From: Longimicrobiales bacterium
Lineage (GTDB): Bacteria; Gemmatimonadota; Gemmatimonadetes; Longimicrobiales; Gaopeijiaceae
DNA: 64,000 nt
Reading direction: 5' to 3'
NCBI GenBank assembly: GCA_963664435.2
Contig: CAXXKM010000002.1
Span: 448,001 to 512,000 of the forward strand
Shown here: positions 1 to 64,000 of the stretch, in pieces
Position numbering within the stretch: position 1 is the first letter of the stretch
Layout of the letters: every line of letters starts with the position of its first letter
Notes under the pieces: model-generated
The model's database searches: none
What the model was told of the DNA's origin: nothing
What the model saw: only the letters and a program-made list of their open reading frames with translations
Position numbers and translations under genes: made by a program

Positions 1-477
1 TCCTACGCCGTCGACGACGTGCTGAACCTGTCGCAGCAGGGCGAAGGACGGGAAGCCGATCGGCTCCTCGCCGGGCTGGCGCAGGGCGACAGGGACGGAC
101 TGGTCGCGCTTTCGCCCTCCAATCGTTCCATTGACGTAGGTGGAGGCGCCCGGCCCGGCTTTCTGCCGCTCGCGGAACAGGGCTTCTACGAGCTGCGCGG
201 AGCGGGCGGGGGCGGAGGACCGGGCACCCCCGCGGTTGCCGTGAACGTCAACCTGGGGGAAGCGGATCTGGAGCCGATGGATCCCGAGGAGTTCGTCGGG
301 TCCATCACCAGTCCGGACATCGGCGAGGCAGGCGATGCCGGCGCCGAAATCGGGCCGGAGGACAGGGAACGGCGCCAGGGAATCTGGTGGTATCTCCTGG
401 TGGCGGCGTTTCTGCTTCTGGCACTGGAGACGATTGTCTCCAATTATCTGTCACGAAAGGCTGCCAGCCAGCCATAG
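1..477 (+). CDS. C-terminal part of a membrane-anchored protein, probably BatA/vWA-associated (5' end outside window)
   Basis: Frame is open from base 1. AVNV..EADL motif and a C-terminal TM segment (IWWYLLVAAFLLLALET). Lies directly upstream of a DUF4175-like gene. Confidence 0.6.
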   Translation, partial: SYAVDDVLNLSQQGEGREADRLLAGLAQGDRDGLVALSPSNRSIDVGGGARPGFLPLAEQGFYELRGAGGGGGPGTPAVAVNVNLGEADLEPMDPEEFVGSITSPDIGEAGDAGAEIGPEDRERRQGIWWYLLVAAFLLLALETIVSNYLSRKAASQP

Positions 478-525
478 AGAGGATCGGCGGCGCGCAGTTG
501 ACGTACTGGACAAGGGGGAGCTGAG

Positions 526-3500
526 GTGCCTACACGACTCAACCAGCGCGCCAGACTCGAGTTGCTCGATGCCATCCGTCATGTGCGAAACCGCTGGCGC
601 ATGCGAATCGCGCTGCGCGGACTGGCGGCGTTGCTCGGCATCGGCCTGGTGGCCTTCCTGGTATCCTCCTGGGGGATGGAGGGCAGCCGCTTCAGCCCGG
701 CGGTCGTCAACGGCTTCCGGATCTTCACCTGGCTCTCGCTGCTCGGGGTGGCCTTCTGGTTCCTCCTGCGCCCGCTCTGGCGACGGCCTTCCGACGCTCA
801 GGTCGCGCTCTACCTCGAGGAGCACGAGCCATCCCTGAAGGCCTCGGTCCTGAGCGCGATCGACGCGGGAGCCGACCCCGAGGCCACGGGTACGGCGCAC
901 TCCCCTGCGCTCGTGCAGCGGCTCATTGAGTCGGCGGTCCGGAAGGCGCGCGCCGTGGATGGCGGATACCGCATCGAGCGGGCGGCGCTGCTGCGCTGGA
1001 CCGCCGCGGTCGCGGGGATCGCGATCGCCATCCTCATCATTTTCCTGACCGGGCCGGCCTTCCTGCGCCACGGCGCCTCGGTGCTGCTCTCGCCGACGGC
1101 GGACGCGGCGGAGGTCAACCCCTACTCGATCGAGGTGACCCCGGGCGACGCCACCATCACGCGCGGCTCGGACCTGCGCATTGCGGCGCGCAACCTTGGA
1201 TTCGACGCCGCCGATGCGGAACTCTTCCTGCGCACCGGCTCCGACGGTGAATTCCGGCCCCTGTCCATGCTCCTGGCAGGCGACACCGGAGAGGAGGATG
1301 CCGGCGAGTTCGAGGTCGTGCTCTTCGGCGTGGAAGAGGTCACCGAGTACTTCGTGCGCTCCTCCGGCGTGCAGTCGGACCTCTACCGCATCGACGTGGA
1401 GATCCTGCCCTACGTGGACCGGCTCGAGCTGGTGTACGATTTCCCGGCCTACACCGGGCTGCCGGACCGCACCATCGACGACGGCGGCGACATCGCGGTG
1501 CTGAGCGGAACCCGCGTCCACTTGCGCGTCTTCCCCACGATTCCCGCCCCGCGCGCCAACCTGTGGCGCGACGACGCGCTGGCGAGCGAACTGACGTCCG
1601 TCGAGGACGGCTCCTTCACCGGATCCTTCGTGGTGGAGCAGAACGGCTTCTATCACCTTGAGATGGAGAGCGCGCGCGCCGGGCTGGTGCCCGCCTCGCC
1701 CCAGTACACCATCGACGTGCTGCACGACCAGCCTCCCTCGCTGTCCTTCAGCCGTCCCGGCCGCGACACGCGCGCCACCGCGCTCGAGGAGGTCTTCGTC
1801 GAGGCCCGCGCCAACGACGACTACGGCATCCGGCAACTCGATCTGGTCTTCTCGGTCAACGGCGGCGAGGAGCAGACCGTCGAGCTGTTCGGCTCCGGGG
1901 CCGCGCCGCTGAGCGAGGTGAGCGCGGGCTACACGTTCTTCCTGGAGGAGTACGAACTCGTCCCGGGCGACATCATCTCCTACTACGCCAAGACGCGTGA
2001 CAACGCGGGTACAGGCAGCCAGGAAGCCATCAGCGACATCTACTTCCTCCAGATCCGCCGCTTCGACACGGAGTTCCGCCAGGCGGAGCAGCAGCCCGGG
2101 GGCGGCGGGGGCGGCGGCGGCGGCCAGATGGGCAACGAACAGGAGCTCTCGGAACAGCAGAGGGAGGTCATCTCGGCGACGTTCAACCTGAACCGGGACC
2201 GCGACCGCTATTCACCGGAGGGGTTCAGCGAGGGCATGGTCGTGGTGCGGCTCTCGCAGGAGAGACTTCGCGACCAGGTCGCGACCCTGGTGACGCGCCT
2301 CAACAACCGGGGCGTGGTGCGCGATCCCGAGTTCGAGCAGATCGCCGAGTTGCTGCCGCAGGCGATGGAGGAGATGGAGGCCGCCATGGAGCGGCTCGAC
2401 GCCGCCGACCCGGAGGGCGCGCTTTCCGAGGAGCAGCAGGCGCTCCAGTACCTGCTGCGCGCGGAAGCGCTCTACGACGAGGTGCAGGTGAGCCAGCAGC
2501 AGGGCGGGGGCGGCGGGGGGGGGGGGCGGCGGGCCCAGCGCGGACGACCTCGCGGATCTCTTCGAACTGGAGCTCGACAAGCTCAAGAACCAGTACGAGA
2601 GCGTACAGCGCGGCGAGCGCCAGCAGGCCGACGAGCAGATCGACGAGACGCTCGAGCGCCTGCGCGAGCTGGCCCGGCGCCAGGAGCAGGAGGCCGAGCG
2701 CCAGCAGCGCCTCGCCAACCGCTCGCAGGGATCCGCCGGGGGCGGCGCCCAGAATCAGCGCTCGCTCGCCGATGAGGTGGAGGAGGAGGCGAGGCGCCTG
2801 GAGGAGCTCTCGCGCATGCAGTCCAACCAGCGCCTGGCGGAGACGGCGCGCCAGCTCCAGGACGCCGCCAACGCGATGCGGGAAGCGGCCGCCGCAAGAG
2901 GGGGCGAGGCAGCCGCCGATGCGCGTTCCGCGCTGGACCGGCTTCGTGCCGCCCGGCGGCTGCTGGAGCGCGATCAGTCCGGGCGCATCGAACGGGACGC
3001 GCAGGACGCCTTGCAGCGGAGCGAGGAGCTCATCGAAGAGCAGCTCGACGTCGCCGAGGAATCGGTGGCCATCTCCGGCGCGGAACAGGTCACCTCGGAG
3101 CGCATGCGCAGGCTCATCGAGCGCAAGAACGAGATGACCCAGGAGGTCGCGGACCTGGAGCGGCAGATCGATCAGATGTCGGCGGACGCCGGCTCGGAGC
3201 AGGGGCAGGCGGCCGAGTCGTTCGACGATGCCCTGCGCAACATCCGCGACAACAAGATCCGGGAACGGATCCAGTACTCGCGCGGGCTTCCGGGCGCGCG
3301 CAGCCCCGACTTCACGCGCGACTTCGAACAGCAGACCACCGAGCACCTGATGGAGCTGAGGGATCAGCTGCAGGAAGCGTCGGAGGCGATCGGCGAGCCG
3401 GTGGACGACCGCACAATGGAGTCACTCGACCGCGCCCGGGACATGGTGCGCAACATGGAGTCGCTCAACGAGCGGCTGCAGGCGCGCGCCGACGAGAACG

Positions 3501-4135
3501 CCCGGCGGGGACTGGGACAGCGGCCCGGCGAGGAGGCCCGCGGACAGCAGGGGCAGCAGGGTGAAGGTCAGCAGGGGCAGGAGGGCGAGGGCCAGCAAGG
3601 CCAGGGCGGCCAGCAGGGCGAAGGCGGGCAACAGGGCCAGGGCGGACAACAAGGCCAGGGTGGACAGCAGGGTCAGGGCGGCCAGCAGGGCGGGCAGGGC
3701 GGCGGGGGCGGTCCCGACGGCGTGAGGGATATGGCCGGCGCCGGGTTCGGGCCGGGCGGCAGCGGCTGGGCGCGCGGGCTCACCCCCGAGGACATCCGCC
3801 AGTTCCGGGGCGAGTATCGTGAACGCGCCCGCGAGATGGCCGATCTGCGCGAACAGCTCTCCGACGCCGGGGTCGGCGTCGAGGAGCTCGACGATGTCAT
3901 CCGCTCCATGAGGGCGCTCGACGACCGCCGCGTCTACGACGACATGGAGGAAATCCTCCGGCTCCAGACCCAGATTCTAGAGGGGGTGAAGCGCTTCGAG
4001 TTCGGACTCCGCCGGGCGGCCGGGGAAGACGACCCCGAGCGCCTGCTCCTGTCCGGCTCCGACGAGGTGCCGCCGGGGTTCCGTCAGCTGATCGAAGAGT
4101 ACTACCGTTCGCTGTCCCGCACCCCCGGGGGCTGA
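526..4135 (+). pseudogene. Large DUF4175-like membrane/coiled-coil protein, frameshifted at a G12 tract (2515-2526)
   Basis: N-terminal TM helices in ORF 526-2775. After the G run, protein-like sequence (SADDLADLFELELDKLKNQYE) continues in the frame of ORF 2777-4135, which ends [17 protein letters not shown]. May be an intact gene with an assembly indel. Confidence 0.75.
3542..3700 (+). repeat. Coding low-complexity tandem repeat (Gly/Gln, GQQGQG-like units of about 18 bp)
   Basis: Translation GQQGQQGEGQQGQEGEGQQGQGGQQGEGGQQGQGGQQGQGGQQGQGGQQGG. Confidence 0.85.
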
Positions 4136-4173
4136 AACGCAGGTCCACGGACCGACCAAACGGAAATGAGAAC

Positions 4174-5157
<984 letters not shown>

Positions 5158-5231
5158 GCACCCCGACGCGACGTCGCCCGGTCCGCCGGGCGCGCTGAGG
5201 CGGGCGAAACGCGCCGAGCGACGGAATCCCG

Positions 5232-6302
5232 ATGCATCCCAAGACCCGCGCCCGGGTGCTCAGCGCGCTCATCTGGGGCGTCTGTCTCGCGCCTCTGCTC
5301 TGGCTCGTCGTCCGCTTCCGCGAGGACGGGCTCGGCGCCAACCCCATCGAGGAGTTCACCCACTGGGGCGGCAGCTCGACGCTGATCCTGCTGCTGCTCA
5401 CGCTGACCGTGACCCCGTTGCGCCGCTGGGCGGGCTGGAACCTGGTTCGGTACCGGCGCCGGCTCGGGCTGGCCGCATTCTTCTACGGGCTTACCCACTT
5501 CATGACCTACCTCGCCCTCGACCAGTTCTTCGCGTTCGAGTACGTCCTTGAGGACATCGCCGAGCGGCCCTACATCACGGCCGGCTTCGCCGCCTTCGTG
5601 CTGCTCATCCCGCTGGCGGTCACCTCGACCCGGGGATGGATCCGCCGGCTGGGCAAACGCTGGCAGCGCCTGCACCGCATCGTCTACCTGGCCGCCGGAC
5701 TCGGCGTGCTCCACTACTTCTGGAAAGTGAAGGCGGACACCCTCTGGCCGCTGGTGGCGGCGGTTGTGCTGGCGGTCCTGCTGGCATCGCGTCTCAAGCC
5801 GAAGGCGGCGCGGCGCGGGAAGTCCCTGATCATCCTCGTGGCATCCGCCTGGGGGCTGACGCCCTCTCCGATGGTCGCCCAGTCCGATCCCGGCGCCGAG
5901 GCCGACGAGCAAGCCATCCTGCAGGTGGTCGACGACCTGTTCGACGCCATGCGCGCCAGGGACGGGGAGACGCTGGAGCGCATCTTCCACCCCGACACGC
6001 GCCTGATCACGGCGGGAACCAACGCCGACGGCGTCCCCGAAGTCACCGAGATCCCGATATCCCGGTTCATCTCCTCGGTGCTCGCGTCCTCGAGTTACCT
6101 CGACGAGCGCATCTACAACCCGGTGGTTCAGGTCAACAACAACCTGGGAACCGTCTGGGTGGAGTACGATTTCTTCGCCGACGGGGAGTTCAGCCACTGC
6201 GGGGCGGACGCCTTCATGATGGGCAGAAGCGCCGACGGATGGCAGATTGTGCAGATCGCGCACACGATGGTGCGCGAGGGGTGCCCCGAGCGCGGCGGCT
6301 AA
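5232..6302 (+). CDS. msrQ: MsrQ heme-binding membrane subunit fused to a C-terminal NTF2/SnoaL-like domain
   Basis: LGANPIE, TVTPLR, RRRLGLAAFFY..H and W.RLHRIVY..HYFW motifs. The last ~140 aa (QVVDDLFDAM...HCGADAF...WQIVQI) resemble the NTF2 fold. Confidence 0.88.
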   Translation: MHPKTRARVLSALIWGVCLAPLLWLVVRFREDGLGANPIEEFTHWGGSSTLILLLLTLTVTPLRRWAGWNLVRYRRRLGLAAFFYGLTHFMTYLALDQFFAFEYVLEDIAERPYITAGFAAFVLLIPLAVTSTRGWIRRLGKRWQRLHRIVYLAAGLGVLHYFWKVKADTLWPLVAAVVLAVLLASRLKPKAARRGKSLIILVASAWGLTPSPMVAQSDPGAEADEQAILQVVDDLFDAMRARDGETLERIFHPDTRLITAGTNADGVPEVTEIPISRFISSVLASSSYLDERIYNPVVQVNNNLGTVWVEYDFFADGEFSHCGADAFMMGRSADGWQIVQIAHTMVREGCPERGG

Positions 6303-7222
6303 CCCCCTTCCCTTCCCAGCAACCGGTCCGGCTCGGGCACGATGCGGGTGGCCCGGAAGCTCGCCAGGCGGTAGAGCGTCTCGTTACCCGCTACGCGCAC
6401 CTGATATTCGGCGTCCACCGGCGCCAATTCCAGAGCAAGGAGCGTGTCGCCGCTCTCATTCAGCGCCACGAAGCGACGCACGTCCTCGGTCGGAAACCCG
6501 GAATCTTCCTCCACGAAACCGATGGCCCGCAGTTCGTCCACCTCGTCGAGCATGTTGGCCACCGATGCCGAATCCGGCACCGCGCCCGACCCCGCGACGG
6601 TCCACCCCGCGTCGCCGCGCTCGACCACGATGACCTCGCCCGCCCGCTCCACTTCGATGGCCGCGATCGCCTCGACGTCGACCCGCGCGATGAGTTTGTC
6701 GCGCCAGTCGGTGAGGGTGCGTGTGAAGGAGCCGCGCAGGTCGCCCCGCACGGTGTAGACCTCGTCCGATCCGGGCAGTCGCGCGTAGGCGGTCTGGAAG
6801 GCCGAACCCACCCGGCCCAGCGCCACGATGCGGCTTTCACCCCCGACCAGACGGAACTCCAGCATCCACGCTTCGCGGCCGGCCACGCCCAGGCGTTCGT
6901 GATTGTCCGGGTTGGCCGCGGCCAGGGCGCCCACCTCGATCTCCGAGAGCGCGGTGAACATGCAGGCCACGGCAGCGGAGTCGGCTTCGTACCCGTTCAC
7001 CGTCCACTCGCCGGCGACGCGCGCCACCTCGATCTCCCGGTCGGGTCCGCTGAAGGCGGCGCTCTCGAGGGTGCGTTCGTCGATGCCCTCCAGTTCCGAC
7101 GCGAGTTCGCCTGCCCCGGCAGCAAGCTCCGGGCCCCGGCCGCCCACCAGCCTGATGACCCCGTACAGGACCAGCAGTCCCGCGAGCGCGATGACGAGTC
7201 TCTGCAGTACGTTCTTGCTCAT
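6299..7222 (-). CDS. DUF4340 domain protein (accessory of Gld-type ABC system)
   Basis: Start MSKNVLQRLVIAL overlaps the upstream stop. N-terminal TM, W..NGY.AD and DWRDK motifs, typical operon position. Confidence 0.75.
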   Translation of the reverse strand: MSKNVLQRLVIALAGLLVLYGVIRLVGGRGPELAAGAGELASELEGIDERTLESAAFSGPDREIEVARVAGEWTVNGYEADSAAVACMFTALSEIEVGALAAANPDNHERLGVAGREAWMLEFRLVGGESRIVALGRVGSAFQTAYARLPGSDEVYTVRGDLRGSFTRTLTDWRDKLIARVDVEAIAAIEVERAGEVIVVERGDAGWTVAGSGAVPDSASVANMLDEVDELRAIGFVEEDSGFPTEDVRRFVALNESGDTLLALELAPVDAEYQVRVAGNETLYRLASFRATRIVPEPDRLLGREGG

Positions 7223-9495
7223 GCGTCCACCTCGTTCCAGCGGCGTTCGGCGCGGGCCCGTCTGCCCGTGACCCGCAAGGCGCCGGCGAGGCAGAAGAAG
7301 AGGGGCATGCCCACCAGGTTCCCCCACTTGAGCGCGTTCTTGGCGAAGTCCGACTCCAGGGCCAGCGGCGGCGGCGTGCGGTCCTTGGAGCGGATACTGA
7401 TGAGCGCCTCGTCCTGCGCCAGCCAGTCGACCGAGTTGGCGGCAAAGAGCAGGTTCTGGCGGCTCGACCGGACGAACTGTTCGTCCAGGAAGTCCACGTC
7501 GGCAACCACGACCATGCGGCCGGCCCGCTCCGGACTCTCGCCCTCTTCCCCTTCCTCCGCGGGAAGCGCGAAATCCACGGCCGCCGCCACGACTTCGACG
7601 CCGAGGCTGGCCTCGTCGGGGTAGCTCTGCATGTCGGGTGCGATCGGGCTGCCCGGCGCCTGCACCCCTCCCGCGTCGGTGGTCGTCCAGAGCGGTGTCG
7701 TCCGCGCGGAATCGGTCAGCACCAGGGAGCTGGCCCACCCGACGGAGAGGTTGTTGAGGTCGCGGGTTACCGGATGATCGGCGCCGCGGAAGAGGATGGG
7801 CCAGAGCGGGTAGGAGCGCACCACCGCGAAGATCCCCTGACGCCCCATCTGCACCCGCTCCGCCGAGGCCAGATCGTAGACGATGCCCCCGTCGTACCTC
7901 ATTCCGCGCTCTTCCAGGAAGGTCTCGAGCCCCGACGTCACCGGCGACGCCATCGGCGACTGCGGATCGATCTGCGTCCCCTCCACCAGCAGCATGGCGG
8001 CCCCTCCGCCGTCCACGTACTCCCCGAGCCGGTCCAGAGCGAGCTGCGACATGGGCTCCGTCGGCCCGGCCACCACGAGCACGTCGATGGAATCCGGATT
8101 CAGGGGAGGCACCGTGTCGCCGTCGAGCGCGACGCTCCCGATCGAGTAGCGATCGCTCAGCTCCTGCTGCAGCGCCGGCATCTCGAAGGCCTGCTTCGCG
8201 CCGAAACCGGAGGCGAAGCGCAGGCGCGGACGCGCGTCGGTGGTCATGGAGACGATCGCCGTCGCCATGCGCAGCTCCAGGTCGTCGGTGCGGTCGATGA
8301 TGGGGATGATCTCGCGCTGGTCCGCGTACTGCATGGCCAGCCCGAAGTATCCGCGGCGAACCTCGAACTCGTCGTCGCGCAGGACGTTGAAGTCGAGTTC
8401 CGGGATTCCCATGCCGCTGGCTTCGGAACGCGCCTCGTCGTCGTCGCCCGGGTCGATTCTCTCCACCACCAGCTGCCCGCCGCCCGCGCGCCGGAAATCG
8501 GCGAGCAGATCCTCCACGTCGCGCCGCGTGAGCTGCACCTCCGGGGGGAGTTCGTCGGACACGAACAGCTTGAAGGTGACGAGGTCGTTGAGGTTCCCGA
8601 GCACTTCCCGGGTTCCCTCCGCCAGGGTATAGAGGTTGCCCCGGGTCAGGTCCAGACGCCCGCGGATGTAGCCGCCGAGCAGGTTCAGCACCACCACCAG
8701 AGCCGCGATCGTGATGGTGCCCACGCGCAGGCGCCGATAGTCGCCGCGGCCATGACTCAGCCGCTCCCGGCTCACCATGGCGATGGACAGCACCAGGAAG
8801 AGGGTGGCGGTGGAGAGGAAGTACAGGACGTCGCGCAGGTCGATCACGCCGCGGGCGACATTCTCGAAGTGCCCCATCACGGAGAGACGAGCCGCCGCGC
8901 CGCCGATCATCGGCGTCAACCCGATCTGCACGAAGGGAAGACCGATCAGCACCAGCACCAGGCTGACGGCGATGGCCAGCATGAACGACGTGATCTGGTT
9001 GCGGGTCATGCTCGACGCCCACAGGCCGATGGCCACGAACTGGGCGGCGAGCAGCGACGCGCCCACGTACTGCGCGGCCACGATTCCCGGATCGGCCTCG
9101 GAGGCCAGGAGCACGCCGATCGACATCGGCAGCGTTCCGGCGAGCGCGACCAGGGCGAAGACCCAGTTCCCCAGGAACTTGCCGAGCACGGTCTCGATCT
9201 CGTTGAAGGGATGCGCCAGCAGCCACTCCAGCGTTCCGCTGCGGCGCTCCTCCGCGAGCGAGCGCATGGTCGCGGCCGGAATCAGGATGGCGAAGAGCCA
9301 GGGCAGGAGATCGAAGAAGGGACGCAGGGTGGCGATGTTGGAGGCATACAGAGAACGGAACTCGATGAAGATCCCCAGCGCCAGGAAGGCCACGATCAGG
9401 ATGTACGCCGTGGCCTGATCGAAGAAGCCCGCGAGTTCGCGGCGCGCGATGGTGGGCACGCCCCTGAGGCCGGCGAGAATGCTGGGGATGTTCAC
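7219..9495 (-). CDS. ABC-2 permease fused to a GldG/ABC_transp_aux domain (GldF-GldG-like)
   Basis: TMRSLAEERRSGTLEWLL, GKFL, GVIDLRD, RLDLT...YTL and N.VDWL motifs. Confidence 0.85.
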   Translation of the reverse strand: MNIPSILAGLRGVPTIARRELAGFFDQATAYILIVAFLALGIFIEFRSLYASNIATLRPFFDLLPWLFAILIPAATMRSLAEERRSGTLEWLLAHPFNEIETVLGKFLGNWVFALVALAGTLPMSIGVLLASEADPGIVAAQYVGASLLAAQFVAIGLWASSMTRNQITSFMLAIAVSLVLVLIGLPFVQIGLTPMIGGAAARLSVMGHFENVARGVIDLRDVLYFLSTATLFLVLSIAMVSRERLSHGRGDYRRLRVGTITIAALVVVLNLLGGYIRGRLDLTRGNLYTLAEGTREVLGNLNDLVTFKLFVSDELPPEVQLTRRDVEDLLADFRRAGGGQLVVERIDPGDDDEARSEASGMGIPELDFNVLRDDEFEVRRGYFGLAMQYADQREIIPIIDRTDDLELRMATAIVSMTTDARPRLRFASGFGAKQAFEMPALQQELSDRYSIGSVALDGDTVPPLNPDSIDVLVVAGPTEPMSQLALDRLGEYVDGGGAAMLLVEGTQIDPQSPMASPVTSGLETFLEERGMRYDGGIVYDLASAERVQMGRQGIFAVVRSYPLWPILFRGADHPVTRDLNNLSVGWASSLVLTDSARTTPLWTTTDAGGVQAPGSPIAPDMQSYPDEASLGVEVVAAAVDFALPAEEGEEGESPERAGRMVVVADVDFLDEQFVRSSRQNLLFAANSVDWLAQDEALISIRSKDRTPPPLALESDFAKNALKWGNLVGMPLFFCLAGALRVTGRRARAERRWNEVDA

Positions 9496-10511
9496 TCTTC
9501 CACCTCCTCCGCCATCGGTGTGGAGACGTCATCAGCGGCTGCTCGAGCGGTGTCCCGGGCCTCCGAAGCGGCCGCTTCCCCGTCGGCATCATCGTTCGCG
9601 GTGAGCGACCGGAACACCCGCTCGAGATTGGCCTGCTCCCGGTGCAGCTCCCAGAGGGCCCACCCGCGGCGGGTTGCGAGCTGGAAGATGGTCGGGCGCA
9701 GCTCGGCGCCGGACGCGACCTCAAGACGCACGCGCGTGCGTCCGTCCCGCGTGTCCGCCGTGGCGGAGGAAACCCCCTCCAGGGCGGCGAGCGCCTCGGA
9801 CACGCCCTCGCCCTCGGCTTCGACCAGGTAGTACGCGCCCCCGGTGCGGTCGGCGGCCAGCTCCGCCACGGTGCCGTCGGCGACCAGCCGCCCGCCCGAG
9901 ATGATCAGCAGCCGCTGGCAGGTGGCCTCGACCTCCTGCATGACGTGGGTGCTGAGGAGGACCGTGCGCTCGGCTCCCAGCGCATTGATCAGCTTGCGGA
10001 TCTCCACCCGCTGGTTGGGATCGAGGCCCTCGGTGGGCTCGTCGAGCACCAGGATCTCCGGGCGGTGCAGGATCGCCGCCGCCAGCCCGATACGCTGCCG
10101 GTATCCCTTGGAGCACTCGCCGATCGGACGGAAGAAGACCGCCTCGAGCGCGGTCTCCTCCACCGCGTCGCGGACGGCCCGCCGGGCATCCGCGCCGCGG
10201 ATCCTGCGGATCTCGGCCACGTAGTCAAGGTACTCCGCGACCAGCATGTCCTCATACAGCGGATTCGCCTCCGGCAGATAGCCCACGCGCCGCTTGGCTC
10301 CCCTGAGGTCGGTCTCGATGGGCACGCCATCGAACTGCACGACCCCCGAATCGGGCTGGAGCGTCCCGGTCAGCATGCGCATGGTGGTGGTCTTGCCGGC
10401 CGCGTTGGGTCCCAGAAAACCCACCACTTCCCGCCGGTCCACCTCGAAAGACACGTCGTTGACGGCTACGAGGGGGCCGAAGCGCTTGGTCACCCCTTGT
10501 ACGGCGATCAT
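9492..10511 (-). CDS. ABC transporter ATP-binding protein (GldA-like)
   Basis: Walker A GPNAAGKTT, signature SKGYRQR, Walker B LVLDEPT, STH switch. Confidence 0.92.
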   Translation of the reverse strand: MIAVQGVTKRFGPLVAVNDVSFEVDRREVVGFLGPNAAGKTTTMRMLTGTLQPDSGVVQFDGVPIETDLRGAKRRVGYLPEANPLYEDMLVAEYLDYVAEIRRIRGADARRAVRDAVEETALEAVFFRPIGECSKGYRQRIGLAAAILHRPEILVLDEPTEGLDPNQRVEIRKLINALGAERTVLLSTHVMQEVEATCQRLLIISGGRLVADGTVAELAADRTGGAYYLVEAEGEGVSEALAALEGVSSATADTRDGRTRVRLEVASGAELRPTIFQLATRRGWALWELHREQANLERVFRSLTANDDADGEAAASEARDTARAAADDVSTPMAEEVEE

Positions 10512-10559
10512 TCCGTCCTCCTTCCGCGTTGTCTCTCCCGCGCCCCGCCGGCCTACACG

Positions 10560-10592
10560 AAAAAAGCCGCGCGAATCTCGTCATCGCGCGGC
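10560..10592 (-). terminator. Intrinsic terminator-like hairpin about 50 nt upstream of the ABC ATPase start
   Basis: Minus strand reads GCCGCGCGA-9 nt loop-TCGCGCGGC followed by T6. Confidence 0.5.
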
Positions 10593-10730
10593 GCCGGGGC
10601 AGCCCGTGCCGACCCGCGCGCGAGCAACTCACTGGTTGCCCCCGTTTTCGCGCGGGGGCGAACGATTCTACAATGTGATGCCGGCGATGTCCAGAAGGTT
10701 TTCTCCTCCATGCCCACGGGAGCACACGCC

Positions 10731-12236
10731 ATGACCGACAGGCCGACCGACCAGCACCGACCCCACCGGACGCACCGGCCTGACGACTGCGCATGCCCCG
10801 GCCGCGGACCAGGGCGTGCGCTCAGGCTCCCGTTCCTCGCCGTTGCATTCGCCGGTCTCGCGTGCGCCGGTTCGGGGGATGAAGCCGGGGGAGGCAGCGC
10901 AGGCGGGACCGGAGCCGGAGCCGCCGCGGCCATCCCGGCCAGCGAGCTGGTCCGCACCGCCAACCCGTTCGCACGCGGCTACACCGAGGAGGACTTCCCG
11001 CGGCTGCGCGAGCTGGCCGACGGCGTGTACTCCTACGAGGCGCTGCGCTCGGCCGGGGACCAACGCTTCACCACCGTCAGCATGTTCGTGGTCACCGACG
11101 AGGGCGTGCTGGTGGCGGACGGCCAGGGCAACGTGGCGGAGACGCAGCGCCTGATCGACCACATCGCCTCGGTCACCGACCAGCCCATCACTCACGTGGT
11201 GATCTGCTCCGACCACGGCGACCACACCGCCGGCAACTCCGCCTTCCCCGCGGACGCGGAGTTCATCGCCCATCCCACCTCGGCGGGGGCGCTGGAGGCC
11301 ACAGCAGGCAATCCCGACCGGCCCGCCGGCGCACCGGCGGTGGTGCTGCCCACCCGCCTGGTCGACGAGCGCGAGGTGCTCGAGCTGGGCGGCCGGACCA
11401 TCGAGATCCTCTTCCTCGGACGGGCGCACACCGGCGGCGACCTCGTCGTCCATCTTCCCGAAGAGGACATCCTCTTCATGAGCGAGGCCTATCTGCACCG
11501 CGTCTTCCCCGCCATGCGCACCGCCTATCCCAGCGAATGGGTGGCGATGATCGAGCAGGCTCAGGCGATGGAGGTGGAGACCTATGTCCCGGGGCATGGC
11601 TTCGTCGATTCCCCCGAGGTCCTGCGGGAGGAGCTGGAGGTGTTCCGTCAGGCCGTGGTGCAGGTGATCGACGAAAGCCGTCGTCTGCACGGACAGGGGC
11701 TCAGCCTGGAGGAGGCGCAGACCAGCGCCGACTTTGGAGCGCTGGGCGACTGGTGGCTGTCGGAGAGCCAGGCTTCCCGCGCCATCCAGCAGGTGTACGC
11801 GGAGCTCGACGGCATGCTTCCGCCGATGGAAGGCGAGGGCGAAGAGGGCGGCGAGCACGGTGAGGGCGGCGAGCACGGCGAAGAGGGCGACCACGACGAA
11901 CAGGGCGAGGAATCGGGCGAATACATTGCCTCTGGTGAAACCTGGAACGAGACCCGGAGGGGCGCCCGCCTGATCCTCTCATTCGATCGAGCCCGGGGCG
12001 CTTTCGTCGGCGCCGTCGAGAACACGACGCAGCAGCCGATGTGCGCCGTGCGGGTCGAAGTTCATCTGTCCACCGGCACCGAACTGGGGCCGACCGCACG
12101 CACGGACCTTGCGGCTGGCACATCCATGGAAGTGGTGCTGTCGGCGGAGGGCGAACCCTTCGACGCCTGGACGGCCCATCCGGAGGTTTCGGCGTGCGCC
12201 GGCTCGTCGATCCAGCTTACCGCTCCGCTCAGATAG
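10731..12236 (+). CDS. Putative lipoprotein: metallo-beta-lactamase-fold hydrolase with an extra C-terminal domain
   Basis: Lipobox-like FAGLAC; SDHGDHTAGN, GRAHTGGD and VPGHG motifs; Glu/Gly/His-rich linker followed by a ~100-aa beta-rich domain. Confidence 0.75.
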   Translation: MTDRPTDQHRPHRTHRPDDCACPGRGPGRALRLPFLAVAFAGLACAGSGDEAGGGSAGGTGAGAAAAIPASELVRTANPFARGYTEEDFPRLRELADGVYSYEALRSAGDQRFTTVSMFVVTDEGVLVADGQGNVAETQRLIDHIASVTDQPITHVVICSDHGDHTAGNSAFPADAEFIAHPTSAGALEATAGNPDRPAGAPAVVLPTRLVDEREVLELGGRTIEILFLGRAHTGGDLVVHLPEEDILFMSEAYLHRVFPAMRTAYPSEWVAMIEQAQAMEVETYVPGHGFVDSPEVLREELEVFRQAVVQVIDESRRLHGQGLSLEEAQTSADFGALGDWWLSESQASRAIQQVYAELDGMLPPMEGEGEEGGEHGEGGEHGEEGDHDEQGEESGEYIASGETWNETRRGARLILSFDRARGAFVGAVENTTQQPMCAVRVEVHLSTGTELGPTARTDLAAGTSMEVVLSAEGEPFDAWTAHPEVSACAGSSIQLTAPLR

Positions 12237-12245
12237 TCTTCAAGT

Positions 12246-13481
12246 ATGAAGATAAGAGGGTCCGACCCGTGGGTATTCGTCGCCTGCTTCGCCGTGGTGA
12301 CCGGCGCGTGCGCCCGGGACGCGCCGCCGCGATCCTCCGCGGCCCTCGTCGTTGACAGTGCCGGGGTCGAGATTGTCACCAGTGACGCACTAGGCTCGGA
12401 ACGACTGTGCGCGCTGGCCGACCGGCCGACCCTGTCCCTGGGCACCGTCGAGGGCGACGAAGTTTCCATGCTCTTTTTCGTCCGGGGCGCAAACCGGCTC
12501 TCCGACGGGAGTCTGGCCGTCCTCGACAACGGCTCCGGAGAGATCCGAATCTTCAGCCGCGCGGGAACCCACCTGCGCTCCATGGGAAGGCACGGGGACG
12601 GCCCCGGCGAGTTTCGCATCGGCCGCTTCATATGGGTGCTTCCAGGGGACACGCTGTGGGTTGGCGACTACCGCCCGTGGCGCTACCACATCTACTCCGC
12701 TCGCGGGGCATTCATCCGCACCGTAACCCCCGATCCTGCATATCCGAACGCTTCGCGGGGCGGCGGAGTCCTCGCAAACGGTACCTCGGTGAACGTGCGA
12801 CGTCTCTTTTCCGGTCCGGGAGACGACTTCCGGCGGCCCGAGTCCTGGTCTGTCGACGCACATGACGTCGATGGCACGCTGATGCGAGAACTCGGCAGAC
12901 TCGATGGCGTCCGACTGGGCACCTGGGAGGGAGCGGGCGCCAGAATGTCCACGCTCTTCGACCCGGATCCGTCCATCGCCGCCGCCGGTGCGACGATCGC
13001 GATCGCCTCGGCGCGGGAGCCCGAAATCCAGATGCTGGATGGGGAATTCAGGCTGCGCCGAATCGTGCGCTGGTCGGATCCGAACCGGGAGGTGACCGCC
13101 GCCCACATACAGGCGTATCGAGATGCGGTGGTGGCAAGGCGTGGCGGACGCGGCAGCGAGGACTGGAGCGCCGCCGACGAGTCTGTAGTGAGCGACAGAC
13201 GCCCGGCGGCCGACCTGTTTCCCACCACGTCGGGGCTGATGCTTGGCCGCGATGGCCGCCTGTGGGTCAGACGATACCGCAGGCCCGGCGACGATGTCCG
13301 CTGGATGGCATTCGGTTCCGGCGGCGAGTTCCAGTGCCACCTCACTCTGGACGTGTCGCTGACCGTCTATGAGTTCGGCGCCGATTATCTGCTCGCCGTA
13401 CACAGCGATGAACTCGGAGTCGAGCGGGTCGTGGAGTATGAACTACACCCTTCGTCCGAGCTGATCGGCGCGCAGCCGTGA
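12246..13481 (+). CDS. 6-bladed beta-propeller lipoprotein
   Basis: Lipobox-like TGAC; DSAGVEIV, G..G.GPGEF and DELGVERV motifs. Confidence 0.7.
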   Translation: MKIRGSDPWVFVACFAVVTGACARDAPPRSSAALVVDSAGVEIVTSDALGSERLCALADRPTLSLGTVEGDEVSMLFFVRGANRLSDGSLAVLDNGSGEIRIFSRAGTHLRSMGRHGDGPGEFRIGRFIWVLPGDTLWVGDYRPWRYHIYSARGAFIRTVTPDPAYPNASRGGGVLANGTSVNVRRLFSGPGDDFRRPESWSVDAHDVDGTLMRELGRLDGVRLGTWEGAGARMSTLFDPDPSIAAAGATIAIASAREPEIQMLDGEFRLRRIVRWSDPNREVTAAHIQAYRDAVVARRGGRGSEDWSAADESVVSDRRPAADLFPTTSGLMLGRDGRLWVRRYRRPGDDVRWMAFGSGGEFQCHLTLDVSLTVYEFGADYLLAVHSDELGVERVVEYELHPSSELIGAQP

Positions 13482-13571
13482 CTGCGAGTTCCGGCGCATC
13501 CATCGTGGCCCCCTCTCGCTCTTGAGCCGTCTCTCCGCGGCTGTACAATTCGTAACGCTCCGGCTTGCTCC

Positions 13572-15857
13572 ATGTCCCCTGAAACAGGGTTGAGACCGAT
13601 GTCCACTCGCTCTTCCATGTCCCGCCGACTCGCCGTCGGCCTGCTTCCCATACTCATCGCGCTCGCGGCGACACCCGCGCAGGAAGCTCCGACCATGCTG
13701 GGCTTCAGCCCCGCTTCCGCAGCAACCCAGCGCGGTCTCGAGTCCCGCTTCGACACGCATATCAGCGCGGGCGACATCGAGGAGTGGATGCGCTACCTGG
13801 TGGAGAAGCCCATCTACACCGGTTCGCCCCACAACATCGAGACCGCGCACTGGCTGGTGGAGCAATTCGAGTCATGGGGCTTCGAGGCGCGGCTGGACGA
13901 GTATCACGTGCTCTATCCCACGCCGCGCATCCGGGAGCTGGAGCTGCTCGAGCCGACCCGCTACACGGCCCAGCTGCGCGAGCCCGCGCTGGAAGAGGAC
14001 GCTTCATCGCGGATCGAGGAGGACCGGCTCCCGCCCTTCAACGCCTACTCGGCGGACGGCGATGTCACCGGCGAGCTCGTCTACGTCAACTACGGCATCC
14101 CGGCGGACTATGAGGAGCTCGAACGCCGCGGCATCAGCGTCGAAGGCAGGATCGTGATCGCGCGGTACGGGGGATCGTGGCGCGGCATCAAGCCCAAGGT
14201 CGCCGCCGAGCACGGCGCCATCGGCACCATCCTCTACTCCGATCCGCGGGACGATGGCTACTTCCAGGGTGATGTCTATCCGGAGGGCCCGTACCGGATG
14301 GAGCACGGGGTACAGCGCGGCGCGGTGCAGGACATGCCGCGCTATCCCGGGGACCCGCTGACGCCGTTCGAGGGAGCCACCGCCGAGGCCGAGCGCTACA
14401 CGGTGGAGGACGCCCCGACGATCATGAAGATCCCGGTGCTGCCCATCTCCTACGCCGATGCTCTGCCGCTGCTGCGCGCGATGGAAGGTCCGGTGGCGCC
14501 GGCGGCGTGGCGCGGGGCGTTGCCGATCACCTACCACATCGGGCCGGGACCGGCGCGCGTGCGCCTGCACGTCGAGTTCAACTGGGACATCACGCCCGCC
14601 TACAACGTGGTCGCGGTCATGCCCGGCTCCGAGCAGCCCGACCAGTGGGTCATCCGCGGGAACCATCGCGACGGATGGGCGATGGGCGCGGCTGACCCCA
14701 TCTCCGGGCTGGTGGCGCTGATGGCCGAGGCGCGCGCGGTCGGCGAGCTGGCCCGGGCCGGGTCGCCGCCGAAGCGCACTGTCGTGTATGCCGGGTGGGA
14801 CGCGGAGGAGCCGGGCCTGCTCGGGTCCACCGAGTGGGCGGAGCACCACCGCGACGAGCTGCACGAGAAGGCGGTCATCTACATCAACACCGACGGCAAC
14901 GGGCGCGGCTTCCTGTCGGCGGGCGGGTCGCACACTCTCGAGCGCTTCGTGAACGAGGTGGCGAAGGAGGTCACCGATCCCCAGACCGGCGTCTCCGTGT
15001 GGGAGCGGGTGCAGGCCCGGCGGGCGGTGCAGGGCGACCCCAGCGCCCAGCGCGACGGCGACCTGTGGATCGCGCCGCTCGGGTCGGGATCGGACTACAC
15101 GCCCTTCCTCCAGCACCTCGGCATCGCCTCGCTGAACATCAGCTTCGGAGGCGAGAACGGGGGCGGATCCTACCACTCGCAGTACGACACCTTCGAGCAC
15201 TACACCCGTTTCGGCGATCCCGGCTTCCAGTACGGCGTGGCGCTGGCGCAGGTCGCGGGACGGCTCACCCTCCGCTTCGCCAACGCCGACGTCCTGCCCC
15301 TGCGGGCCGCGAACTTCGCCGAGACCGTCGACCGTTATCTGGACGAAGTGCGCGATCTCGCCGACGAACTGCGCGCGGAGACCGAGCGCTACAACCGCCT
15401 TGTGGAGATGGACGCCTTCCGGCTGCAGGCCGATCCGACCCGGACCTACATCCCCCCTTCGATGCACGATGAGGTCCCGTTCTTCAACTTCGCGCCGGTG
15501 CAGAACGCGCTGGGCGAGCTGGAGGGCGCGGCGGAGGCGCTGGACCGGACGCTGGCCGGTGCGCTCGCAGGGGGATCGCTGTCGGCGGGCCGCGCGGCCG
15601 AAATCGACGCTCTTCTGCTCAAAGTCGAGCAGGCGATGACCGACACCGACGGGCTCCCCGGGCGCCCCTGGTTCCGCCACACCATCTACGCGCCCGGCTT
15701 CTACACCGGGTACGGCGTGAAGACGCTGCCGGGCATCCGCGAGGCCATCGAGCAGCGGGAGTGGGAACTGGTCGAGCCGCAGATGGAACGGCTCGCGCGA
15801 GCGCTGGAGCGGGTGGCGGAGCTGCTGCGCCAGGCTGCGGGAGGGACGGTGTCGTAG
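13572..15857 (+). CDS. M28 peptidase, glutamate carboxypeptidase II/transferrin-receptor-like (start may be slightly downstream)
   Basis: PA domain (YVNYG, RGIK), GNHRDGW, GAADP.SG, WDAEE, GSGSDY and C-terminal GLPGRPWFRH. Confidence 0.92.
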   Translation: MSPETGLRPMSTRSSMSRRLAVGLLPILIALAATPAQEAPTMLGFSPASAATQRGLESRFDTHISAGDIEEWMRYLVEKPIYTGSPHNIETAHWLVEQFESWGFEARLDEYHVLYPTPRIRELELLEPTRYTAQLREPALEEDASSRIEEDRLPPFNAYSADGDVTGELVYVNYGIPADYEELERRGISVEGRIVIARYGGSWRGIKPKVAAEHGAIGTILYSDPRDDGYFQGDVYPEGPYRMEHGVQRGAVQDMPRYPGDPLTPFEGATAEAERYTVEDAPTIMKIPVLPISYADALPLLRAMEGPVAPAAWRGALPITYHIGPGPARVRLHVEFNWDITPAYNVVAVMPGSEQPDQWVIRGNHRDGWAMGAADPISGLVALMAEARAVGELARAGSPPKRTVVYAGWDAEEPGLLGSTEWAEHHRDELHEKAVIYINTDGNGRGFLSAGGSHTLERFVNEVAKEVTDPQTGVSVWERVQARRAVQGDPSAQRDGDLWIAPLGSGSDYTPFLQHLGIASLNISFGGENGGGSYHSQYDTFEHYTRFGDPGFQYGVALAQVAGRLTLRFANADVLPLRAANFAETVDRYLDEVRDLADELRAETERYNRLVEMDAFRLQADPTRTYIPPSMHDEVPFFNFAPVQNALGELEGAAEALDRTLAGALAGGSLSAGRAAEIDALLLKVEQAMTDTDGLPGRPWFRHTIYAPGFYTGYGVKTLPGIREAIEQREWELVEPQMERLARALERVAELLRQAAGGTVS

Positions 15858-15874
15858 GGAATGGAGTACCCACT

Positions 15875-15888
15875 ACCGGTAGTAAGGA
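15875..15888 (+). repeat. Putative attL core
   Basis: ACCGGTAGTAAGGA, overlapping the palindrome ACTACCGGTAGT (15872-15883), 17 bp after the peptidase stop. Confidence 0.7.
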
Positions 15889-15941
15889 ACTCCCGATTCG
15901 TGTTCTTGTTGCGAGCGTTTGACTTACGGGATTTCTAGATC

Positions 15942-15967
15942 CGATTCCCGCTGTTCGATTCCCGCTG
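15942..15967 (+). repeat. Tandem putative integrase arm-binding sites (CGATTCCCGCTG x2)
   Basis: Exact 12-bp direct repeats at 15942-15953 and 15956-15967. A related copy is at 29553-29565. Confidence 0.65.
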
Positions 15968-15973
15968 ATCGGA

Positions 15974-17140
15974 TCAGGCGCCAACCGTGCGGGGACGGCT
16001 GTCCAGAGCCGTCCGGAGTTGTACCTCGTCGGTGTGCTGATAGCACCGCAGGACGGTTCGGGCTTCCTTCCAGCCGCCGAGATCGCAAAGCACCTTGAGC
16101 GGCAGGTCCATCAAGTCGGACGCGAACTTCCGCCTGAGCGAGTGCCAGCCTCTCCCGCGCTTGGGCTCCAACCCGGCCCGCCGCTCGGCGGTCTTCCACC
16201 AAGTGCTCACCCGCGAGCGGCTCACGCATGTCGACGGATCCCGCGGCGCGGGCAGAACCGGCGCGTCTCCGGCTCCGCGAGCATGCCTCCGCGCCTCCTC
16301 CAAGGCAGTGATCGTCTCGTTGGTCACGGGCGTCCAGTGCTCGTATCCGGTCTTCTCGTGCTCGGCCCGCCAAAGAATGGTCCTGCCCTCGAATTTGATG
16401 TCGGACCACCGCAGCTTCCGGATGGCACCGATCCGGTGCCCGGTCTCGTGGGCGAGCACGAGCGCCACGTGGAAGCGCCAACCCACCTGCTTGGACACCT
16501 TCAGGAGTGCCTCGTATTCCTCGTCGGAAAGCACGACCCGGGTGGGGTTCTTCATCTTCGGCCTCCCGAGACCCTTCAGCGGGTTGAATCCGATGAGCAA
16601 ACTTCCGTGCTCATCTCTCGACTTGGCGGCCCAGTTGAGGATCGCGATCAGGATCTTCAGGTCGAGTGCGATGGTGCTGTCGGATGCGGGCTTGCCACTC
16701 GGTCCGATCCTGCCCGCGCGCCGCTCCCGGATGAACCGGTCCCAGTCGCGCCGGGAAAGCGTCTCGGGCCTTCGGTCGCGCCCGAGGAAGTCGAGGAACA
16801 TCCGCATCACGGCCCGGTTCTGGCGCTGGGTCCGCCTCTGCTTCGTCGGGACCACCTCCTCACCGTAGATTTCAAAAAGCTTTTCCAGGGTGAGTGGCTC
16901 GGACGCGGCTTCGGCCTTGCTGTTGGGCTCGTGAACCGCTAACCCCGCAGCGGCCTCGTCGGCCTGCCGCTTTGCCCGCGACCAGTCGCGGTGCTTGAGG
17001 GACCGGGTGAGCCTGCGCCCGTTCTCTCGCCACTCGATCTGGTAAAGGCCGGTCTTCGGGTCGGGGAAGATCCTCACCCGGTTGCGGCCCCACTCGCCGG
17101 CGCTGTAACTCCGCCGGCCACGTTTAGTGCGTGCCATCAT
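15974..17140 (-). CDS. Tyrosine recombinase/integrase
   Basis: Catalytic set ETGHR, HEKTG, HSLRR, LGGW, RCYQ. GGAGG RBS before ATG ATG. Confidence 0.92.
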   Translation of the reverse strand: MMARTKRGRRSYSAGEWGRNRVRIFPDPKTGLYQIEWRENGRRLTRSLKHRDWSRAKRQADEAAAGLAVHEPNSKAEAASEPLTLEKLFEIYGEEVVPTKQRRTQRQNRAVMRMFLDFLGRDRRPETLSRRDWDRFIRERRAGRIGPSGKPASDSTIALDLKILIAILNWAAKSRDEHGSLLIGFNPLKGLGRPKMKNPTRVVLSDEEYEALLKVSKQVGWRFHVALVLAHETGHRIGAIRKLRWSDIKFEGRTILWRAEHEKTGYEHWTPVTNETITALEEARRHARGAGDAPVLPAPRDPSTCVSRSRVSTWWKTAERRAGLEPKRGRGWHSLRRKFASDLMDLPLKVLCDLGGWKEARTVLRCYQHTDEVQLRTALDSRPRTVGA

Positions 17141-17232
17141 TCGATTCCTCCGATGATGGACCGCACGATCTGCGCGTCCGAAACCTCGCGGAGGGGCGTT
17201 GCCCGCGCCAGATCGAGCCCTGCCCGTAGCCA

Positions 17233-18828
17233 TCAGCGGCTCGGACCGTGATCGCGACCGCGGCTCCGCCCGCGCTGGCTCAGCGCTGCTATCATCATCA
17301 CAAGGTCGCGGCGAGCGTGCCGTACGACTCGGCTAAGCGTGTAACTTGCTCGTCCAGCCACTCGATTCGCCTTTGCAAGGCTGCGTTCTCCCCGCTCTGC
17401 CTCTCGACGTGCTGCCGCAAGGCGTCGTTCTCCTCGCTTTGCCGCTCGACGCGCCCGCGCAAGGCTTCGACGTGCTGCCTCAAGCCGTCGACCTGCCCGG
17501 AGTGCCGCCGCTGCTCCGTCTCGTACTGCGCGGACAATCTCTTCAAAGCCTCCGTCAACTGCCGTTCCAACTCGCTCATACAGTTCCCTCACTCTCTCGA
17601 CAGCTTCAACGCCCGACGATCCCCGTCCACCCACCACCAGGGCGGATCGGCCAGCACCTCGTCCGGCACCACCACGAACCGCTCGCCCTTGATCTCGCGG
17701 AACACGAGCCCCCAGGTGTCCTCCTCCATTTGGGCCAGTGTCCGCCGGGCGTCCTCGATGTCCCGGCCCAGTTCGGCGCGGGTCTCGATCCGGTCCTGGA
17801 TGCTCATCGACAGCCAGCGCATCGTCGCCCAGCTTCCGCCGAAGAAACCGATCCAAAGGCTCAGGCCTACGATCAGGGGCCGTTGCCACGCCTTGACCAG
17901 CAGCTGGCGCATCCTCCCGGCCGCCTCCTCCGTATCGCGCTCGATGGAACGCAGCGCGTTCCTCGCGGCGCGCCGCGAGTTCTCGCCGAGCCTTTCGAGC
18001 TCGCTCGCGGTCAACTCCTCGACCTCCCGTCTCTCGCTCTCCAGCCTCCTCCGCAGCCGCTCGGTCAAATCGTTCGCGGTCGAAGTTCTCTCCATACAGT
18101 TCTCCTTTCAGCCGCCACCGGTCGCCGGTCTCGGGATCCAGCGCGGTCAGGTAGTCCTTGCCTTGGCGCGGCACTTCTAGGCCCGCCTCCCGAAGGGCGG
18201 CGACGACATCGGCCCGGTTCCGCGCCGTGCCGTGCTCGACGCGCTGGAGCAGGTAGTCCCGGATCAGGTCGCGAGGGGAGGCTTCGAGCCGGAGCCCGGC
18301 CCGCAGTCGGGTCGCTTCGATGTAGGCGCGGTGGCCGGGTTGCTGCACCCTGGCCCGCGCCGGATCGTCCGGGCGAGCCCAGCCGTGTTCGTGGTTGAAG
18401 GCGTCCCGGAGCGGGCCGAAGGTCTTCTCCCAGCCCGGCGGGGCAATGTTGAGGCTCCGGCCGGTCTCCAGGTCGCACCGCGCGGCGAGGACGTGGACGT
18501 GCGCGCCGCCGCCGCGCTCGCGGTGCAGCACGGCGGTCCAAGCGTATCGGTCGGGCTCCAGTCCCGCCCAGGCCGTGTCCTCGAAGGCGTCCACGACCGC
18601 CTCGATCTCGGCGTCGGTCGGTTCGTCCTCCGGCGCCCATGCGATCACGCCGGACGTGTACCTGTGCTCGAACGCCAGCGTGTCGGCGACGGCGGCCACC
18701 TGGTTCGGATCGCCCCGAAGGACCTCGACGCCCTCGCGCGGCTTCCCGGCGGCGTCCCGCTCGCCGAGGAGGTAGCCAGCCGCCTTGCCGGCCGATCCGG
18801 TCCCGTGCGCCAGAAACTTAATCAGCAT
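17233..18828 (-). CDS. mobA: ColE1-type relaxase (MbeA/MobA-like)
   Basis: MLIKFLAHGTGS..A..YLLG, VLRGDP, YTSGV, VLHRE....HVH, DLETGRSLN and RLKG.LY motifs. Confidence 0.88.
   Translation of the reverse strand: MLIKFLAHGTGSAGKAAGYLLGERDAAGKPREGVEVLRGDPNQVAAVADTLAFEHRYTSGVIAWAPEDEPTDAEIEAVVDAFEDTAWAGLEPDRYAWTAVLHRERGGGAHVHVLAARCDLETGRSLNIAPPGWEKTFGPLRDAFNHEHGWARPDDPARARVQQPGHRAYIEATRLRAGLRLEASPRDLIRDYLLQRVEHGTARNRADVVAALREAGLEVPRQGKDYLTALDPETGDRWRLKGELYGENFDRERFDRAAAEEAGERETGGRGVDRERARKARRELAARREERAAFHRARYGGGGREDAPAAGQGVATAPDRRPEPLDRFLRRKLGDDALAVDEHPGPDRDPRRTGPGHRGRPADTGPNGGGHLGARVPRDQGRAVRGGAGRGAGRSALVVGGRGSSGVEAVERVRELYERVGTAVDGGFEEIVRAVRDGAAAALRAGRRLEAARRSLARARRAAKRGERRLAAARREAERGERSLAKANRVAGRASYTLSRVVRHARRDLVMMIAALSQRGRSRGRDHGPSR
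17298..17579 (-). CDS. mbeD: MbeD/MobD-like protein nested in the relaxase gene (alternative frame)
   Basis: MSELERQLTEALKRL resembles the MbeD N-terminus; coiled coil; ColE1-like nested position. Confidence 0.7.
   Translation of the reverse strand: MSELERQLTEALKRLSAQYETEQRRHSGQVDGLRQHVEALRGRVERQSEENDALRQHVERQSGENAALQRRIEWLDEQVTRLAESYGTLAATL
17589..18095 (-). CDS. mbeB: MbeB-like mobilization protein nested in the relaxase gene (alternative frame)
   Basis: Coiled coil, central TM segment and C-terminal TWG.......GERFVVVP; ColE1-like nested position. Confidence 0.7.
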   Translation of the reverse strand: MERTSTANDLTERLRRRLESERREVEELTASELERLGENSRRAARNALRSIERDTEEAAGRMRQLLVKAWQRPLIVGLSLWIGFFGGSWATMRWLSMSIQDRIETRAELGRDIEDARRTLAQMEEDTWGLVFREIKGERFVVVPDEVLADPPWWWVDGDRRALKLSRE

Positions 18829-19155
18829 CGGAATCCGGGCCTTCGGCGGGGGACAGTGCCGCGAGCGCCCGCCTGATGGCGACGAGGTGGCCGATCACCT
18901 CGACCGCCTCGATGGCCCCCCGGTGGGTGTTCGCCACCGGGCGATCTGGTTGACGTTGTTCCCGATCCGCGCCACTTGCTGGACGCGCTCGCGCTCGACC
19001 TCGGCGTGCGCCACGGTCCACGTGCGCGTCCGGCCCACCGACCGGCGCACCAGATCCGACAGCGTGAGGCCCGCGGCGCGCGCCTTGGCGTGCCACTCGG
19101 CACGCTCCGCCTCGCTGGCGCGAACCTTCACCCAAACGGCGCGTCCGGCGCTCAT
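18818..19155 (-). pseudogene. mobC: MobC/MbeC relaxosome protein with a 1-bp frameshift near 18934
   Basis: RHH-like N-terminus and ARIGNNVNQIARW. The expected continuation ANTH...EVIGHLVAI is in another frame (one G missing from TGG GCG). The stop overlaps the relaxase start. Confidence 0.82.
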
Positions 19156-19174
19156 GGCGCGCCGTTTCCGTTGC

Positions 19175-19260
19175 GGGGGTCTGAGGGGGCAAGGCCCCCC
19201 GCCAGCCTCTCCTGGGGACACGCGAAGTGTGGCCACGGAGAGTATGCTGGCTTGTCCTCC
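19175..19260 (+). promoter_or_regulatory. ColE1-like oriT, predicted nic between 19250 and 19251
   Basis: GGAGAGTATGCTGG^CTTG resembles ColE1 GGAGTGTATACTGG^CTTA. Preceded by a GGGGGC-AAG-GCCCCC hairpin, directly upstream of mobC. Confidence 0.75.
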
Positions 19261-19969
19261 TTAGCGGCGTCCAACGACCCCGTGGGCGACGTGTCCGAGA
19301 CCCGGCGGAGACCGCCGCCAATGCGGTGGCGGCGCACCACCGCACGCGCTCCGGGGAACCCGTTCAGACGGGCCTTGCCAAGCGCGGCCAACGGTGGGAT
19401 GGTGGCCAGCAATACCGCGCCATCCATGTACCCCCGAAGCCAAAGCGGCGACCGATCCCGCCAGTGTCCCTGGCGTGGGGCGCTGGCACCGGTTCCGCAG
19501 TGGGGTGTATCAACCTGACTACGTGCGTCTTCTCCGGTGTTTCGCCTCGTTTGCTCGTGCTGCCCTCCACGCTTCGGTGACCCGAAAGGCGACATACTAC
19601 GGAGTTCATCCGCGATTGGTTTCAATCCAATCGGCGGCGACGAAGGACCCCGAAGCCGAGCCGCGTCCACCTTCGGGGCTTCGGGGACGGGGCCATCGCC
19701 AAGGTCCGGGCCGGACGCCTTCATCACCAATGCCGTCGGGGACGGCGCGTCGGTGTCCACGAGGGAAGTGCCGACCCGCGTGCTGAACAGGTACTTCTGC
19801 GTCTCCATACCTGGAACGCTGAAGAGCCGCTCGCCGGCAAGTCAACCCGTCGAAAACCTCCTATTGGCCGATAACGTCCGGGGATGTCCGATAACGTAAA
19901 GTAGCCGGCGCCGGTCGTCGCCAACGGGGCGGAAAAACGCCCCCGTAACGCCGCCCGCGCTCCTCCGTC

Positions 19970-20460
19970 CGTCGCTTCGTATGCCAGCCGGAACGCGGTG
20001 TCCGCCAGCCACCGCCGGAAGTCCGGGTTGTCGGCGAAGAGCTTGAAGAGTTGCGTGTTGTCCCGCACCATCCCCAGCACCGCCCGCTCCGTCGCCTTGT
20101 CGGACTCGACGCGGGCGTTTTCCTGGTCGGAGTTCTGCCGGGCGTTCTCGAACCGGGCGACCTTCGCCACCGAGGCCGGAATGTCCTGCGTGGCCGTCCG
20201 GATGACCCTGTCGGGATCCCCCCACTCGATTCCGCCGAACCGATCGTTGAACTCCTCGATGATCGCCAACAGACGGCCCGTCTCGCTCTCGCCCTTGCCT
20301 CCGCCCTCGCCCGTCCTGACCGGATTGATCTCCGCGTCGTCGTCATTGAGGATGATCCTCCGCATCCGGTGCGTCTCGACGCGGTAGCTTTCCATTCGAT
20401 CCTCTCGGGGATGCGCTTCGACAGATCGGGCTCCTCAGGCCGGCGGAGGAGCTGGAACCG
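19970..20460 (-). pseudogene. hsdR: C-terminal remnant of a type I restriction endonuclease R subunit
   Basis: PEEPDLSKRI / MESYR (frameshift near 20396), IIEEFNDRFGGIEW, NSDQENARVE, QLFKLFADNPDFRRWL. No N-terminal part and no hsdM/hsdS. Confidence 0.75.
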
Positions 20461-20850
20461 GGCTCTTGGGGATACTCCACCGGTTTGGAGTACGCGCCGG
20501 ATCAGGGTGCGGGCGAGCTGGGGATCAGGGCTCCGGCTCGGGTGACAGCCCGGTGGGGACGGTTCTACGCCAACGCACATTCGGGATCGTGAGGACTGTG
20601 CGGACGAGGAGGTGACCGAGGCCATTCTCCCCACGGCACGCATACGGGAGAAATCAGGCTCCAGGTCTCCCACCTCGCGCCGAGGAGCGGCCCCGACCAG
20701 ACCTACCGGGCCGCCCCCTCTCCCACGGTGTACCTGCGGTCCGCGACGGGGATTGGATGCGACGATGGAGTCGCTTAGGTTTAGATCTTAGAGGTGGCGC
20801 GTCAGGTTCGTTTCCGCATCGTTCGCGAAGGGAGAGGGGGGTTTCAGCGC

Positions 20851-21453
20851 GTGACACCGCAAGTCGTTGACCTAGCGTTCCGCCTCACTGGTAGCGACCT
20901 GCCCACGGATCACGGGTACTTCCTTTTTGCCGCTATCTCGAAGAACCTAGCTCCTTTTCACGCGGCTTCCGGCTGGGGTGTCCATCCGGTTCGCGGCACA
21001 CCCTTGGGGAACGGCACGCTCGCCCTTTCCGAGTCCAGCCGCCTCGTGATGCGGTTGCCAGCCGACGATATCCGGCGCGCCATTTCTCTGGCAGGGAAAC
21101 GGTTGGACATCGGCGGTCGGACCGTTCGTGTGGGAGTGCCCGAGATTCGTCCTCTTCGGGCCGCTCGGCACCTGTTCTCGCGTCTTGTCACGATCAAGGG
21201 CTTCGCCGATGCGCCGGACGAGTTTGCCGAAGCGTGTACTCGGCAGCTTGAGACCCTGGCCGTGCGGGAGGCTCAAATGGGCGTGGATAAGCGGCGCGTG
21301 ATGGACGTCAAGGGATACACCATCGTCGGCTTTTCGGTTCGGCTTTCCGGCCTGAACGAGGGGGATTCGGTGCTTGTCCAAGAACGCGGGCTCGGTGGAA
21401 AACGGAAGATGGGTGCCGGGATCTTCGTACCGATTCGTCCCAAGCATGCCTGA
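20851..21453 (+). CDS. cas6: Cas6 (Myxan-type Cmx6)
   Basis: VDLAF..G..LPTDHGY.LFAAIS and C-terminal GLGGKRKMGAGIFVP. Confidence 0.92.
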   Translation: MTPQVVDLAFRLTGSDLPTDHGYFLFAAISKNLAPFHAASGWGVHPVRGTPLGNGTLALSESSRLVMRLPADDIRRAISLAGKRLDIGGRTVRVGVPEIRPLRAARHLFSRLVTIKGFADAPDEFAEACTRQLETLAVREAQMGVDKRRVMDVKGYTIVGFSVRLSGLNEGDSVLVQERGLGGKRKMGAGIFVPIRPKHA

Positions 21454-23677
21454 GGTGCCTGCTTTTCCAGTGCTGCTCGCGAAGTCCCGGGTTTCTGCAC
21501 AAGGCGAAGCCATTACGGTCGCCGACCATTGTGTGGAGGCGGCGGATTGCGCGGCAGCGATTGTCGAGGCGGCCGGCTCCAGGCTTGCGGCGTTTTTCGG
21601 GCTGGACGATTCGGACGAGGAGCGACTCGAGTCGCTCCTCCGCATCGCTGCGCTCATGCACGACCTGGGGAAGGCCGGAGCTTCATTCCAAGCCCAGATG
21701 CACGAGGCGGCGCGCGAGGCCCACCCGTTCAGGCACGAGGCGCTCTCGGTCGCCGTGTGCATGGATCCGGCGGGGCTTGGATGCTGGATCCGGCGAGCGA
21801 TTCCTGACGCTTGCGGTCGGGCGGCCGTGCTCGTTGCGGTGATGGGTCATCACGTCCGTGCGTCGCCGTCGGCACCCGCGGCGCGGACGCCGCGGGACGA
21901 GGTCGTGTACCTCGACCACCCCTCTCTCTCGTCCCTCTGGCAACATCTCGCGCGCCTTACCCGGGCCCAGCGGGTTCCCGAGCCGGAAAGACTCACCCTT
22001 CCGAGAGCCGCTTGGGAGGACCTGCTGTTCGAGTACGTCATGTTTGTCCGGGACGCCGTTCGCTCGGCGCCGCAGGCCGAGCGAGCGAGCCTGGTGTCGC
22101 TCGCCGCCTGCTGCAAGGCGGTTCTCGTCGCTGCGGATACGGTGGCGTCCGCGCGGATCAGCGGGCAGGATACTGCGGCCTTATGGGCCAAGACCGTTCT
22201 TCGCCGAGGCCTACAGTCGGACGAACTCGACCGAATCGTGGATGCGCGCCTCGGTGGACGGCCACCCTACCCCTTTCAGGAGAAGGTGGCCGCCTCCGAC
22301 GAGCGGGTGACTCTCGTTGAAGCCGGATGCGGGAACGGGAAGACTCTTGCCGCCTACATGTGGGCCCGACGAAGTGCCGTCGGTCGTCGCCTCGTGTTCT
22401 GCTATCCGACGACAGGCACGACTTCGGCCGGGTTTCAGGACTACCTCCTCGCCCAGACCGAACTCGAGCGCGCCCTCATGCACGGCCGCGCGTCGGCCGA
22501 CATCGAGCACATCCTCGATAATGGCGCAGCGTATGAGGATGATTCGCTTTGGGTCGCCGACGTGCTGGACCTCTGGGGAACGAAAGTGGTGGCGTGTACG
22601 GTGGATTCGGTTCTCTCGCTACTGGCTTGCTGGCGTCGTGCCCTCGCTGCCGCTCCCGTCTTCGCGCAATCGGCGTTCGTGTTCGACGAAGTGCATAGCT
22701 ACGACGATCAACTCTTCGGCGCTTTTCTCGCGTTTCTTCGCTGGACCCGAGCATCCTGCCTCGTGATGACGGCGAGCCTGTCCGACGCGCGAAGGGCCGC
22801 GATCGAAAAAGCGTACGGGAGACCGCTCCAGCCGATCGGGGGAGAACCCACCATGGAGGATGCGGAGCGCTACCGCATCGCACGTGTGCACCCAGAAGAA
22901 GTTGCCGAGTGGGTCGAGAAGTCCCGCAAGAGCGGGGGCAAGGTCCTGTACGTCGCCAATACGGTCGCGCGTGCGCTCGTGGCATTCAACCGTTTCGGAA
23001 CCCGCTGGAGCCCTGACGCTCGGCTCTATCACAGCCGCTTCAGGTATGAGGATCGAGTACGGGTCCAGGGAGAAGTGCTGGAGCTCTTTCGGAGGCGCGG
23101 CCCGGCCTTTGTCGCTGCCACGCAGGTCTGCGAGATGTCCCTTGACATCAGTGCCACCCTCCTCATCTCGGAGCTGGCGCCATTTCCTGCGCTCGTGCAG
23201 CGGCTGGGCCGCCTGAACCGGCGCGCTCGCGAGCCGGTGGCAGTCTGCCCAGCTCTCATCGTCGAGCCCCCGGACCCGCAACCCTACGACAAGGAGGCGC
23301 TGTCGGTGGCGGACCGGAAGCTCGTGTCCCTGGATGGCCAATCGTCATCGCAGCGCGATCTCGCGCGTGCGCTGGCCGGGATGCCGGACGGACCGTACGA
23401 GGACCGCATCATGCCCCTGCTCAGCCCATTCGACCTCGCCGGGACTCAGCCCGGAATGTTGCGCGACGGCTCGGTGTCGATGCCGGTGGTTCGGGAAGAG
23501 GACCTTCCATGTTCGCGGAAACGCATCACGCGAGCCGAACTAGTTCGGCTCACGATTCCGATGCTTCTGCCGAAGGACCATGATGTAAGACGCTGGCCCC
23601 GCCTGCGGGGGACGATCGTGGCACCCGCCGGGAGCATCGACTACGATCCGGTAAGGGGTGCGCGATGGCGGAACTAA
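21446..23677 (+). CDS. cas3: Cas3 HD nuclease-helicase
   Basis: LLAKS, MHDLGKA, GHH, AGCGNGKT, FDEVH, MTAS, YHSRF and QRLGRLNR motifs. Confidence 0.95.
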   Translation: MPEVPAFPVLLAKSRVSAQGEAITVADHCVEAADCAAAIVEAAGSRLAAFFGLDDSDEERLESLLRIAALMHDLGKAGASFQAQMHEAAREAHPFRHEALSVAVCMDPAGLGCWIRRAIPDACGRAAVLVAVMGHHVRASPSAPAARTPRDEVVYLDHPSLSSLWQHLARLTRAQRVPEPERLTLPRAAWEDLLFEYVMFVRDAVRSAPQAERASLVSLAACCKAVLVAADTVASARISGQDTAALWAKTVLRRGLQSDELDRIVDARLGGRPPYPFQEKVAASDERVTLVEAGCGNGKTLAAYMWARRSAVGRRLVFCYPTTGTTSAGFQDYLLAQTELERALMHGRASADIEHILDNGAAYEDDSLWVADVLDLWGTKVVACTVDSVLSLLACWRRALAAAPVFAQSAFVFDEVHSYDDQLFGAFLAFLRWTRASCLVMTASLSDARRAAIEKAYGRPLQPIGGEPTMEDAERYRIARVHPEEVAEWVEKSRKSGGKVLYVANTVARALVAFNRFGTRWSPDARLYHSRFRYEDRVRVQGEVLELFRRRGPAFVAATQVCEMSLDISATLLISELAPFPALVQRLGRLNRRAREPVAVCPALIVEPPDPQPYDKEALSVADRKLVSLDGQSSSQRDLARALAGMPDGPYEDRIMPLLSPFDLAGTQPGMLRDGSVSMPVVREEDLPCSRKRITRAELVRLTIPMLLPKDHDVRRWPRLRGTIVAPAGSIDYDPVRGARWRN

Positions 23678-25263
23678 CTTGGTCTGTCACAGCGCCCGGC
23701 CTCAACGCCCTCGAGCGCTGCGGCCTCGGAGCGATGGCCGCCACGATCGATGCCGCGGATCAGGAGGGGTTCGACCTGACGCCGCTCGACGCATCGTTCG
23801 ATCACGATTCCGTTATGCTCAGCTGGCCCGACGACTATCGGCCCAGCGCAGCACTCGCGAAGCTCATCAGGTTCGCTTGGCAGGCTCGGCAATCCACGAG
23901 CCCCGACGGCCTCGGGGTGCTCTACCTTCCGGCGATCCACCGGGGCTCCGCCAGCGATTCCTATCTGGAGCGCTTGCTTGAGAACAGCGGCATCCTCCGG
24001 ACGTTTCTCCAACATCCGCGAATCCAACCGAAGACCCGTCCGCCGACACGACAGACGATTGAGTTGGAGGGAGCGCGCTCAATCGAAGTCCGTTTCGTGG
24101 AGCCCAGCACGAACCTCAAGTACGTCTCTGACTTCTCGGGCAAGCTCTTCGGCGGGACAGGTAACCTCAAAGCACGCGTCGACCTCGCGCAGTACATCAT
24201 GCCGGGGGGGACCGCACGACACGGCGGCGAGGAGTCTTGGACCGGTTCGGCCATCCAGGCCGTTCCTCTTTTCTTCGCGCCGATCGGTTGCTTCTTCCTT
24301 AGGGCACAGGAGTCCTCCTGGGTGGTCGTGGTGCCTGATGTCACCGACCTGGCGGCGTTCGCATCAGTGCGGCCGCTCGTAGGCATCGGCTGGAAGGAGG
24401 CGGAGGTTCGAAGCCTAGAGGACGCCGGACTCCGGGTCGCCGTCGCTTATCGGACCCAAACTACGACGCGCCGTCTCGCCCTCAGAGGATTCGAGGTGTT
24501 GAGGGTGGGTCGTGTGGCTTGGAACAAGCAGCAGAGCGTCCGCTCGCACTTCTGTCGGTTGCGGCCCGGCATGAAGGAGTTGGACGAGTTCGAAACGGTG
24601 CTCCGACACCTGTCGAACCGATACTGCACCCGGAAGGACGGAGAGGGCGACTTCGTTTCAGTGCCGACGCCACGAGGGAGGATCGCGGCCAACCTCGTGC
24701 ACGGCCACTACTGGTACCGCTCCCTGTTCGACATCCCGAAGGAAGACCGCGAGGAAGTGAAGAACCTGAGCCGAAGAAACGAGTCGGAAGAACGAGCCTG
24801 GTTCCGACTCGTCGGCTACGAACGAAGAGCACTGACTGCTATCGCAGAGGAGTTGCCGATGGACGCTGATCGAGAGTTGGACCGGCTGTTCCAACACGCC
24901 ATCCATGAGGCGATGGCGCGCCGGTTCAGGCAAGAAGCAGAGTACGCGAAGCGCGGTGCGAGGTCGATCCAGGACCGATGGGACGACTTTCGCGAGTCCT
25001 CCCGGCGACTGTTATCGAGATCAAATACCCGCTCCACGCTCCGGACGGCGATCGCGGGGTTCTTCGCGGAGGCCGGAGGTAGCCGAACGCTTCGGGAGAA
25101 CGCTCAGGCCATCTGGGCCTTCATAGATTCGCCCGCCACGTGGCGCCGGGCTCGGGATCTCGCCCTGTTCTCGGTAGTGACCTACCAGCGCAAGGCGGAT
25201 CCGGAAGAGGGCGAAGCAGAAAAGGGTGAGGGAGAGGTTGGGGATGTCGAGCAGAGCGATTGA
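23665..25263 (+). CDS. cas8a1: Large subunit Cas8a1/Cmx1 (DevT-like)
   Basis: N-terminal PGL.ALERCGLGAMA, PGG..RH, LFFAPIGC and GRVAWNKQQ motifs; position between cas3 and cas7. Confidence 0.8.
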   Translation: MAELTWSVTAPGLNALERCGLGAMAATIDAADQEGFDLTPLDASFDHDSVMLSWPDDYRPSAALAKLIRFAWQARQSTSPDGLGVLYLPAIHRGSASDSYLERLLENSGILRTFLQHPRIQPKTRPPTRQTIELEGARSIEVRFVEPSTNLKYVSDFSGKLFGGTGNLKARVDLAQYIMPGGTARHGGEESWTGSAIQAVPLFFAPIGCFFLRAQESSWVVVVPDVTDLAAFASVRPLVGIGWKEAEVRSLEDAGLRVAVAYRTQTTTRRLALRGFEVLRVGRVAWNKQQSVRSHFCRLRPGMKELDEFETVLRHLSNRYCTRKDGEGDFVSVPTPRGRIAANLVHGHYWYRSLFDIPKEDREEVKNLSRRNESEERAWFRLVGYERRALTAIAEELPMDADRELDRLFQHAIHEAMARRFRQEAEYAKRGARSIQDRWDDFRESSRRLLSRSNTRSTLRTAIAGFFAEAGGSRTLRENAQAIWAFIDSPATWRRARDLALFSVVTYQRKADPEEGEAEKGEGEVGDVEQSD

Positions 25264-25304
25264 AACCAGGGCGAACTGAATTCAAACCAGAGCGGAGATC
25301 TACC

Positions 25305-26174
25305 ATGGCCCACCATCTCTTCGGAACGGTCCTCACGCCTCACGGCATTGCTTCGAACAATCGGGGCGAGTCAGCGGGCAACGTGACCACGTTGCAGAAG
25401 GTCATCAAGGACGATGGACTTTTCACGACTGTGAGCGCGGAGGCGATTCGCTATGCGATTCGCGAAGCGTTCACCGAGGGCGGCAAGGTCGTGAATCGGA
25501 GGATAACTTCCGGCGGGAGTGACTGGAGGGACCCGAAGTTCGAGAACTGGCAGGCGCATCTGGACGACGACCTGCTCGGCTTCATGCTCCCCGACAAGGA
25601 GACCGTGAAGCGTCGCGGTCGACTGGAAATCAGCCGCGCTTTGAGCACACGTCCGTGGCCGGGCGACGTGGTCTTCAATGCCGCCGCGGTCGGAGCGCAG
25701 TCATCGGGCAATCCCAAACGGTCATCGGGGAACCCCAATCCGATGCCCTACGGGACCGAGATTCACGCGACGCGCTATCAATACTCCTTCGCCCTCACGC
25801 CCGAGACTCTCGAGGATCGCGCGCGGGCCATTGACGCCCTAGAGAGCATACGAGATCTTCGCCGGGTGGCGGGCAACCACAGCCGGTATCTCTACGATTT
25901 TTCGCCCGACGCAGTCGTCCTGCGCTGGACGCATGACCCGGCTCCACGGCTAATGTATTGCTTCGAGCAGGATGAGCTCGGCACGATCACTGCCGATTCG
26001 CTCCTCTCGCGTGTCGGCTCCGGCGACATCGATGCGAGCGAAGTGGTGGTTGGAGGTCCTGCGGCTCTTGCTCTACGGGACCGCCTCACCGCTGCGGGCA
26101 GTCATTTCGCGGAAGGTGTGAAGGACGCCTTTCAAGAAATCGAGGCAAGACTGCGGCGTCACCTGGGACTCTAG
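25305..26174 (+). CDS. cas7: Cas7 (DevR-like)
   Basis: ASNNRGE..GN.TTLQK, TVSAEAIRYA, DDDLLGFM, EIHATRYQY and VAGNHSRYLYDFSP motifs. Confidence 0.93.
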   Translation: MAHHLFGTVLTPHGIASNNRGESAGNVTTLQKVIKDDGLFTTVSAEAIRYAIREAFTEGGKVVNRRITSGGSDWRDPKFENWQAHLDDDLLGFMLPDKETVKRRGRLEISRALSTRPWPGDVVFNAAAVGAQSSGNPKRSSGNPNPMPYGTEIHATRYQYSFALTPETLEDRARAIDALESIRDLRRVAGNHSRYLYDFSPDAVVLRWTHDPAPRLMYCFEQDELGTITADSLLSRVGSGDIDASEVVVGGPAALALRDRLTAAGSHFAEGVKDAFQEIEARLRRHLGL

Positions 26175-26176
26175 AG

Positions 26177-26800
26177 GTGGACGGGGTTGTGGTCAGCGCG
26201 TCCGTGCCGGTCGCCTCATTTCGTCCGTATCTGTCGAGGGATTACCAGGACACGTACCCGGCTCCTCCGCCAGCCACGGTGTTCGGCATGCTGCTCTCCC
26301 TCTGCGGCATCACGGAGGCGGCTCGCTCCGACTACGGAGGGACCGAACTCGCGATCATGGTGGATCGCGTTCGCGAGCCGTCCAGAGTGCTCAGGAAGCT
26401 CCGCCGGGATCCCGCTTCGCATAGGGGGCGCGGAATCGCAAAATACCGGCCCGACTACCAAGAACTGATCCTCGGACTTCGAGCGTGGATCGCAGTGCGG
26501 CAAGGTGACGCCGCTAGTGACCTCCCGGATTGTGTCCGGGACGCCTTGGAGCACCCCGAAAGCTTGGACCGCTACGGGGCGCTTTCGCTTGGCGAGAGCA
26601 CGTTCCTAGTCGACGAGATCGCAGTCTGCGACTCCCCGCCAGCAGGCGGCACCGTTCTCCACCCGGACGATACCGGATCGCTTACTCTTCCCGTCTGGGT
26701 CGACTACAAAGACCCATCGGCGACCAGGCTTCAACGATTCGGCCTCGTGGAGCGCCCCCTCGCAGAGGAGGACTATGTCCAAGTCGGACCGGGAGCCTGA
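26177..26800 (+). CDS. cas5: Cas5 (DevS-like)
   Basis: VPVASFR...RDY..TYP.PPPATVFGMLLSL, RYG.LSLGES and LPVWVD motifs. Confidence 0.92.
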   Translation: MDGVVVSASVPVASFRPYLSRDYQDTYPAPPPATVFGMLLSLCGITEAARSDYGGTELAIMVDRVREPSRVLRKLRRDPASHRGRGIAKYRPDYQELILGLRAWIAVRQGDAASDLPDCVRDALEHPESLDRYGALSLGESTFLVDEIAVCDSPPAGGTVLHPDDTGSLTLPVWVDYKDPSATRLQRFGLVERPLAEEDYVQVGPGA

Positions 26801-28448
26801 CAGAAGAGGAAGCGGCGCCCTCGGGCTCCGATCGAATCCGACCGAGGATTCGCTCGACTTGGTGCCCGTAATGGCTCTTCACGCCCTCGCCTACTGCCCC
26901 CGCCTCTTCTACCTCGAGAACGTCGAAGGACAGCGTGTGGCCAACGCCAGGGTGTACGCTGGCCGCGAGCTTCACTCCTCACTCGAGCACAAGCACGAAG
27001 ACTCTCTGCACGTCGTCTCCTCCCGATTGGGGCTGCAGGGACGCGTCGATTTCATTCGGTCTGACAGGGAAGAGTTGATCCCTGTCGAGGTCAAGCGCGG
27101 GAGGGCGAAACGAACCGACACCGGACTCACTGGATGGCCATCTGACGTACTCCAAGTGGGTGCGTATGCCATGCTTTTGGAGGAATCTCTGGAAACCGCC
27201 GTTGGGCATGCACGCATCCACTACGCGCGTGATCGCGCTTGGGTTCACGTGGAGGTTACGGATGACCTCCGCCGCGACGTACAAGACGCAGTGGATGAGG
27301 CCAAGAGGCTCAGCGCGTCCTCACGACGCCCTCCGGTGGCCGAAAACGAGAACCTCTGCAAGCATTGCAGTCTCTCCGTGGTATGTTTGCCGGACGAGGA
27401 AAGGTTGGTCGAAAATCGGACGTTGCCGGCCCCGCCGGATGATGACCGTCAGGTGGTTCACGTCACCGACCCGGGATCGCGGATCGGGAAGTCTGCGCTG
27501 TGTCTCAGGGTTCGAGCGGTCGGTGGGAGCGTCACGGATCTTCCCATTGCGCAGGTTCACTCGGTCGTGCTGCACGGTAACGTCCAACTCACGTCGCAAG
27601 CTATCCGACTCTGCGTGCAACGTGGTGTAGGCGTGCACTGGTTGACCGGGAGTGGACGCTATCTCGGTTCGCTCGCAGCGTCCGTGGGGAATCCCACGCG
27701 TCGGATCCGCCAGTACGAGGCGCTACTGGACGCAGACACTCGCCTCAGACTGGTTCTCGCTCTCGTTTCGGCCCGGATCTGGAACCAATACCGCTACCTG
27801 CTGAGAGCCTCGCGCGGCAAGGAGCAACTCCGCGCGAACGTGCAGCCGTTCCTTCGGGAACTTCGGACTGCGACGCACCGTCTCAATCGGCAGTCCAACG
27901 TGGACTCGATCAGAGGGATCGAGGGGGCGGCCGGTCGAGCGTACCACGGCGGATTGAGGAAGCTCATACAGCCCCCGGAGTTCGCGTCTCAACGAAGGAC
28001 GCGACGACCAGCCCAGGATCCCTTCAATGCTCTTTTGAACTACTCGTATTCGCTCCTGCTGGCGAGGATTGCCAATGCCGTCGTGGCCTGTGGCATCGAC
28101 CCGCATCTAGGGTTCTACCACACGGATCGCTCGACGGCCCCACCGCTGACGCTGGACTTGATGGAACTGTTTCGCGTGCCCTTGTGCGACGTGGCGATTC
28201 TCGGTGCGATCAACCGACGTACCTGGCGGCTGAGTGACTTTGATTGTTCGGATCTCGGCGTGCGCCTGTCACGCCACGTCCGGACCCAGGTGATCGAGTT
28301 GTTCGAACGGCGGCTTGACGCCTCATGGAAGCATCCAGCCACACGCCACTCGCTGCCCTACCGAAAGGTGATCGAGTTGGAAGTCCAGCTACTGGAGAAG
28401 GAGTGGTCTGGATCAGAGGGTCAGTTCGCCCAAGCGAGGTTGCGATGA
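26775..28448 (+). CDS. cas1: Cas4-Cas1 fusion (start uncertain)
   Basis: Cas4: YCPR, PVEVKRG, C..CSL..C. Cas1: RGIEG, DPFNALLNY.Y, LGFYH, LDLMELFR. Confidence 0.93.
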   Translation: MSKSDREPDRRGSGALGLRSNPTEDSLDLVPVMALHALAYCPRLFYLENVEGQRVANARVYAGRELHSSLEHKHEDSLHVVSSRLGLQGRVDFIRSDREELIPVEVKRGRAKRTDTGLTGWPSDVLQVGAYAMLLEESLETAVGHARIHYARDRAWVHVEVTDDLRRDVQDAVDEAKRLSASSRRPPVAENENLCKHCSLSVVCLPDEERLVENRTLPAPPDDDRQVVHVTDPGSRIGKSALCLRVRAVGGSVTDLPIAQVHSVVLHGNVQLTSQAIRLCVQRGVGVHWLTGSGRYLGSLAASVGNPTRRIRQYEALLDADTRLRLVLALVSARIWNQYRYLLRASRGKEQLRANVQPFLRELRTATHRLNRQSNVDSIRGIEGAAGRAYHGGLRKLIQPPEFASQRRTRRPAQDPFNALLNYSYSLLLARIANAVVACGIDPHLGFYHTDRSTAPPLTLDLMELFRVPLCDVAILGAINRRTWRLSDFDCSDLGVRLSRHVRTQVIELFERRLDASWKHPATRHSLPYRKVIELEVQLLEKEWSGSEGQFAQARLR

Positions 28449-28771
28449 GCGGTCGTGCCGTTCCACCAAAAGGTGCGGGACGGTGGTACTTGGTCTGCTA
28501 TGACGTTCGTGATCCGAAACGCCTTCGACGGGTTGCAAGGATGCTTGAGGGGCACGGGGAGCGCATCCAATACTCCGTCTTTCGATGCTGGTTGTCGGCA
28601 TCTGGACTCGAACGACTCCGCTGGGAGTTAACGGAAGACTGTGTGGCCCAAGAAGATGACGTGATCTTCATTCCGCTCTGCTCACGTTGCGTCGCAGGGA
28701 TCAGAGTCACTCACAGTGCTCTCAAGGAGGGCTCGTGGGAGACACAACGGGGGCGGGTTCGGATTCTGTAG
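28445..28771 (+). CDS. cas2: Cas2
   Basis: WYLVCYDVRDPKRLRRV and RIQYSVF motifs. Confidence 0.93.
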   Translation: MSGRAVPPKGAGRWYLVCYDVRDPKRLRRVARMLEGHGERIQYSVFRCWLSASGLERLRWELTEDCVAQEDDVIFIPLCSRCVAGIRVTHSALKEGSWETQRGRVRIL

Positions 28772-28891
28772 TCTCGTGATTCAAGCATCGGGGGGGTACG
28801 GCAAACAAGGTCGCTTTTTGACAACAAGGAAACGGGGGTCCATGAAAAACTCCCTGCAAGAACGCTTGCCGCTTACCTTTACAGAGGAGCG
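28772..28891 (+). promoter_or_regulatory. Putative CRISPR leader of array 1
   Basis: AT-richer 120-bp gap between cas2 and the first repeat. Repeat polarity (hairpin then 8-nt TTGAGCAC handle) implies plus-strand transcription. Confidence 0.6.
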
Positions 28892-29428
28892 GTGAGAACC
28901 GCTTTGATGCCGGAAGGCGTTGAGCACAGGCTTGCCGAGGTCACGCGCGAGGAGATGGATCGCGTGAGAACCGCTTTGATGCCGGAAGGCGTTGAGCACT
29001 GGGAGCGCGTGCGCACCTCTGCCGGAGCGCTGCTGGTGAGAACCGCTTTGATGCCGGAAGGCGTTGAGCACTGAGAGGCGAGTGCTGGAGCGCGCAGGAC
29101 GGGCGCTGTGAGAACCGCTTTGATGCCGGAAGGCGTTGAGCACAAGTGCAGTTCGTTGGTGCCGTTCCGGAACGCGGCGTGAGAACCGCTTTGATGCCGG
29201 AAGGCGTTGAGCACACCATCACCGGCGGCTGCGTGGCTGGCGAGTACGAAGTGAGAACCGCTTTGATGCCGGAAGGCGTTGAGCACAACGTGAGGATGTA
29301 CTCGTGAGCCTTGGCCGTCCGGGTGAGAACCGCTTTGATGCCGGAAGGCGTTGAGCACTAGAAGGCGCCGAAATTGCGCAGCACGACCCGGTGTGAGAAC
29401 CGCTTTGATGCCGGAAGGCGTTGAGCAC
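28892..29428 (+). CRISPR. CRISPR array 1: 8 identical 36-bp repeats GTGAGAACCGCTTTGATGCCGGAAGGCGTTGAGCAC and 7 spacers (34-36 bp)
   Basis: Repeats start at 28892, 28964, 29036, 29108, 29179, 29251, 29323 and 29393. Confidence 0.98.
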
Positions 29429-29552
29429 TACATAGACTGACCCCGTTTTCCGCCGTCGCTCCTACCAATGCCGTGGCGCTCGGGGGTTGGGGGTATTGCG
29501 TGTCTGGGGCTCTGGCGGACACCCTGAACCGACAGGTCCAAGAGAGGAACGG

Positions 29553-29706
29553 GATTCCCGCAGTTTGAGGCGATTTCCCTGCTGTTTCTGGACGACGAGA
29601 GCAGATGCGATTCAAGGGCAGAAAGCGCAGATCGTGCAGCCCTGTAAGTAGTTAGACGATTCGTTGCCCTGATTCGCGCTATTCTCAACCTGACCGGTAG
29701 TAGGGA
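29553..29706 (+). repeat. Putative attR: arm-like GATTCCCGCAGTT (29553-29565) and core ACCGGTAGTAGGGA (29693-29706)
   Basis: 12/13 match to the left arm motif and 13/14 match to the left core. CCTGTAAGT (29641-29649) is an inverted near-copy of ACTTACGGG (15922-15930). Confidence 0.68.
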
Positions 29707-29757
29707 TGAGGAGGCAGGGAATCCTTGACAGGCTGTGGGCGTTTGCCTCTCTTGTAT

Positions 29758-29771
29758 GTGCAATATTGCAC
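29758..29771. promoter_or_regulatory. Perfect 14-bp palindrome GTGCAATATTGCAC, likely antitoxin operator
   Basis: Lies 10 bp upstream of the antitoxin ATG; TTGACA at 29725-29730. Confidence 0.6.
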
Positions 29772-29781
29772 TGGAGAGCGA

Positions 29782-30213
29782 ATGACCACACAGGCCCTGG
29801 CTGAACATCTTGGGGGGCGGCAAGCTCTCGGCCGTGACATCCGGTCCGACCTCGACCTGGACGATGCGGTCCGGGCCGGGCTTCCCGTCAAAGCCGTTGA
29901 GACCGTGGTGAAGAACGGTGCTCTGCGCGCAACCGAACTTCATGCACTGGTCATCCCACGGCGTACGCTTGCCCACAGGAAGCGCCAGGGGAAGCGGCTG
30001 AGCAGCGAGCAGTCGGACCGCCTCACCCGGGTGGTCCGCGTCGTGGCCTCGGCGGAAGAAGCCATCGGCGACGGTGGAAAGGCAAGACGCTGGCTACGCA
30101 AGCCCAACCGTGCCCTCCAGGGACGGCGGCCACTGGATCTCCTGGCCAGCGATGTAGGCGCCCGCCTTGTGGAACAGGTGCTGGGGCGCATCGAGCATGG
30201 GCTGGGCGCGTAG
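29782..30213 (+). CDS. Xre/MbcA/ParS-type antitoxin
   Basis: IPRRTLAHRK...LS.EQSDRL.R, WL.KPNRAL.G..PLDLL and GRIEHG motifs. Confidence 0.9.
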   Translation: MTTQALAEHLGGRQALGRDIRSDLDLDDAVRAGLPVKAVETVVKNGALRATELHALVIPRRTLAHRKRQGKRLSSEQSDRLTRVVRVVASAEEAIGDGGKARRWLRKPNRALQGRRPLDLLASDVGARLVEQVLGRIEHGLGA

Positions 30214-30249
30214 CGCCAAGGCCACGCTCCCGGACACGCGGAATCGCGC

Positions 30250-30705
30250 TTGGAACTCTGGCGGATCTCCCGCAAAGCCTACGCGGCCCTGGATGGCGAT
30301 GGGGCCCGCCTCTACGGGGCACGGTGGACTCCTCGCGGAACGCCCGCCGTCTACGCGGCTTCCCACCTCTCACTGGCAGCCCTGGAATACCTGGTGCACA
30401 TCGACACGGAAGACGCACCAGACGATCTGGTGGCTCTCCGCATAAGCGTTCCGGACGATGTGACCGAACTGGCCTACGCGCCTGCCTCTCTGCCCGCCGA
30501 TTGGCAGCAGACTCCGTCACCGCCCCAATGCCAGGCGATCGGTAGCGAGTGGGCCAGGAGGCGGGAGGAGCTGCTACTACGAATTCCATCCGTGCTCGTT
30601 CCCGAAGAGAGCAACGTGCTCGTGAATCCGATGCATCCGGACGCCGTCGGGGTCCGGGTCATCGGGTCTCGTCCCTTCTCCTACGATGTCCGATTGTTGA
30701 CCTGA
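30250..30705 (+). CDS. RES-domain toxin
   Basis: WRIS, G.GARLYGARW, VY.AS.LSLA.LEYLVH, IPSVLVP and N.LVNP.HPD motifs. Confidence 0.9.
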   Translation: MELWRISRKAYAALDGDGARLYGARWTPRGTPAVYAASHLSLAALEYLVHIDTEDAPDDLVALRISVPDDVTELAYAPASLPADWQQTPSPPQCQAIGSEWARRREELLLRIPSVLVPEESNVLVNPMHPDAVGVRVIGSRPFSYDVRLLT

Positions 30706-30719
30706 CCGGGAGCATTACC

Positions 30720-31049
30720 ATGAAAGAGGCACTCGACGCTCTGCACGACCGCTTGGCCCCCGCGGAGGAAATCTTCTTCACCTGGCTGACGCGGGTGTTC
30801 ATCGCCGCGACTCTGGTCGGGTCAGCGTGGATCGACGACGCGCCCCCTCTCGAGCTCGCGGCCATGCTCGTCGCGATCTACGTCGCCGTCAGGGTGGTCA
30901 CGCAGTTCGGCCGGCTGGCCGCCGCCACCCCCTTCCGGCACCGAGCCTTGCGGGTGATATTCGCCATCGGCGCGCTCATGGTGCTCGGATTGTCGTTCCT
31001 GGTCATCGTCACGCTCGTGGAGCGGCTGGCCCTCTCGGCGGTCGGTTGA
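30720..31049 (+). CDS. Small membrane protein (about 3 TM)
   Basis: GGAG RBS and hydrophobic segments. Confidence 0.55.
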   Translation: MKEALDALHDRLAPAEEIFFTWLTRVFIAATLVGSAWIDDAPPLELAAMLVAIYVAVRVVTQFGRLAAATPFRHRALRVIFAIGALMVLGLSFLVIVTLVERLALSAVG

Positions 31050-31250
31050 GCCGCTTTCTCGTGCTCACGCTGGCCGCCGTCCTCCACTCCTGCGGGCCGG
31101 AATCGCCAGCGGGCGAGCCGACGCGTGAGACCCTTCCGAACGGGGCGGTCCTCGTCCGCTATCCGAGCCTTCCCGCCATCGACTCCGTCGGCCCCGAGGT
31201 CACCGACGCGCTTTGGACTTGCAGTTCGGAAGCCTTGAAGGGGACGACCC
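31046..31250 (+). pseudogene. Truncated N-terminus of a beta-propeller-type lipoprotein
   Basis: LTLAAVLHSC lipobox-like, RETLPNGAVLVRY, then LQFGSLEGDDP in a shifted frame; breaks off before the NYN leader. Confidence 0.5.
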
Positions 31251-31280
31251 CATGGTGTAGTATGGTTCAGTATACTTGCT

Positions 31281-31323
31281 CCCCGCCCGACACGCCGAGA
31301 GGCCTCGGGCGGGGTTATTTTTT
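31281..31323 (+). terminator. Structured hairpin with U-tract just upstream of the NYN gene (attenuator or small RNA?)
   Basis: CCCCGCCCGA pairs with TCGGGCGGGG and encloses GCC-GAGA-GGC, followed by TTATTTTTT. TATACT lies at 31271-31276. Confidence 0.55.
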
Positions 31324-31335
31324 GCGGATCGGTCA

Positions 31336-31971
31336 ATGAGCGGCGAGCCTCCCATCAAGCGCGCGATTGCCTTCCTGGACGGCCAGAACCTGTTTCACGC
31401 CGCCCGCGAGGCGTTCGGCTACACCTACCCCAACTACGACGTTGCGGCGCTCGCCAAACAGGTTTGCGCGCGGCAGGGATGGAAGCTGGCGCAGGTCCGC
31501 TTCTACACCGGAATCCCCGATGTCGGCGACAACCCCAGGTGGCACTCCTTCTGGACCCACAAGCTCGCTGCGATGGGGCGGCAGCGCGTGGTCGTGTACA
31601 GCAGGCCACTCCGATACCGCAACCGCCGGGTGGATCTGCCCGACGGCACACAACACTCTTTTCTGACCGGCGAAGAGAAAGGGATCGACGTGCGGATCGC
31701 GCTCGATGTGATCGCGCTCGCCCACCGCTGCGCATACGACGTGGCGCTCGTCTTCAGCCAGGATCAGGATCTATCGGAGGTCGCCGAGGAGATTCGGACC
31801 ATCGCGCGGCAACAGAAGAGGTGGATCAAGATAGCGAGCGCCTTTCCCCACAGCCCAGCCAGCCGCAACCCAAGGGGAGTAAACAAGACCGACTGGATCA
31901 AGATCGACCGGAAGCTATACGACGAGTGTCTCGACAGACGAGACTACCGCACGAAGAGCCAAGGGTCGTAG
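31336..31971 (+). CDS. NYN (LabA/DUF88, PIN-like) domain protein
   Basis: AFLDGQNL, RFYTG, EEKGIDV and SQDQDL acidic motifs. Confidence 0.88.
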   Translation: MSGEPPIKRAIAFLDGQNLFHAAREAFGYTYPNYDVAALAKQVCARQGWKLAQVRFYTGIPDVGDNPRWHSFWTHKLAAMGRQRVVVYSRPLRYRNRRVDLPDGTQHSFLTGEEKGIDVRIALDVIALAHRCAYDVALVFSQDQDLSEVAEEIRTIARQQKRWIKIASAFPHSPASRNPRGVNKTDWIKIDRKLYDECLDRRDYRTKSQGS

Positions 31972-32016
31972 ATTCTTCCTCCTTGAAGGGCCGGGCGGGC
32001 ACTATGGTCCACGGCG

Positions 32017-32543
32017 CTACGGCAACGGAATCCCGATGCCTGCCGTCACCAGCAGTGCACGCGTTGTCCCTTCCATAGCCTCGCCCGCCAGACCGAACAG
32101 GCCGAGCATCTCCATCCCATGCGTCAGACCCATCGTCAACGGAGCCGTGTATCCGACGCCCAGCGCAGCACTGACATCGACGGGGTCGCCCCTGTCACGG
32201 TCTGACCAGCGGAAGCCAACCGAGGGTGCCATCAACGCGAAGATCTGGTGCACACCTGCATCAGGGGAGCCGATCCGCGCCAGCACGGGGGTTTCGGCGT
32301 AGCCGTCATAGCCTTTTCGCACCCACAGCGCCCCCGTGCGGAAGCCGACGCCTTCATCGCTCGGGAAATCGAGGTAGACGCCGCCCGAACCCCGGTCGTT
32401 GTCTCATCGGAAATCACGGTGAATTGTGAGAAGGTCCGCAGCTCGCTCAACTGGCCTATTGAACCGCCTATCCGAAGGTTGAGGATCTGGCCGTCGAGCG
32501 GACTCGCGACGAGCATCAGGAGTAGCGGCGAAATCATCTTCAT
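32017..32543 (-). pseudogene. Frameshifted, possibly degraded secreted/outer-membrane beta-barrel-like protein
   Basis: Signal-like MKMISPLLLMLVAS. Frameshift near 32380 (continues VYLDFP..GFRTGALWVRKG); C-terminal LLVTAGIGIP. Confidence 0.45.
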
Positions 32544-32579
32544 GGCGAGCAACTCCTCTTTCGGACCGATGATGTCCCC

Positions 32580-34982
32580 ATGAATACCCCCCGGTCCCGT
32601 CCCGCCGTTTCCCCCAAGGCGCGCATCGCGGCGCTTGCCCGCGATGACAAGTGGTTTCTGGGGGGGCTGGACGGGGTGGTGTGGGCGCCGCCGTTTCCAC
32701 AGTGGCTTCACCGGCCGGGGTTCTGGGATCCCGTGCACGTGCTGCAGCACGAGGTCGGCCCGGGGTTTTCGGTGGCGCTCGTGCGTCCCGATGGGCGGGA
32801 ATACCCCCTCCGTGGAGCGACCCCGGGTCGGGACGGTCGCGAGTTGGCACCACGCAGGTGGCGGCCAGGGCGGCTGGCCACCACGTGGTCGGATGAGCGA
32901 GGCGTCATCGTCGAGGAGCGCCGCCAGGTGCTGCCGGGAGGAATCCTGGAATCATCCTGGCAGGTTCCCGGGGAGTTCGAGGGCCACCTGGTCGGCTTCA
33001 CCGCGCAGCCGGCCGACGCGACCGAGGGGGTTGAACCCACGGAAGCCGGCTTGATCTGGACACGGGCCGTCTCGGACCGGCGTGGGCAGGAACTGGTCCT
33101 GCGCATGGAACTCGCGGGTTCGGTCTCGCCCGCGTGGCGGAGCATCGTGCCGTCCGAAGGAAGCGACGCACCCGAGTGGGGGCATTCTCCCTTTGCGGAG
33201 CACGGGATCGAGGCGGGGACTGCGGCACCCGCTGAGGCGGGCGTCCACTCCGCGCCCGGCGAGGCTTCCGACCCCGTGTCCGGCGCGGTTCCGGACCCGG
33301 ACCCGCACGCCGCAGCGGACGCGCACCGCTCCGGATGGATCTGGATCGCCGTCGCTTTGCCGCTGGCGGGACTCGACGATGGTCGCCCGCCGACCATCCG
33401 GATGACTCTACGGCCGCACGGCGCCCACCCGCGACGCACGGCTTCAGCGTTCTCGACCAACCAGCCCAGGAACTCCTCGACCCGGAACGCAACGTCCTCA
33501 GAGCCCCCGGCCGGTGAGATCTCCGAGACTCCCGCCGGCGAGACCTCGCCATGCTCCCCCTGGGAGTCCTTCTTCGGCGGTTTTCCCCGCTTCCAGTGCG
33601 GCGATCCGTTTCTCGACCGCTATTTCGACTACCGCATCCATGGCCTTGGCCTGAACCGCATCGAGGGTCGATGGGGTCCGATCCGGCACCCCGCCATCGC
33701 CGAGGGCCCGGAGTACTTCCACGTGCCGATCGCCTACAGCGCCCAGTGCCACATGATGGAGATGCGCTGGCGCAGGGGCGGGCGCGAGGCGTGGGGTTCG
33801 CTGTTGAACTTCGTCGACAACCAGAAGCCCGACGGCTCCTTTCACGGGCGCCTCTATCCGGAGCGCCTCGAGGGAACCGACTTCTACCACGCCAACTGGG
33901 GCGACGCGCTGCTCGCGGTCGACGACATGCACCCCGATGCGGCGGCGCTGGCCCGCTGCTACGAGGGACTGTCGCGCTACGCCTGCTGGCTGACCGGCGC
34001 GCGCGATCCGGAGGGATCCGGGATGTTCACCGTCACGAACCACTTCGAGACGGGACAGGAGTACATGTCGCGCTACATGGCCGTGGACAAGGAGGCCGAC
34101 GTGGCGGGGTGGCGCCCGCGGCTCCGTCTCAAGGGGATCGACGTCACGGTGTACGCGCACCAGCTGTTCCGCGCCCTCGGTGCGGTGGCGCGCCGATTGG
34201 AGCGGCCCGGCGACGAAGCCGACTGGAACGAGCTCGCGGCCCGCTGCTGGAGGGCGGTCGACGAGCGCATGTGGTCGGCGGAGGCCCGGCTGTTCACAGA
34301 CGTGGACGGGCGCACCGGCGCGCGTACCGGGGTGAAGGCGGCGGTGGGGTTCTACCCGCTGCTCACCGGACTGGTGGGCGGCGCGCGCCTCGACGCCCTG
34401 CTCGACCATCTCGAAGATCCCCGGACCTTCGGCACACCCTTCCCCCTGCCTTCGTCCAGCGTGGACGACCCGCGATTCTCCGCGGAGGGCGTCTGGCGGG
34501 GGAAGCGCCGCAACTGCCCCTGGAACGGACGGGTGTGGCCGATGACGACGAGCCACGTGATCGAAGGGTTGCTGCGCTGCTGGCGCGGCGGCGGCGGGCG
34601 GGCCGGCAGGCTCGCGGCCGACATGCTCAACCGCTTCGCACGCATGATGTTCACTGACGGCGATCCCTCGCGGCCCAACTGCTTCGAGCACTACAACCCG
34701 TACACGGGCCGCGCCTGCCACTTCCGGGGCATCGACGACTATCAGCACTCCTGGATCCTCGACCTGCTGGGGCGCGGATTCGCCGGGCTCCACGTGGACG
34801 CGTCGGGCGTCGAGGTGCGGCCGCTGCCGGGTGGTCCCGCCCGCGTGTCGCTGGGGCCGGTCATCGCCCGGGGGCGGACGCTGCACGTCGAAGTGGAACC
34901 CGCCCGCGTGAGCATCTCCGTGGATGGCGAGCGGTTCGACGGACCGCGCGGCGAGCCCCTGCGGGTTCCGTGGATCCCGTGA
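32580..34982 (+). CDS. MGH1/GH63/trehalase-like glycoside hydrolase
   Basis: ETGQE, FYPLL, F.TPFPLPS, WNGRVWP, FEHYNP.TG and DDYQHS motifs. Confidence 0.8.
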   Translation: MNTPRSRPAVSPKARIAALARDDKWFLGGLDGVVWAPPFPQWLHRPGFWDPVHVLQHEVGPGFSVALVRPDGREYPLRGATPGRDGRELAPRRWRPGRLATTWSDERGVIVEERRQVLPGGILESSWQVPGEFEGHLVGFTAQPADATEGVEPTEAGLIWTRAVSDRRGQELVLRMELAGSVSPAWRSIVPSEGSDAPEWGHSPFAEHGIEAGTAAPAEAGVHSAPGEASDPVSGAVPDPDPHAAADAHRSGWIWIAVALPLAGLDDGRPPTIRMTLRPHGAHPRRTASAFSTNQPRNSSTRNATSSEPPAGEISETPAGETSPCSPWESFFGGFPRFQCGDPFLDRYFDYRIHGLGLNRIEGRWGPIRHPAIAEGPEYFHVPIAYSAQCHMMEMRWRRGGREAWGSLLNFVDNQKPDGSFHGRLYPERLEGTDFYHANWGDALLAVDDMHPDAAALARCYEGLSRYACWLTGARDPEGSGMFTVTNHFETGQEYMSRYMAVDKEADVAGWRPRLRLKGIDVTVYAHQLFRALGAVARRLERPGDEADWNELAARCWRAVDERMWSAEARLFTDVDGRTGARTGVKAAVGFYPLLTGLVGGARLDALLDHLEDPRTFGTPFPLPSSSVDDPRFSAEGVWRGKRRNCPWNGRVWPMTTSHVIEGLLRCWRGGGGRAGRLAADMLNRFARMMFTDGDPSRPNCFEHYNPYTGRACHFRGIDDYQHSWILDLLGRGFAGLHVDASGVEVRPLPGGPARVSLGPVIARGRTLHVEVEPARVSISVDGERFDGPRGEPLRVPWIP

Positions 34983-36163
34983 GTCGCGCCGGGCAGGGCG
35001 TCGTGCTGCGCGGCGTGGAGAAGCGGTACGGCGATGTCGTGGCGCTGCGGTCGCTGGACCTCGAGGTGCAGCCCGGAGAACTGATGGTCCTGGTGGGCCC
35101 ATCGGGGTGCGGCAAGAGCACCCTCCTGCGTCTCATCGCCGGGCTCGAAGCAACTACGTCGGGAGAGGTGTGGATCGGTGGACGGCGCGTGGACGACGTC
35201 GAGCCGGGTGCCCGGGACGTGGCCATGGTCTTCCAGAGCTACGCGCTCTACCCGCACATGACCGTGGCCCGGAATCTGGGCTTCGGCCTGCGCGTGCGCG
35301 GGACGCCGCGCGCGGAGCTCGATCGGCGCGTCGCGGAGACGGCAGGCGCGCTCGGACTCGCCGAATTGCTGGAGCGGAAACCCGGCCAGCTGTCGGGGGG
35401 ACAGCGCCAGCGCGTGGCCCTGGGACGCGCCATGGTGCGGGATCCCGGCGTCTTCCTGTTCGATGAACCGCTCTCGAACCTGGATGCGGAGCTGCGCTTG
35501 CGGACGCGCGACGAAATCGCCGCACTGCACCGACGCCTGGGCACGACGATGATCTTCGTGACCCACGACCAGGTCGAAGCGCTGTCGCTCGGCCAGCGGG
35601 TCGCGGTCATGGATCGCGGGCGGCTCCAGCAGGTGGGCACGCCGGACGAGGTCTACCGCCGGCCCGCCAACCTGTTCGTCGCCGGCTTCGTGGGGTCGCC
35701 GCCCATCAACCGCATCCCCCTGTCGCGTGACGGAGAGGGGTGCCTCGCGGGCGGTCCGTTCGTGCTCGCGGCGGCCTCGCGCCTCGACCGCGCCACGCTG
35801 GCGGTGCGGCCGGAAGACCTCGCGGTGGCCGGGCCCGGCGGGGCGGATGGCGACGTGCCCGGCGGGGCGGATCGCGGCGCGCACGGCGGGGCGGTCCATT
35901 GGAACCAGGCCGGTGGCTCGACCCACGCCGGCGACTTCCGGGCCTCCGTGCTCCGCGTGGAGATGCTGGGAAGCGAACAGCTCGTACACCTCGACGGCCC
36001 GGGTGACGAGGCGTGGGTGGCGCGCGCATCCCCCGCCCTTCGGGTCGGCCCCGGCGACCGGGTGCGCGTCTCCGTCGCCTGGGAGCGCAGCCACCTGTTC
36101 GGTCCGGATGGCCGCCGCGAGCAGGGCGCGCCGCGACCGGCGGGGCGGCAGGTCTCGCGATGA
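34970..36163 (+). CDS. Sugar ABC transporter ATPase (MalK/UgpC-like; GTG at 34979 also possible)
   Basis: GPSGCGKST, VFQSYALYPH, LSGGQRQR, DEPLSNLD and VTHDQ motifs. Confidence 0.93.
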   Translation: MDPVSRAGQGVVLRGVEKRYGDVVALRSLDLEVQPGELMVLVGPSGCGKSTLLRLIAGLEATTSGEVWIGGRRVDDVEPGARDVAMVFQSYALYPHMTVARNLGFGLRVRGTPRAELDRRVAETAGALGLAELLERKPGQLSGGQRQRVALGRAMVRDPGVFLFDEPLSNLDAELRLRTRDEIAALHRRLGTTMIFVTHDQVEALSLGQRVAVMDRGRLQQVGTPDEVYRRPANLFVAGFVGSPPINRIPLSRDGEGCLAGGPFVLAAASRLDRATLAVRPEDLAVAGPGGADGDVPGGADRGAHGGAVHWNQAGGSTHAGDFRASVLRVEMLGSEQLVHLDGPGDEAWVARASPALRVGPGDRVRVSVAWERSHLFGPDGRREQGAPRPAGRQVSR

Positions 36164-37524
36164 CGGGTCGCACCACGGTCGTGTTCGCCATCCTCGTCCT
36201 CGCGGCTGCCGCCTGCGCCCCCGGAGAGTCAGGCACAACGTTGCGTGTGGCCCTCTGGGCCGGAGGCCACGAACTCAAGATCGAGCGGCAGGTGGCCGAC
36301 CGTTACGAGGCCCTGCACCCCGGCGTGCGGGTCGTGCTCGAATCGGCCCCCAACGGATACGAGGAGCGGCTGCTGACCTCGATCGCGGCGGGGCGCCCGC
36401 CCGACGTCTACCTCATGGACTCGCCCGACATCCCCACCTTCGTGGAGCGCGGGCTGGCGCTGGACCTCGCACCCTGGCAGGAGGCCCTGGGGTTTCGGCC
36501 GGACAGCGTGTTCGGGCAGGTGGTGGACGCGTTTCGGCGTGGTGAATCCATGTTCGCGCTGCCGAAGGACTTCACGCCGATGGTCCTGTACGCGAATCGC
36601 GACGTGCTCGCCGCCGCGGGCGTTGAAGACCTTCTGCCGGCGGTGCCCTCGTCCACTCAGTCGCCAACTGCGCCGTCGTCGGCTTCGGTGTCGTCGGCCA
36701 CAGTGTCGTCCCCTGCCGCGCCGCTGGCCAGCTGGACCTGGACCGACTTCCGGCGGGCCGCCGAGGCGGTCGCCGCCGACACCGACGGCGATGGCCGGCA
36801 GAACGTGTTCGGGTTCGACTTCCCGCGCAACCTCTACCAGTGGGTTCCGTTCGTGTGGTCGGCGGGAGGCGACATTCTGGCGCCCGGCGGCAGCGGGGCG
36901 GCGGGGTACCTGGACGGGCCGGAAGCGCTGGAGGCCTACCGCTTCCTGACAGCCCTGGCGGAGGACGGACTCACCCCGGGCGCGCAGTTCGTCCAGCAGG
37001 GAGACCCCGCGCGGGAGGCGCGCTTCGCATCGGGCGGACAGGCGTTTCTGCTCTCGGGCCACTGGACGCTCCCCGTATTCCGCGACCTGGTGGAGGCGGG
37101 CGACCTGGACCTGGCCATCGTCCCCCTCCCGCACCATCCGTCGGAGGCGGCCACGACCAGCGTGCTCTACGCGTCGGGATGGGCCGTGGCGCCCAACGCG
37201 CCGAACCTGCGCCGGGCCATCCACCTGGCGGGCTTCCTCGCCTCGCCCGAAGCGCAGCGCGTCCGGGCGCGTCCGGGGCTCGCGATTCCGTCACGGATGG
37301 ATGTGGCGACGGAGATGGCCGCGGCGGACGGCACGGGGGTCGAGGCCGCATTCCTCGCGCTGGTGGAGGGCGCGCGCATGACGTGGGGGGCGCGGGTGCG
37401 CGACTTCTCCCGCATCGAGGCGCTGGCGGTGGAGATCATGGACCGACGGCTGGTTCGGGGAGAGGCGCTTACCTCGAGCGCCTCGGACGTGGCCCGCCGC
37501 ATCGACGCGGAGTTCGGATGGTGA
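36160..37524 (+). CDS. Sugar ABC transporter substrate-binding lipoprotein
   Basis: Lipobox LAAAAC; AAG.PPDV and ALPKDF motifs; operon position. Confidence 0.88.
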   Translation: MTGRTTVVFAILVLAAAACAPGESGTTLRVALWAGGHELKIERQVADRYEALHPGVRVVLESAPNGYEERLLTSIAAGRPPDVYLMDSPDIPTFVERGLALDLAPWQEALGFRPDSVFGQVVDAFRRGESMFALPKDFTPMVLYANRDVLAAAGVEDLLPAVPSSTQSPTAPSSASVSSATVSSPAAPLASWTWTDFRRAAEAVAADTDGDGRQNVFGFDFPRNLYQWVPFVWSAGGDILAPGGSGAAGYLDGPEALEAYRFLTALAEDGLTPGAQFVQQGDPAREARFASGGQAFLLSGHWTLPVFRDLVEAGDLDLAIVPLPHHPSEAATTSVLYASGWAVAPNAPNLRRAIHLAGFLASPEAQRVRARPGLAIPSRMDVATEMAAADGTGVEAAFLALVEGARMTWGARVRDFSRIEALAVEIMDRRLVRGEALTSSASDVARRIDAEFGW

Positions 37525-37595
37525 GCGGCGCGTGTCACCTCGCTTCGCGCAGGTTCTCGGCCGTGATGCTGCTCTACGCGGAGTTCGGATGATGA
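37505..37595 (+). repeat. 20-bp direct repeat ACGCGGAGTTCGGATG(G/A)TGA at the SBP-permease junction
   Basis: Copies start at 37505 and 37576 with one mismatch. Confidence 0.7.
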
Positions 37596-39439
37596 ACGGC
37601 ACCCGCGTCGTGCGGGATCGCCAGGACGGCGGGCGGGTGCGTCGGCCAACCCTTGCCGCTCTCGCCGCTGTCACCTTCGCCGCCGGCGTCGGGTTGGTGT
37701 TGGCTGTCGCGGCGGGCCGGGTGGAGGGCGCGCGCGAGGCCGTGGCGGAAGCCGAGGCGCGCATGGCCGCCGCGCTGTGGGAGGAGGAGGGGGGCGGCGC
37801 CGATGCCGTGGCCGGGCTGCTCGGCGACCGGGCCTCGATTCTCGGCACGAACGCCGGAGGCGCCGGGCCGGGCGCATACGCCTACCAGGCCGGCGCGCTT
37901 GAGCCCGCCGCCTGGATCGCGGTCGCGCCCCGTGGCGCGGGCAGCGCCTCGACCGCCTTCCCCGCCACCGCCACCGCCATCGCGCTGGCGGGCCTGGCGC
38001 TCATCGCCGGCTGGGCCGGCGTCCGGCGCCACGCACCCGCGCGCTCACGCTACCCGGCAGGCATCGCGCTCCTCTCGGTCGGCTGCATCGCGGTGACGGC
38101 GGTCGCCGCCGAACGGTGGGCGGATCGCGAACTCGGCGCGCTGAGCGCCGCCAGGGTGGGCCAGGGCGCTCGCGCGGTCGAGCTCGTCCTGGCGACCGGC
38201 GCGGATCCCGCCCGTGCCGCCCGGGTCGCCCATCTCCCGTGGGCCGAGGACGGTGCGCTGGAGTCTCCTGACGAGCAATGGACCATGCCGGTCGAAGTCG
38301 CGGCAGCCATCGTCGCCTCGCTCGAACGGGGCGCGGGAGGCCTCGCGGCGTTGTCCCCCGATCTGCCTTCCATGACGCCCGCCTTCACGCCCTACACGGT
38401 GGAGGCGGAGGGCGCCACCTGGCACGCCGCCCGGACCGCCGACATCCACCTCGCCTTCCTCGGATACGAGCGCACCGCCTCGCCCGCCCTCACGCTGGCC
38501 GGCGGCGGCGCGCTTGCCGCCCTGCTGGTGACGCTGGTCCTCCACCTCGTGCAGCTCTCGGCGCGCCCCCGCACCCTGCGCCGAACCCTGGCGGCGTGGG
38601 GCCTCCTCGCGCCCGCCGCAGCCCTCATCCTCGCGTTCACGCTCGGGCCGCTCCTCTTCTCCCTGTGGATCTCGCTGCACGAATGGCGTCTCATCGACCC
38701 GGCACCCCTCTTCCTCGGCCTCGACAACTATGCCGCGCTGCTCGTCGACGGCGAGTGGTGGTCGGCGATCGGGAACACGGCGCTGTTCACGCTGCATGTG
38801 CCCGCCGCGATGGCCATCGCCCTCGCCCTGGCGCTCCTCACCCGGGGATCGCGCCGCGCGTTGCGCTGGGCCCGGCTCGCCCTCTTCCTGCCCGCCATCA
38901 CCAGCGTGGCGGCGATCGCGGTCGTCTGGAAGTGGCTGCTGAGCGACCAGTACGGGCTGCTGAACCGGGTGCTGGAGCGCGCAGGGCTCGAGTCCGTCCC
39001 GTGGCTCACCTCGCCCGACACGGCGCTCGCGAGCCTCATGGTCATCGGCATCTGGATGGTCGTGGGCTACCAGATGGTGGTCTTCCAGGCGGGCCTCGCC
39101 GCCATCCCGCGCGACTGGTACGATGCGGCCCGGGTCGACGGCGCGGGGCCGTGGCAGCGCTTCCGCCACATCACGCTGCCCGGCCTGCGCCATACCCTGT
39201 TCTTCGTGCTCGTTACGTCGATCATCGGATCCTTCCAGGTCTTCGGCCTCGTCTATGTGATGACCGAGGGCGGCCCGCTGGGGGCCACCGATGTCGCCGT
39301 CTACCACATCTACCGGGAGGCGTGGGAGTTCCTGCAGTTCGGCAACGCGGCCGCGATGAGCTGGCTGCTGTTCGCCGTCGTGTTCGCCGCCACCTGGCTG
39401 CATTTCCGCTTCCTCGATACGCGCCGCGCCCATGGCTGA
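37589..39439 (+). CDS. Sugar ABC permease with a long N-terminal extension
   Basis: FLGLDNY and EAA-like YDAARVDGAG.WQRFRHITLP motifs. Confidence 0.85.
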   Translation: MMNGTRVVRDRQDGGRVRRPTLAALAAVTFAAGVGLVLAVAAGRVEGAREAVAEAEARMAAALWEEEGGGADAVAGLLGDRASILGTNAGGAGPGAYAYQAGALEPAAWIAVAPRGAGSASTAFPATATAIALAGLALIAGWAGVRRHAPARSRYPAGIALLSVGCIAVTAVAAERWADRELGALSAARVGQGARAVELVLATGADPARAARVAHLPWAEDGALESPDEQWTMPVEVAAAIVASLERGAGGLAALSPDLPSMTPAFTPYTVEAEGATWHAARTADIHLAFLGYERTASPALTLAGGGALAALLVTLVLHLVQLSARPRTLRRTLAAWGLLAPAAALILAFTLGPLLFSLWISLHEWRLIDPAPLFLGLDNYAALLVDGEWWSAIGNTALFTLHVPAAMAIALALALLTRGSRRALRWARLALFLPAITSVAAIAVVWKWLLSDQYGLLNRVLERAGLESVPWLTSPDTALASLMVIGIWMVVGYQMVVFQAGLAAIPRDWYDAARVDGAGPWQRFRHITLPGLRHTLFFVLVTSIIGSFQVFGLVYVMTEGGPLGATDVAVYHIYREAWEFLQFGNAAAMSWLLFAVVFAATWLHFRFLDTRRAHG

Positions 39440-40253
39440 CGGCACCGGCGCACCCCGGATGGCGCGCGGGCTGCTGCTCGCCGCGGCGTGCCTCGTCATG
39501 GCGTCGCCCTTCCTGTGGATGGGACTGACGAGCCTCATGGGGCAGCTCGAGGTGTTCTCCGGCGGAGGCATCCTGCCGCAGGCGCCCCGGTGGGCCAACT
39601 ACCCGGAGGCGCTGACGGTGCAGCCCTTCGGCCGGTACTTCCTGAACTCGCTGGTGTTCGCGACCGCGGTGGCGGCGGGCCAGGTCGCGACCTCGGCCAC
39701 CGCGGGGTACGCCTTCGCGCGCATCGACTTTCCAGGCCGGGATCGGCTCTTCATGCTCTTCCTGTCGACGATGATGGTTCCGGCGGTCGTCGTGCTCATC
39801 CCCCGCTTCCTCGTCATCGACGCCCTCGACTGGATCGACACCTACCAGGGGCTCATCTCCACCGAGCTCGTCTCGGTGTGGGGCATCTTCCTCATGCGAC
39901 AGTATTTTCGGACCGTGCCCCGCGAACTGGAGGACGCCGCGCGCGTGGACGGCGCCGGGCATCTGCGCATCTTCTGGAGCGTCGCCCTGCCGCTCGCGAA
40001 GCCCGCCGTGGCCACGCTCGCGCTGTTCGCGTTCGTCGATGCCTGGAAGAACCTGCTGTGGCCGCTCCTCGTCACCCGGTCCATGGAAATGCGGGTGGTC
40101 GAGGTGGGGATCGCCGCCTTTCATTCGACCTACGAGATCAACTGGCCCTACCAGATGGCGGCCGGGGTCGCCGCGGTTCTGCCCATCGCGCTCCTGTTCC
40201 TGTTCACGCAGCGGTACTTCGTGCGGGGGATCCAGTTGGAGGGGATCCGGTAG
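39432..40253 (+). CDS. Sugar ABC permease
   Basis: ELEDAARVDGAG, AGYAFAR and QRYFVRGI motifs. Confidence 0.92.
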   Translation: MADGTGAPRMARGLLLAAACLVMASPFLWMGLTSLMGQLEVFSGGGILPQAPRWANYPEALTVQPFGRYFLNSLVFATAVAAGQVATSATAGYAFARIDFPGRDRLFMLFLSTMMVPAVVVLIPRFLVIDALDWIDTYQGLISTELVSVWGIFLMRQYFRTVPRELEDAARVDGAGHLRIFWSVALPLAKPAVATLALFAFVDAWKNLLWPLLVTRSMEMRVVEVGIAAFHSTYEINWPYQMAAGVAAVLPIALLFLFTQRYFVRGIQLEGIR

Positions 40254-40255
40254 CG

Positions 40256-42400
40256 ATGCGCGCGTCGGGGCCTGAGATGATGCGCGTCGGGGCCTTCGAG
40301 GCGCGTCGATGGGCCGGCCTCGTGTTTGCAGCCGGACCCGGCGAGGGCATCGGCCTCCGCCTCGTGTTCACCACGCCGGACGGGCGACGCCGCGAGTTGG
40401 AGGACTGGTACTGGATGGTCTCCCGCGTCGGCTCCCACGCGCCGGACGGCAGCTACGCGCGCATGGAGTTCGACCTCGCCGCAGAGCCCTCGCCGGCATC
40501 CCGCCCCGCAGAGACCACGCTCGTTCTGGAGTGGTCGCGCCGTGAGGACGCCGTAGCGTTGCGGGCGGTGGCGCGCGCGCCGGGACGGATGGAGCTGGTG
40601 GGCGACGATCCATGGGGATGGAAGGCAAGGTGGGAGGAAGCGTCCGGCGGCTGGCGCGCGGCCCCTGGAGGCGTGGAGATCGCCGCTGCGTTCGGGCCCC
40701 GGGCCGGAGATACGGTCGCCGCCGTGGTCGCCTGGAGGCCGGAGGAGGCGCCGTCCCGATCCGCCGCGGGGACCGCGGGCGGTGATCGCCTTCGTCGTGG
40801 TCCAGCCAATGCCAACCGGCCCGCCTCGGCCGCCCTGGCCCGCGCGCGGCGCCTGCTTCCCGGGCTGGACCGCTGGATCGACGACGCACGGGCCGACTGG
40901 GACCGCCGCCGCCCACGTTCGTCGGGGGCCGCGGAGGGATTGGTCGAAGCGGTCGCGGACAGCCTGATGTGGACCGTCCTCCTCCAGCCGGAAACGGGAC
41001 GCCTGTACGCGCCGGCCGGCCGCCGCTGGATCTTCCCGAAGCCGCGGCACGGCGCACGGCGGGAGAGTACACCGGAGGATCGCGCGGAGGAGAGCGCACC
41101 GGGGGATAGCACGCGGGACCTCGGACCCGCCCCCGACGACTGGACAATCTTCGGGTGGGATTCCTTCTTCAACGCCCTCGCGCTCGCCATCGCTTCGGGC
41201 CGGCTGGCCTGGGACGCGCTCCTCGCCGGGCTCGCGTCGCGCTACCCGAACGGAAACGTGCCCAACTGGAGGAGCCGGCTGGCCGGAACGCCCGACCGCT
41301 CCCAGCCGCCTGTCGGATCGTTCGCCGCCTTGAAGCTGCATCTCGCGCACCCGGATGAGGACGCGCTGGCCGCCGCCTGGCCGGGGCTGCTCGCGTGGAG
41401 CGACTGGTGGGTGGCCGACAAGCGTGGACGCCCGCGCCGGGAAGGGCTCACGCCGGGACTGCTCGCGTGGGGCTCGGATTCGGCGCTGGTTCCGGGGCCC
41501 GAACAGCTGCCCGAGTGGGAAGTGGGCGCCAGCGGCCACCAGCGGGCGGCGTGGGAGTCCGGCCAGGACGACCTGCCGCTGTGGGAGGACGCGGAATGGG
41601 ATCCCCGGCGGGAAGTCCTCGCCATGTCCGCCGTCGATCTGTGCAGCTACCGCGCCCTCGACCTCGAGTGCCTGTCCCGGATCTCCCGCATCCTGGGCGA
41701 CCCGGCGGCCGCGCGACGGCTGGAGGCCGAGCGCCGCCGCCTCGTCGCGACGATGAACGAGGTGCTGTGGTGCGACGCCGCCGGGCTCTACCTGGACGAG
41801 CTGCCCGCAGGCCGGTCAACGCGCGTGGCGGCGTCGAACTTCCTTCCGCTGATTGCCGGCGTGCCATCGGCCCGTCGGGCGCGGCGCATGGTCGGCGTGC
41901 TGCGCGATCCCGCGCGCTTCTGGGGAGAGTGGGTGCTCCCGACCATCCCGCGGGACGACCCCGCGTTCGACGACCAGCAGTATTGGCGCGGCTCCATCTG
42001 GCCGCCCATGAACTACCTCGCGCTGCAGGGCCTGCGCCGCTACGGTTTCGACGAGGTGGCCAGCGAACTCGCGTGGAGGGGGGCGCTCATGTTCCTGGCC
42101 GACCGGCGCCGCACGGGTTTCTGCCGCGAGAACTTCGACGCGCGCAGCGGCCGGGGACGGGGCCATCGCTTCCAGAGCTGGGGGCCACTGTTCGCGCTGG
42201 GCGCCATCGAGGAGTTCGTCGACGCCTGTCCCTGGCGCGGACTGCGCACCGGCTCCCGGCTGCCCGCGTTCGTCGCCCGCAAAGGGGGACGCTTCGCCAC
42301 AACAGACCCGGGGGGTGGAGACACCCAGGCTCCCACGTGGGCCCGCATCGATGGGCTCCGCCTGGCGGGTCGGGCGCGCTCGGTTCAGCTATCGCGATAG
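40256..42400 (+). CDS. Second MGH1/GH63-like glycoside hydrolase
   Basis: FGWDSFF, DRSQPPV, ESGQDD, YWRGSIWPPMNY and RENF motifs. Confidence 0.85.
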   Translation: MRASGPEMMRVGAFEARRWAGLVFAAGPGEGIGLRLVFTTPDGRRRELEDWYWMVSRVGSHAPDGSYARMEFDLAAEPSPASRPAETTLVLEWSRREDAVALRAVARAPGRMELVGDDPWGWKARWEEASGGWRAAPGGVEIAAAFGPRAGDTVAAVVAWRPEEAPSRSAAGTAGGDRLRRGPANANRPASAALARARRLLPGLDRWIDDARADWDRRRPRSSGAAEGLVEAVADSLMWTVLLQPETGRLYAPAGRRWIFPKPRHGARRESTPEDRAEESAPGDSTRDLGPAPDDWTIFGWDSFFNALALAIASGRLAWDALLAGLASRYPNGNVPNWRSRLAGTPDRSQPPVGSFAALKLHLAHPDEDALAAAWPGLLAWSDWWVADKRGRPRREGLTPGLLAWGSDSALVPGPEQLPEWEVGASGHQRAAWESGQDDLPLWEDAEWDPRREVLAMSAVDLCSYRALDLECLSRISRILGDPAAARRLEAERRRLVATMNEVLWCDAAGLYLDELPAGRSTRVAASNFLPLIAGVPSARRARRMVGVLRDPARFWGEWVLPTIPRDDPAFDDQQYWRGSIWPPMNYLALQGLRRYGFDEVASELAWRGALMFLADRRRTGFCRENFDARSGRGRGHRFQSWGPLFALGAIEEFVDACPWRGLRTGSRLPAFVARKGGRFATTDPGGGDTQAPTWARIDGLRLAGRARSVQLSR

Positions 42401-42503
42401 GTGCGCACCGTTATCCGGTGCGTAGCAGTGCTGTTCATGGACATAATCCCCCGAACGCACCGCTTTTCGTTGCGCATCCTGTGAGCCATGGTTACCATCT
42501 CGC

Positions 42504-42878
42504 ATGAGCCAGCCAGCCATCGCCACCATGCAGACTCCCGACCGACGCACCGCCAGAGCCCTGAGTCATCTGAAGACGATCCGGGCCGGAGTGCGCTCCG
42601 ACCGATCGATCGCGGCTGTCCTCGGGGTCTCGCATTCCCAGGTGTCACGCTGGAAACGGGGCCAGCGTCCCGACCGGGACAACGCCGACCGCCTCGCCGC
42701 GCTGGCCCTGGTGGTCGAGATGCTGCTCCGGTGGCTGGACGCGGACATCATCGAGGAGTGGCTCACCGGGGCGAACGCCCACCTCGACGGGGCTACCCCG
42801 TCGTACTTCATCCAGCGAAGCCGACTCGCCGAGGTCGTCGGAGCGGTGGAAGCGATGAAGACCGGTGTCTTCGCCTGA
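42504..42878 (+). CDS. Xre/MbcA-type antitoxin
   Basis: HTH (IAAVLGVSHSQVSRW) and WL.G.N.HL.G.TP motif. Confidence 0.82.
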   Translation: MSQPAIATMQTPDRRTARALSHLKTIRAGVRSDRSIAAVLGVSHSQVSRWKRGQRPDRDNADRLAALALVVEMLLRWLDADIIEEWLTGANAHLDGATPSYFIQRSRLAEVVGAVEAMKTGVFA

Positions 42879-43440
42879 GCGCTCGTTCTGGCGCGTCTTT
42901 CCCTGGGATCCGGACGTAAACGAGGGAAACCTGTTCTCGCCGTCCTTCATCCCGCCGACCGCGGGTCGGGGGCGCTTCGATCTACCAGTGGCCTGTTCTC
43001 CCGTGCTCTACGTGGCCGAATCTCCGGAACACGCGATTGCGGAGGCCATTCAGCCATGGCGTAACCGGCCCCTGCGCCAACCTCACCTGGTTCGGGCCGG
43101 ACGTCCCCTGGCGCTGGTCGGGGTGCAATTGGCGGCCGAGACGGCGTCGGAACTGGCCGACCTCTGTCAGCCGGACGTGCTCGGCCGACTTGGGTTGAGC
43201 GCGGACCGGGTGGCCTCACGTCATCGGCGGCGGACCCAGGCGATCGCGGCGTCGGTGTGGGACAGTGGCCACGCCGGCCTGCGATGGTGGTCCAGCTTCT
43301 GGGGGGACTGGCACGGGATCGTTCTCTTCACGGCCCGAATGAAGGGGAGCGTGCACTTCGGGAGCCCAGAGGTGCTGTCGGCGGAGAACCCGGCGCTTCA
43401 GGAAGCGGCCGCCGCGCTCGGTATGCCGGTGGCGATCTGA
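42865..43440 (+). CDS. RES-domain toxin
   Basis: GRGRFD, LYVAESPEHAIAE and GLRWWS motifs. Confidence 0.82.
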   Translation: MSSPERSFWRVFPWDPDVNEGNLFSPSFIPPTAGRGRFDLPVACSPVLYVAESPEHAIAEAIQPWRNRPLRQPHLVRAGRPLALVGVQLAAETASELADLCQPDVLGRLGLSADRVASRHRRRTQAIAASVWDSGHAGLRWWSSFWGDWHGIVLFTARMKGSVHFGSPEVLSAENPALQEAAAALGMPVAI

Positions 43441-43477
43441 GGGTATCCGCGTCACCAGGGTCGACCATGGTCACCGC

Positions 43478-44149
43478 TCAACCCGCGCGCCAGCCGACCT
43501 CTGCAGCCCACGCATCCCGGGCGCTCGCGTAGGCTGCGTAATCGACCGGAGGCCGCTCTTCCTCGGCGGCCGCCCGGCCGCGGGCGTCCCTCACTTGTTC
43601 TTCCAGCGACGGCAGGCCGACGGCACGTCGGCGTCCGGCAAGCTTCTGCGGATCCTCCACCTCGCCCGGGCTCAGATTCCCGTCTGCATCCCAGTCAAGC
43701 TGGGTGCCGTAGCGCTGGGGGCGCCCCTCGAAGAATCGAATCCGGTCCTCCAGCATGGCGGCGTGTGCCGGATCCGCCTTCCCCTCCAGTGCGGCCGTCG
43801 TGAGAAGCGGCAGCGCTCGACGGAGCAGGTCCGGCTCCGAAATCGCGTGTTGGAGGATCAGCCAGGCGGCCTCGGCTCCGTCACAGCCGACCAGATCCGC
43901 CCCCGGCCATCCGACCGACTCGATGATGCGCCGAAGACGCTGGGCATTGCATTGGTGCACCCGAGCCATCCGAGGCTCATAGCCAGCGTTGAAGAGCGCG
44001 CCGGAAGCTGCGAGTTCGGCCCGCGTGGAGAGATCCAGCCGGGCCATGGTCAGGAGCGCGCGCCGCAGGGGCTCCGGCCGCCTCGACGCATTGGCCAGGA
44101 TCTCGCACAGGGGATCCCCGGGCTTGCGACCGCCTGCGCTATCGGTCAT
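43478..44149 (-). CDS. DUF6624-like protein
   Basis: GWPG..LVG.DG..AAWLILQHA, A.LEDR and PQRYGTQ motifs. Confidence 0.8.
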   Translation of the reverse strand: MTDSAGGRKPGDPLCEILANASRRPEPLRRALLTMARLDLSTRAELAASGALFNAGYEPRMARVHQCNAQRLRRIIESVGWPGADLVGCDGAEAAWLILQHAISEPDLLRRALPLLTTAALEGKADPAHAAMLEDRIRFFEGRPQRYGTQLDWDADGNLSPGEVEDPQKLAGRRRAVGLPSLEEQVRDARGRAAAEEERPPVDYAAYASARDAWAAEVGWRAG

Positions 44150-44228
44150 CCGTCCCACCGCGTAGCGTCGCGGCCCGCCGCGCGGCCGGATGCGAGCTCT
44201 GTCGGGAAAGCATCGATCGCACCGCCCC

Positions 44229-44912
44229 TTACGACTTGCGTCCCACAAGAACAGCGATGGGCCCCTCGCTCCAGGCGATCCCCGCCGTGAACTCCGCAGC
44301 CGCCATTGCCGCCAGCTCCAGCTCGATCGGCTGGTAGGTGTCTTCCTCCGCCCACTCCTCGAAGTGCTGGTAGGCCCGTTCCTCGGGGATGCCCCGGGAG
44401 ACCATGTGCGCGGCCCAGAATGCGTACCCGGCCTCCCGCCCCTCAGGGTCCGACGGCATCACGGCATCCGCGTTAACGAAGACGCCCCCGGGACGCAGAG
44501 ATGCGTGGATGCGCCGGTAGAGGGCGCCCTTGTCCTCCATTTCGGGAATGTGATGCAGGGCGAGCGAGGCGGCGACCGCGTCGCACGCCGGCAACGGATC
44601 CAGAAACGACCGCTCGCGGAAGCGCGCGCGGCTGCCGAAGCGCTCCAGCCGGGCCCGCGCCTGGTCGAGCATCTCCGCGTCCACGTCGACAAGTTCGATG
44701 GTGCCGATGGCCTCGTGCCGGAGAATCGCCGCGGAAAGAGCGCCCGTGCCGGCCCCGAGATCGAGGACCAGGCCGGGGCGCACGGACGCGACCGCGCGCG
44801 CGGCGGCATCCAGCATCGCCTCGTACCCCGGAATGAAGCGGCGAATGATGTCGTCATACGCATCGACTTCGACGCGCAGGTGACGACGAACGGAGTGCGA
44901 CATACGTGCCAT
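44229..44912 (-). CDS. Class I SAM-dependent methyltransferase
   Basis: VLDLGAGTG, SLALHH and LRPGGVF motifs. Confidence 0.88.
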   Translation of the reverse strand: MARMSHSVRRHLRVEVDAYDDIIRRFIPGYEAMLDAAARAVASVRPGLVLDLGAGTGALSAAILRHEAIGTIELVDVDAEMLDQARARLERFGSRARFRERSFLDPLPACDAVAASLALHHIPEMEDKGALYRRIHASLRPGGVFVNADAVMPSDPEGREAGYAFWAAHMVSRGIPEERAYQHFEEWAEEDTYQPIELELAAMAAAEFTAGIAWSEGPIAVLVGRKS

Positions 44913-45100
44913 TGTTTTCTTGCGCCACCGACTTCGTCAATGCCAACGTACCACGTTCCGCATCGGTTGCCTCCGGAGACGTCCTTCCGGAACAGCCCGT
45001 CCGGTCGACCGCCGTGCGATGGAACCGCTGCCAGGCCGGCGGAGGCGATGTCGGCGGGAGTCGGCAGGAGGCCGCGGCAGATTCTTCAAGTTGAGGCGAC

Positions 45101-45580
45101 ATGGCCGTCGTGAGCGCCGTTCCGTTCACCCTGAAACGCAGCTCCGACCTCTACACATCCGGCGGAGGATACGAATCCACCACCGAGACGGCCCAAGGGC
45201 TCGTGCGGCTGGAGGAGGACCGCCTGGTGATTCAGTGGCGTGTCGCCGTGCTGACGGAATCGATGGAAGGCAGCGGTTACGAGACACGCGAAGCGATCGA
45301 GCCCGTGAAGGAGATCGTGATCCCGCTTTCCAAGGTGGCGGGCGCGTCCGTGCCGGAGCGGAAATGGTGGAGGCTGCGCGGTCCGAAGCTCACCATCACC
45401 GCTTCGGACCTCCTTGCCTTCGAGAAGATCGCCGGACCCCAGGGGCTCAAGCTCAAGCATCCCTCGAAGCTCGTACTGAGGATCAAGCGGGCCGACCGGC
45501 TGATCGCGCAGGAGTTTGCCGCCGAGTTGGCGCTTACGCTGACCCGGTTGTCGTTGCCATTGAGACACCCGCAAGGCTAG
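45101..45580 (+). CDS. Hypothetical protein
   Basis: GAGG RBS and host-like codon usage. Confidence 0.6.
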   Translation: MAVVSAVPFTLKRSSDLYTSGGGYESTTETAQGLVRLEEDRLVIQWRVAVLTESMEGSGYETREAIEPVKEIVIPLSKVAGASVPERKWWRLRGPKLTITASDLLAFEKIAGPQGLKLKHPSKLVLRIKRADRLIAQEFAAELALTLTRLSLPLRHPQG

Positions 45581-45648
45581 AGTTTGCCGCGCCGAACGAT
45601 ACCCTGGCGCTACAAACCCGAAGCGAAGAAGACGGGAGGGATGAGACC

Positions 45649-46485
45649 ATGACGGTGGACATCAACGAAGTCGGCACGACCGCGTTCGTGATCGCCTGCT
45701 TCCGGGCGATGGAGAAGGAGAGGGCGCGGCCGCTTTTCGAGGATCCGTACGCCGAGTGGTTCGTTACGGACCAGGCGATGGGGATGGCTCGCCAGTTGGC
45801 CGGGGCGGTGCCCGAGTCGACCCACATGCTCCGCTTCCGCACGCGCTTCTTCAACCGCTTCGTGGAGCGGGGGATCGCCGAGGGCGCGCGCCAGGTCGTT
45901 TCGCTGGGGTCCGGCCTGGACATGCGCGCCCAGATCTTCGCGGCGCCGGGGGTGACCCACTACGAGGTGGACCAGGAGGCAGTGGTCCGCTACAAGGACG
46001 AGGTCCTGCGCGGACACGGCATTACGCCCTGTCCCGCGCTCCCCTTCAACTACCTGGAAGTCGACCTCCCGGAGAAGCTGGCGGAAGCCGGCTTCGATCT
46101 GGACGCCCCGACGGTGATCGTGTGGGAAGGCAACACCATGTATCTGCCCACCGAGACCATCTTCCCCTTCCTGAACAGCCTGTGCGCCCGGATGTCGTCG
46201 TTCCGCATCGCCTTCGACTACTTCGCCGCCGACCTGCAGGAGCGGGTTTTCGAGAGGGAAAAGGATCTCGAACGCATCGAGGCGGTGGAGCGCGCCATGG
46301 GGGCGTCGTTTCCGACCGGGTTCGAAGACCTGGCGGTGTTCGAGGCGGAGACGCCGCTGAAGGTGCTGGAGTCCGGACCCATCGGAGAGCTGGGCGAAGC
46401 GTACGGCACCGACGACATCGCGGAGAACATGGCGGCGGACGAGGGGCTGAGCGTCTATCAATACGGCGTGCTGGGGACGCGGTAA
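45649..46485 (+). CDS. SAM-dependent methyltransferase, LCM-like family
   Basis: TA...A..RA.E, LF.DPYA, RTRFF, QVVSLGSGLD.RA and WEG..MYL motifs. Confidence 0.85.
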   Translation: MTVDINEVGTTAFVIACFRAMEKERARPLFEDPYAEWFVTDQAMGMARQLAGAVPESTHMLRFRTRFFNRFVERGIAEGARQVVSLGSGLDMRAQIFAAPGVTHYEVDQEAVVRYKDEVLRGHGITPCPALPFNYLEVDLPEKLAEAGFDLDAPTVIVWEGNTMYLPTETIFPFLNSLCARMSSFRIAFDYFAADLQERVFEREKDLERIEAVERAMGASFPTGFEDLAVFEAETPLKVLESGPIGELGEAYGTDDIAENMAADEGLSVYQYGVLGTR

Positions 46486-46487
46486 CG

Positions 46488-47039
46488 ATGCCAACCAGAT
46501 CCCCCAACCCCGAGCTTCGCTATCCCATCGGCCGGTACGCTCCTCCGGCCGAAATCACGGAGCACCAGGTAGAGACCTGGATCGACGAGATTGCGGCGCT
46601 GCCCGCGGATCTGAGGGCGACGGTCGGGCCCCTGACGGACCAGCAGCTGGACACGCCGTACCGTCCGGACGGCTGGACCGTGCGCCAGGTCGTCCACCAC
46701 CTGTTCGACAGCCACCTGAACAGCTACGTGCGCTTCAAGTGGACCCTGACCGAGGACCGGCCGACCATCAAGGCCTACGACGAGAAGGCCTGGGCGGAAC
46801 TGCCGGACGCCAGCGGCCCGGTCGGCCCCTCGCTCGACGCCCTGGAGGCCCTTCACGCCCGCTGGGAGGAGCTCCTGCGCCGGCTGACCTGGCCGCAGTT
46901 CCAGCTCGAGTTCGTGCACCCGAAGGCCGGCGCGATCCCGCTGGCCCGGAACGTCGGCCTCTACGCGTGGCACGGCCGGCACCACCTGGCGCACATCGAA
47001 CGGCTGATGGAGCGGGAGGGATGGATGCAGGCCGAATAG
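46488..47039 (+). CDS. YfiT/BstA-family DinB-like metal-dependent protein
   Basis: LRYPIG, LDTPYRPDGWTVRQVVHH..DSH and YAWHGRHHLAH motifs. Confidence 0.9.
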   Translation: MPTRSPNPELRYPIGRYAPPAEITEHQVETWIDEIAALPADLRATVGPLTDQQLDTPYRPDGWTVRQVVHHLFDSHLNSYVRFKWTLTEDRPTIKAYDEKAWAELPDASGPVGPSLDALEALHARWEELLRRLTWPQFQLEFVHPKAGAIPLARNVGLYAWHGRHHLAHIERLMEREGWMQAE

Positions 47040-47088
47040 CGCGGATGCATCGCTGACTCGTCTGCCGAAGGAGTTCGTCCGCCGGCTG

Positions 47089-49677
47089 TCAGACCGTATG
47101 GCGGGCCCTGATCGCCCTTGCCCGGCACCGAGCCTTCGCCTCCTCGATCACATCGTGCCAGCTGTCGAGGGCCGGATCGCTGGCCAGTGAATCCAGAGCC
47201 CGGCCGGCGCCGGGATCAGCGCGTTCGGCGAGGATCACCAGCCAGCGCTTGATGAGGCCGTCCGTCCGGAGGCTGAACGTCGAAGAGCGGAGCCTGGACC
47301 TGTGGCCGCTGAGGCCGCCCCACCAAGGGTCGTACCAGGACCCCAGCGCCCTGACCAGTGCCGCGATATCCGCCGTATCCCATTCGACCCAGGGCTCCGG
47401 GATGGCGGGCTCCTTGAGCCACCCGGGCACGAGAAACCTGAGAATGTGGCGCGCCCTCGGCTCCCGTCCCTTCTCGACAAAGCTCACGGCCGCCGGCGTG
47501 AACTGTCGGGCCGAGGCAATCAATCCGGCGCCCAGCCAAACCGCGCGCTGAGCCACGTCCATGCCCCGGGCGGCGACCCGGCGGCGGATTCGCCCGGCGA
47601 ACTCATCGCGCGGGACATGCACGAGGGCGGCCCACAGCAGAGCGTGAAGGGCCGAGACCTGGGTCCGTGAACAGCGCGTGGGGAAGACACCGAGCAACCG
47701 GGGCACTCCGCGCCGCGCCATCTTGGCGTAGATGGAATCTCCGGCGAGCGCGAAGAGATGGTTGTTGTGGTCCTTTCGGCGCCGGATGAGCGACCTGTGC
47801 ACCGCCACCAGCGCCCCCGCACAGGGCTCGGGGTGCGACCGGACGGCCCGCCGATACCACGCGGGCTTCGCCACGTAGGGCGTGATGTAGTAGCAGCCCA
47901 CGGCCCTGGCGACCGCGTCCGCATCGAGCCCGTCCAGCGCATCCCCGCCGAGCCGACCGATCTCACCCATGCCGGCCAGGATCTGGTACGCGAAGCGCGG
48001 CACCGTGTCGTTGAAGGGCGGCGCTTTCGCGTACTCTTCCTCCCGCCGGACGACGTCGTCGAGCGAAGGGAGATCGTCCCTCCGCACGAGGCGGGGAAGA
48101 CCGGCGAGCACCGACGTCAGGAGACCATCGTCATCGCCCAGCCGAATGCGCAGACGCTCGATCGGGTCGCCCTGGTAGTGCTCCGGCATCGCGCCCATGT
48201 ACGCGCGCCCCATCATATGCCAGAGCCATGGCGACCCCCGGCCCCGGGCCATCGCGTCCTCGTGCTCGCGGACGCCCGCCATGAGCCTGATTCGTTCGTC
48301 GCGCAGGATGGGGTCCTCGGCTTCTTCCAGCCCGGGCACAATCGGGTCTCCATACCCCGGGAACGATCCCGAGGGTGCTCCGTATCCCGGAGATGGCTCG
48401 CGGACCGAACGGCTCTCTCCCGTTCCATCGGTCGCTGAGGGCACCGGGTTGTCGGCCCAGTAGCGCGCCGGGTGGGAGAGAAACTCTTGCAGCGGCACCC
48501 CACGCTCCCCCACCACGAGCGTGCGGGCGCCAGGGAACCGCTTCTCGAACTGCGCCAGCCCGCGGAGACGCCCCAGTCGCGGTCCGCTCTTGACTTCGAT
48601 GCCGAGGAGGTTGGGGCCCCGGGAGAGCACGAAGTCGACTTCATGCGCCCCCTCGCGCCAGCTGGACAACTCGACGGCGTGCCCGGCCGTGTTGTGGAGG
48701 TGCGCGCCCACTCCGCTCTCGACAAGCCGCCCCCAGAAGGTGCGGTCGGCGCGTGCCTCCTCGAAGGTGTAGGTGAGCGGCGCCGTCATCAGCGCAGTAT
48801 TGAGAACGTTCAGCTTCGGGCTCGAAGCCCTGCCCAGGTATGGCTTGGTGGAGTACCCGGGCAGACCGGTGACCAGGCCGCCGTCCGACAGCAGATCGAG
48901 GTAGGTCGCCAGCGTGGTCGTGTTCCCGGCCTCCTGCAGCTGGCCCAGCATCTTGTTGTACGAAAGCATCTGGCCGGAATACCGGGCGGCAAGTTCCATC
49001 AGGCGGCGCATGAGCGGCGGCTTGTCCACCCGGGTCAGGGCGACGATGTCCCGTTCGATGCTCGGCGTGATGATCGTCTCGAGAACTGCCTCTCGCCAGA
49101 CTTCCAGGTTGCTGGCCACGGATGCTGTGCCGGGGTAGCCGCCGAAGAACAGGTACTCGTCGACACTGAAACCAAACGCCGCCGACATCTCGGAAAAAGA
49201 CCAGTGGCGGGAACGGACAGGCATGAAGCGGCCCGCGAGACTCTCGTGCAGGCCGGTCAGCATGGACCAGGGTGCGGATCCCGACACGATCACGCGAAGA
49301 GGGCATCCGGTACGCCGATCCCGGTCCCACTGGGTCTTTACAATCGTCGACCAGCCCTTGACGTACTGGATTTCGTCAAGGGCAAGGACAAGGCCCCGCG
49401 CGCTTTGTTCGGCGTCTCGGCGAGCCTCCTTCCAGGTGTCCAGGAGCCATGCGGTCCGCAACGAGTCGCCCTCTTCGTTCGTCTGGTATGCATGTTCCGC
49501 GAGGCTCTCATCGACCGGGTAGTAGCGGCTCGGGATATCCACGCGCCGGAGCGCCTGCCGGATCATCGTGGTCTTGCCCGTTTGACGTGGTCCCGTGAGC
49601 GCAACGATCCGCGGAGGATAGGGTCCGGTCAGGAAGTGGACGAGTTGGTCCAGCTGGGGGCGTTGGAAAGAGTGCAT
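47089..49677 (-). CDS. AAA_14 ATPase plus DUF4143 nuclease-like domain, with a ~430-aa C-terminal extension
   Basis: GPRQTGKTT, LDEIQ, ESLAGRF, GGYP, GRLVES and EVDFV..IEVKSG motifs, then an extra helical region. Confidence 0.85.
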   Translation of the reverse strand: MHSFQRPQLDQLVHFLTGPYPPRIVALTGPRQTGKTTMIRQALRRVDIPSRYYPVDESLAEHAYQTNEEGDSLRTAWLLDTWKEARRDAEQSARGLVLALDEIQYVKGWSTIVKTQWDRDRRTGCPLRVIVSGSAPWSMLTGLHESLAGRFMPVRSRHWSFSEMSAAFGFSVDEYLFFGGYPGTASVASNLEVWREAVLETIITPSIERDIVALTRVDKPPLMRRLMELAARYSGQMLSYNKMLGQLQEAGNTTTLATYLDLLSDGGLVTGLPGYSTKPYLGRASSPKLNVLNTALMTAPLTYTFEEARADRTFWGRLVESGVGAHLHNTAGHAVELSSWREGAHEVDFVLSRGPNLLGIEVKSGPRLGRLRGLAQFEKRFPGARTLVVGERGVPLQEFLSHPARYWADNPVPSATDGTGESRSVREPSPGYGAPSGSFPGYGDPIVPGLEEAEDPILRDERIRLMAGVREHEDAMARGRGSPWLWHMMGRAYMGAMPEHYQGDPIERLRIRLGDDDGLLTSVLAGLPRLVRRDDLPSLDDVVRREEEYAKAPPFNDTVPRFAYQILAGMGEIGRLGGDALDGLDADAVARAVGCYYITPYVAKPAWYRRAVRSHPEPCAGALVAVHRSLIRRRKDHNNHLFALAGDSIYAKMARRGVPRLLGVFPTRCSRTQVSALHALLWAALVHVPRDEFAGRIRRRVAARGMDVAQRAVWLGAGLIASARQFTPAAVSFVEKGREPRARHILRFLVPGWLKEPAIPEPWVEWDTADIAALVRALGSWYDPWWGGLSGHRSRLRSSTFSLRTDGLIKRWLVILAERADPGAGRALDSLASDPALDSWHDVIEEAKARCRARAIRARHTV

Positions 49678-49681
49678 GGAG

Positions 49682-49725
49682 GTAATGTAATCACTCATGT
49701 GATGATGCTCAACCACTTACATTAC
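49682..49725. promoter_or_regulatory. Inverted repeat GTAATGTAA...TTACATTAC upstream of the AAA gene
   Basis: Arms at 49682-49690 and 49717-49725. Confidence 0.5.
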
Positions 49726-49757
49726 GCAACTTGGCCAGCCAGCGGAAGCTAGGAGAC

Positions 49758-49786
49758 TTGATAGGTCAGAGTACCATGACTACATT
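49758..49786 (+). promoter_or_regulatory. Sigma70-like promoter of the phd-vapC pair (probably leaderless mRNA)
   Basis: TTGATA-17 bp-TACATT ending 6 bp before the GTG start; an internal GTCA..TGAC inverted repeat could be the operator. Confidence 0.55.
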
Positions 49787-49792
49787 GGTGTT

Positions 49793-50071
49793 GTGACTAC
49801 CGTGTCGATTTCAGAGCTGAAGGCGAACCTGTCGCGCTACGTGCGTCGAGTCCGTCGCGGAGGCGAGGTCCAGGTCCTCGATCGCGGCAAGCCGGTGGCC
49901 AGGCTCGTCCCCGCGATCGCGGATGGCGAGGAAGCGCGCGAGCGCCTGATCGCGCAGGGCTTGGTGCGGCCCGGGCAGGATGGGGCGGCTTCGATTCTCG
50001 ACGAGCCACCGCTGACGCTCCCCGCGAGCATCTCGGAAGCGCTGGCCGAAGACCGGGACGATCGATTGTGA
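49793..50071 (+). CDS. Phd/YefM-family antitoxin
   Basis: VSISELKANLS and GKPVARLVP motifs. Confidence 0.9.
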   Translation: MTTVSISELKANLSRYVRRVRRGGEVQVLDRGKPVARLVPAIADGEEARERLIAQGLVRPGQDGAASILDEPPLTLPASISEALAEDRDDRL

Positions 50072-50490
50072 GGTACTGGGACGCTTCCGCACTGGTCCCG
50101 CTGGTGGTCACCGAACGCGACAGCAACTGGGCGCGGAAAAGACTGGCCGAGGACGACCGGATCGTCACCTGGGCCTGGACGCGTACGGAAATCGTGAGCG
50201 CGATCGAGCGGCGGGCCCGCGAGGGGTCGTTAACCCGGATGCAGCGCCGGGACGTGCTTGGCCGCTTCGACACCTTCGCCAGCCACTGGGACGAGGTTAC
50301 CGATGTGCTCGCAGTCCGGTCGCGAGCGCTCCTGCTGCTCGCTCGCCACCCCCTGCGCACGGCCGATGCCGGCCAGCTTGGCGCGGCCCTGCTTGTGCAG
50401 GAGCAACTGGCCCAACCGCTGACGTTCGTGTGCCTGGACCAGCGGCTGTCGCTGGCGGCCGAACGGGAGAGCCTGCGGGTAACTCCTTAG
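50068..50490 (+). CDS. vapC: VapC PIN-domain toxin
   Basis: YWDASALV, TEIVSA, LRTADA and CLDQRL motifs. Confidence 0.88.
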   Translation: MRYWDASALVPLVVTERDSNWARKRLAEDDRIVTWAWTRTEIVSAIERRAREGSLTRMQRRDVLGRFDTFASHWDEVTDVLAVRSRALLLLARHPLRTADAGQLGAALLVQEQLAQPLTFVCLDQRLSLAAERESLRVTP

Positions 50491-50657
50491 AAATTTGACG
50501 CGCGGTACTGGTAGGTATTCCGCCCCATTGCCGCTCTTTCCGGCATCGCAGCAGGAATCTTGCATTGCCTCACCCCCCCCTTGCTCCAATTGATGAAGAC
50601 GGCCATTGGCAATGTCACGTTTTTCGGCCCGCTCCTCTCGGCCATGCTCCACTTCCG

Positions 50658-52585
50658 GCTTCAATGAGGCCCAAGCTGATTCGCCCGGGAAATCCGTGCC
50701 GGGCGGCATCCACAGAGGCGTTTCGCACCAGCTTCAATGAGGCCCGGGCTGATTCGCCCGGGAAATAAGTCCGGGGTGCCCCGGGGCGGGCGGTACTCCT
50801 TGATGCTTCAATGAGGCCCGGGCTGATTCGCCCGGGAAATCGCCTGCGCTATCGTACACGCCGACTTCCTCGTTGTCGCTTCAATGAGGCCCGGGCTGAT
50901 TCGCCCGGGAAATGCAGACGGCTATGCCTACTGGTCGGAGACCTGGGAGCTTCAATGAGGCCCGGGCTGATTCGCCCGGGAAATAAGTCCGGGGTGCCCC
51001 GGGGCGGGCGGTACTCCTTGATGCTTCAATGAGGCCCGGGCTGATTCGCCCGGGAAATGATGTCGGACTCGACGGAGCGCGCCCTGCGCAGCCTGCTTCA
51101 ATGAGGCCCGGGCTGATTCGCCCGGGAAATGCTGCATCACGGCGAGATCCAGACGCTGCTCCAGCGCGCTTCAATGAGGCCCGGGCTGATTCGCCCGGGA
51201 AATGTTGACGCTGCCTGCCGACACGCCCGTGATCGTTATGCTTCAATGAGGCCCGGGCTGATTCGCCCGGGAAATCCTGGTAGCCGTGGTCCATCTTGAG
51301 GGCGATCGCCGCGCTTCAATGAGGCCCGGGCTGATTCGCCCGGGAAATGCAACCCGCGCGCCTACTTCTGGTTCCGGGGCCAGACGCTTCAATGAGGCCC
51401 GGGCTGATTCGCCCGGGAAATATGTCCTGGACCGGCTGGCCTCACAGTGCACCGTGGGGCTTCAATGAGGCCCGGGCTGATTCGCCCGGGAAATCCCTAC
51501 GTGGTGGCCGGTCAGGCAGAGGCCTTGGCGCTTCAATGAGGCCCGGGCTGATTCGCCCGGGAAATTTTCGCCGAATGGAACGGGCGGTCCTACATCCGCC
51601 AGCTTCAATGAGGCCCGGGCTGATTCGCCCGGGAAATTCCGCGCAGCTCGACATGGGCACCAACGGCATCGACGCGCTTCAATGAGGCCCGGGCTGATTC
51701 GCCCGGGAAATATGGCCTGGACCGGCTGGCCTCACAGTGCACCGTGGGGCTTCAATGAGGCCCGGGCTGATTCGCCCGGGAAATATGGCCGACCGCGTGC
51801 GCCCCGGTGTTGCCGTCGGAGCTTCAATGAGGCCCGGGCTGATTCGCCCGGGAAATTGCTGGCCCTGCCCACACTTCTCACCCCTATGCCCGTGCTTCAA
51901 TGAGGCCCGGGCTGATTCGCCCGGGAAATCGTGGATCTCGCGGTCCAGCCGGATGGACTCGGTCTCGCTTCAATGAGGCCCGGGCTGATTCGCCCGGGAA
52001 ATCGTGGATCTCGCGGTCCAGCCGGATGGACTCGGTCTCGCTTCAATGAGGCCCGGGCTGATTCGCCCGGGAAATTCGATCGGCAACGTGCACATCGCGC
52101 CGGACCTCACCGCTTCAATGAGGCCCGGGCTGATTCGCCCGGGAAATCAGTGACGCCGACTTCGTGGGCCAGTTGTTGGTCAAAGCTTCAATGAGGCCCG
52201 GGCTGATTCGCCCGGGAAATGTCCCTGCCTTGATGCAGGGCTCCACGAGCTTCGGCGGGCTTCAATGAGGCCCGGGCTGATTCGCCCGGGAAATCCGCAC
52301 ACTTGGGACACGGCGTTCGGCAGTTCGGCCTGCTTCAATGAGGCCCGGGCTGATTCGCCCGGGAAATCCGCGCGCCTCGTCCGTCGGACGAATTGAACGC
52401 CCTGCTTCAATGAGGCCCGGGCTGATTCGCCCGGGAAATCCTGACCGTCGGCGGCTGGCTGGATCTCCGCCACTCGCTTCAATGAGGCCCGGGCTGATTC
52501 GCCCGGGAAATCCGGCACCGGCGATGACCGAAACCAGGGAACTCGACCGGCTTCAATGAGGCCCGGGCTGATTCGCCCGGGAAAT
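50658..52585 (-). CRISPR. CRISPR array 2 (type I-G): 27 repeats ATTTCCCGGGCGAATCAGCCCGGGCCTCATTGAAGC and 26 spacers (35-38 bp)
   Basis: Counted by hand. The terminal repeat 50658-50693 has 2 substitutions (trailer end). The ATTGAAGC handle indicates minus-strand transcription. Confidence 0.97.
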
Positions 52586-52796
52586 ACACCCTGTCCTAAC
52601 TGCTTGCCCAATCCAGGCTTGCCGCGCGATTCGCGAGAGGTGCGGCGATTCAGACTCGCCGTACCCGATTCTGGGTTCTTTGACCTGGGTTGTCAAACAG
52701 CCAACTCCATGTGGGAGCGCCGGTAACGCGAAACGCGAGCGCTCCCGCAGATTCCGGAAGCACCGCAGCGCTCGCAGGGAGTCCGGCACCCAACCG
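52586..52796 (-). promoter_or_regulatory. Putative leader of array 2
   Basis: Lies between the cas2 stop and the first intact repeat; contains inverted GCGAGCGCT/AGCGCTCGC motifs. Confidence 0.6.
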
Positions 52797-53090
52797 TCAC
52801 ACGATTGTAGCCTGTCGTTTCGGTGCTTCATAGCCCTTCCCCAAGCTTTCGACCCGGACATCCACCTTGTCCGCAGGCCCGAGATCCACGATGAGTATAT
52901 GGTCCTCGGAGGGCTCGATCAATTCATCGAGACGCGCGGTCATCTCCGTCCGGCGCCGGGCCACGAGTCGGCATTGGAACACGGACAGCTGGAGCCAGTA
53001 GCCGAAGCCGTGCATCAGCCTGAACACCTTCCGCCACCGTTTGGGATCCGAGATGTCGTACGTCACGAGATACAGGCGTTCCTTGGCCAT
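52797..53090 (-). CDS. cas2: Cas2
   Basis: YLVTYDISDPKRW and LQLSVF motifs. Confidence 0.93.
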   Translation of the reverse strand: MAKERLYLVTYDISDPKRWRKVFRLMHGFGYWLQLSVFQCRLVARRRTEMTARLDELIEPSEDHILIVDLGPADKVDVRVESLGKGYEAPKRQATIV

Positions 53091-53097
53091 TCTCAGT

Positions 53098-54810
53098 CTA
53101 CCTCGGCAGGTAGTGCGGATACTCGACGATCTCACCCTGGAAATGGCGGGCAAGCAGCCTCGCCTGCACTTCAATGAGCCGGCGCATCGAGACCCGGTAG
53201 CCGAAGAGGGGATGGGTCGTCTCCTGTTCCAGCCGTCGCTCGAACGCCGCGATCAACGCCTTCCTCCCGGGCGGCTTCAGGGAGCATGACGGTCCGTTGA
53301 AAACGAAATGACCGGGCCGGACCTCGCCATTGTTCACCACCTGAATCACGCAGGAGTCGGCAACGATGGAGCGAAACGGCTCCATCAGATCGAGTGCCAG
53401 TGCGGGGCGGTTGTGTCTGGGTCGGTGATAGAGGCCGAGATAGGGATCGAGACCCGTCGAGGAGATCGTGTTGCTGAATGCCCGGACCAGCAGAGCGTAG
53501 GCCAGCGACAGCATGGCGTTCACCGGGTCCGTCGGCGGGCGGCGGTTGCGCGTGGTGAACGAGAACTCCACCAGGCCGTCCGTCCGGCTGGTGGCGAGCA
53601 TGTTTTGGAACCTGCCGAAATAGATCGCCGCCGCCTCGCCTTCGAGACCGAGGAGTTGCTGAGGGTCCCTGGCGTGGAGCACTCGCCGGGCGAGTCGCTT
53701 GAGTCCCGCCAGAGCGTCCGTCTTGCCCTCGAGGCCTCGCTCCGCGCGCCAGTTGCGGCGAAGCATCGTTCGCGAATTCCTGATCTTCGCCGCCACCAGG
53801 CTCCTGGCGAAAACCAGGCTGCGCCGTTCGCTGAAGGCTGCGCGGTACTGGGCCTCGCGAACGGCCACGTTGCCACTTCCGGTTCCGACGGTGTGACCGA
53901 GGAACCAGCCTCCCGTCGAAAACCAGGACACCGGAATCTCGGCTCTCATCAACGCATGCAGAGCGGGCGTCGTGACCGACACGGGGCCGAAGAGGGCAAC
54001 CTGCGAGACCGAGATCATCGGCACCTTCACCGCGTCCTTCTTCGTCTCGACCACGAGCGTGTCGCCCTTCTTGCGGAGGCGCGCGCCCGGCGTCTGGACA
54101 TAGAGGGGCAGGGCGGGGTCGTCCGACGGGTTCAGCGGCCGGGGCGGATAGCCCTTCCTGAAGAGGTTGGTCTCATCGGGGAGACAGATCCCCGCCAGGG
54201 AACACCGCGGACACTTGGGACTGTTCTCCAGCGGCGACGGGCGCTGGCGGGTCTCGGCGGCCGCCCGCAGGCCGCGGATCGCATCCAGTGTCAGAGCCCG
54301 AAGGTCGTCGTCCAGAACCACGCGCACCTTCTCCCTTGACCCTACGTACCACAGCGCGCCCTGCTCGACCCGGTAGCCGTTGTCCTCGAGGATCATCGCC
54401 TGGGCGCACACCTGCACCCGTTCCGGCTCATAGGCTCCGGCCGCCACGTGAGGGCGCTTCCCCTTTTTGAAGTCCACCGGCATGACGATGCCGTCGGCGA
54501 CCTCCACCACATCGATCTTGGCGATGACGCCGAGCCGCTCGGACGACAGGGTCACCGAGCGTGCCTGGGCCATCTCTTCGTCCAGTTCGTCGGGATCGGG
54601 CAGGCGGCCGCGTCCCTTGTCGACGCGGGCGTGGACGCGTTTCCCCTCGGCGGTGTCGGCGCTCTCGGCCCACTCGCCCTCGACCCATTCCAGGTAGGCC
54701 AGCCGCGGACAGTAGACCCACTCGTTGACCATCCGGGCCGGGACCAGGGGGGTCGCGGAGTCGGCCGGTGGCGGTGGAATCGGGAGGATGAGTTGTTGTC
54801 GCTCGCTCAT
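53098..54810 (-). CDS. cas1: Cas4-Cas1 fusion
   Basis: YCPRL, PVDFKKG, CPRCSL..C, LGLEG, DPVNAMLS and LDLMEPFR motifs. Confidence 0.95.
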   Translation of the reverse strand: MSERQQLILPIPPPPADSATPLVPARMVNEWVYCPRLAYLEWVEGEWAESADTAEGKRVHARVDKGRGRLPDPDELDEEMAQARSVTLSSERLGVIAKIDVVEVADGIVMPVDFKKGKRPHVAAGAYEPERVQVCAQAMILEDNGYRVEQGALWYVGSREKVRVVLDDDLRALTLDAIRGLRAAAETRQRPSPLENSPKCPRCSLAGICLPDETNLFRKGYPPRPLNPSDDPALPLYVQTPGARLRKKGDTLVVETKKDAVKVPMISVSQVALFGPVSVTTPALHALMRAEIPVSWFSTGGWFLGHTVGTGSGNVAVREAQYRAAFSERRSLVFARSLVAAKIRNSRTMLRRNWRAERGLEGKTDALAGLKRLARRVLHARDPQQLLGLEGEAAAIYFGRFQNMLATSRTDGLVEFSFTTRNRRPPTDPVNAMLSLAYALLVRAFSNTISSTGLDPYLGLYHRPRHNRPALALDLMEPFRSIVADSCVIQVVNNGEVRPGHFVFNGPSCSLKPPGRKALIAAFERRLEQETTHPLFGYRVSMRRLIEVQARLLARHFQGEIVEYPHYLPR

Positions 54811-54824
54811 GAGATCGGTTCCGG

Positions 54825-56285
54825 TTGGAGTGCGAGTCAGGTCGGGCGCAGGATGCGTTCTTTCTTTCCCGCCCTCGACGCTTTGGCAAGAGCCTCTTCC
54901 TGGACACGATCGGCGAACTGTTCAAGGGCAGCGAAGCGCTGTTCCAGGGGTTGGACATTCACGACAAGTGGGACTGGTCCGTCCAGACTCCCGTTATACG
55001 CCTCAGTTTCGGCGGAGGCAACTTCACGGAACCGGGTGCGTTGCACGCGAACCTCATGGCCCAGCTCGACTCGGTTGAACGCCAGTCGGGCGTGGCCTCG
55101 GGCTACGATACCGGTCCCGAGCGCTTTGCGGCCCTGGTTGAAGGGCTGCGCCGGAAGACCGGGCAACCGGTGGCTGTGCTGGTCGACGAATACGACAAGC
55201 CGATCCTCGATGCCCTGGACGCCCCTGACATCGCGCGGGCGAACCGCGACTTCCTGCGCGGCGTCTACGGGGTCGTCAAGGACGCCGACGCCCACATCCG
55301 GTTCAGCTTCCTTACGGGAGTGAGCAAGTTCTCAAAAGTCAGCCTGTTCTCGGGCCTCAACAACCTGATCGATATCACCCTGGAGCCCGCGTTCTCGGCC
55401 GTATGCGGATACACGGACCGCGATCTGGACACAGTGTTCGGGGCCGAGCTGCCGGACCTGGACCGCGCCGCGATCCGCGACTGGTACAACGGCTACCGCT
55501 GGCTCGGCGAGGAAGTCTACAACCCCTTCGACATCCTGCTGCTCTTCCGCCGGCGCAAGTTCGGCGCCTACTGGTTCGAGACCGGTACCCCCACCTTTCT
55601 GCTCGACACGCTGTTCAGGCGCCGGGTGAGTTCAGTCCGGCTGGACGGAATGGTTGGGAGCAGCAAGCTGCTGTCCGCCTTCGACGTGGACGACATGGCG
55701 ACCGAGGCGCTGCTTTTCCAGACGGGCTACCTGACGATCACGGGGGAGTCGGATCTTGCCGGCAACCCTTATTATCGCCTGGGCTACCCCAATCGCGAAG
55801 TGCGACAGAGCTTGAACGAGAGCCTTCTGGGCTACCTGGTCAACGACGCAACACGCCAGATGGCGAACAGCCTGGAGCTGCGCGATCTCCTGGGGAAGAA
55901 CGACTTCGGGGGAATGAAGAAGCTGTTCCAGGCGTTCTTTTCGAGCATTCCCTACGAGTGGTACACGAACAACGACATCGCCGACTACGAGGGGTATTAC
56001 GCGAGCGTGTTCTACTCCTACTTTGCGGCGCTTGGTCTGGACATCACGGTGGAGGACAGCAGCAGCCACGGTCGGCTGGACATGGCGGTCCGGTTCGGCG
56101 GCAACGTCTACCTCTTCGAGTTCAAGGTCGTGGAGATGGAGCCAGAGGGGGCCGCGATGGAGCAGTTGCGCAAGAAGGGGTACGCGGCAAAGTACCGGGG
56201 CGGAGGAGGGGAGGTGTATCTGGTGGGGGTGGAGTTCAGCCGGAAGACACGGAACGTGGTGGGGTTTGAGGTGGGAAGGGGGTGA
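54825..56285 (+). CDS. AAA-ATPase-like plus PD-(D/E)xK_9 nuclease protein, apparently N-terminally truncated
   Basis: FLSRPRRFGKS, LVDEYDKP, TGVSKF, WYNGY, PNREV, GRLD and FEFK motifs. The usual N-terminal LPIGIQ/YVDKT segment is absent. Confidence 0.8.
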   Translation: MECESGRAQDAFFLSRPRRFGKSLFLDTIGELFKGSEALFQGLDIHDKWDWSVQTPVIRLSFGGGNFTEPGALHANLMAQLDSVERQSGVASGYDTGPERFAALVEGLRRKTGQPVAVLVDEYDKPILDALDAPDIARANRDFLRGVYGVVKDADAHIRFSFLTGVSKFSKVSLFSGLNNLIDITLEPAFSAVCGYTDRDLDTVFGAELPDLDRAAIRDWYNGYRWLGEEVYNPFDILLLFRRRKFGAYWFETGTPTFLLDTLFRRRVSSVRLDGMVGSSKLLSAFDVDDMATEALLFQTGYLTITGESDLAGNPYYRLGYPNREVRQSLNESLLGYLVNDATRQMANSLELRDLLGKNDFGGMKKLFQAFFSSIPYEWYTNNDIADYEGYYASVFYSYFAALGLDITVEDSSSHGRLDMAVRFGGNVYLFEFKVVEMEPEGAAMEQLRKKGYAAKYRGGGGEVYLVGVEFSRKTRNVVGFEVGRG

Positions 56286-56289
56286 TCAA

Positions 56290-56539
56290 AGCGTGAGCCA
56301 GCCGGTGACACCGGTGAGAGTCGCGAGAGATGCCGCGCCGTGTCGGCGCCGAACCGTTGCGTCACAACGCACGATCGTCCGTGCTTGGCCTTCCCGGCGT
56401 CCCTCTCGCCGGACACTTGCCCGGTCCGCGTCGCGGGCCTCGGTGAAGACTTCGAGCAGGGTGGCCATTGGACTGGTCTCCTTCAGCAGGGAGCGGTCGT
56501 ACAGGGAAACCAACAAGGATCTCAGCTGCAGGGGCGGTG
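56290..56539 (-). pseudogene. C-terminal fragment of an Rpn/YhgA-like protein
   Basis: AAGGAG before MATLLE, RREGRREG, then QRFGADTA in a shifted frame. Confidence 0.45.
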
Positions 56540-57397
56540 TCAGGGAGATCGCCCACTTCCCCCGATCGACCCGAACATTCCCAGCCCGAAATGGCTCCCG
56601 TACCCGAGCGCCAGCGGCCCACACACCTCCTCCGGGAACTCGATCGTCAGCAGCGCCCCCGTCGAATCGTGACGCCGCTCGCGCCCCCGCGTCCGAGACC
56701 GGCGAAAGTTGAGCGCCCTGCGGGACGTGCCGCCGACCTCGATCTCGTCGATCTCGCGAGTGGTCACCCCATCAGTGGTGAAGCCCCGCCGCCTCAGCAG
56801 CCGCAGCACTTCTCCCGCGTAACCCGCCTTCTTCAGACGTCCTGGCGCCAGGAACGGCGTCAGGCTCCGCCAGCGCCGCGCCGAAGCCAGAATCCGCGAG
56901 CTTCCTTCGAAGTACTGTGGACACCCGAATCCCTCCAACGCCAGCCTCCACTCGTCCGGGCCGGCGTCTTCGCCGGGCCGAGGGCGCGACTCCCGCGAAC
57001 CCAGCCAAAGCTGGGTGATCCGGTCGAGGCGCGACTGGATGCTTCGGTCCATGCCACTCTTGATGAAGACGACGATGTGGTCAATCCAGCCGTCGTCGTC
57101 CGCGTCCTCCGGCAGCCAGAACGCATGGGGATGCGTGGGGTCGCGCAGGGGCCGGCTCCCCTCGTCGCGGCCCGAGACCTGCCAGGGTGCGCGCGGCAGC
57201 CGCCTGCCCGTGGCTTCGTCAGCATCGAATCCGAACTTCGACAATGCGGCGGCCCGCATGACCTCGCCGATCCTGACGGCATCCTCGATGCGGGGGCGGG
57301 GGCGGCCCGCAACGAGATAGCGGGCGACGGTCGGCAGGCCGTTGGTCCGAGCTCCTTTGACGATGCCGTGTGCATCGCGACCGCGCTGCCTTGTCAT
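56540..57397 (-). CDS. Stand-alone C-terminal (Cas6-like) half of a second Csb2
   Basis: PTVARY, GE.MRAAA, H.HAFWLPED.D.DG.IDH, W.SLTPF and GPLALGYGSHFGLG.F motifs. ATG lies 10 nt after the csb3 stop; no Cas5-like N-terminal half. Confidence 0.75.
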   Translation of the reverse strand: MTRQRGRDAHGIVKGARTNGLPTVARYLVAGRPRPRIEDAVRIGEVMRAAALSKFGFDADEATGRRLPRAPWQVSGRDEGSRPLRDPTHPHAFWLPEDADDDGWIDHIVVFIKSGMDRSIQSRLDRITQLWLGSRESRPRPGEDAGPDEWRLALEGFGCPQYFEGSSRILASARRWRSLTPFLAPGRLKKAGYAGEVLRLLRRRGFTTDGVTTREIDEIEVGGTSRRALNFRRSRTRGRERRHDSTGALLTIEFPEEVCGPLALGYGSHFGLGMFGSIGGSGRSP

Positions 57398-57407
57398 TTG
57401 GCGGTTA

Positions 57408-58370
57408 TCACTCCAGCGCTGATCCGTCGGCGGGCTGCCGATCCCTCCACACCACTTCGGGCGGTCCGAAAGTACCATAGCCGCCTTGGGACGAGCGACG
57501 GATCGGCGACTTGAGCACTGTGGCAACGCCCCATGACCGGAACCATGACCGACGACTCTCCCGATCCGCGTCGTCGCTGTGATCGTAGCCATGGGCCAAA
57601 AGCGAGCGGACAACGTGTCGCGATGCTGGCCTGCGCCACAGCGGCCAAGAATACCAGCCATTTTTCCAGCTACCGGAACAACCCTGCGTGAGAGTCCGTT
57701 CGCGACCCGCGAATACCGGGTGTCGGCTTAGGCCCAGAATGGCAAGCGCCTCGGGCCCCGGGTTCGAGAGCTTCTTTTCTCCAGAACCCGTCGGATCGTA
57801 GCCGCGCAACGCGTACACGCGATCATCCGCGACATCCCACATCAGCGAGGGGAGATCGCTCCCATAGGGCCACGGACCGCGCAGCCCGATGGCAAGATCG
57901 TCACGTGTCACGCCACGCAGGATCCTGCGAGCCATCTCCAAGAGCTTCTGCTGGCCTGCGGCAAAATAGAGGTCGGATGGTTTGGCCGCGCCCTGCTTGT
58001 CGAGACTGCCTTCGGCCACCAGTGCCGCGGGAAGTGTCGCCCCTGGCCCGCCACCTTGCCCCAGTTGCAAGTACACCCTGACGTCTCCTCGGGCAAGCTT
58101 CAGTTGGTCACCCTTCTTCAGCGCCGTGCCATCACGATTGACCGGGGCCAGTGCCAAGCTCTTGGACCAGACGCTGCAAACGTGCAGTGCCCGATCCGCC
58201 AAGTCGTCAACGGAAAGGTTCTCGTCCACCAAGGCGCGCGGGGTGATGTCGCCGCTCCACCAGAGTCGCAGTTGCCGGGTTTCCGACTCGAACGCCACCT
58301 GCAACCCAAGAGCGGCAAGGAACCCAAGAGGGTTCGTGCCTTCGAGTCCCGGCAGGCGAGTTCCGGTCAT
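57408..58370 (-). CDS. csb3: Type I-G Cas8g/Csb3
   Basis: LPGLEGTNPLGFLAALG, AGQQ and WPLW motifs; follows cas3. Confidence 0.8.
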   Translation of the reverse strand: MTGTRLPGLEGTNPLGFLAALGLQVAFESETRQLRLWWSGDITPRALVDENLSVDDLADRALHVCSVWSKSLALAPVNRDGTALKKGDQLKLARGDVRVYLQLGQGGGPGATLPAALVAEGSLDKQGAAKPSDLYFAAGQQKLLEMARRILRGVTRDDLAIGLRGPWPYGSDLPSLMWDVADDRVYALRGYDPTGSGEKKLSNPGPEALAILGLSRHPVFAGRERTLTQGCSGSWKNGWYSWPLWRRPASRHVVRSLLAHGYDHSDDADRESRRSWFRSWGVATVLKSPIRRSSQGGYGTFGPPEVVWRDRQPADGSALE

Positions 58371-61162
58371 TGTCCCCCAGCCTCCTCTGCGCTCTCCCGG
58401 ATGTCGGCCAGCCGCAGAATCGCTTCCAGCCACGTCAAGCCGTAATGGCCGTATCGCTCCACAAGGCGCCAGAACCGATCCGCCATATCAAGTGCCAGCG
58501 TTCCGGTGGCAAGGTCCGTGTTCGCCTCCAGATGAGTCGATCCATTGCGGATATAGGTAAGCGGTTGAGGATTCGGGTCCTCGATGGCAGGCGGCAGTGG
58601 ACGCGCCCAGCCGTGATGGGTCCCAATCAGGTGCAGCACGAGGTCGGGGTCGCTTGCCGTCTTCAGCACTGTCCGATCCGATTCGAGCAAAGCCACGCTG
58701 GCCAGCTCATGACGCATGCCAGCCGGGTAGCGTTGCACCCGGCGAGTGCCCGGAAGCGACTTCGCGAGAGGCTCATCCAGCATGGCCAGGGCCACCTCGT
58801 CCCCACCGACCAGCTGGCTCTGAAAGCGCCGGTCGACCTTGCCGATGTCATGGTACGCCGCCGCAAGGCACAGGTCGTCCACAAGTTGCGATGGCAACCC
58901 GAGGCTCCGGCCAATGCCCGCGACCCGAGCGGCTACACCCTCGAGATGTTTACGAAGCGTCACTGCGGTGCCCGTTCTTGAACCAGCGCCGTCGGAGCCG
59001 TCCAGCACGTCCGGATCGACGATCGGTCTGCGGGTCGTGCGATTGCGCTCGACGAGAACGTAGTACTCTCGGCCATCCGGGTCTTCGCTCCCGACCAGAA
59101 CACAGTCGAAGCCCCTGCTTAGGCGCTCCATGATGTCCCGCCAATCGACACTGACGTCGGCTTGGGTCTCTCGGAATAGCCACTCTCGAATGCGGTCACG
59201 GGGGTCAAGGGTCGGGCCGTCTGGGTCGAGAGCGTCACCCGGAGCCGGAGGAACAGTGGAGTATGGCTTTGGCGACACAAGCTCGTCGAGCCGCAGGGTA
59301 ACCCTGCGTCCGTGAGCGGCCTGAGCCGCATCCCCCAAGTCCGTCACTTCGTCCTCTGCCGAGGGATCCCACGTGTGCTCGTGCAGCCCGCCTCTGCTCG
59401 GATCGACGACCAGCGTGTCGCCGGGGCGAATGTCTCCAGTCGACCTGACGGGCTCCGGTTCTTGACCAACCCCCCTCCACCGAACACACCCCCTGATCCC
59501 CTGACTTTCGTCGTCACTTGGGTCGAAGCCCTGCACATCGGCAAAGTCGACCTCTGATCTGCCCGAGAGCCACGATCTGGCCGCGTCTATTGGAACCGAC
59601 AAGCACTCGGCCTGTCGCGGAGGCACCAACCTCAGTGCTTGGGGCCTGCGGTCGCGGCGCCACACGATCGAGACATCCGGAATCCCCGACCGGTCAATCC
59701 CGTGCAGGAACCAGTCGATGGGCGGTTGAATGATCGGCTGGGGGTTTGTCTGCACCCATGCGTCGATATGTGTGTCGAGGAGTAGCGGTGCAGAACACCT
59801 GGGAGCCAGCGCGGCCTCCGGGAAGCCCGTGAGGGACTGCGGACCAACGTCAACGATTCCGCTATTGGCGCACCCTTGGAGATGCCTCCAGGTGGCCTTG
59901 ACCGCGTCAACGTAGACCGGGTCCGGCCGCTTCGCTCTCAATTCGGGTCGGATGCCCAAGATCCATGCACGTGCGGGAGATCCCGTGTCGCCGAAGTACG
60001 TGCCCCGCCGGTCAAGGCGACCGAATCGTTGCCGCAGGGAGTCCACCGGAGCACACTCCGTGACGAGGGCGTCAAAGCTGAAGTCCGCGCCCACCTCGAT
60101 TGCTTGCGTGGCGACGACGATGGCCATTTCGTCGGTCTCGCTCGCGACCTTCCGCCCTGGATCGACGGCGTGCTGGATTCCCTTCAGCACGGCCACCCGA
60201 TCCAGAGGCCGCATGCGGCCCGTTAGCAGATGTACATCGAATCCTGCTCCCGAAAACGCGCGATGGACTTCGCGCGCGGTCCGAATGCGATTGACGACGA
60301 CACCAAGGCTGCCCACCGAGGCGGGCTTGCCTGACTTCTTGATGGCCTTGACAATCCTAAGGATTGCGGAGGGCACGGACTTTCGATTCGAAACGTAAAC
60401 CAGCTCAGCCTCTTTCTTGGCTCGCACCCGCCGCCGAAGCTCGTCGCACTCCTCCAAGTCCGCTAGCGGATCGAGCCGAAACGTGTCGTTGCGAGCGGCT
60501 GAACCGGGCGTGGCCGACATCTCTACGATCCCGTAGCGTCTGGGGAGGGGGCCAGCTGGAAGGGAAGCCACTTGTTCCAGCGTCTCGGCGAACGGGGCGC
60601 TCAAGTGCACTTCGTCGAGGATAACGAGGCAGTCATTGCCCGCCAATCCCGCATGAATCGGGTGCATGCGGCGACTCACTCCGTACCCGCGAAAGAGCAG
60701 CCGGGAACCGAACTGGTCCACGGTGGACACGAGCACCCACGGCTGCTCAGGGCGGTGGGTCCACTCCCGGTCGATGGGAATGCCGCCGCGTAGCGCGACT
60801 ACGCCAAGGGGATGGCCGTCAGCCAGTTCATTAAGACGCTCGCGCACTTGTCGAAGGACGGGGGTGCCACCGTTACCGATCGCGTCGCGAATCTTCCGCG
60901 CACGCTCGTACACCTGATCCACTACGATCCGGCGATCGATCACGAAGACGATTCGACGGGGCGCGACCGTCGGATCGCACGCGAGCGCAAACACCGCCGT
61001 GTCCAGCACCGCCGTCTTTCCCGTACCCGTCGGAAGATCTATGGTTGCGGGCCATCCCACGCTCAATACCTGATCGGTAAGCCGCCGCTGCCACGGGAAG
61101 GGACAGTACCCATGTACGTCGCGGAAGTACGCGGGGAAGTCGCCTGCGGCCACTCTACCCAT
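58367..61162 (-). CDS. cas3: Type I-G Cas3 (helicase with C-terminal HD domain)
   Basis: PFPWQ, PTGTGKT, STVDQ.GSRLLFRGYG, DEVH, QRFGRLDR; C-terminal HDIGK, RHE and HHG. Confidence 0.95.
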   Translation of the reverse strand: MGRVAAGDFPAYFRDVHGYCPFPWQRRLTDQVLSVGWPATIDLPTGTGKTAVLDTAVFALACDPTVAPRRIVFVIDRRIVVDQVYERARKIRDAIGNGGTPVLRQVRERLNELADGHPLGVVALRGGIPIDREWTHRPEQPWVLVSTVDQFGSRLLFRGYGVSRRMHPIHAGLAGNDCLVILDEVHLSAPFAETLEQVASLPAGPLPRRYGIVEMSATPGSAARNDTFRLDPLADLEECDELRRRVRAKKEAELVYVSNRKSVPSAILRIVKAIKKSGKPASVGSLGVVVNRIRTAREVHRAFSGAGFDVHLLTGRMRPLDRVAVLKGIQHAVDPGRKVASETDEMAIVVATQAIEVGADFSFDALVTECAPVDSLRQRFGRLDRRGTYFGDTGSPARAWILGIRPELRAKRPDPVYVDAVKATWRHLQGCANSGIVDVGPQSLTGFPEAALAPRCSAPLLLDTHIDAWVQTNPQPIIQPPIDWFLHGIDRSGIPDVSIVWRRDRRPQALRLVPPRQAECLSVPIDAARSWLSGRSEVDFADVQGFDPSDDESQGIRGCVRWRGVGQEPEPVRSTGDIRPGDTLVVDPSRGGLHEHTWDPSAEDEVTDLGDAAQAAHGRRVTLRLDELVSPKPYSTVPPAPGDALDPDGPTLDPRDRIREWLFRETQADVSVDWRDIMERLSRGFDCVLVGSEDPDGREYYVLVERNRTTRRPIVDPDVLDGSDGAGSRTGTAVTLRKHLEGVAARVAGIGRSLGLPSQLVDDLCLAAAYHDIGKVDRRFQSQLVGGDEVALAMLDEPLAKSLPGTRRVQRYPAGMRHELASVALLESDRTVLKTASDPDLVLHLIGTHHGWARPLPPAIEDPNPQPLTYIRNGSTHLEANTDLATGTLALDMADRFWRLVERYGHYGLTWLEAILRLADIRESAEEAGGQ

Positions 61163-62865
61163 CAAGTTTCTCCTCGACGGACCGGAGTCTCGCTGCGCTC
61201 CGCTAGTGGGCGCATGAGGCCCAGACCGAAGAACCGCCCGGCACCGAGCATGAACGGCCCGCATACGCCGTCATGGAACGTGAGCGATGCGTGAACGAGC
61301 TGCCGTCTCACGGGCTCGCCCTTTCGTCCCGCTTGGCGAAAAGGCGGGAAGTCGGCCACCCGCCGAGCGCCCGACATCCATGCATCTAGTGAGAGTCTCA
61401 CCTCGGACGGATCGGGCAGTCCGACATGCTTACACGCCAGCCTGATCGATGCCTCGGCCCGTCCCCACGCCTTCGCGCGAACTGCAGGGTTGCCTCGTGT
61501 CAGCGATCCAGGGTGACGTGGCAGGGCAACCGGCGTCGCGGACACCCACCGAGGAGATGGCCCTTTCCACACTGTGGGCCGCAACGATATCAGCTCAGAG
61601 ATTCCTGCAACCCTCCGTAGACGGACCTGACCACGGCTACCCAATGCGAGCGTCATATCCCCCTGGCGGCACCCGTGGTCGTCGAGAGTCGTCCGCTCCC
61701 ATAGTCCGATCGCGCGATGGAGGGCTGTTCGCGACATTCCGCCCATCGAGTTCGGTACGGAGAGTGCGATGCCGAGCATGCGGCCGTCGGCATGGGCAGA
61801 AGCCACATGGGGAATGGGCACGGTTGCCATGTGAGGGAGCAGGGTGGGCCGGCCGTCCCGCTGGTGGCCGCTCATCTCCTCCGGAATCGGGTCCTCGGCG
61901 TGGGCGAGAATCGCTGCGCGCATCGCCGAGGCGAGCTCGACGCCGCGAGTGACCGGAAAGCTCCGGCAATCGTGTGCAAGCTCGAAGACGATCCACTCGC
62001 CAACGGTGTCGGGCCACAAGAGCGTCTCCGCCGGCGATTCTAGGACGGCTTGGTAGCGCTCCGCAGTGTACGGGAGCGCCCGTGGCAGGTAGCCCTGATG
62101 GCGTGCGAATCGCCGCTCAAGCTCCGCAAGGTGCCCACGTCGGATTGTTCGGACAAGTGTCCCGCTTCCATCCGCCACTGGCACAAGAGTGGGCTCGGGT
62201 GGACTCGGTGCCACGCGACAAGACACCAGAGAGGACGAGTGCCCCAGCCGGGTCACACGCTCAAGCAACGGGTCAAGTGCCGGAGCTGCGGCGTCTGCCG
62301 TGCAGTTGCTCCAGACGTAGGTGACACAGGGCTCGTCCGGCACCATGGAGGGGAATGTACGCTCCTGTTTCCTCCGCCCCTCCGGTAACATCGCGACCGC
62401 CGTGCTCGGGGGCGTCTTTCCGGTACGTCCGGTGGCGTTGGCCACGTTGCGCTTGCTGGCCAATCGGTTCTGGAGTACTACTACCGCGGGCGTGACCTCC
62501 CCTACCGAAGCTGCCAGTGCTTCGTGGACCCGATCCGAGGCTTCGTAGACTTCTGCGGCTCGCCGTTCCTGGAGACTTCGACTGATCACCGCCGCGTCGT
62601 TCACGGGCACGAAGTGCGAAACCGTCCGGCGCGGCACGGCTTCGGACGCGGCGATCGCCGGAGCCCCGAGGCCCTCCAACCACTCAAGAGCCTTCCGCTC
62701 TTCGGGATCTGCTTCTTCCGGCTCCGCCCAAGCCGCGACCAGAGCCGAGAACAGGCGTGCGGGGTGCGGAGGCCACTCTCCGGCCCTGCGGTCGTTGTGG
62801 GACGTGGCAACGTACCTGCCGGTCAGGAAGTGGACCTCGATGGCGAACTTGTCGTTGCGCGGCAC
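61162..62865 (-). CDS. csb2: Type I-G Csb2 (Cas5-Cas6 fusion), full length
   Basis: FLTGRY.A, EWPPHPARLFSALVA, LGHSSSLV, W.SATP and GP..LGAGRFFGLGL motifs. Confidence 0.92.
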   Translation of the reverse strand: MPRNDKFAIEVHFLTGRYVATSHNDRRAGEWPPHPARLFSALVAAWAEPEEADPEERKALEWLEGLGAPAIAASEAVPRRTVSHFVPVNDAAVISRSLQERRAAEVYEASDRVHEALAASVGEVTPAVVVLQNRLASKRNVANATGRTGKTPPSTAVAMLPEGRRKQERTFPSMVPDEPCVTYVWSNCTADAAAPALDPLLERVTRLGHSSSLVSCRVAPSPPEPTLVPVADGSGTLVRTIRRGHLAELERRFARHQGYLPRALPYTAERYQAVLESPAETLLWPDTVGEWIVFELAHDCRSFPVTRGVELASAMRAAILAHAEDPIPEEMSGHQRDGRPTLLPHMATVPIPHVASAHADGRMLGIALSVPNSMGGMSRTALHRAIGLWERTTLDDHGCRQGDMTLALGSRGQVRLRRVAGISELISLRPTVWKGPSPRWVSATPVALPRHPGSLTRGNPAVRAKAWGRAEASIRLACKHVGLPDPSEVRLSLDAWMSGARRVADFPPFRQAGRKGEPVRRQLVHASLTFHDGVCGPFMLGAGRFFGLGLMRPLAERSETPVRRGET

Positions 62866-62883
62866 GGTATTGGCCCTCGGGGC

Positions 62884-64000
62884 TTACGACGCGACCGCCA
62901 CCTTGCGGCTGCGCGCGATCAGTTCGAGTAGCTTGGGCGCCGGCTCCAGGCGGATCTCGCCGGACTCCCATGGTATCCCCAAGTCCACGGCGTGGGAGAC
63001 GCTCTCCGCTAGAACGGCCGCAACGGTCGGCCTGTCCAAGGAGCCCATTTCGTGGCTCGATCCGTCCCGCGTCAGCAGTTCCAACCGGGGCAGGTGGGTA
63101 GGCAGCAAGAGACACCGCGAGCGCAGATCGAAGTCGGCCTCGTGCTGATAGACCACCGCGGCCACTCCCAGAGCGGCCACCGCCGTCCTAGCGGCGGACT
63201 CGGCATCCCTCCCCAGCTCCTTGAAGCGCAACCGGCGTAGCGCCGCCAGCGAGATGACGGTGGTTTGGACCGCACGCGAAATCGTCACCCCTCCGGCCAG
63301 GCCATCGATCGAAGGCGGGATATTGCCGTGGTTGATCTTGGATGGCTGCCCGGCTTCGCCGCTCGCGCTCTTTCGCGAGGCGAACACCGGCTTGCCCTTC
63401 CTCTGCTCGGCTTCCCCGGGGTCCGTAGTCCAAACCTCCTCGGGGTCGGCGCTGTTGAAGACCCTGTCCTCGGGAGCGACCCGTTCGATCCGCAACGGAT
63501 CGATCCGGCTTCCGACCTTCCTGCCAACCTCGGCGTCGAAGCCGACGATCTCGGACACGTAAGCCCGTTGGAACTTCGATCCCAAGCCGCCCTTCGGTCC
63601 CGTCGAATCCCACATGCCGAACAGCAGGGACGTCGGCGAATAACGGTACATCTGGGTAGCGTCCCGCGGTGTGGCGTCGGTGATCGCGCGTCCAATTTCC
63701 GACAGGCGGAACAGGGTGCCATCCAGAAGGCTGTCCCGGAAGATGGCATCAGCGATCCGGTGAGGCGCTTCCAGCACGGTCAGCTTCTCGTAATCAGTGA
63801 GGCCCGCGCCGTTCGAGAAGTCAACGTACGGAACCGGGAACGCCAGCTCGCCTCGTTCCCAGCCATCGAGAAGCGCCATCTCCGCGCGGTTCGCCTGCGA
63901 TGCCACAGAATCGAGCAGGACAGTGACGGACTTGCTGTCTCCGTCGCCGACCTGCCGCTCCTCGACCGCGTACTTGTGTTCTCCGCGTCCATCCACGGCG
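62884..64000 (-). CDS. csb1: Type I-G Csb1 (Cas7), 5' end outside window
   Basis: LLDSVASQANR.E, PHRIADA, SLLFG.WDS, GSRIDP, HGNIPP and LRSRC.L motifs. Confidence 0.92.
   Translation of the reverse strand, partial: AVDGRGEHKYAVEERQVGDGDSKSVTVLLDSVASQANRAEMALLDGWERGELAFPVPYVDFSNGAGLTDYEKLTVLEAPHRIADAIFRDSLLDGTLFRLSEIGRAITDATPRDATQMYRYSPTSLLFGMWDSTGPKGGLGSKFQRAYVSEIVGFDAEVGRKVGSRIDPLRIERVAPEDRVFNSADPEEVWTTDPGEAEQRKGKPVFASRKSASGEAGQPSKINHGNIPPSIDGLAGGVTISRAVQTTVISLAALRRLRFKELGRDAESAARTAVAALGVAAVVYQHEADFDLRSRCLLLPTHLPRLELLTRDGSSHEMGSLDRPTVAAVLAESVSHAVDLGIPWESGEIRLEPAPKLLELIARSRKVAVAS

Follow-up and report, generated by a model that had tools for sequence, protein, structure and literature searches.

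The 4.5-Mb genome of a sponge-associated bacterium contains an integrated mobile element of 13.8 kb, which occupies positions 15875-29706 of the window (i.e. of the whole stretch of 64,000 nucleotides that was analysed). With a probability of about 0.8 it is an integrative mobilizable element (IME) belonging to a large family with lambda-type integrases, and a complete CRISPR-Cas system, of Myxan type I-B, fills its slot for defence cargo. An intact integrase gene is found at one end, recombination sites are found at both ends, and a relaxase gene and an oriT-like region are present without a T4SS of the element's own; in agreement with an earlier, sequence-only reading of this DNA, profile searches recognised no rep or T4SS gene inside it. 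The same reading had called the element self-contained, which is too strong a description: in this assembly mobC carries a frameshift, and of a putative excisionase gene no more than 31 open codons are left. A complete in-cis accessory set (MobC, excisionase) is therefore lacking, but the definition of IMEs in the available text of PMC10484663 does not require MobC and excisionase in cis.

Limits and ends of the element

The element is real and its limits are confirmed. The core ACCGGTAGTA(A/G)GGA, already noticed at both ends in the sequence-only reading, lies at 15875-15888, 17 bp past the stop codon of a host M28 peptidase gene, and at 29693-29706, 264 bp past the last CRISPR repeat; the window contains no further match at up to one mismatch (shuffle mean 0.00), and the two exact matches across the 4.5-Mb genome are the two ends themselves. 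Both junctions, as well as 8.6 kb of the cas module, are covered without any difference by short-read contigs of the same strain from run X15, which may be the source sample of the assembly.

From the register shared with 16 sibling elements of this genome, the crossovers are placed at the 7-bp overlap CCGGTAG, at 15876-15882 within a host palindrome on the left and at 29694-29700 on the right, homology to the empty locus of a congener (G005) beginning at 29693. Inside the left core are found a subterminal ACTTAC motif (15922-15930, + strand), a possible host-factor site with similar copies at the left ends of siblings, and two arm-type sites in tandem, GATTCCCGCTG, with a spacing of 14 bp (15943-15967, + strand), with similar pairs after sibling integrases. 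As had been claimed, both patterns recur at the other end: the ACTTACRGG pair is inverted, at 15922 (+) and 29641-29649 (-), each about 40 bp inside the core, and the arm-like GATTCCCGCWG occurs in the same orientation at 15943, 15957 and 29553 (shuffle mean 0.20, largest 2). The right end as a whole (29479-29693) is of the family type, being 73-90% identical to those of siblings, and comprises, besides the arm-type site at 29553 and the inverted ACTTAC motif, a motif at about 29625-29640 that is also found upstream of int.

Right-end motifs of the family type number 34 in this genome, and at least 7 bp are shared in 18 of 26 correctly oriented end pairs versus 86 of 892 other pairs. One off-register pair having been dropped, each of the 17 paired elements has the same 7-mer at its two ends, in 12 of them with the crossover register exactly as in the 13.8-kb element. 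Half-site symmetry averages 2.9/6 on the element side and 3.6/6 on the host side (random 1.69 +/- 1.12); in the 13.8-kb element it is 4 and 4.

The integrase and its family

The tyrosine integrase (15974-17140, - strand; 388 aa; PF00589) has an N-terminal three-strand-plus-helix domain of the arm-binding type, and its residues R236, K263, H333, R336, W357 and Y367 do not vary among the 33 sequences aligned. Comparison of the single sequence with those of the PDB gave no match; the fold modelled for the protein (pLDDT 68.7) is lambda-Int-like, the best PDB match being full-length lambda Int (E 1.9e-8, TM about 0.27), with Tn1549 Int also among the fold matches. In sponge-type Gemmatimonadota the family is represented 27 times within this genome and, across GTDB, by at least 489 loci; no published description of it was found in the literature. 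The homologs had been expected to share core and arm motifs; the arm motifs are indeed common to siblings, whereas the core sequence varies between elements.

Mobilization module

The proposed order of genes (integrase, mobC-mobA-mbeB-mbeD, oriT, cas genes) holds, except that mobC is frameshifted, that the mbeB label finds no support in a family match and that oriT and cas6 are separated by two gene remnants. The layout is that of mobC-mobA with nested mobB and mobD, mobB being assigned by position only. The MobA relaxase, of MOBP type (17233-18828, - strand; 531 aa; PF03432; Y19), matches the MbeA model NF047848 with an E of 1e-23 and a score of 84 against a cut-off of 500, and is 50-57% identical to relaxases of small plasmids. 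Its motif III consists of three histidines (H102/H110/H112) in place of the HEN residues of the ColE1 relaxase. Nested in mobA on the same strand are a MbeD/MobD-like gene (17298-17579; PF04899, E 3.8e-7; NF033829 below cut-off) and a gene in the MbeB position (17589-18095), with siblings at 56-94%, for which profile searches gave no family match.

In mobC (18818-19155, - strand) a 1-bp frameshift near 18933 leaves 86 aa in this assembly versus 112 aa in three siblings, the intact sibling gene matching PF05713 and PF21983; intact copies at 96% exist in the same genome. Sibling contigs have one extra base at the frameshift, a position that is swamped by sibling copies in contigs, and an assembly error is possible since other ORFs of the assembly, e.g. 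a sibling mobA, are also broken by single frameshifts. Upstream of mobC, an oriT-like region (19200-19290) contains near 19247 the conserved motif CTGGCT, presumably the ColE1 nic site, which likewise precedes mobC in 8 of 10 sibling regions and in all three plasmids examined. The stub of the putative excisionase (17137-17232, - strand), i.e. its 3' part, is the norm among mob-type family members; the gene is intact in ICE-like siblings, in one of which it spans C3:1153557-1153952 and encodes 132 aa, and its product has no Pfam or PHROG match and gave a lead to HTH_17 clusters in the ESM Atlas. A promoter scan of 15850-21000 returned 0 sigma-70 sites.

The cargo slot

Of the two remnants before cas6, the first is the 3' part of a type I restriction subunit gene, hsdR (19964-20440, - strand), 87% identical in amino acids to the tails of the full-length HsdR proteins of genomes G011 and G227; fused at the hsdR break is a decayed fragment of an unrelated gene (20445-20708, + strand), 76% identical in nucleotides to a long ORF at another locus (L163) that we take to be 'amidohydrolase-like'. 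In G011 (locus L235) 90% identity extends over 16398-20440 and is followed by full hsdR, hsdS and hsdM, and G249 (L237) and G227 (L238) have the same type I restriction-modification (R-M) layout plus the right end. With type I R-M in the same slot of close relatives and an hsdR tail here, it follows that CRISPR-Cas replaced R-M. hsdR-tail loci adjoin an oriT/mob region in 13 of 29 cases, and the GC content is 0.632 in the cas module, 0.678 in the backbone and 0.689 and 0.721 in the flanks. Relatives without cas genes thus share the backbone and the right end, so that neither of the first two observations against which the sequence-only reading had staked its claim (different breakpoints in such relatives, and integrase homologs without shared motifs) was made.

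No cas genes were found at 77 related integrase loci with flanks of up to 10 kb, nor was Cas8 in the 10 genomes reached via integrase loci, and Cas7 matches occur in 3 of 400 other genomes of the order and in 0 of 15 congeners in the sample. The closest cas copy (G353) is truncated in cas4/1 and lies amid insertion sequences and mob remnants, and the 80 kb examined contain no end motifs of the family that bracket it.

The complete Myxan-type I set that had been recognised at the outset is borne out: Cmx-type Cas8, Cas5, Cas6 and Cas1 are accompanied by Cas7, Cas3, Cas4 and Cas2, and every Cas protein scores above its curated cut-off, in four cases with an I-MYXAN model. On the + strand follow one another cas6 (Cmx6; 20794-21453; TIGR02807, 180.7 bits, cut-off 98.85); cas3, for a HD nuclease plus helicase with HD, Walker A and DEVH motifs (21374-23677, the true start being probably slightly downstream of 21374; TIGR01587 and TIGR01596 above cut-off); cas8 (Cmx1/Cas8b; 23665-25263; TIGR03485 and TIGR03486 above cut-off); cas7 (DevR; 25260-26174; TIGR02585 above cut-off); cas5 (Cmx5/DevS; 26177-26800; TIGR02586 above cut-off); a cas4-cas1 fusion (26775-28448; TIGR03983 cas1_MYXAN, 366.8 bits, cut-off 358.05; TIGR00372 above cut-off); and cas2 (28445-28771; TIGR01573 above cut-off). 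Cas8 has no sequence match among the solved structures of the PDB; 25 relatives of it were found at 65-89%. A candidate internal start at 24859, where an RBS-like GAGGAG precedes M399, suggests that cas8 may also encode a Cas11 of about 134 aa.

The leader and array (28772-29428, + strand) comprise eight identical 36-bp repeats from 28892 and seven spacers of 34-36 bp. Spacer 3 (29072-29107) matches at 35/36 a portal-gene fragment in G017, which lies within element-derived DNA and is preceded 5' by ATG, while two copies of the target at 34/36 carry AGG; the PAM of Myxan I-B is given as AYG in the accessible part of PMC11096372, and ATG makes this the one protospacer that agrees with it. No targets were found for the other six of the seven spacers. 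Exact 20-23-nt parts of all seven gave in IMG/VR a single match, of spacer 1, which does not extend (more than 9 mismatches); matches to GenBank phages are at chance level; and none was found to the own genome or to the target site. IMG/VR contains no relative of the portal fragment, and longer ORFs at 39-43% occur in three other genomes of the family.

Target palindrome and empty sites

The element separates the host M28 peptidase gene (13572-15857, + strand; Pfam Peptidase_M28, PA, TFR_dimer) from a host Xre-RES toxin-antitoxin pair (29725-30705, + strand; NF049845, NF049844), which lies outside it. The empty site that had been predicted in relatives exists in two congeners: in G001 the M28 gene, whose product is 92% identical in amino acids, is followed by palindromes with no insert, and in G005 a 3' stub of the M28 gene and palindromes are followed by the Xre-RES pair (homology from 29693). 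However, both have two tandem palindromes instead of the predicted single unit; with one unit in the window, split by the element, a unit of 20 bp is left unaccounted for.

The palindrome is dispersed and intergenic in 17 of 18 congeners (with the reversed pattern as control, 0-2 per strand), mostly in tandem pairs 20-21 bp apart, and so has the features of a REP element, i.e. dispersed intergenic palindromes in pairs; a Y1 (RAYT) transposase (PF01797) was not found in genome G000. No second element was detected at it, with end motifs at 0 of 18 loci and, in 313 other genomes, a single 3-mismatch match that is not an element.

Present mobility and alternative explanations

A serious alternative, with somewhat less than an even chance of being correct, is that the element is stranded: its ends would be genuine, but the cas cassette would have arrived after integration and never moved as a whole, the unit now being an ordinary chromosomal CRISPR locus. 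The frameshift in mobC and the excisionase stub are consistent with this, as is the G353 copy, which lacks bracketing ends, and no further copy of the cas-carrying element was found among the genomes searched. Furthermore, no circle junction appeared among the 15 of 23 joints listed for four assembled runs, in which contigs drop rare forms, nor in JGI metagenomes; the two-unit empty site is likewise absent from the latter, so that the JGI collection may lack this lineage. The single empty allele in the sequencing runs (X15, at a depth of 4) shows the relatives' two-unit form, which would not result from precise excision of the 13.8-kb element. Contig depth, which is not the share of cells, is 33 for cas versus 35-40 for the flanks in X15 and 42 versus 65-132 in X16, and in run X19 the left end is present from 15868 at 97% identity with almost no cas cover, contigs being unable to show absence. 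Against stranding, the element has kept an intact integrase, relaxase and oriT motif together with two intact ends, the excisionase stub is normal for mob-type members, which are found at many different sites, and the mobC frameshift is possibly an assembly error in a genome that also holds the 96% intact mobC copies and ICE-like siblings.

Four ICE-like siblings in the same genome have VirB2/4/9/10/6-like genes, a coupling protein, ArdC and an intact upstream ORF, and could supply the missing mobility functions. The upstream ORF and helper set are uninterrupted in one of the four; no VirB8, VirB11 or relaxase was recognised in these sets, and VirB4 is below the curated cut-off. Whole-genome HMM searches with PF02534 and PF03135 gave no match, but falsely so, since other profiles found VirB4-like and coupling-protein genes.

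It is rather unlikely that target choice is relaxed, as in Tn916 and Tn1549, the palindrome having been hit for its resemblance to a core site instead of serving as a dedicated attachment site. Such behaviour would fit the occurrence of about 45 different 7-bp overlaps among 77 integrase loci, the unrelated flanks of 11 loci with one overlap in common, the Tn1549 Int among the fold matches and the fact that, among the loci seen, the 13.8-kb element is alone in using its overlap, those of the five nearest integrases differing from CCGGTAG. On the other hand, homology-dependent exchange of the lambda type is expected to give an identical overlap at both ends, as is the case in 17 of 17 paired elements; the overlap and core arm follow integrase clades; and some family members lie in tRNA genes with repeats of 18-31 bp.

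That an integrated ColE1-like plasmid is seen here, and not an IME, is very improbable: the mob operon and oriT motif do resemble those of small plasmids, but no replication gene was recognised, mob is fused directly to int in 24 of 77 loci and many family members with the same ends lack mob, so that this reading was rejected as largely refuted by the shared ends. The chance that CRISPR-Cas guides integration, as in CRISPR-associated transposons, is negligible and this candidate was also rejected, since I-B Cascades are used by some Tn7-like elements and co-location would fit, but Cas3, Cas1, Cas2 and Cas4 are all present instead of Cas3 being lost, no Tns or TniQ genes were recognised, the spacers match neither this genome nor the target site, and the 77 related integrase loci manage without cas genes.

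Proposed mechanism

In the IME reading preferred here, the N-terminal domain of the integrase would bind the arm repeats and strands would be exchanged across CCGGTAG in the dispersed host palindrome. The cas cassette would have been captured by illegitimate recombination into a pre-existing type I R-M element, between about 20440 and 29430-29479, bringing along a piece of a former neighbour gene, and CRISPR-Cas would then acquire spacers and destroy phage DNA beside AYG PAMs. Taken jointly, integrase action, cas capture onto an R-M element, and spacer acquisition with interference are very likely. In a further step, excision would use the excisionase of a co-resident ICE-like sibling, and MobA would nick oriT, with sibling MobC if the frameshift is real, for the strand to be carried by a sibling VirB-type channel; such present-day mobility of the whole unit is possible, with the odds slightly against it.

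A broader picture, speculative and on the whole unlikely, is that of a kin network in sponge Gemmatimonadota, in which a 13.8-kb immunity cassette, still excisable, would be delivered by kin to palindrome-bearing relatives, possibly even across phyla within the sponge. Members would have arm sites in common and different targets, the ICE-like ones giving excisionase and channel and the mob-type ones riding along and often inserting into each other, while the present member would have moved to a dispersed host palindrome and traded R-M for CRISPR-Cas.

Comparison with known systems

The element is of interest as a mobile element in which adaptive defence (CRISPR-Cas together with its acquisition genes) has taken the place of innate defence (type I R-M), with traceable breakpoints, and, if mobile, as a concrete route for CRISPR-Cas spread in sponge microbiomes that can be tested in E. 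coli. Its integrase family is a natural series of 65-85% identical proteins with arm sites in common and dozens of different 7-bp overlaps, on which changes in the specificity of integrases can be studied. With phage lambda Int, among the best structural and profile matches, the integrase shares the N-terminal three-strand-plus-helix domain, tandem arm repeats and a 7-bp overlap between inverted half-sites; it differs in its low identity (16-18%), in a Trp at the second His position and in having dozens of paralogs with common arm sites and differing overlaps.

The mobilization module resembles the MOBP5/HEN module of ColE1, as described in the available text of PMC9282650 and PMC8683028, in gene order, in the nested mobB/mobD positions, in weak MbeA and MbeD profile matches and in the conserved motif upstream of mobC. 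It departs from it in the histidines of motif III, as do the closest plasmid relaxases (Methylomarinovum, Citrobacter, Aeromonas pAsal1), and in being chromosomal and integrase-fused, without the ColE1 replicon. With IMEs as a class (PMC10484663, PMC10201445, as far as these texts were available) the element shares integrase plus relaxase, no T4SS and the common presence of defence cargo, Cas making up 11.8% and R-M 40.9% of anti-phage systems on genomic islands (PMC10484663); here the swap from R-M to CRISPR can be traced in one slot, and 'Gemmatimonad' does not occur in the main texts of either paper.

The Myxan I-B system of Synechocystis PCC 6714, in the accessible part of PMC11096372, has similar Cas8b (Cmx8), Cas7, Cas5, Cas6 and Cas3 proteins, a repeat-spacer unit of about 71-72 nt, the AYG PAM and a candidate internal Cas11, whereas in the present case Cas4 and Cas1 are fused and the system is part of an integrative element. 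Thaumarchaeal integrated elements also contain complete cas sets of type I-B with arrays; according to the available text of PMC6563490, these elements have archaeal hosts, are larger and carry spacers against other integrated elements, while the single spacer matched here is directed at a phage-portal fragment. That excisable islands can carry CRISPR-Cas is already known in general from Vibrio cholerae GI-24 (type I-E) and VPI-6 (type I-F), the excision of which was shown by PCR (PMC6360697, available in part); these are likewise tyrosine-integrase islands (17-29 kb) with attL and attR that carry CRISPR-Cas, but they belong to other Cas subtypes and another phylum and are described there as non-self-mobilizing, with no relaxase named, whereas the present element has mobC-mobA/B/D together with an oriT-like site and is a member of a family with 27 copies in this genome.

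The element and its host

The 13.8-kb element (15875..29706), comprising an integrase, mob genes, an oriT-like region and Myxan-type I-B cas genes with their array, is real and well bounded. The 14-bp near-repeat occurs just twice, at 15875 and 29693, in the window and the whole genome alike, the arm-like and inverted motifs at the element ends are more frequent than in shuffled sequence, and short-read contigs, from a run that is possibly the source sample, read through the two junctions, and through 8.6 kb of cas sequence, with zero differences. Profile searches gave family matches for the integrase, MobA and MobD, all Cas proteins score above curated cut-offs (four of the models being I-MYXAN), and the array contains 8 identical repeats and 7 spacers. 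The motif and gene positions proposed in the sequence-only reading were borne out by these searches and by motif searches in the window and genome. A sponge-associated member of the Gemmatimonadota is the most likely host, since the best-matching integrase loci belong to records titled Longimicrobiales or Gemmatimonadota, and the sequencing runs containing the DNA are, where the habitat is stated, sponge metagenomes.

The integrase family and its crossover site

The catalytic residues of the integrase are invariant across the aligned sequences, and a predicted model of moderate quality gives an N-terminal domain of three strands and a helix, with lambda Int as the best fold match of the model at a low TM-score. 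At least 489 relatives are present in GTDB; among the best 77 of these loci, mobA adjoins the integrase in 24, and cas genes are found, within flanks of up to 10 kb, in none. In the host genome itself, 27 integrase copies extend to the C-terminus, of which 23 are full length; it also has 34 right-end motifs and ten loci with MobA. Of the 26 end pairs in the correct orientation, 18 have at least 7 bp in common; among other pairs the figure is 86 of 892, and real shared targets account for many of the 86. When one off-register pair is left out, all 17 kept pairs have a common 7-mer, in register with that of the element in 12, and the half-sites flanking the crossover are more symmetric than random; common 7-mers, matching register and symmetric half-sites together fix the crossover at CCGGTAG. 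The overlap sequence tracks the integrase clade. The five nearest relatives have as their target a motif immediately upstream of the integrases of siblings; among the relatives compared, the element alone uses the palindrome described below.

An ~18-bp motif at 17155-17175, where the putative excisionase gene has its 3′ end, recurs in inverted orientation at 29620-29640 (family right end); the nearest integrases insert directly beside it, and it may bind a protein or serve antisense control. Family members are often nested within one another's integrase, mob or upstream genes (loci L235, L237 and L238; host contig C2:830937-843075), and two lie in tRNA-Pro and tRNA-Val genes (C3:41072-80460, C3:1132029-1152340), where the arm repeat is a different one and the flanking repeats measure 18-31 bp. 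Some integrases that are 73-76% identical come from genomes titled Acidobacteriota and Gammaproteobacteria (L115, L118, L119, L130, L140, L141, L164), which reflects either cross-phylum transfer or misbinning.

The target palindrome

The empty site anticipated between the peptidase and antitoxin genes does exist in relatives, in a form differing by one repeat unit. In G001 the M28 gene has two palindromes in tandem behind it, with no insert; in G005 the final 88 bp of the M28 gene precede the same pair of palindromes, beyond which come the Xre-RES genes, with 92% identity to the window from 29693 onward across 1013 bp. The window holds a single unit split by the element and, therefore, lacks one 20-bp unit with respect to the empty relatives. 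The M28 gene is also present in G006 and G009, where both palindrome and element are absent. This palindrome, a dispersed repeat, occurs in 17 of 18 congeners and is mostly paired; of 18 loci that were inspected, none had element ends close by, and a search of the host genome for a RAYT transposase gave no match. The two-unit empty form was also seen in sequencing run X15, on a contig of depth 4, and suggests a related lineage more than an excision product.

Replacement of a restriction-modification system

The swap of cargo on the element can be traced. A remnant at 19964-20440 shares 87% identity with tails from full HsdR proteins, and such a tail adjoins the oriT/mob region in 13 of 29 loci of this kind. 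In G011 (L235) a 90% match to 16398-20440 is followed by hsdR, hsdS and hsdM, a layout repeated in G249 and G227 together with the common right end, and a second G011 element joins an 88% identical backbone to a different R-M system and an AbiE pair. The hsdR tail and the R-M genes in the same slot of relatives thus indicate that an R-M system gave way to the cas cassette. Joined to the break is a decayed fragment from an unrelated gene, and GC content is lower within the cassette. A truncated, 78% identical copy of the cassette occurs in G353 and a fragment in G021, both of other genera, besides 25 further Cas8 clusters at 65-89% identity, one labelled Gammaproteobacteria. Insertion sequences, other integrases and mob remnants surround the G353 cassette; no family ends were seen bracketing it. 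The cargo of siblings (L075-L084) is of two kinds: defence genes (type I R-M, type ISP, McrBC, GmrSD, Mrr, ApeA-like) and genes for large surface proteins (LRR, fibronectin III, cadherin, Ig-like).

Mobility and candidate helpers

The element had been described as self-contained, which is overstated: mobC carries a frameshift in this assembly and only a stub is left of the upstream ORF, so that, judged from its genes, the element looks helper-dependent for excision and transfer alike. The upstream ORF is intact in four ICE-like siblings (129-136 aa), its product giving a weak HTH/excisionase lead. These siblings carry VirB2-, VirB4-, VirB9-, VirB10- and VirB6-like genes together with ArdC and a coupling protein, at C3:1153557-1168443 as an uninterrupted set. 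They are no more than candidate helpers, as VirB8, VirB11 and a relaxase were not recognised in the four. No circle junction was found among the joints examined in four assembled runs or in JGI metagenomes, and mobility of the element in this genome is unproven.

Spacers and other CRISPR loci

Spacer 3 has a match of 35/36 positions in a phage-portal fragment of G017, with ATG on the 5′ side; in two shorter copies of the fragment (G017, G007) the match is 34/36, with AGG in place of ATG. The measured PAM of a Myxan I-B system is AYG (PMC11096372), and ATG would be met by chance at ~1 in 64 protospacers, this being one event only. The fragment sits between mobD pieces and hence within element-derived DNA. 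At locus L085, between these pieces, a DNA methylase-like gene and an unknown ORF have the portal gene fragment (1248-2120) on one side and a short decayed copy without the ATG PAM (4530-4640) on the other, and L086 has a copy at ~10800. The remaining 6 spacers gave no targets among GenBank phages and IMG/VR, and none of the 7 matches the host genome.

A second CRISPR-Cas system, of type I-G (Cas4g/1g, Cas3g, Csb2, Cas7g; 27 repeats), occupies 50658-64000, 21 kb from the element, with no family end motifs nearby; it includes two Csb2-like ORFs and three duplicated or nearly duplicated spacers. The 875-aa ORF beside its array (47089-49716) partially matches EruA (NACHT antiphage), far below cut-off. 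Spacer 14 of a third array (C3:1211000-1215400, ~30 repeats) perfectly matches the host's own chromosome at C2:517105-517139, ~5 kb past the window. Seventeen tRNA genes are clustered in <3 kb at C2:689401-692178, an arrangement that would be typical of a large integrated element.

Comparison with known systems

The integrase family seems undescribed in print: no description was found in the mostly open-access literature covered, and supplementary element lists (e.g. PMC8683028, PMC9282650, PMC12282955, PMC10201445) could include it. Nor did that literature show a mob-type IME bearing a Myxan I-B system. The concept of CRISPR-Cas on excisable elements is already known. Thaumarchaeal elements contain type I-B systems (PMC6563490), a Mesorhizobium ICE carries a partial I-C system (PMC8627217), Cas makes up 11.8% of the defence systems of genomic islands (PMC10484663), and CRISPR-Cas is documented in Vibrio on excisable tyrosine-integrase islands (PMC6360697).
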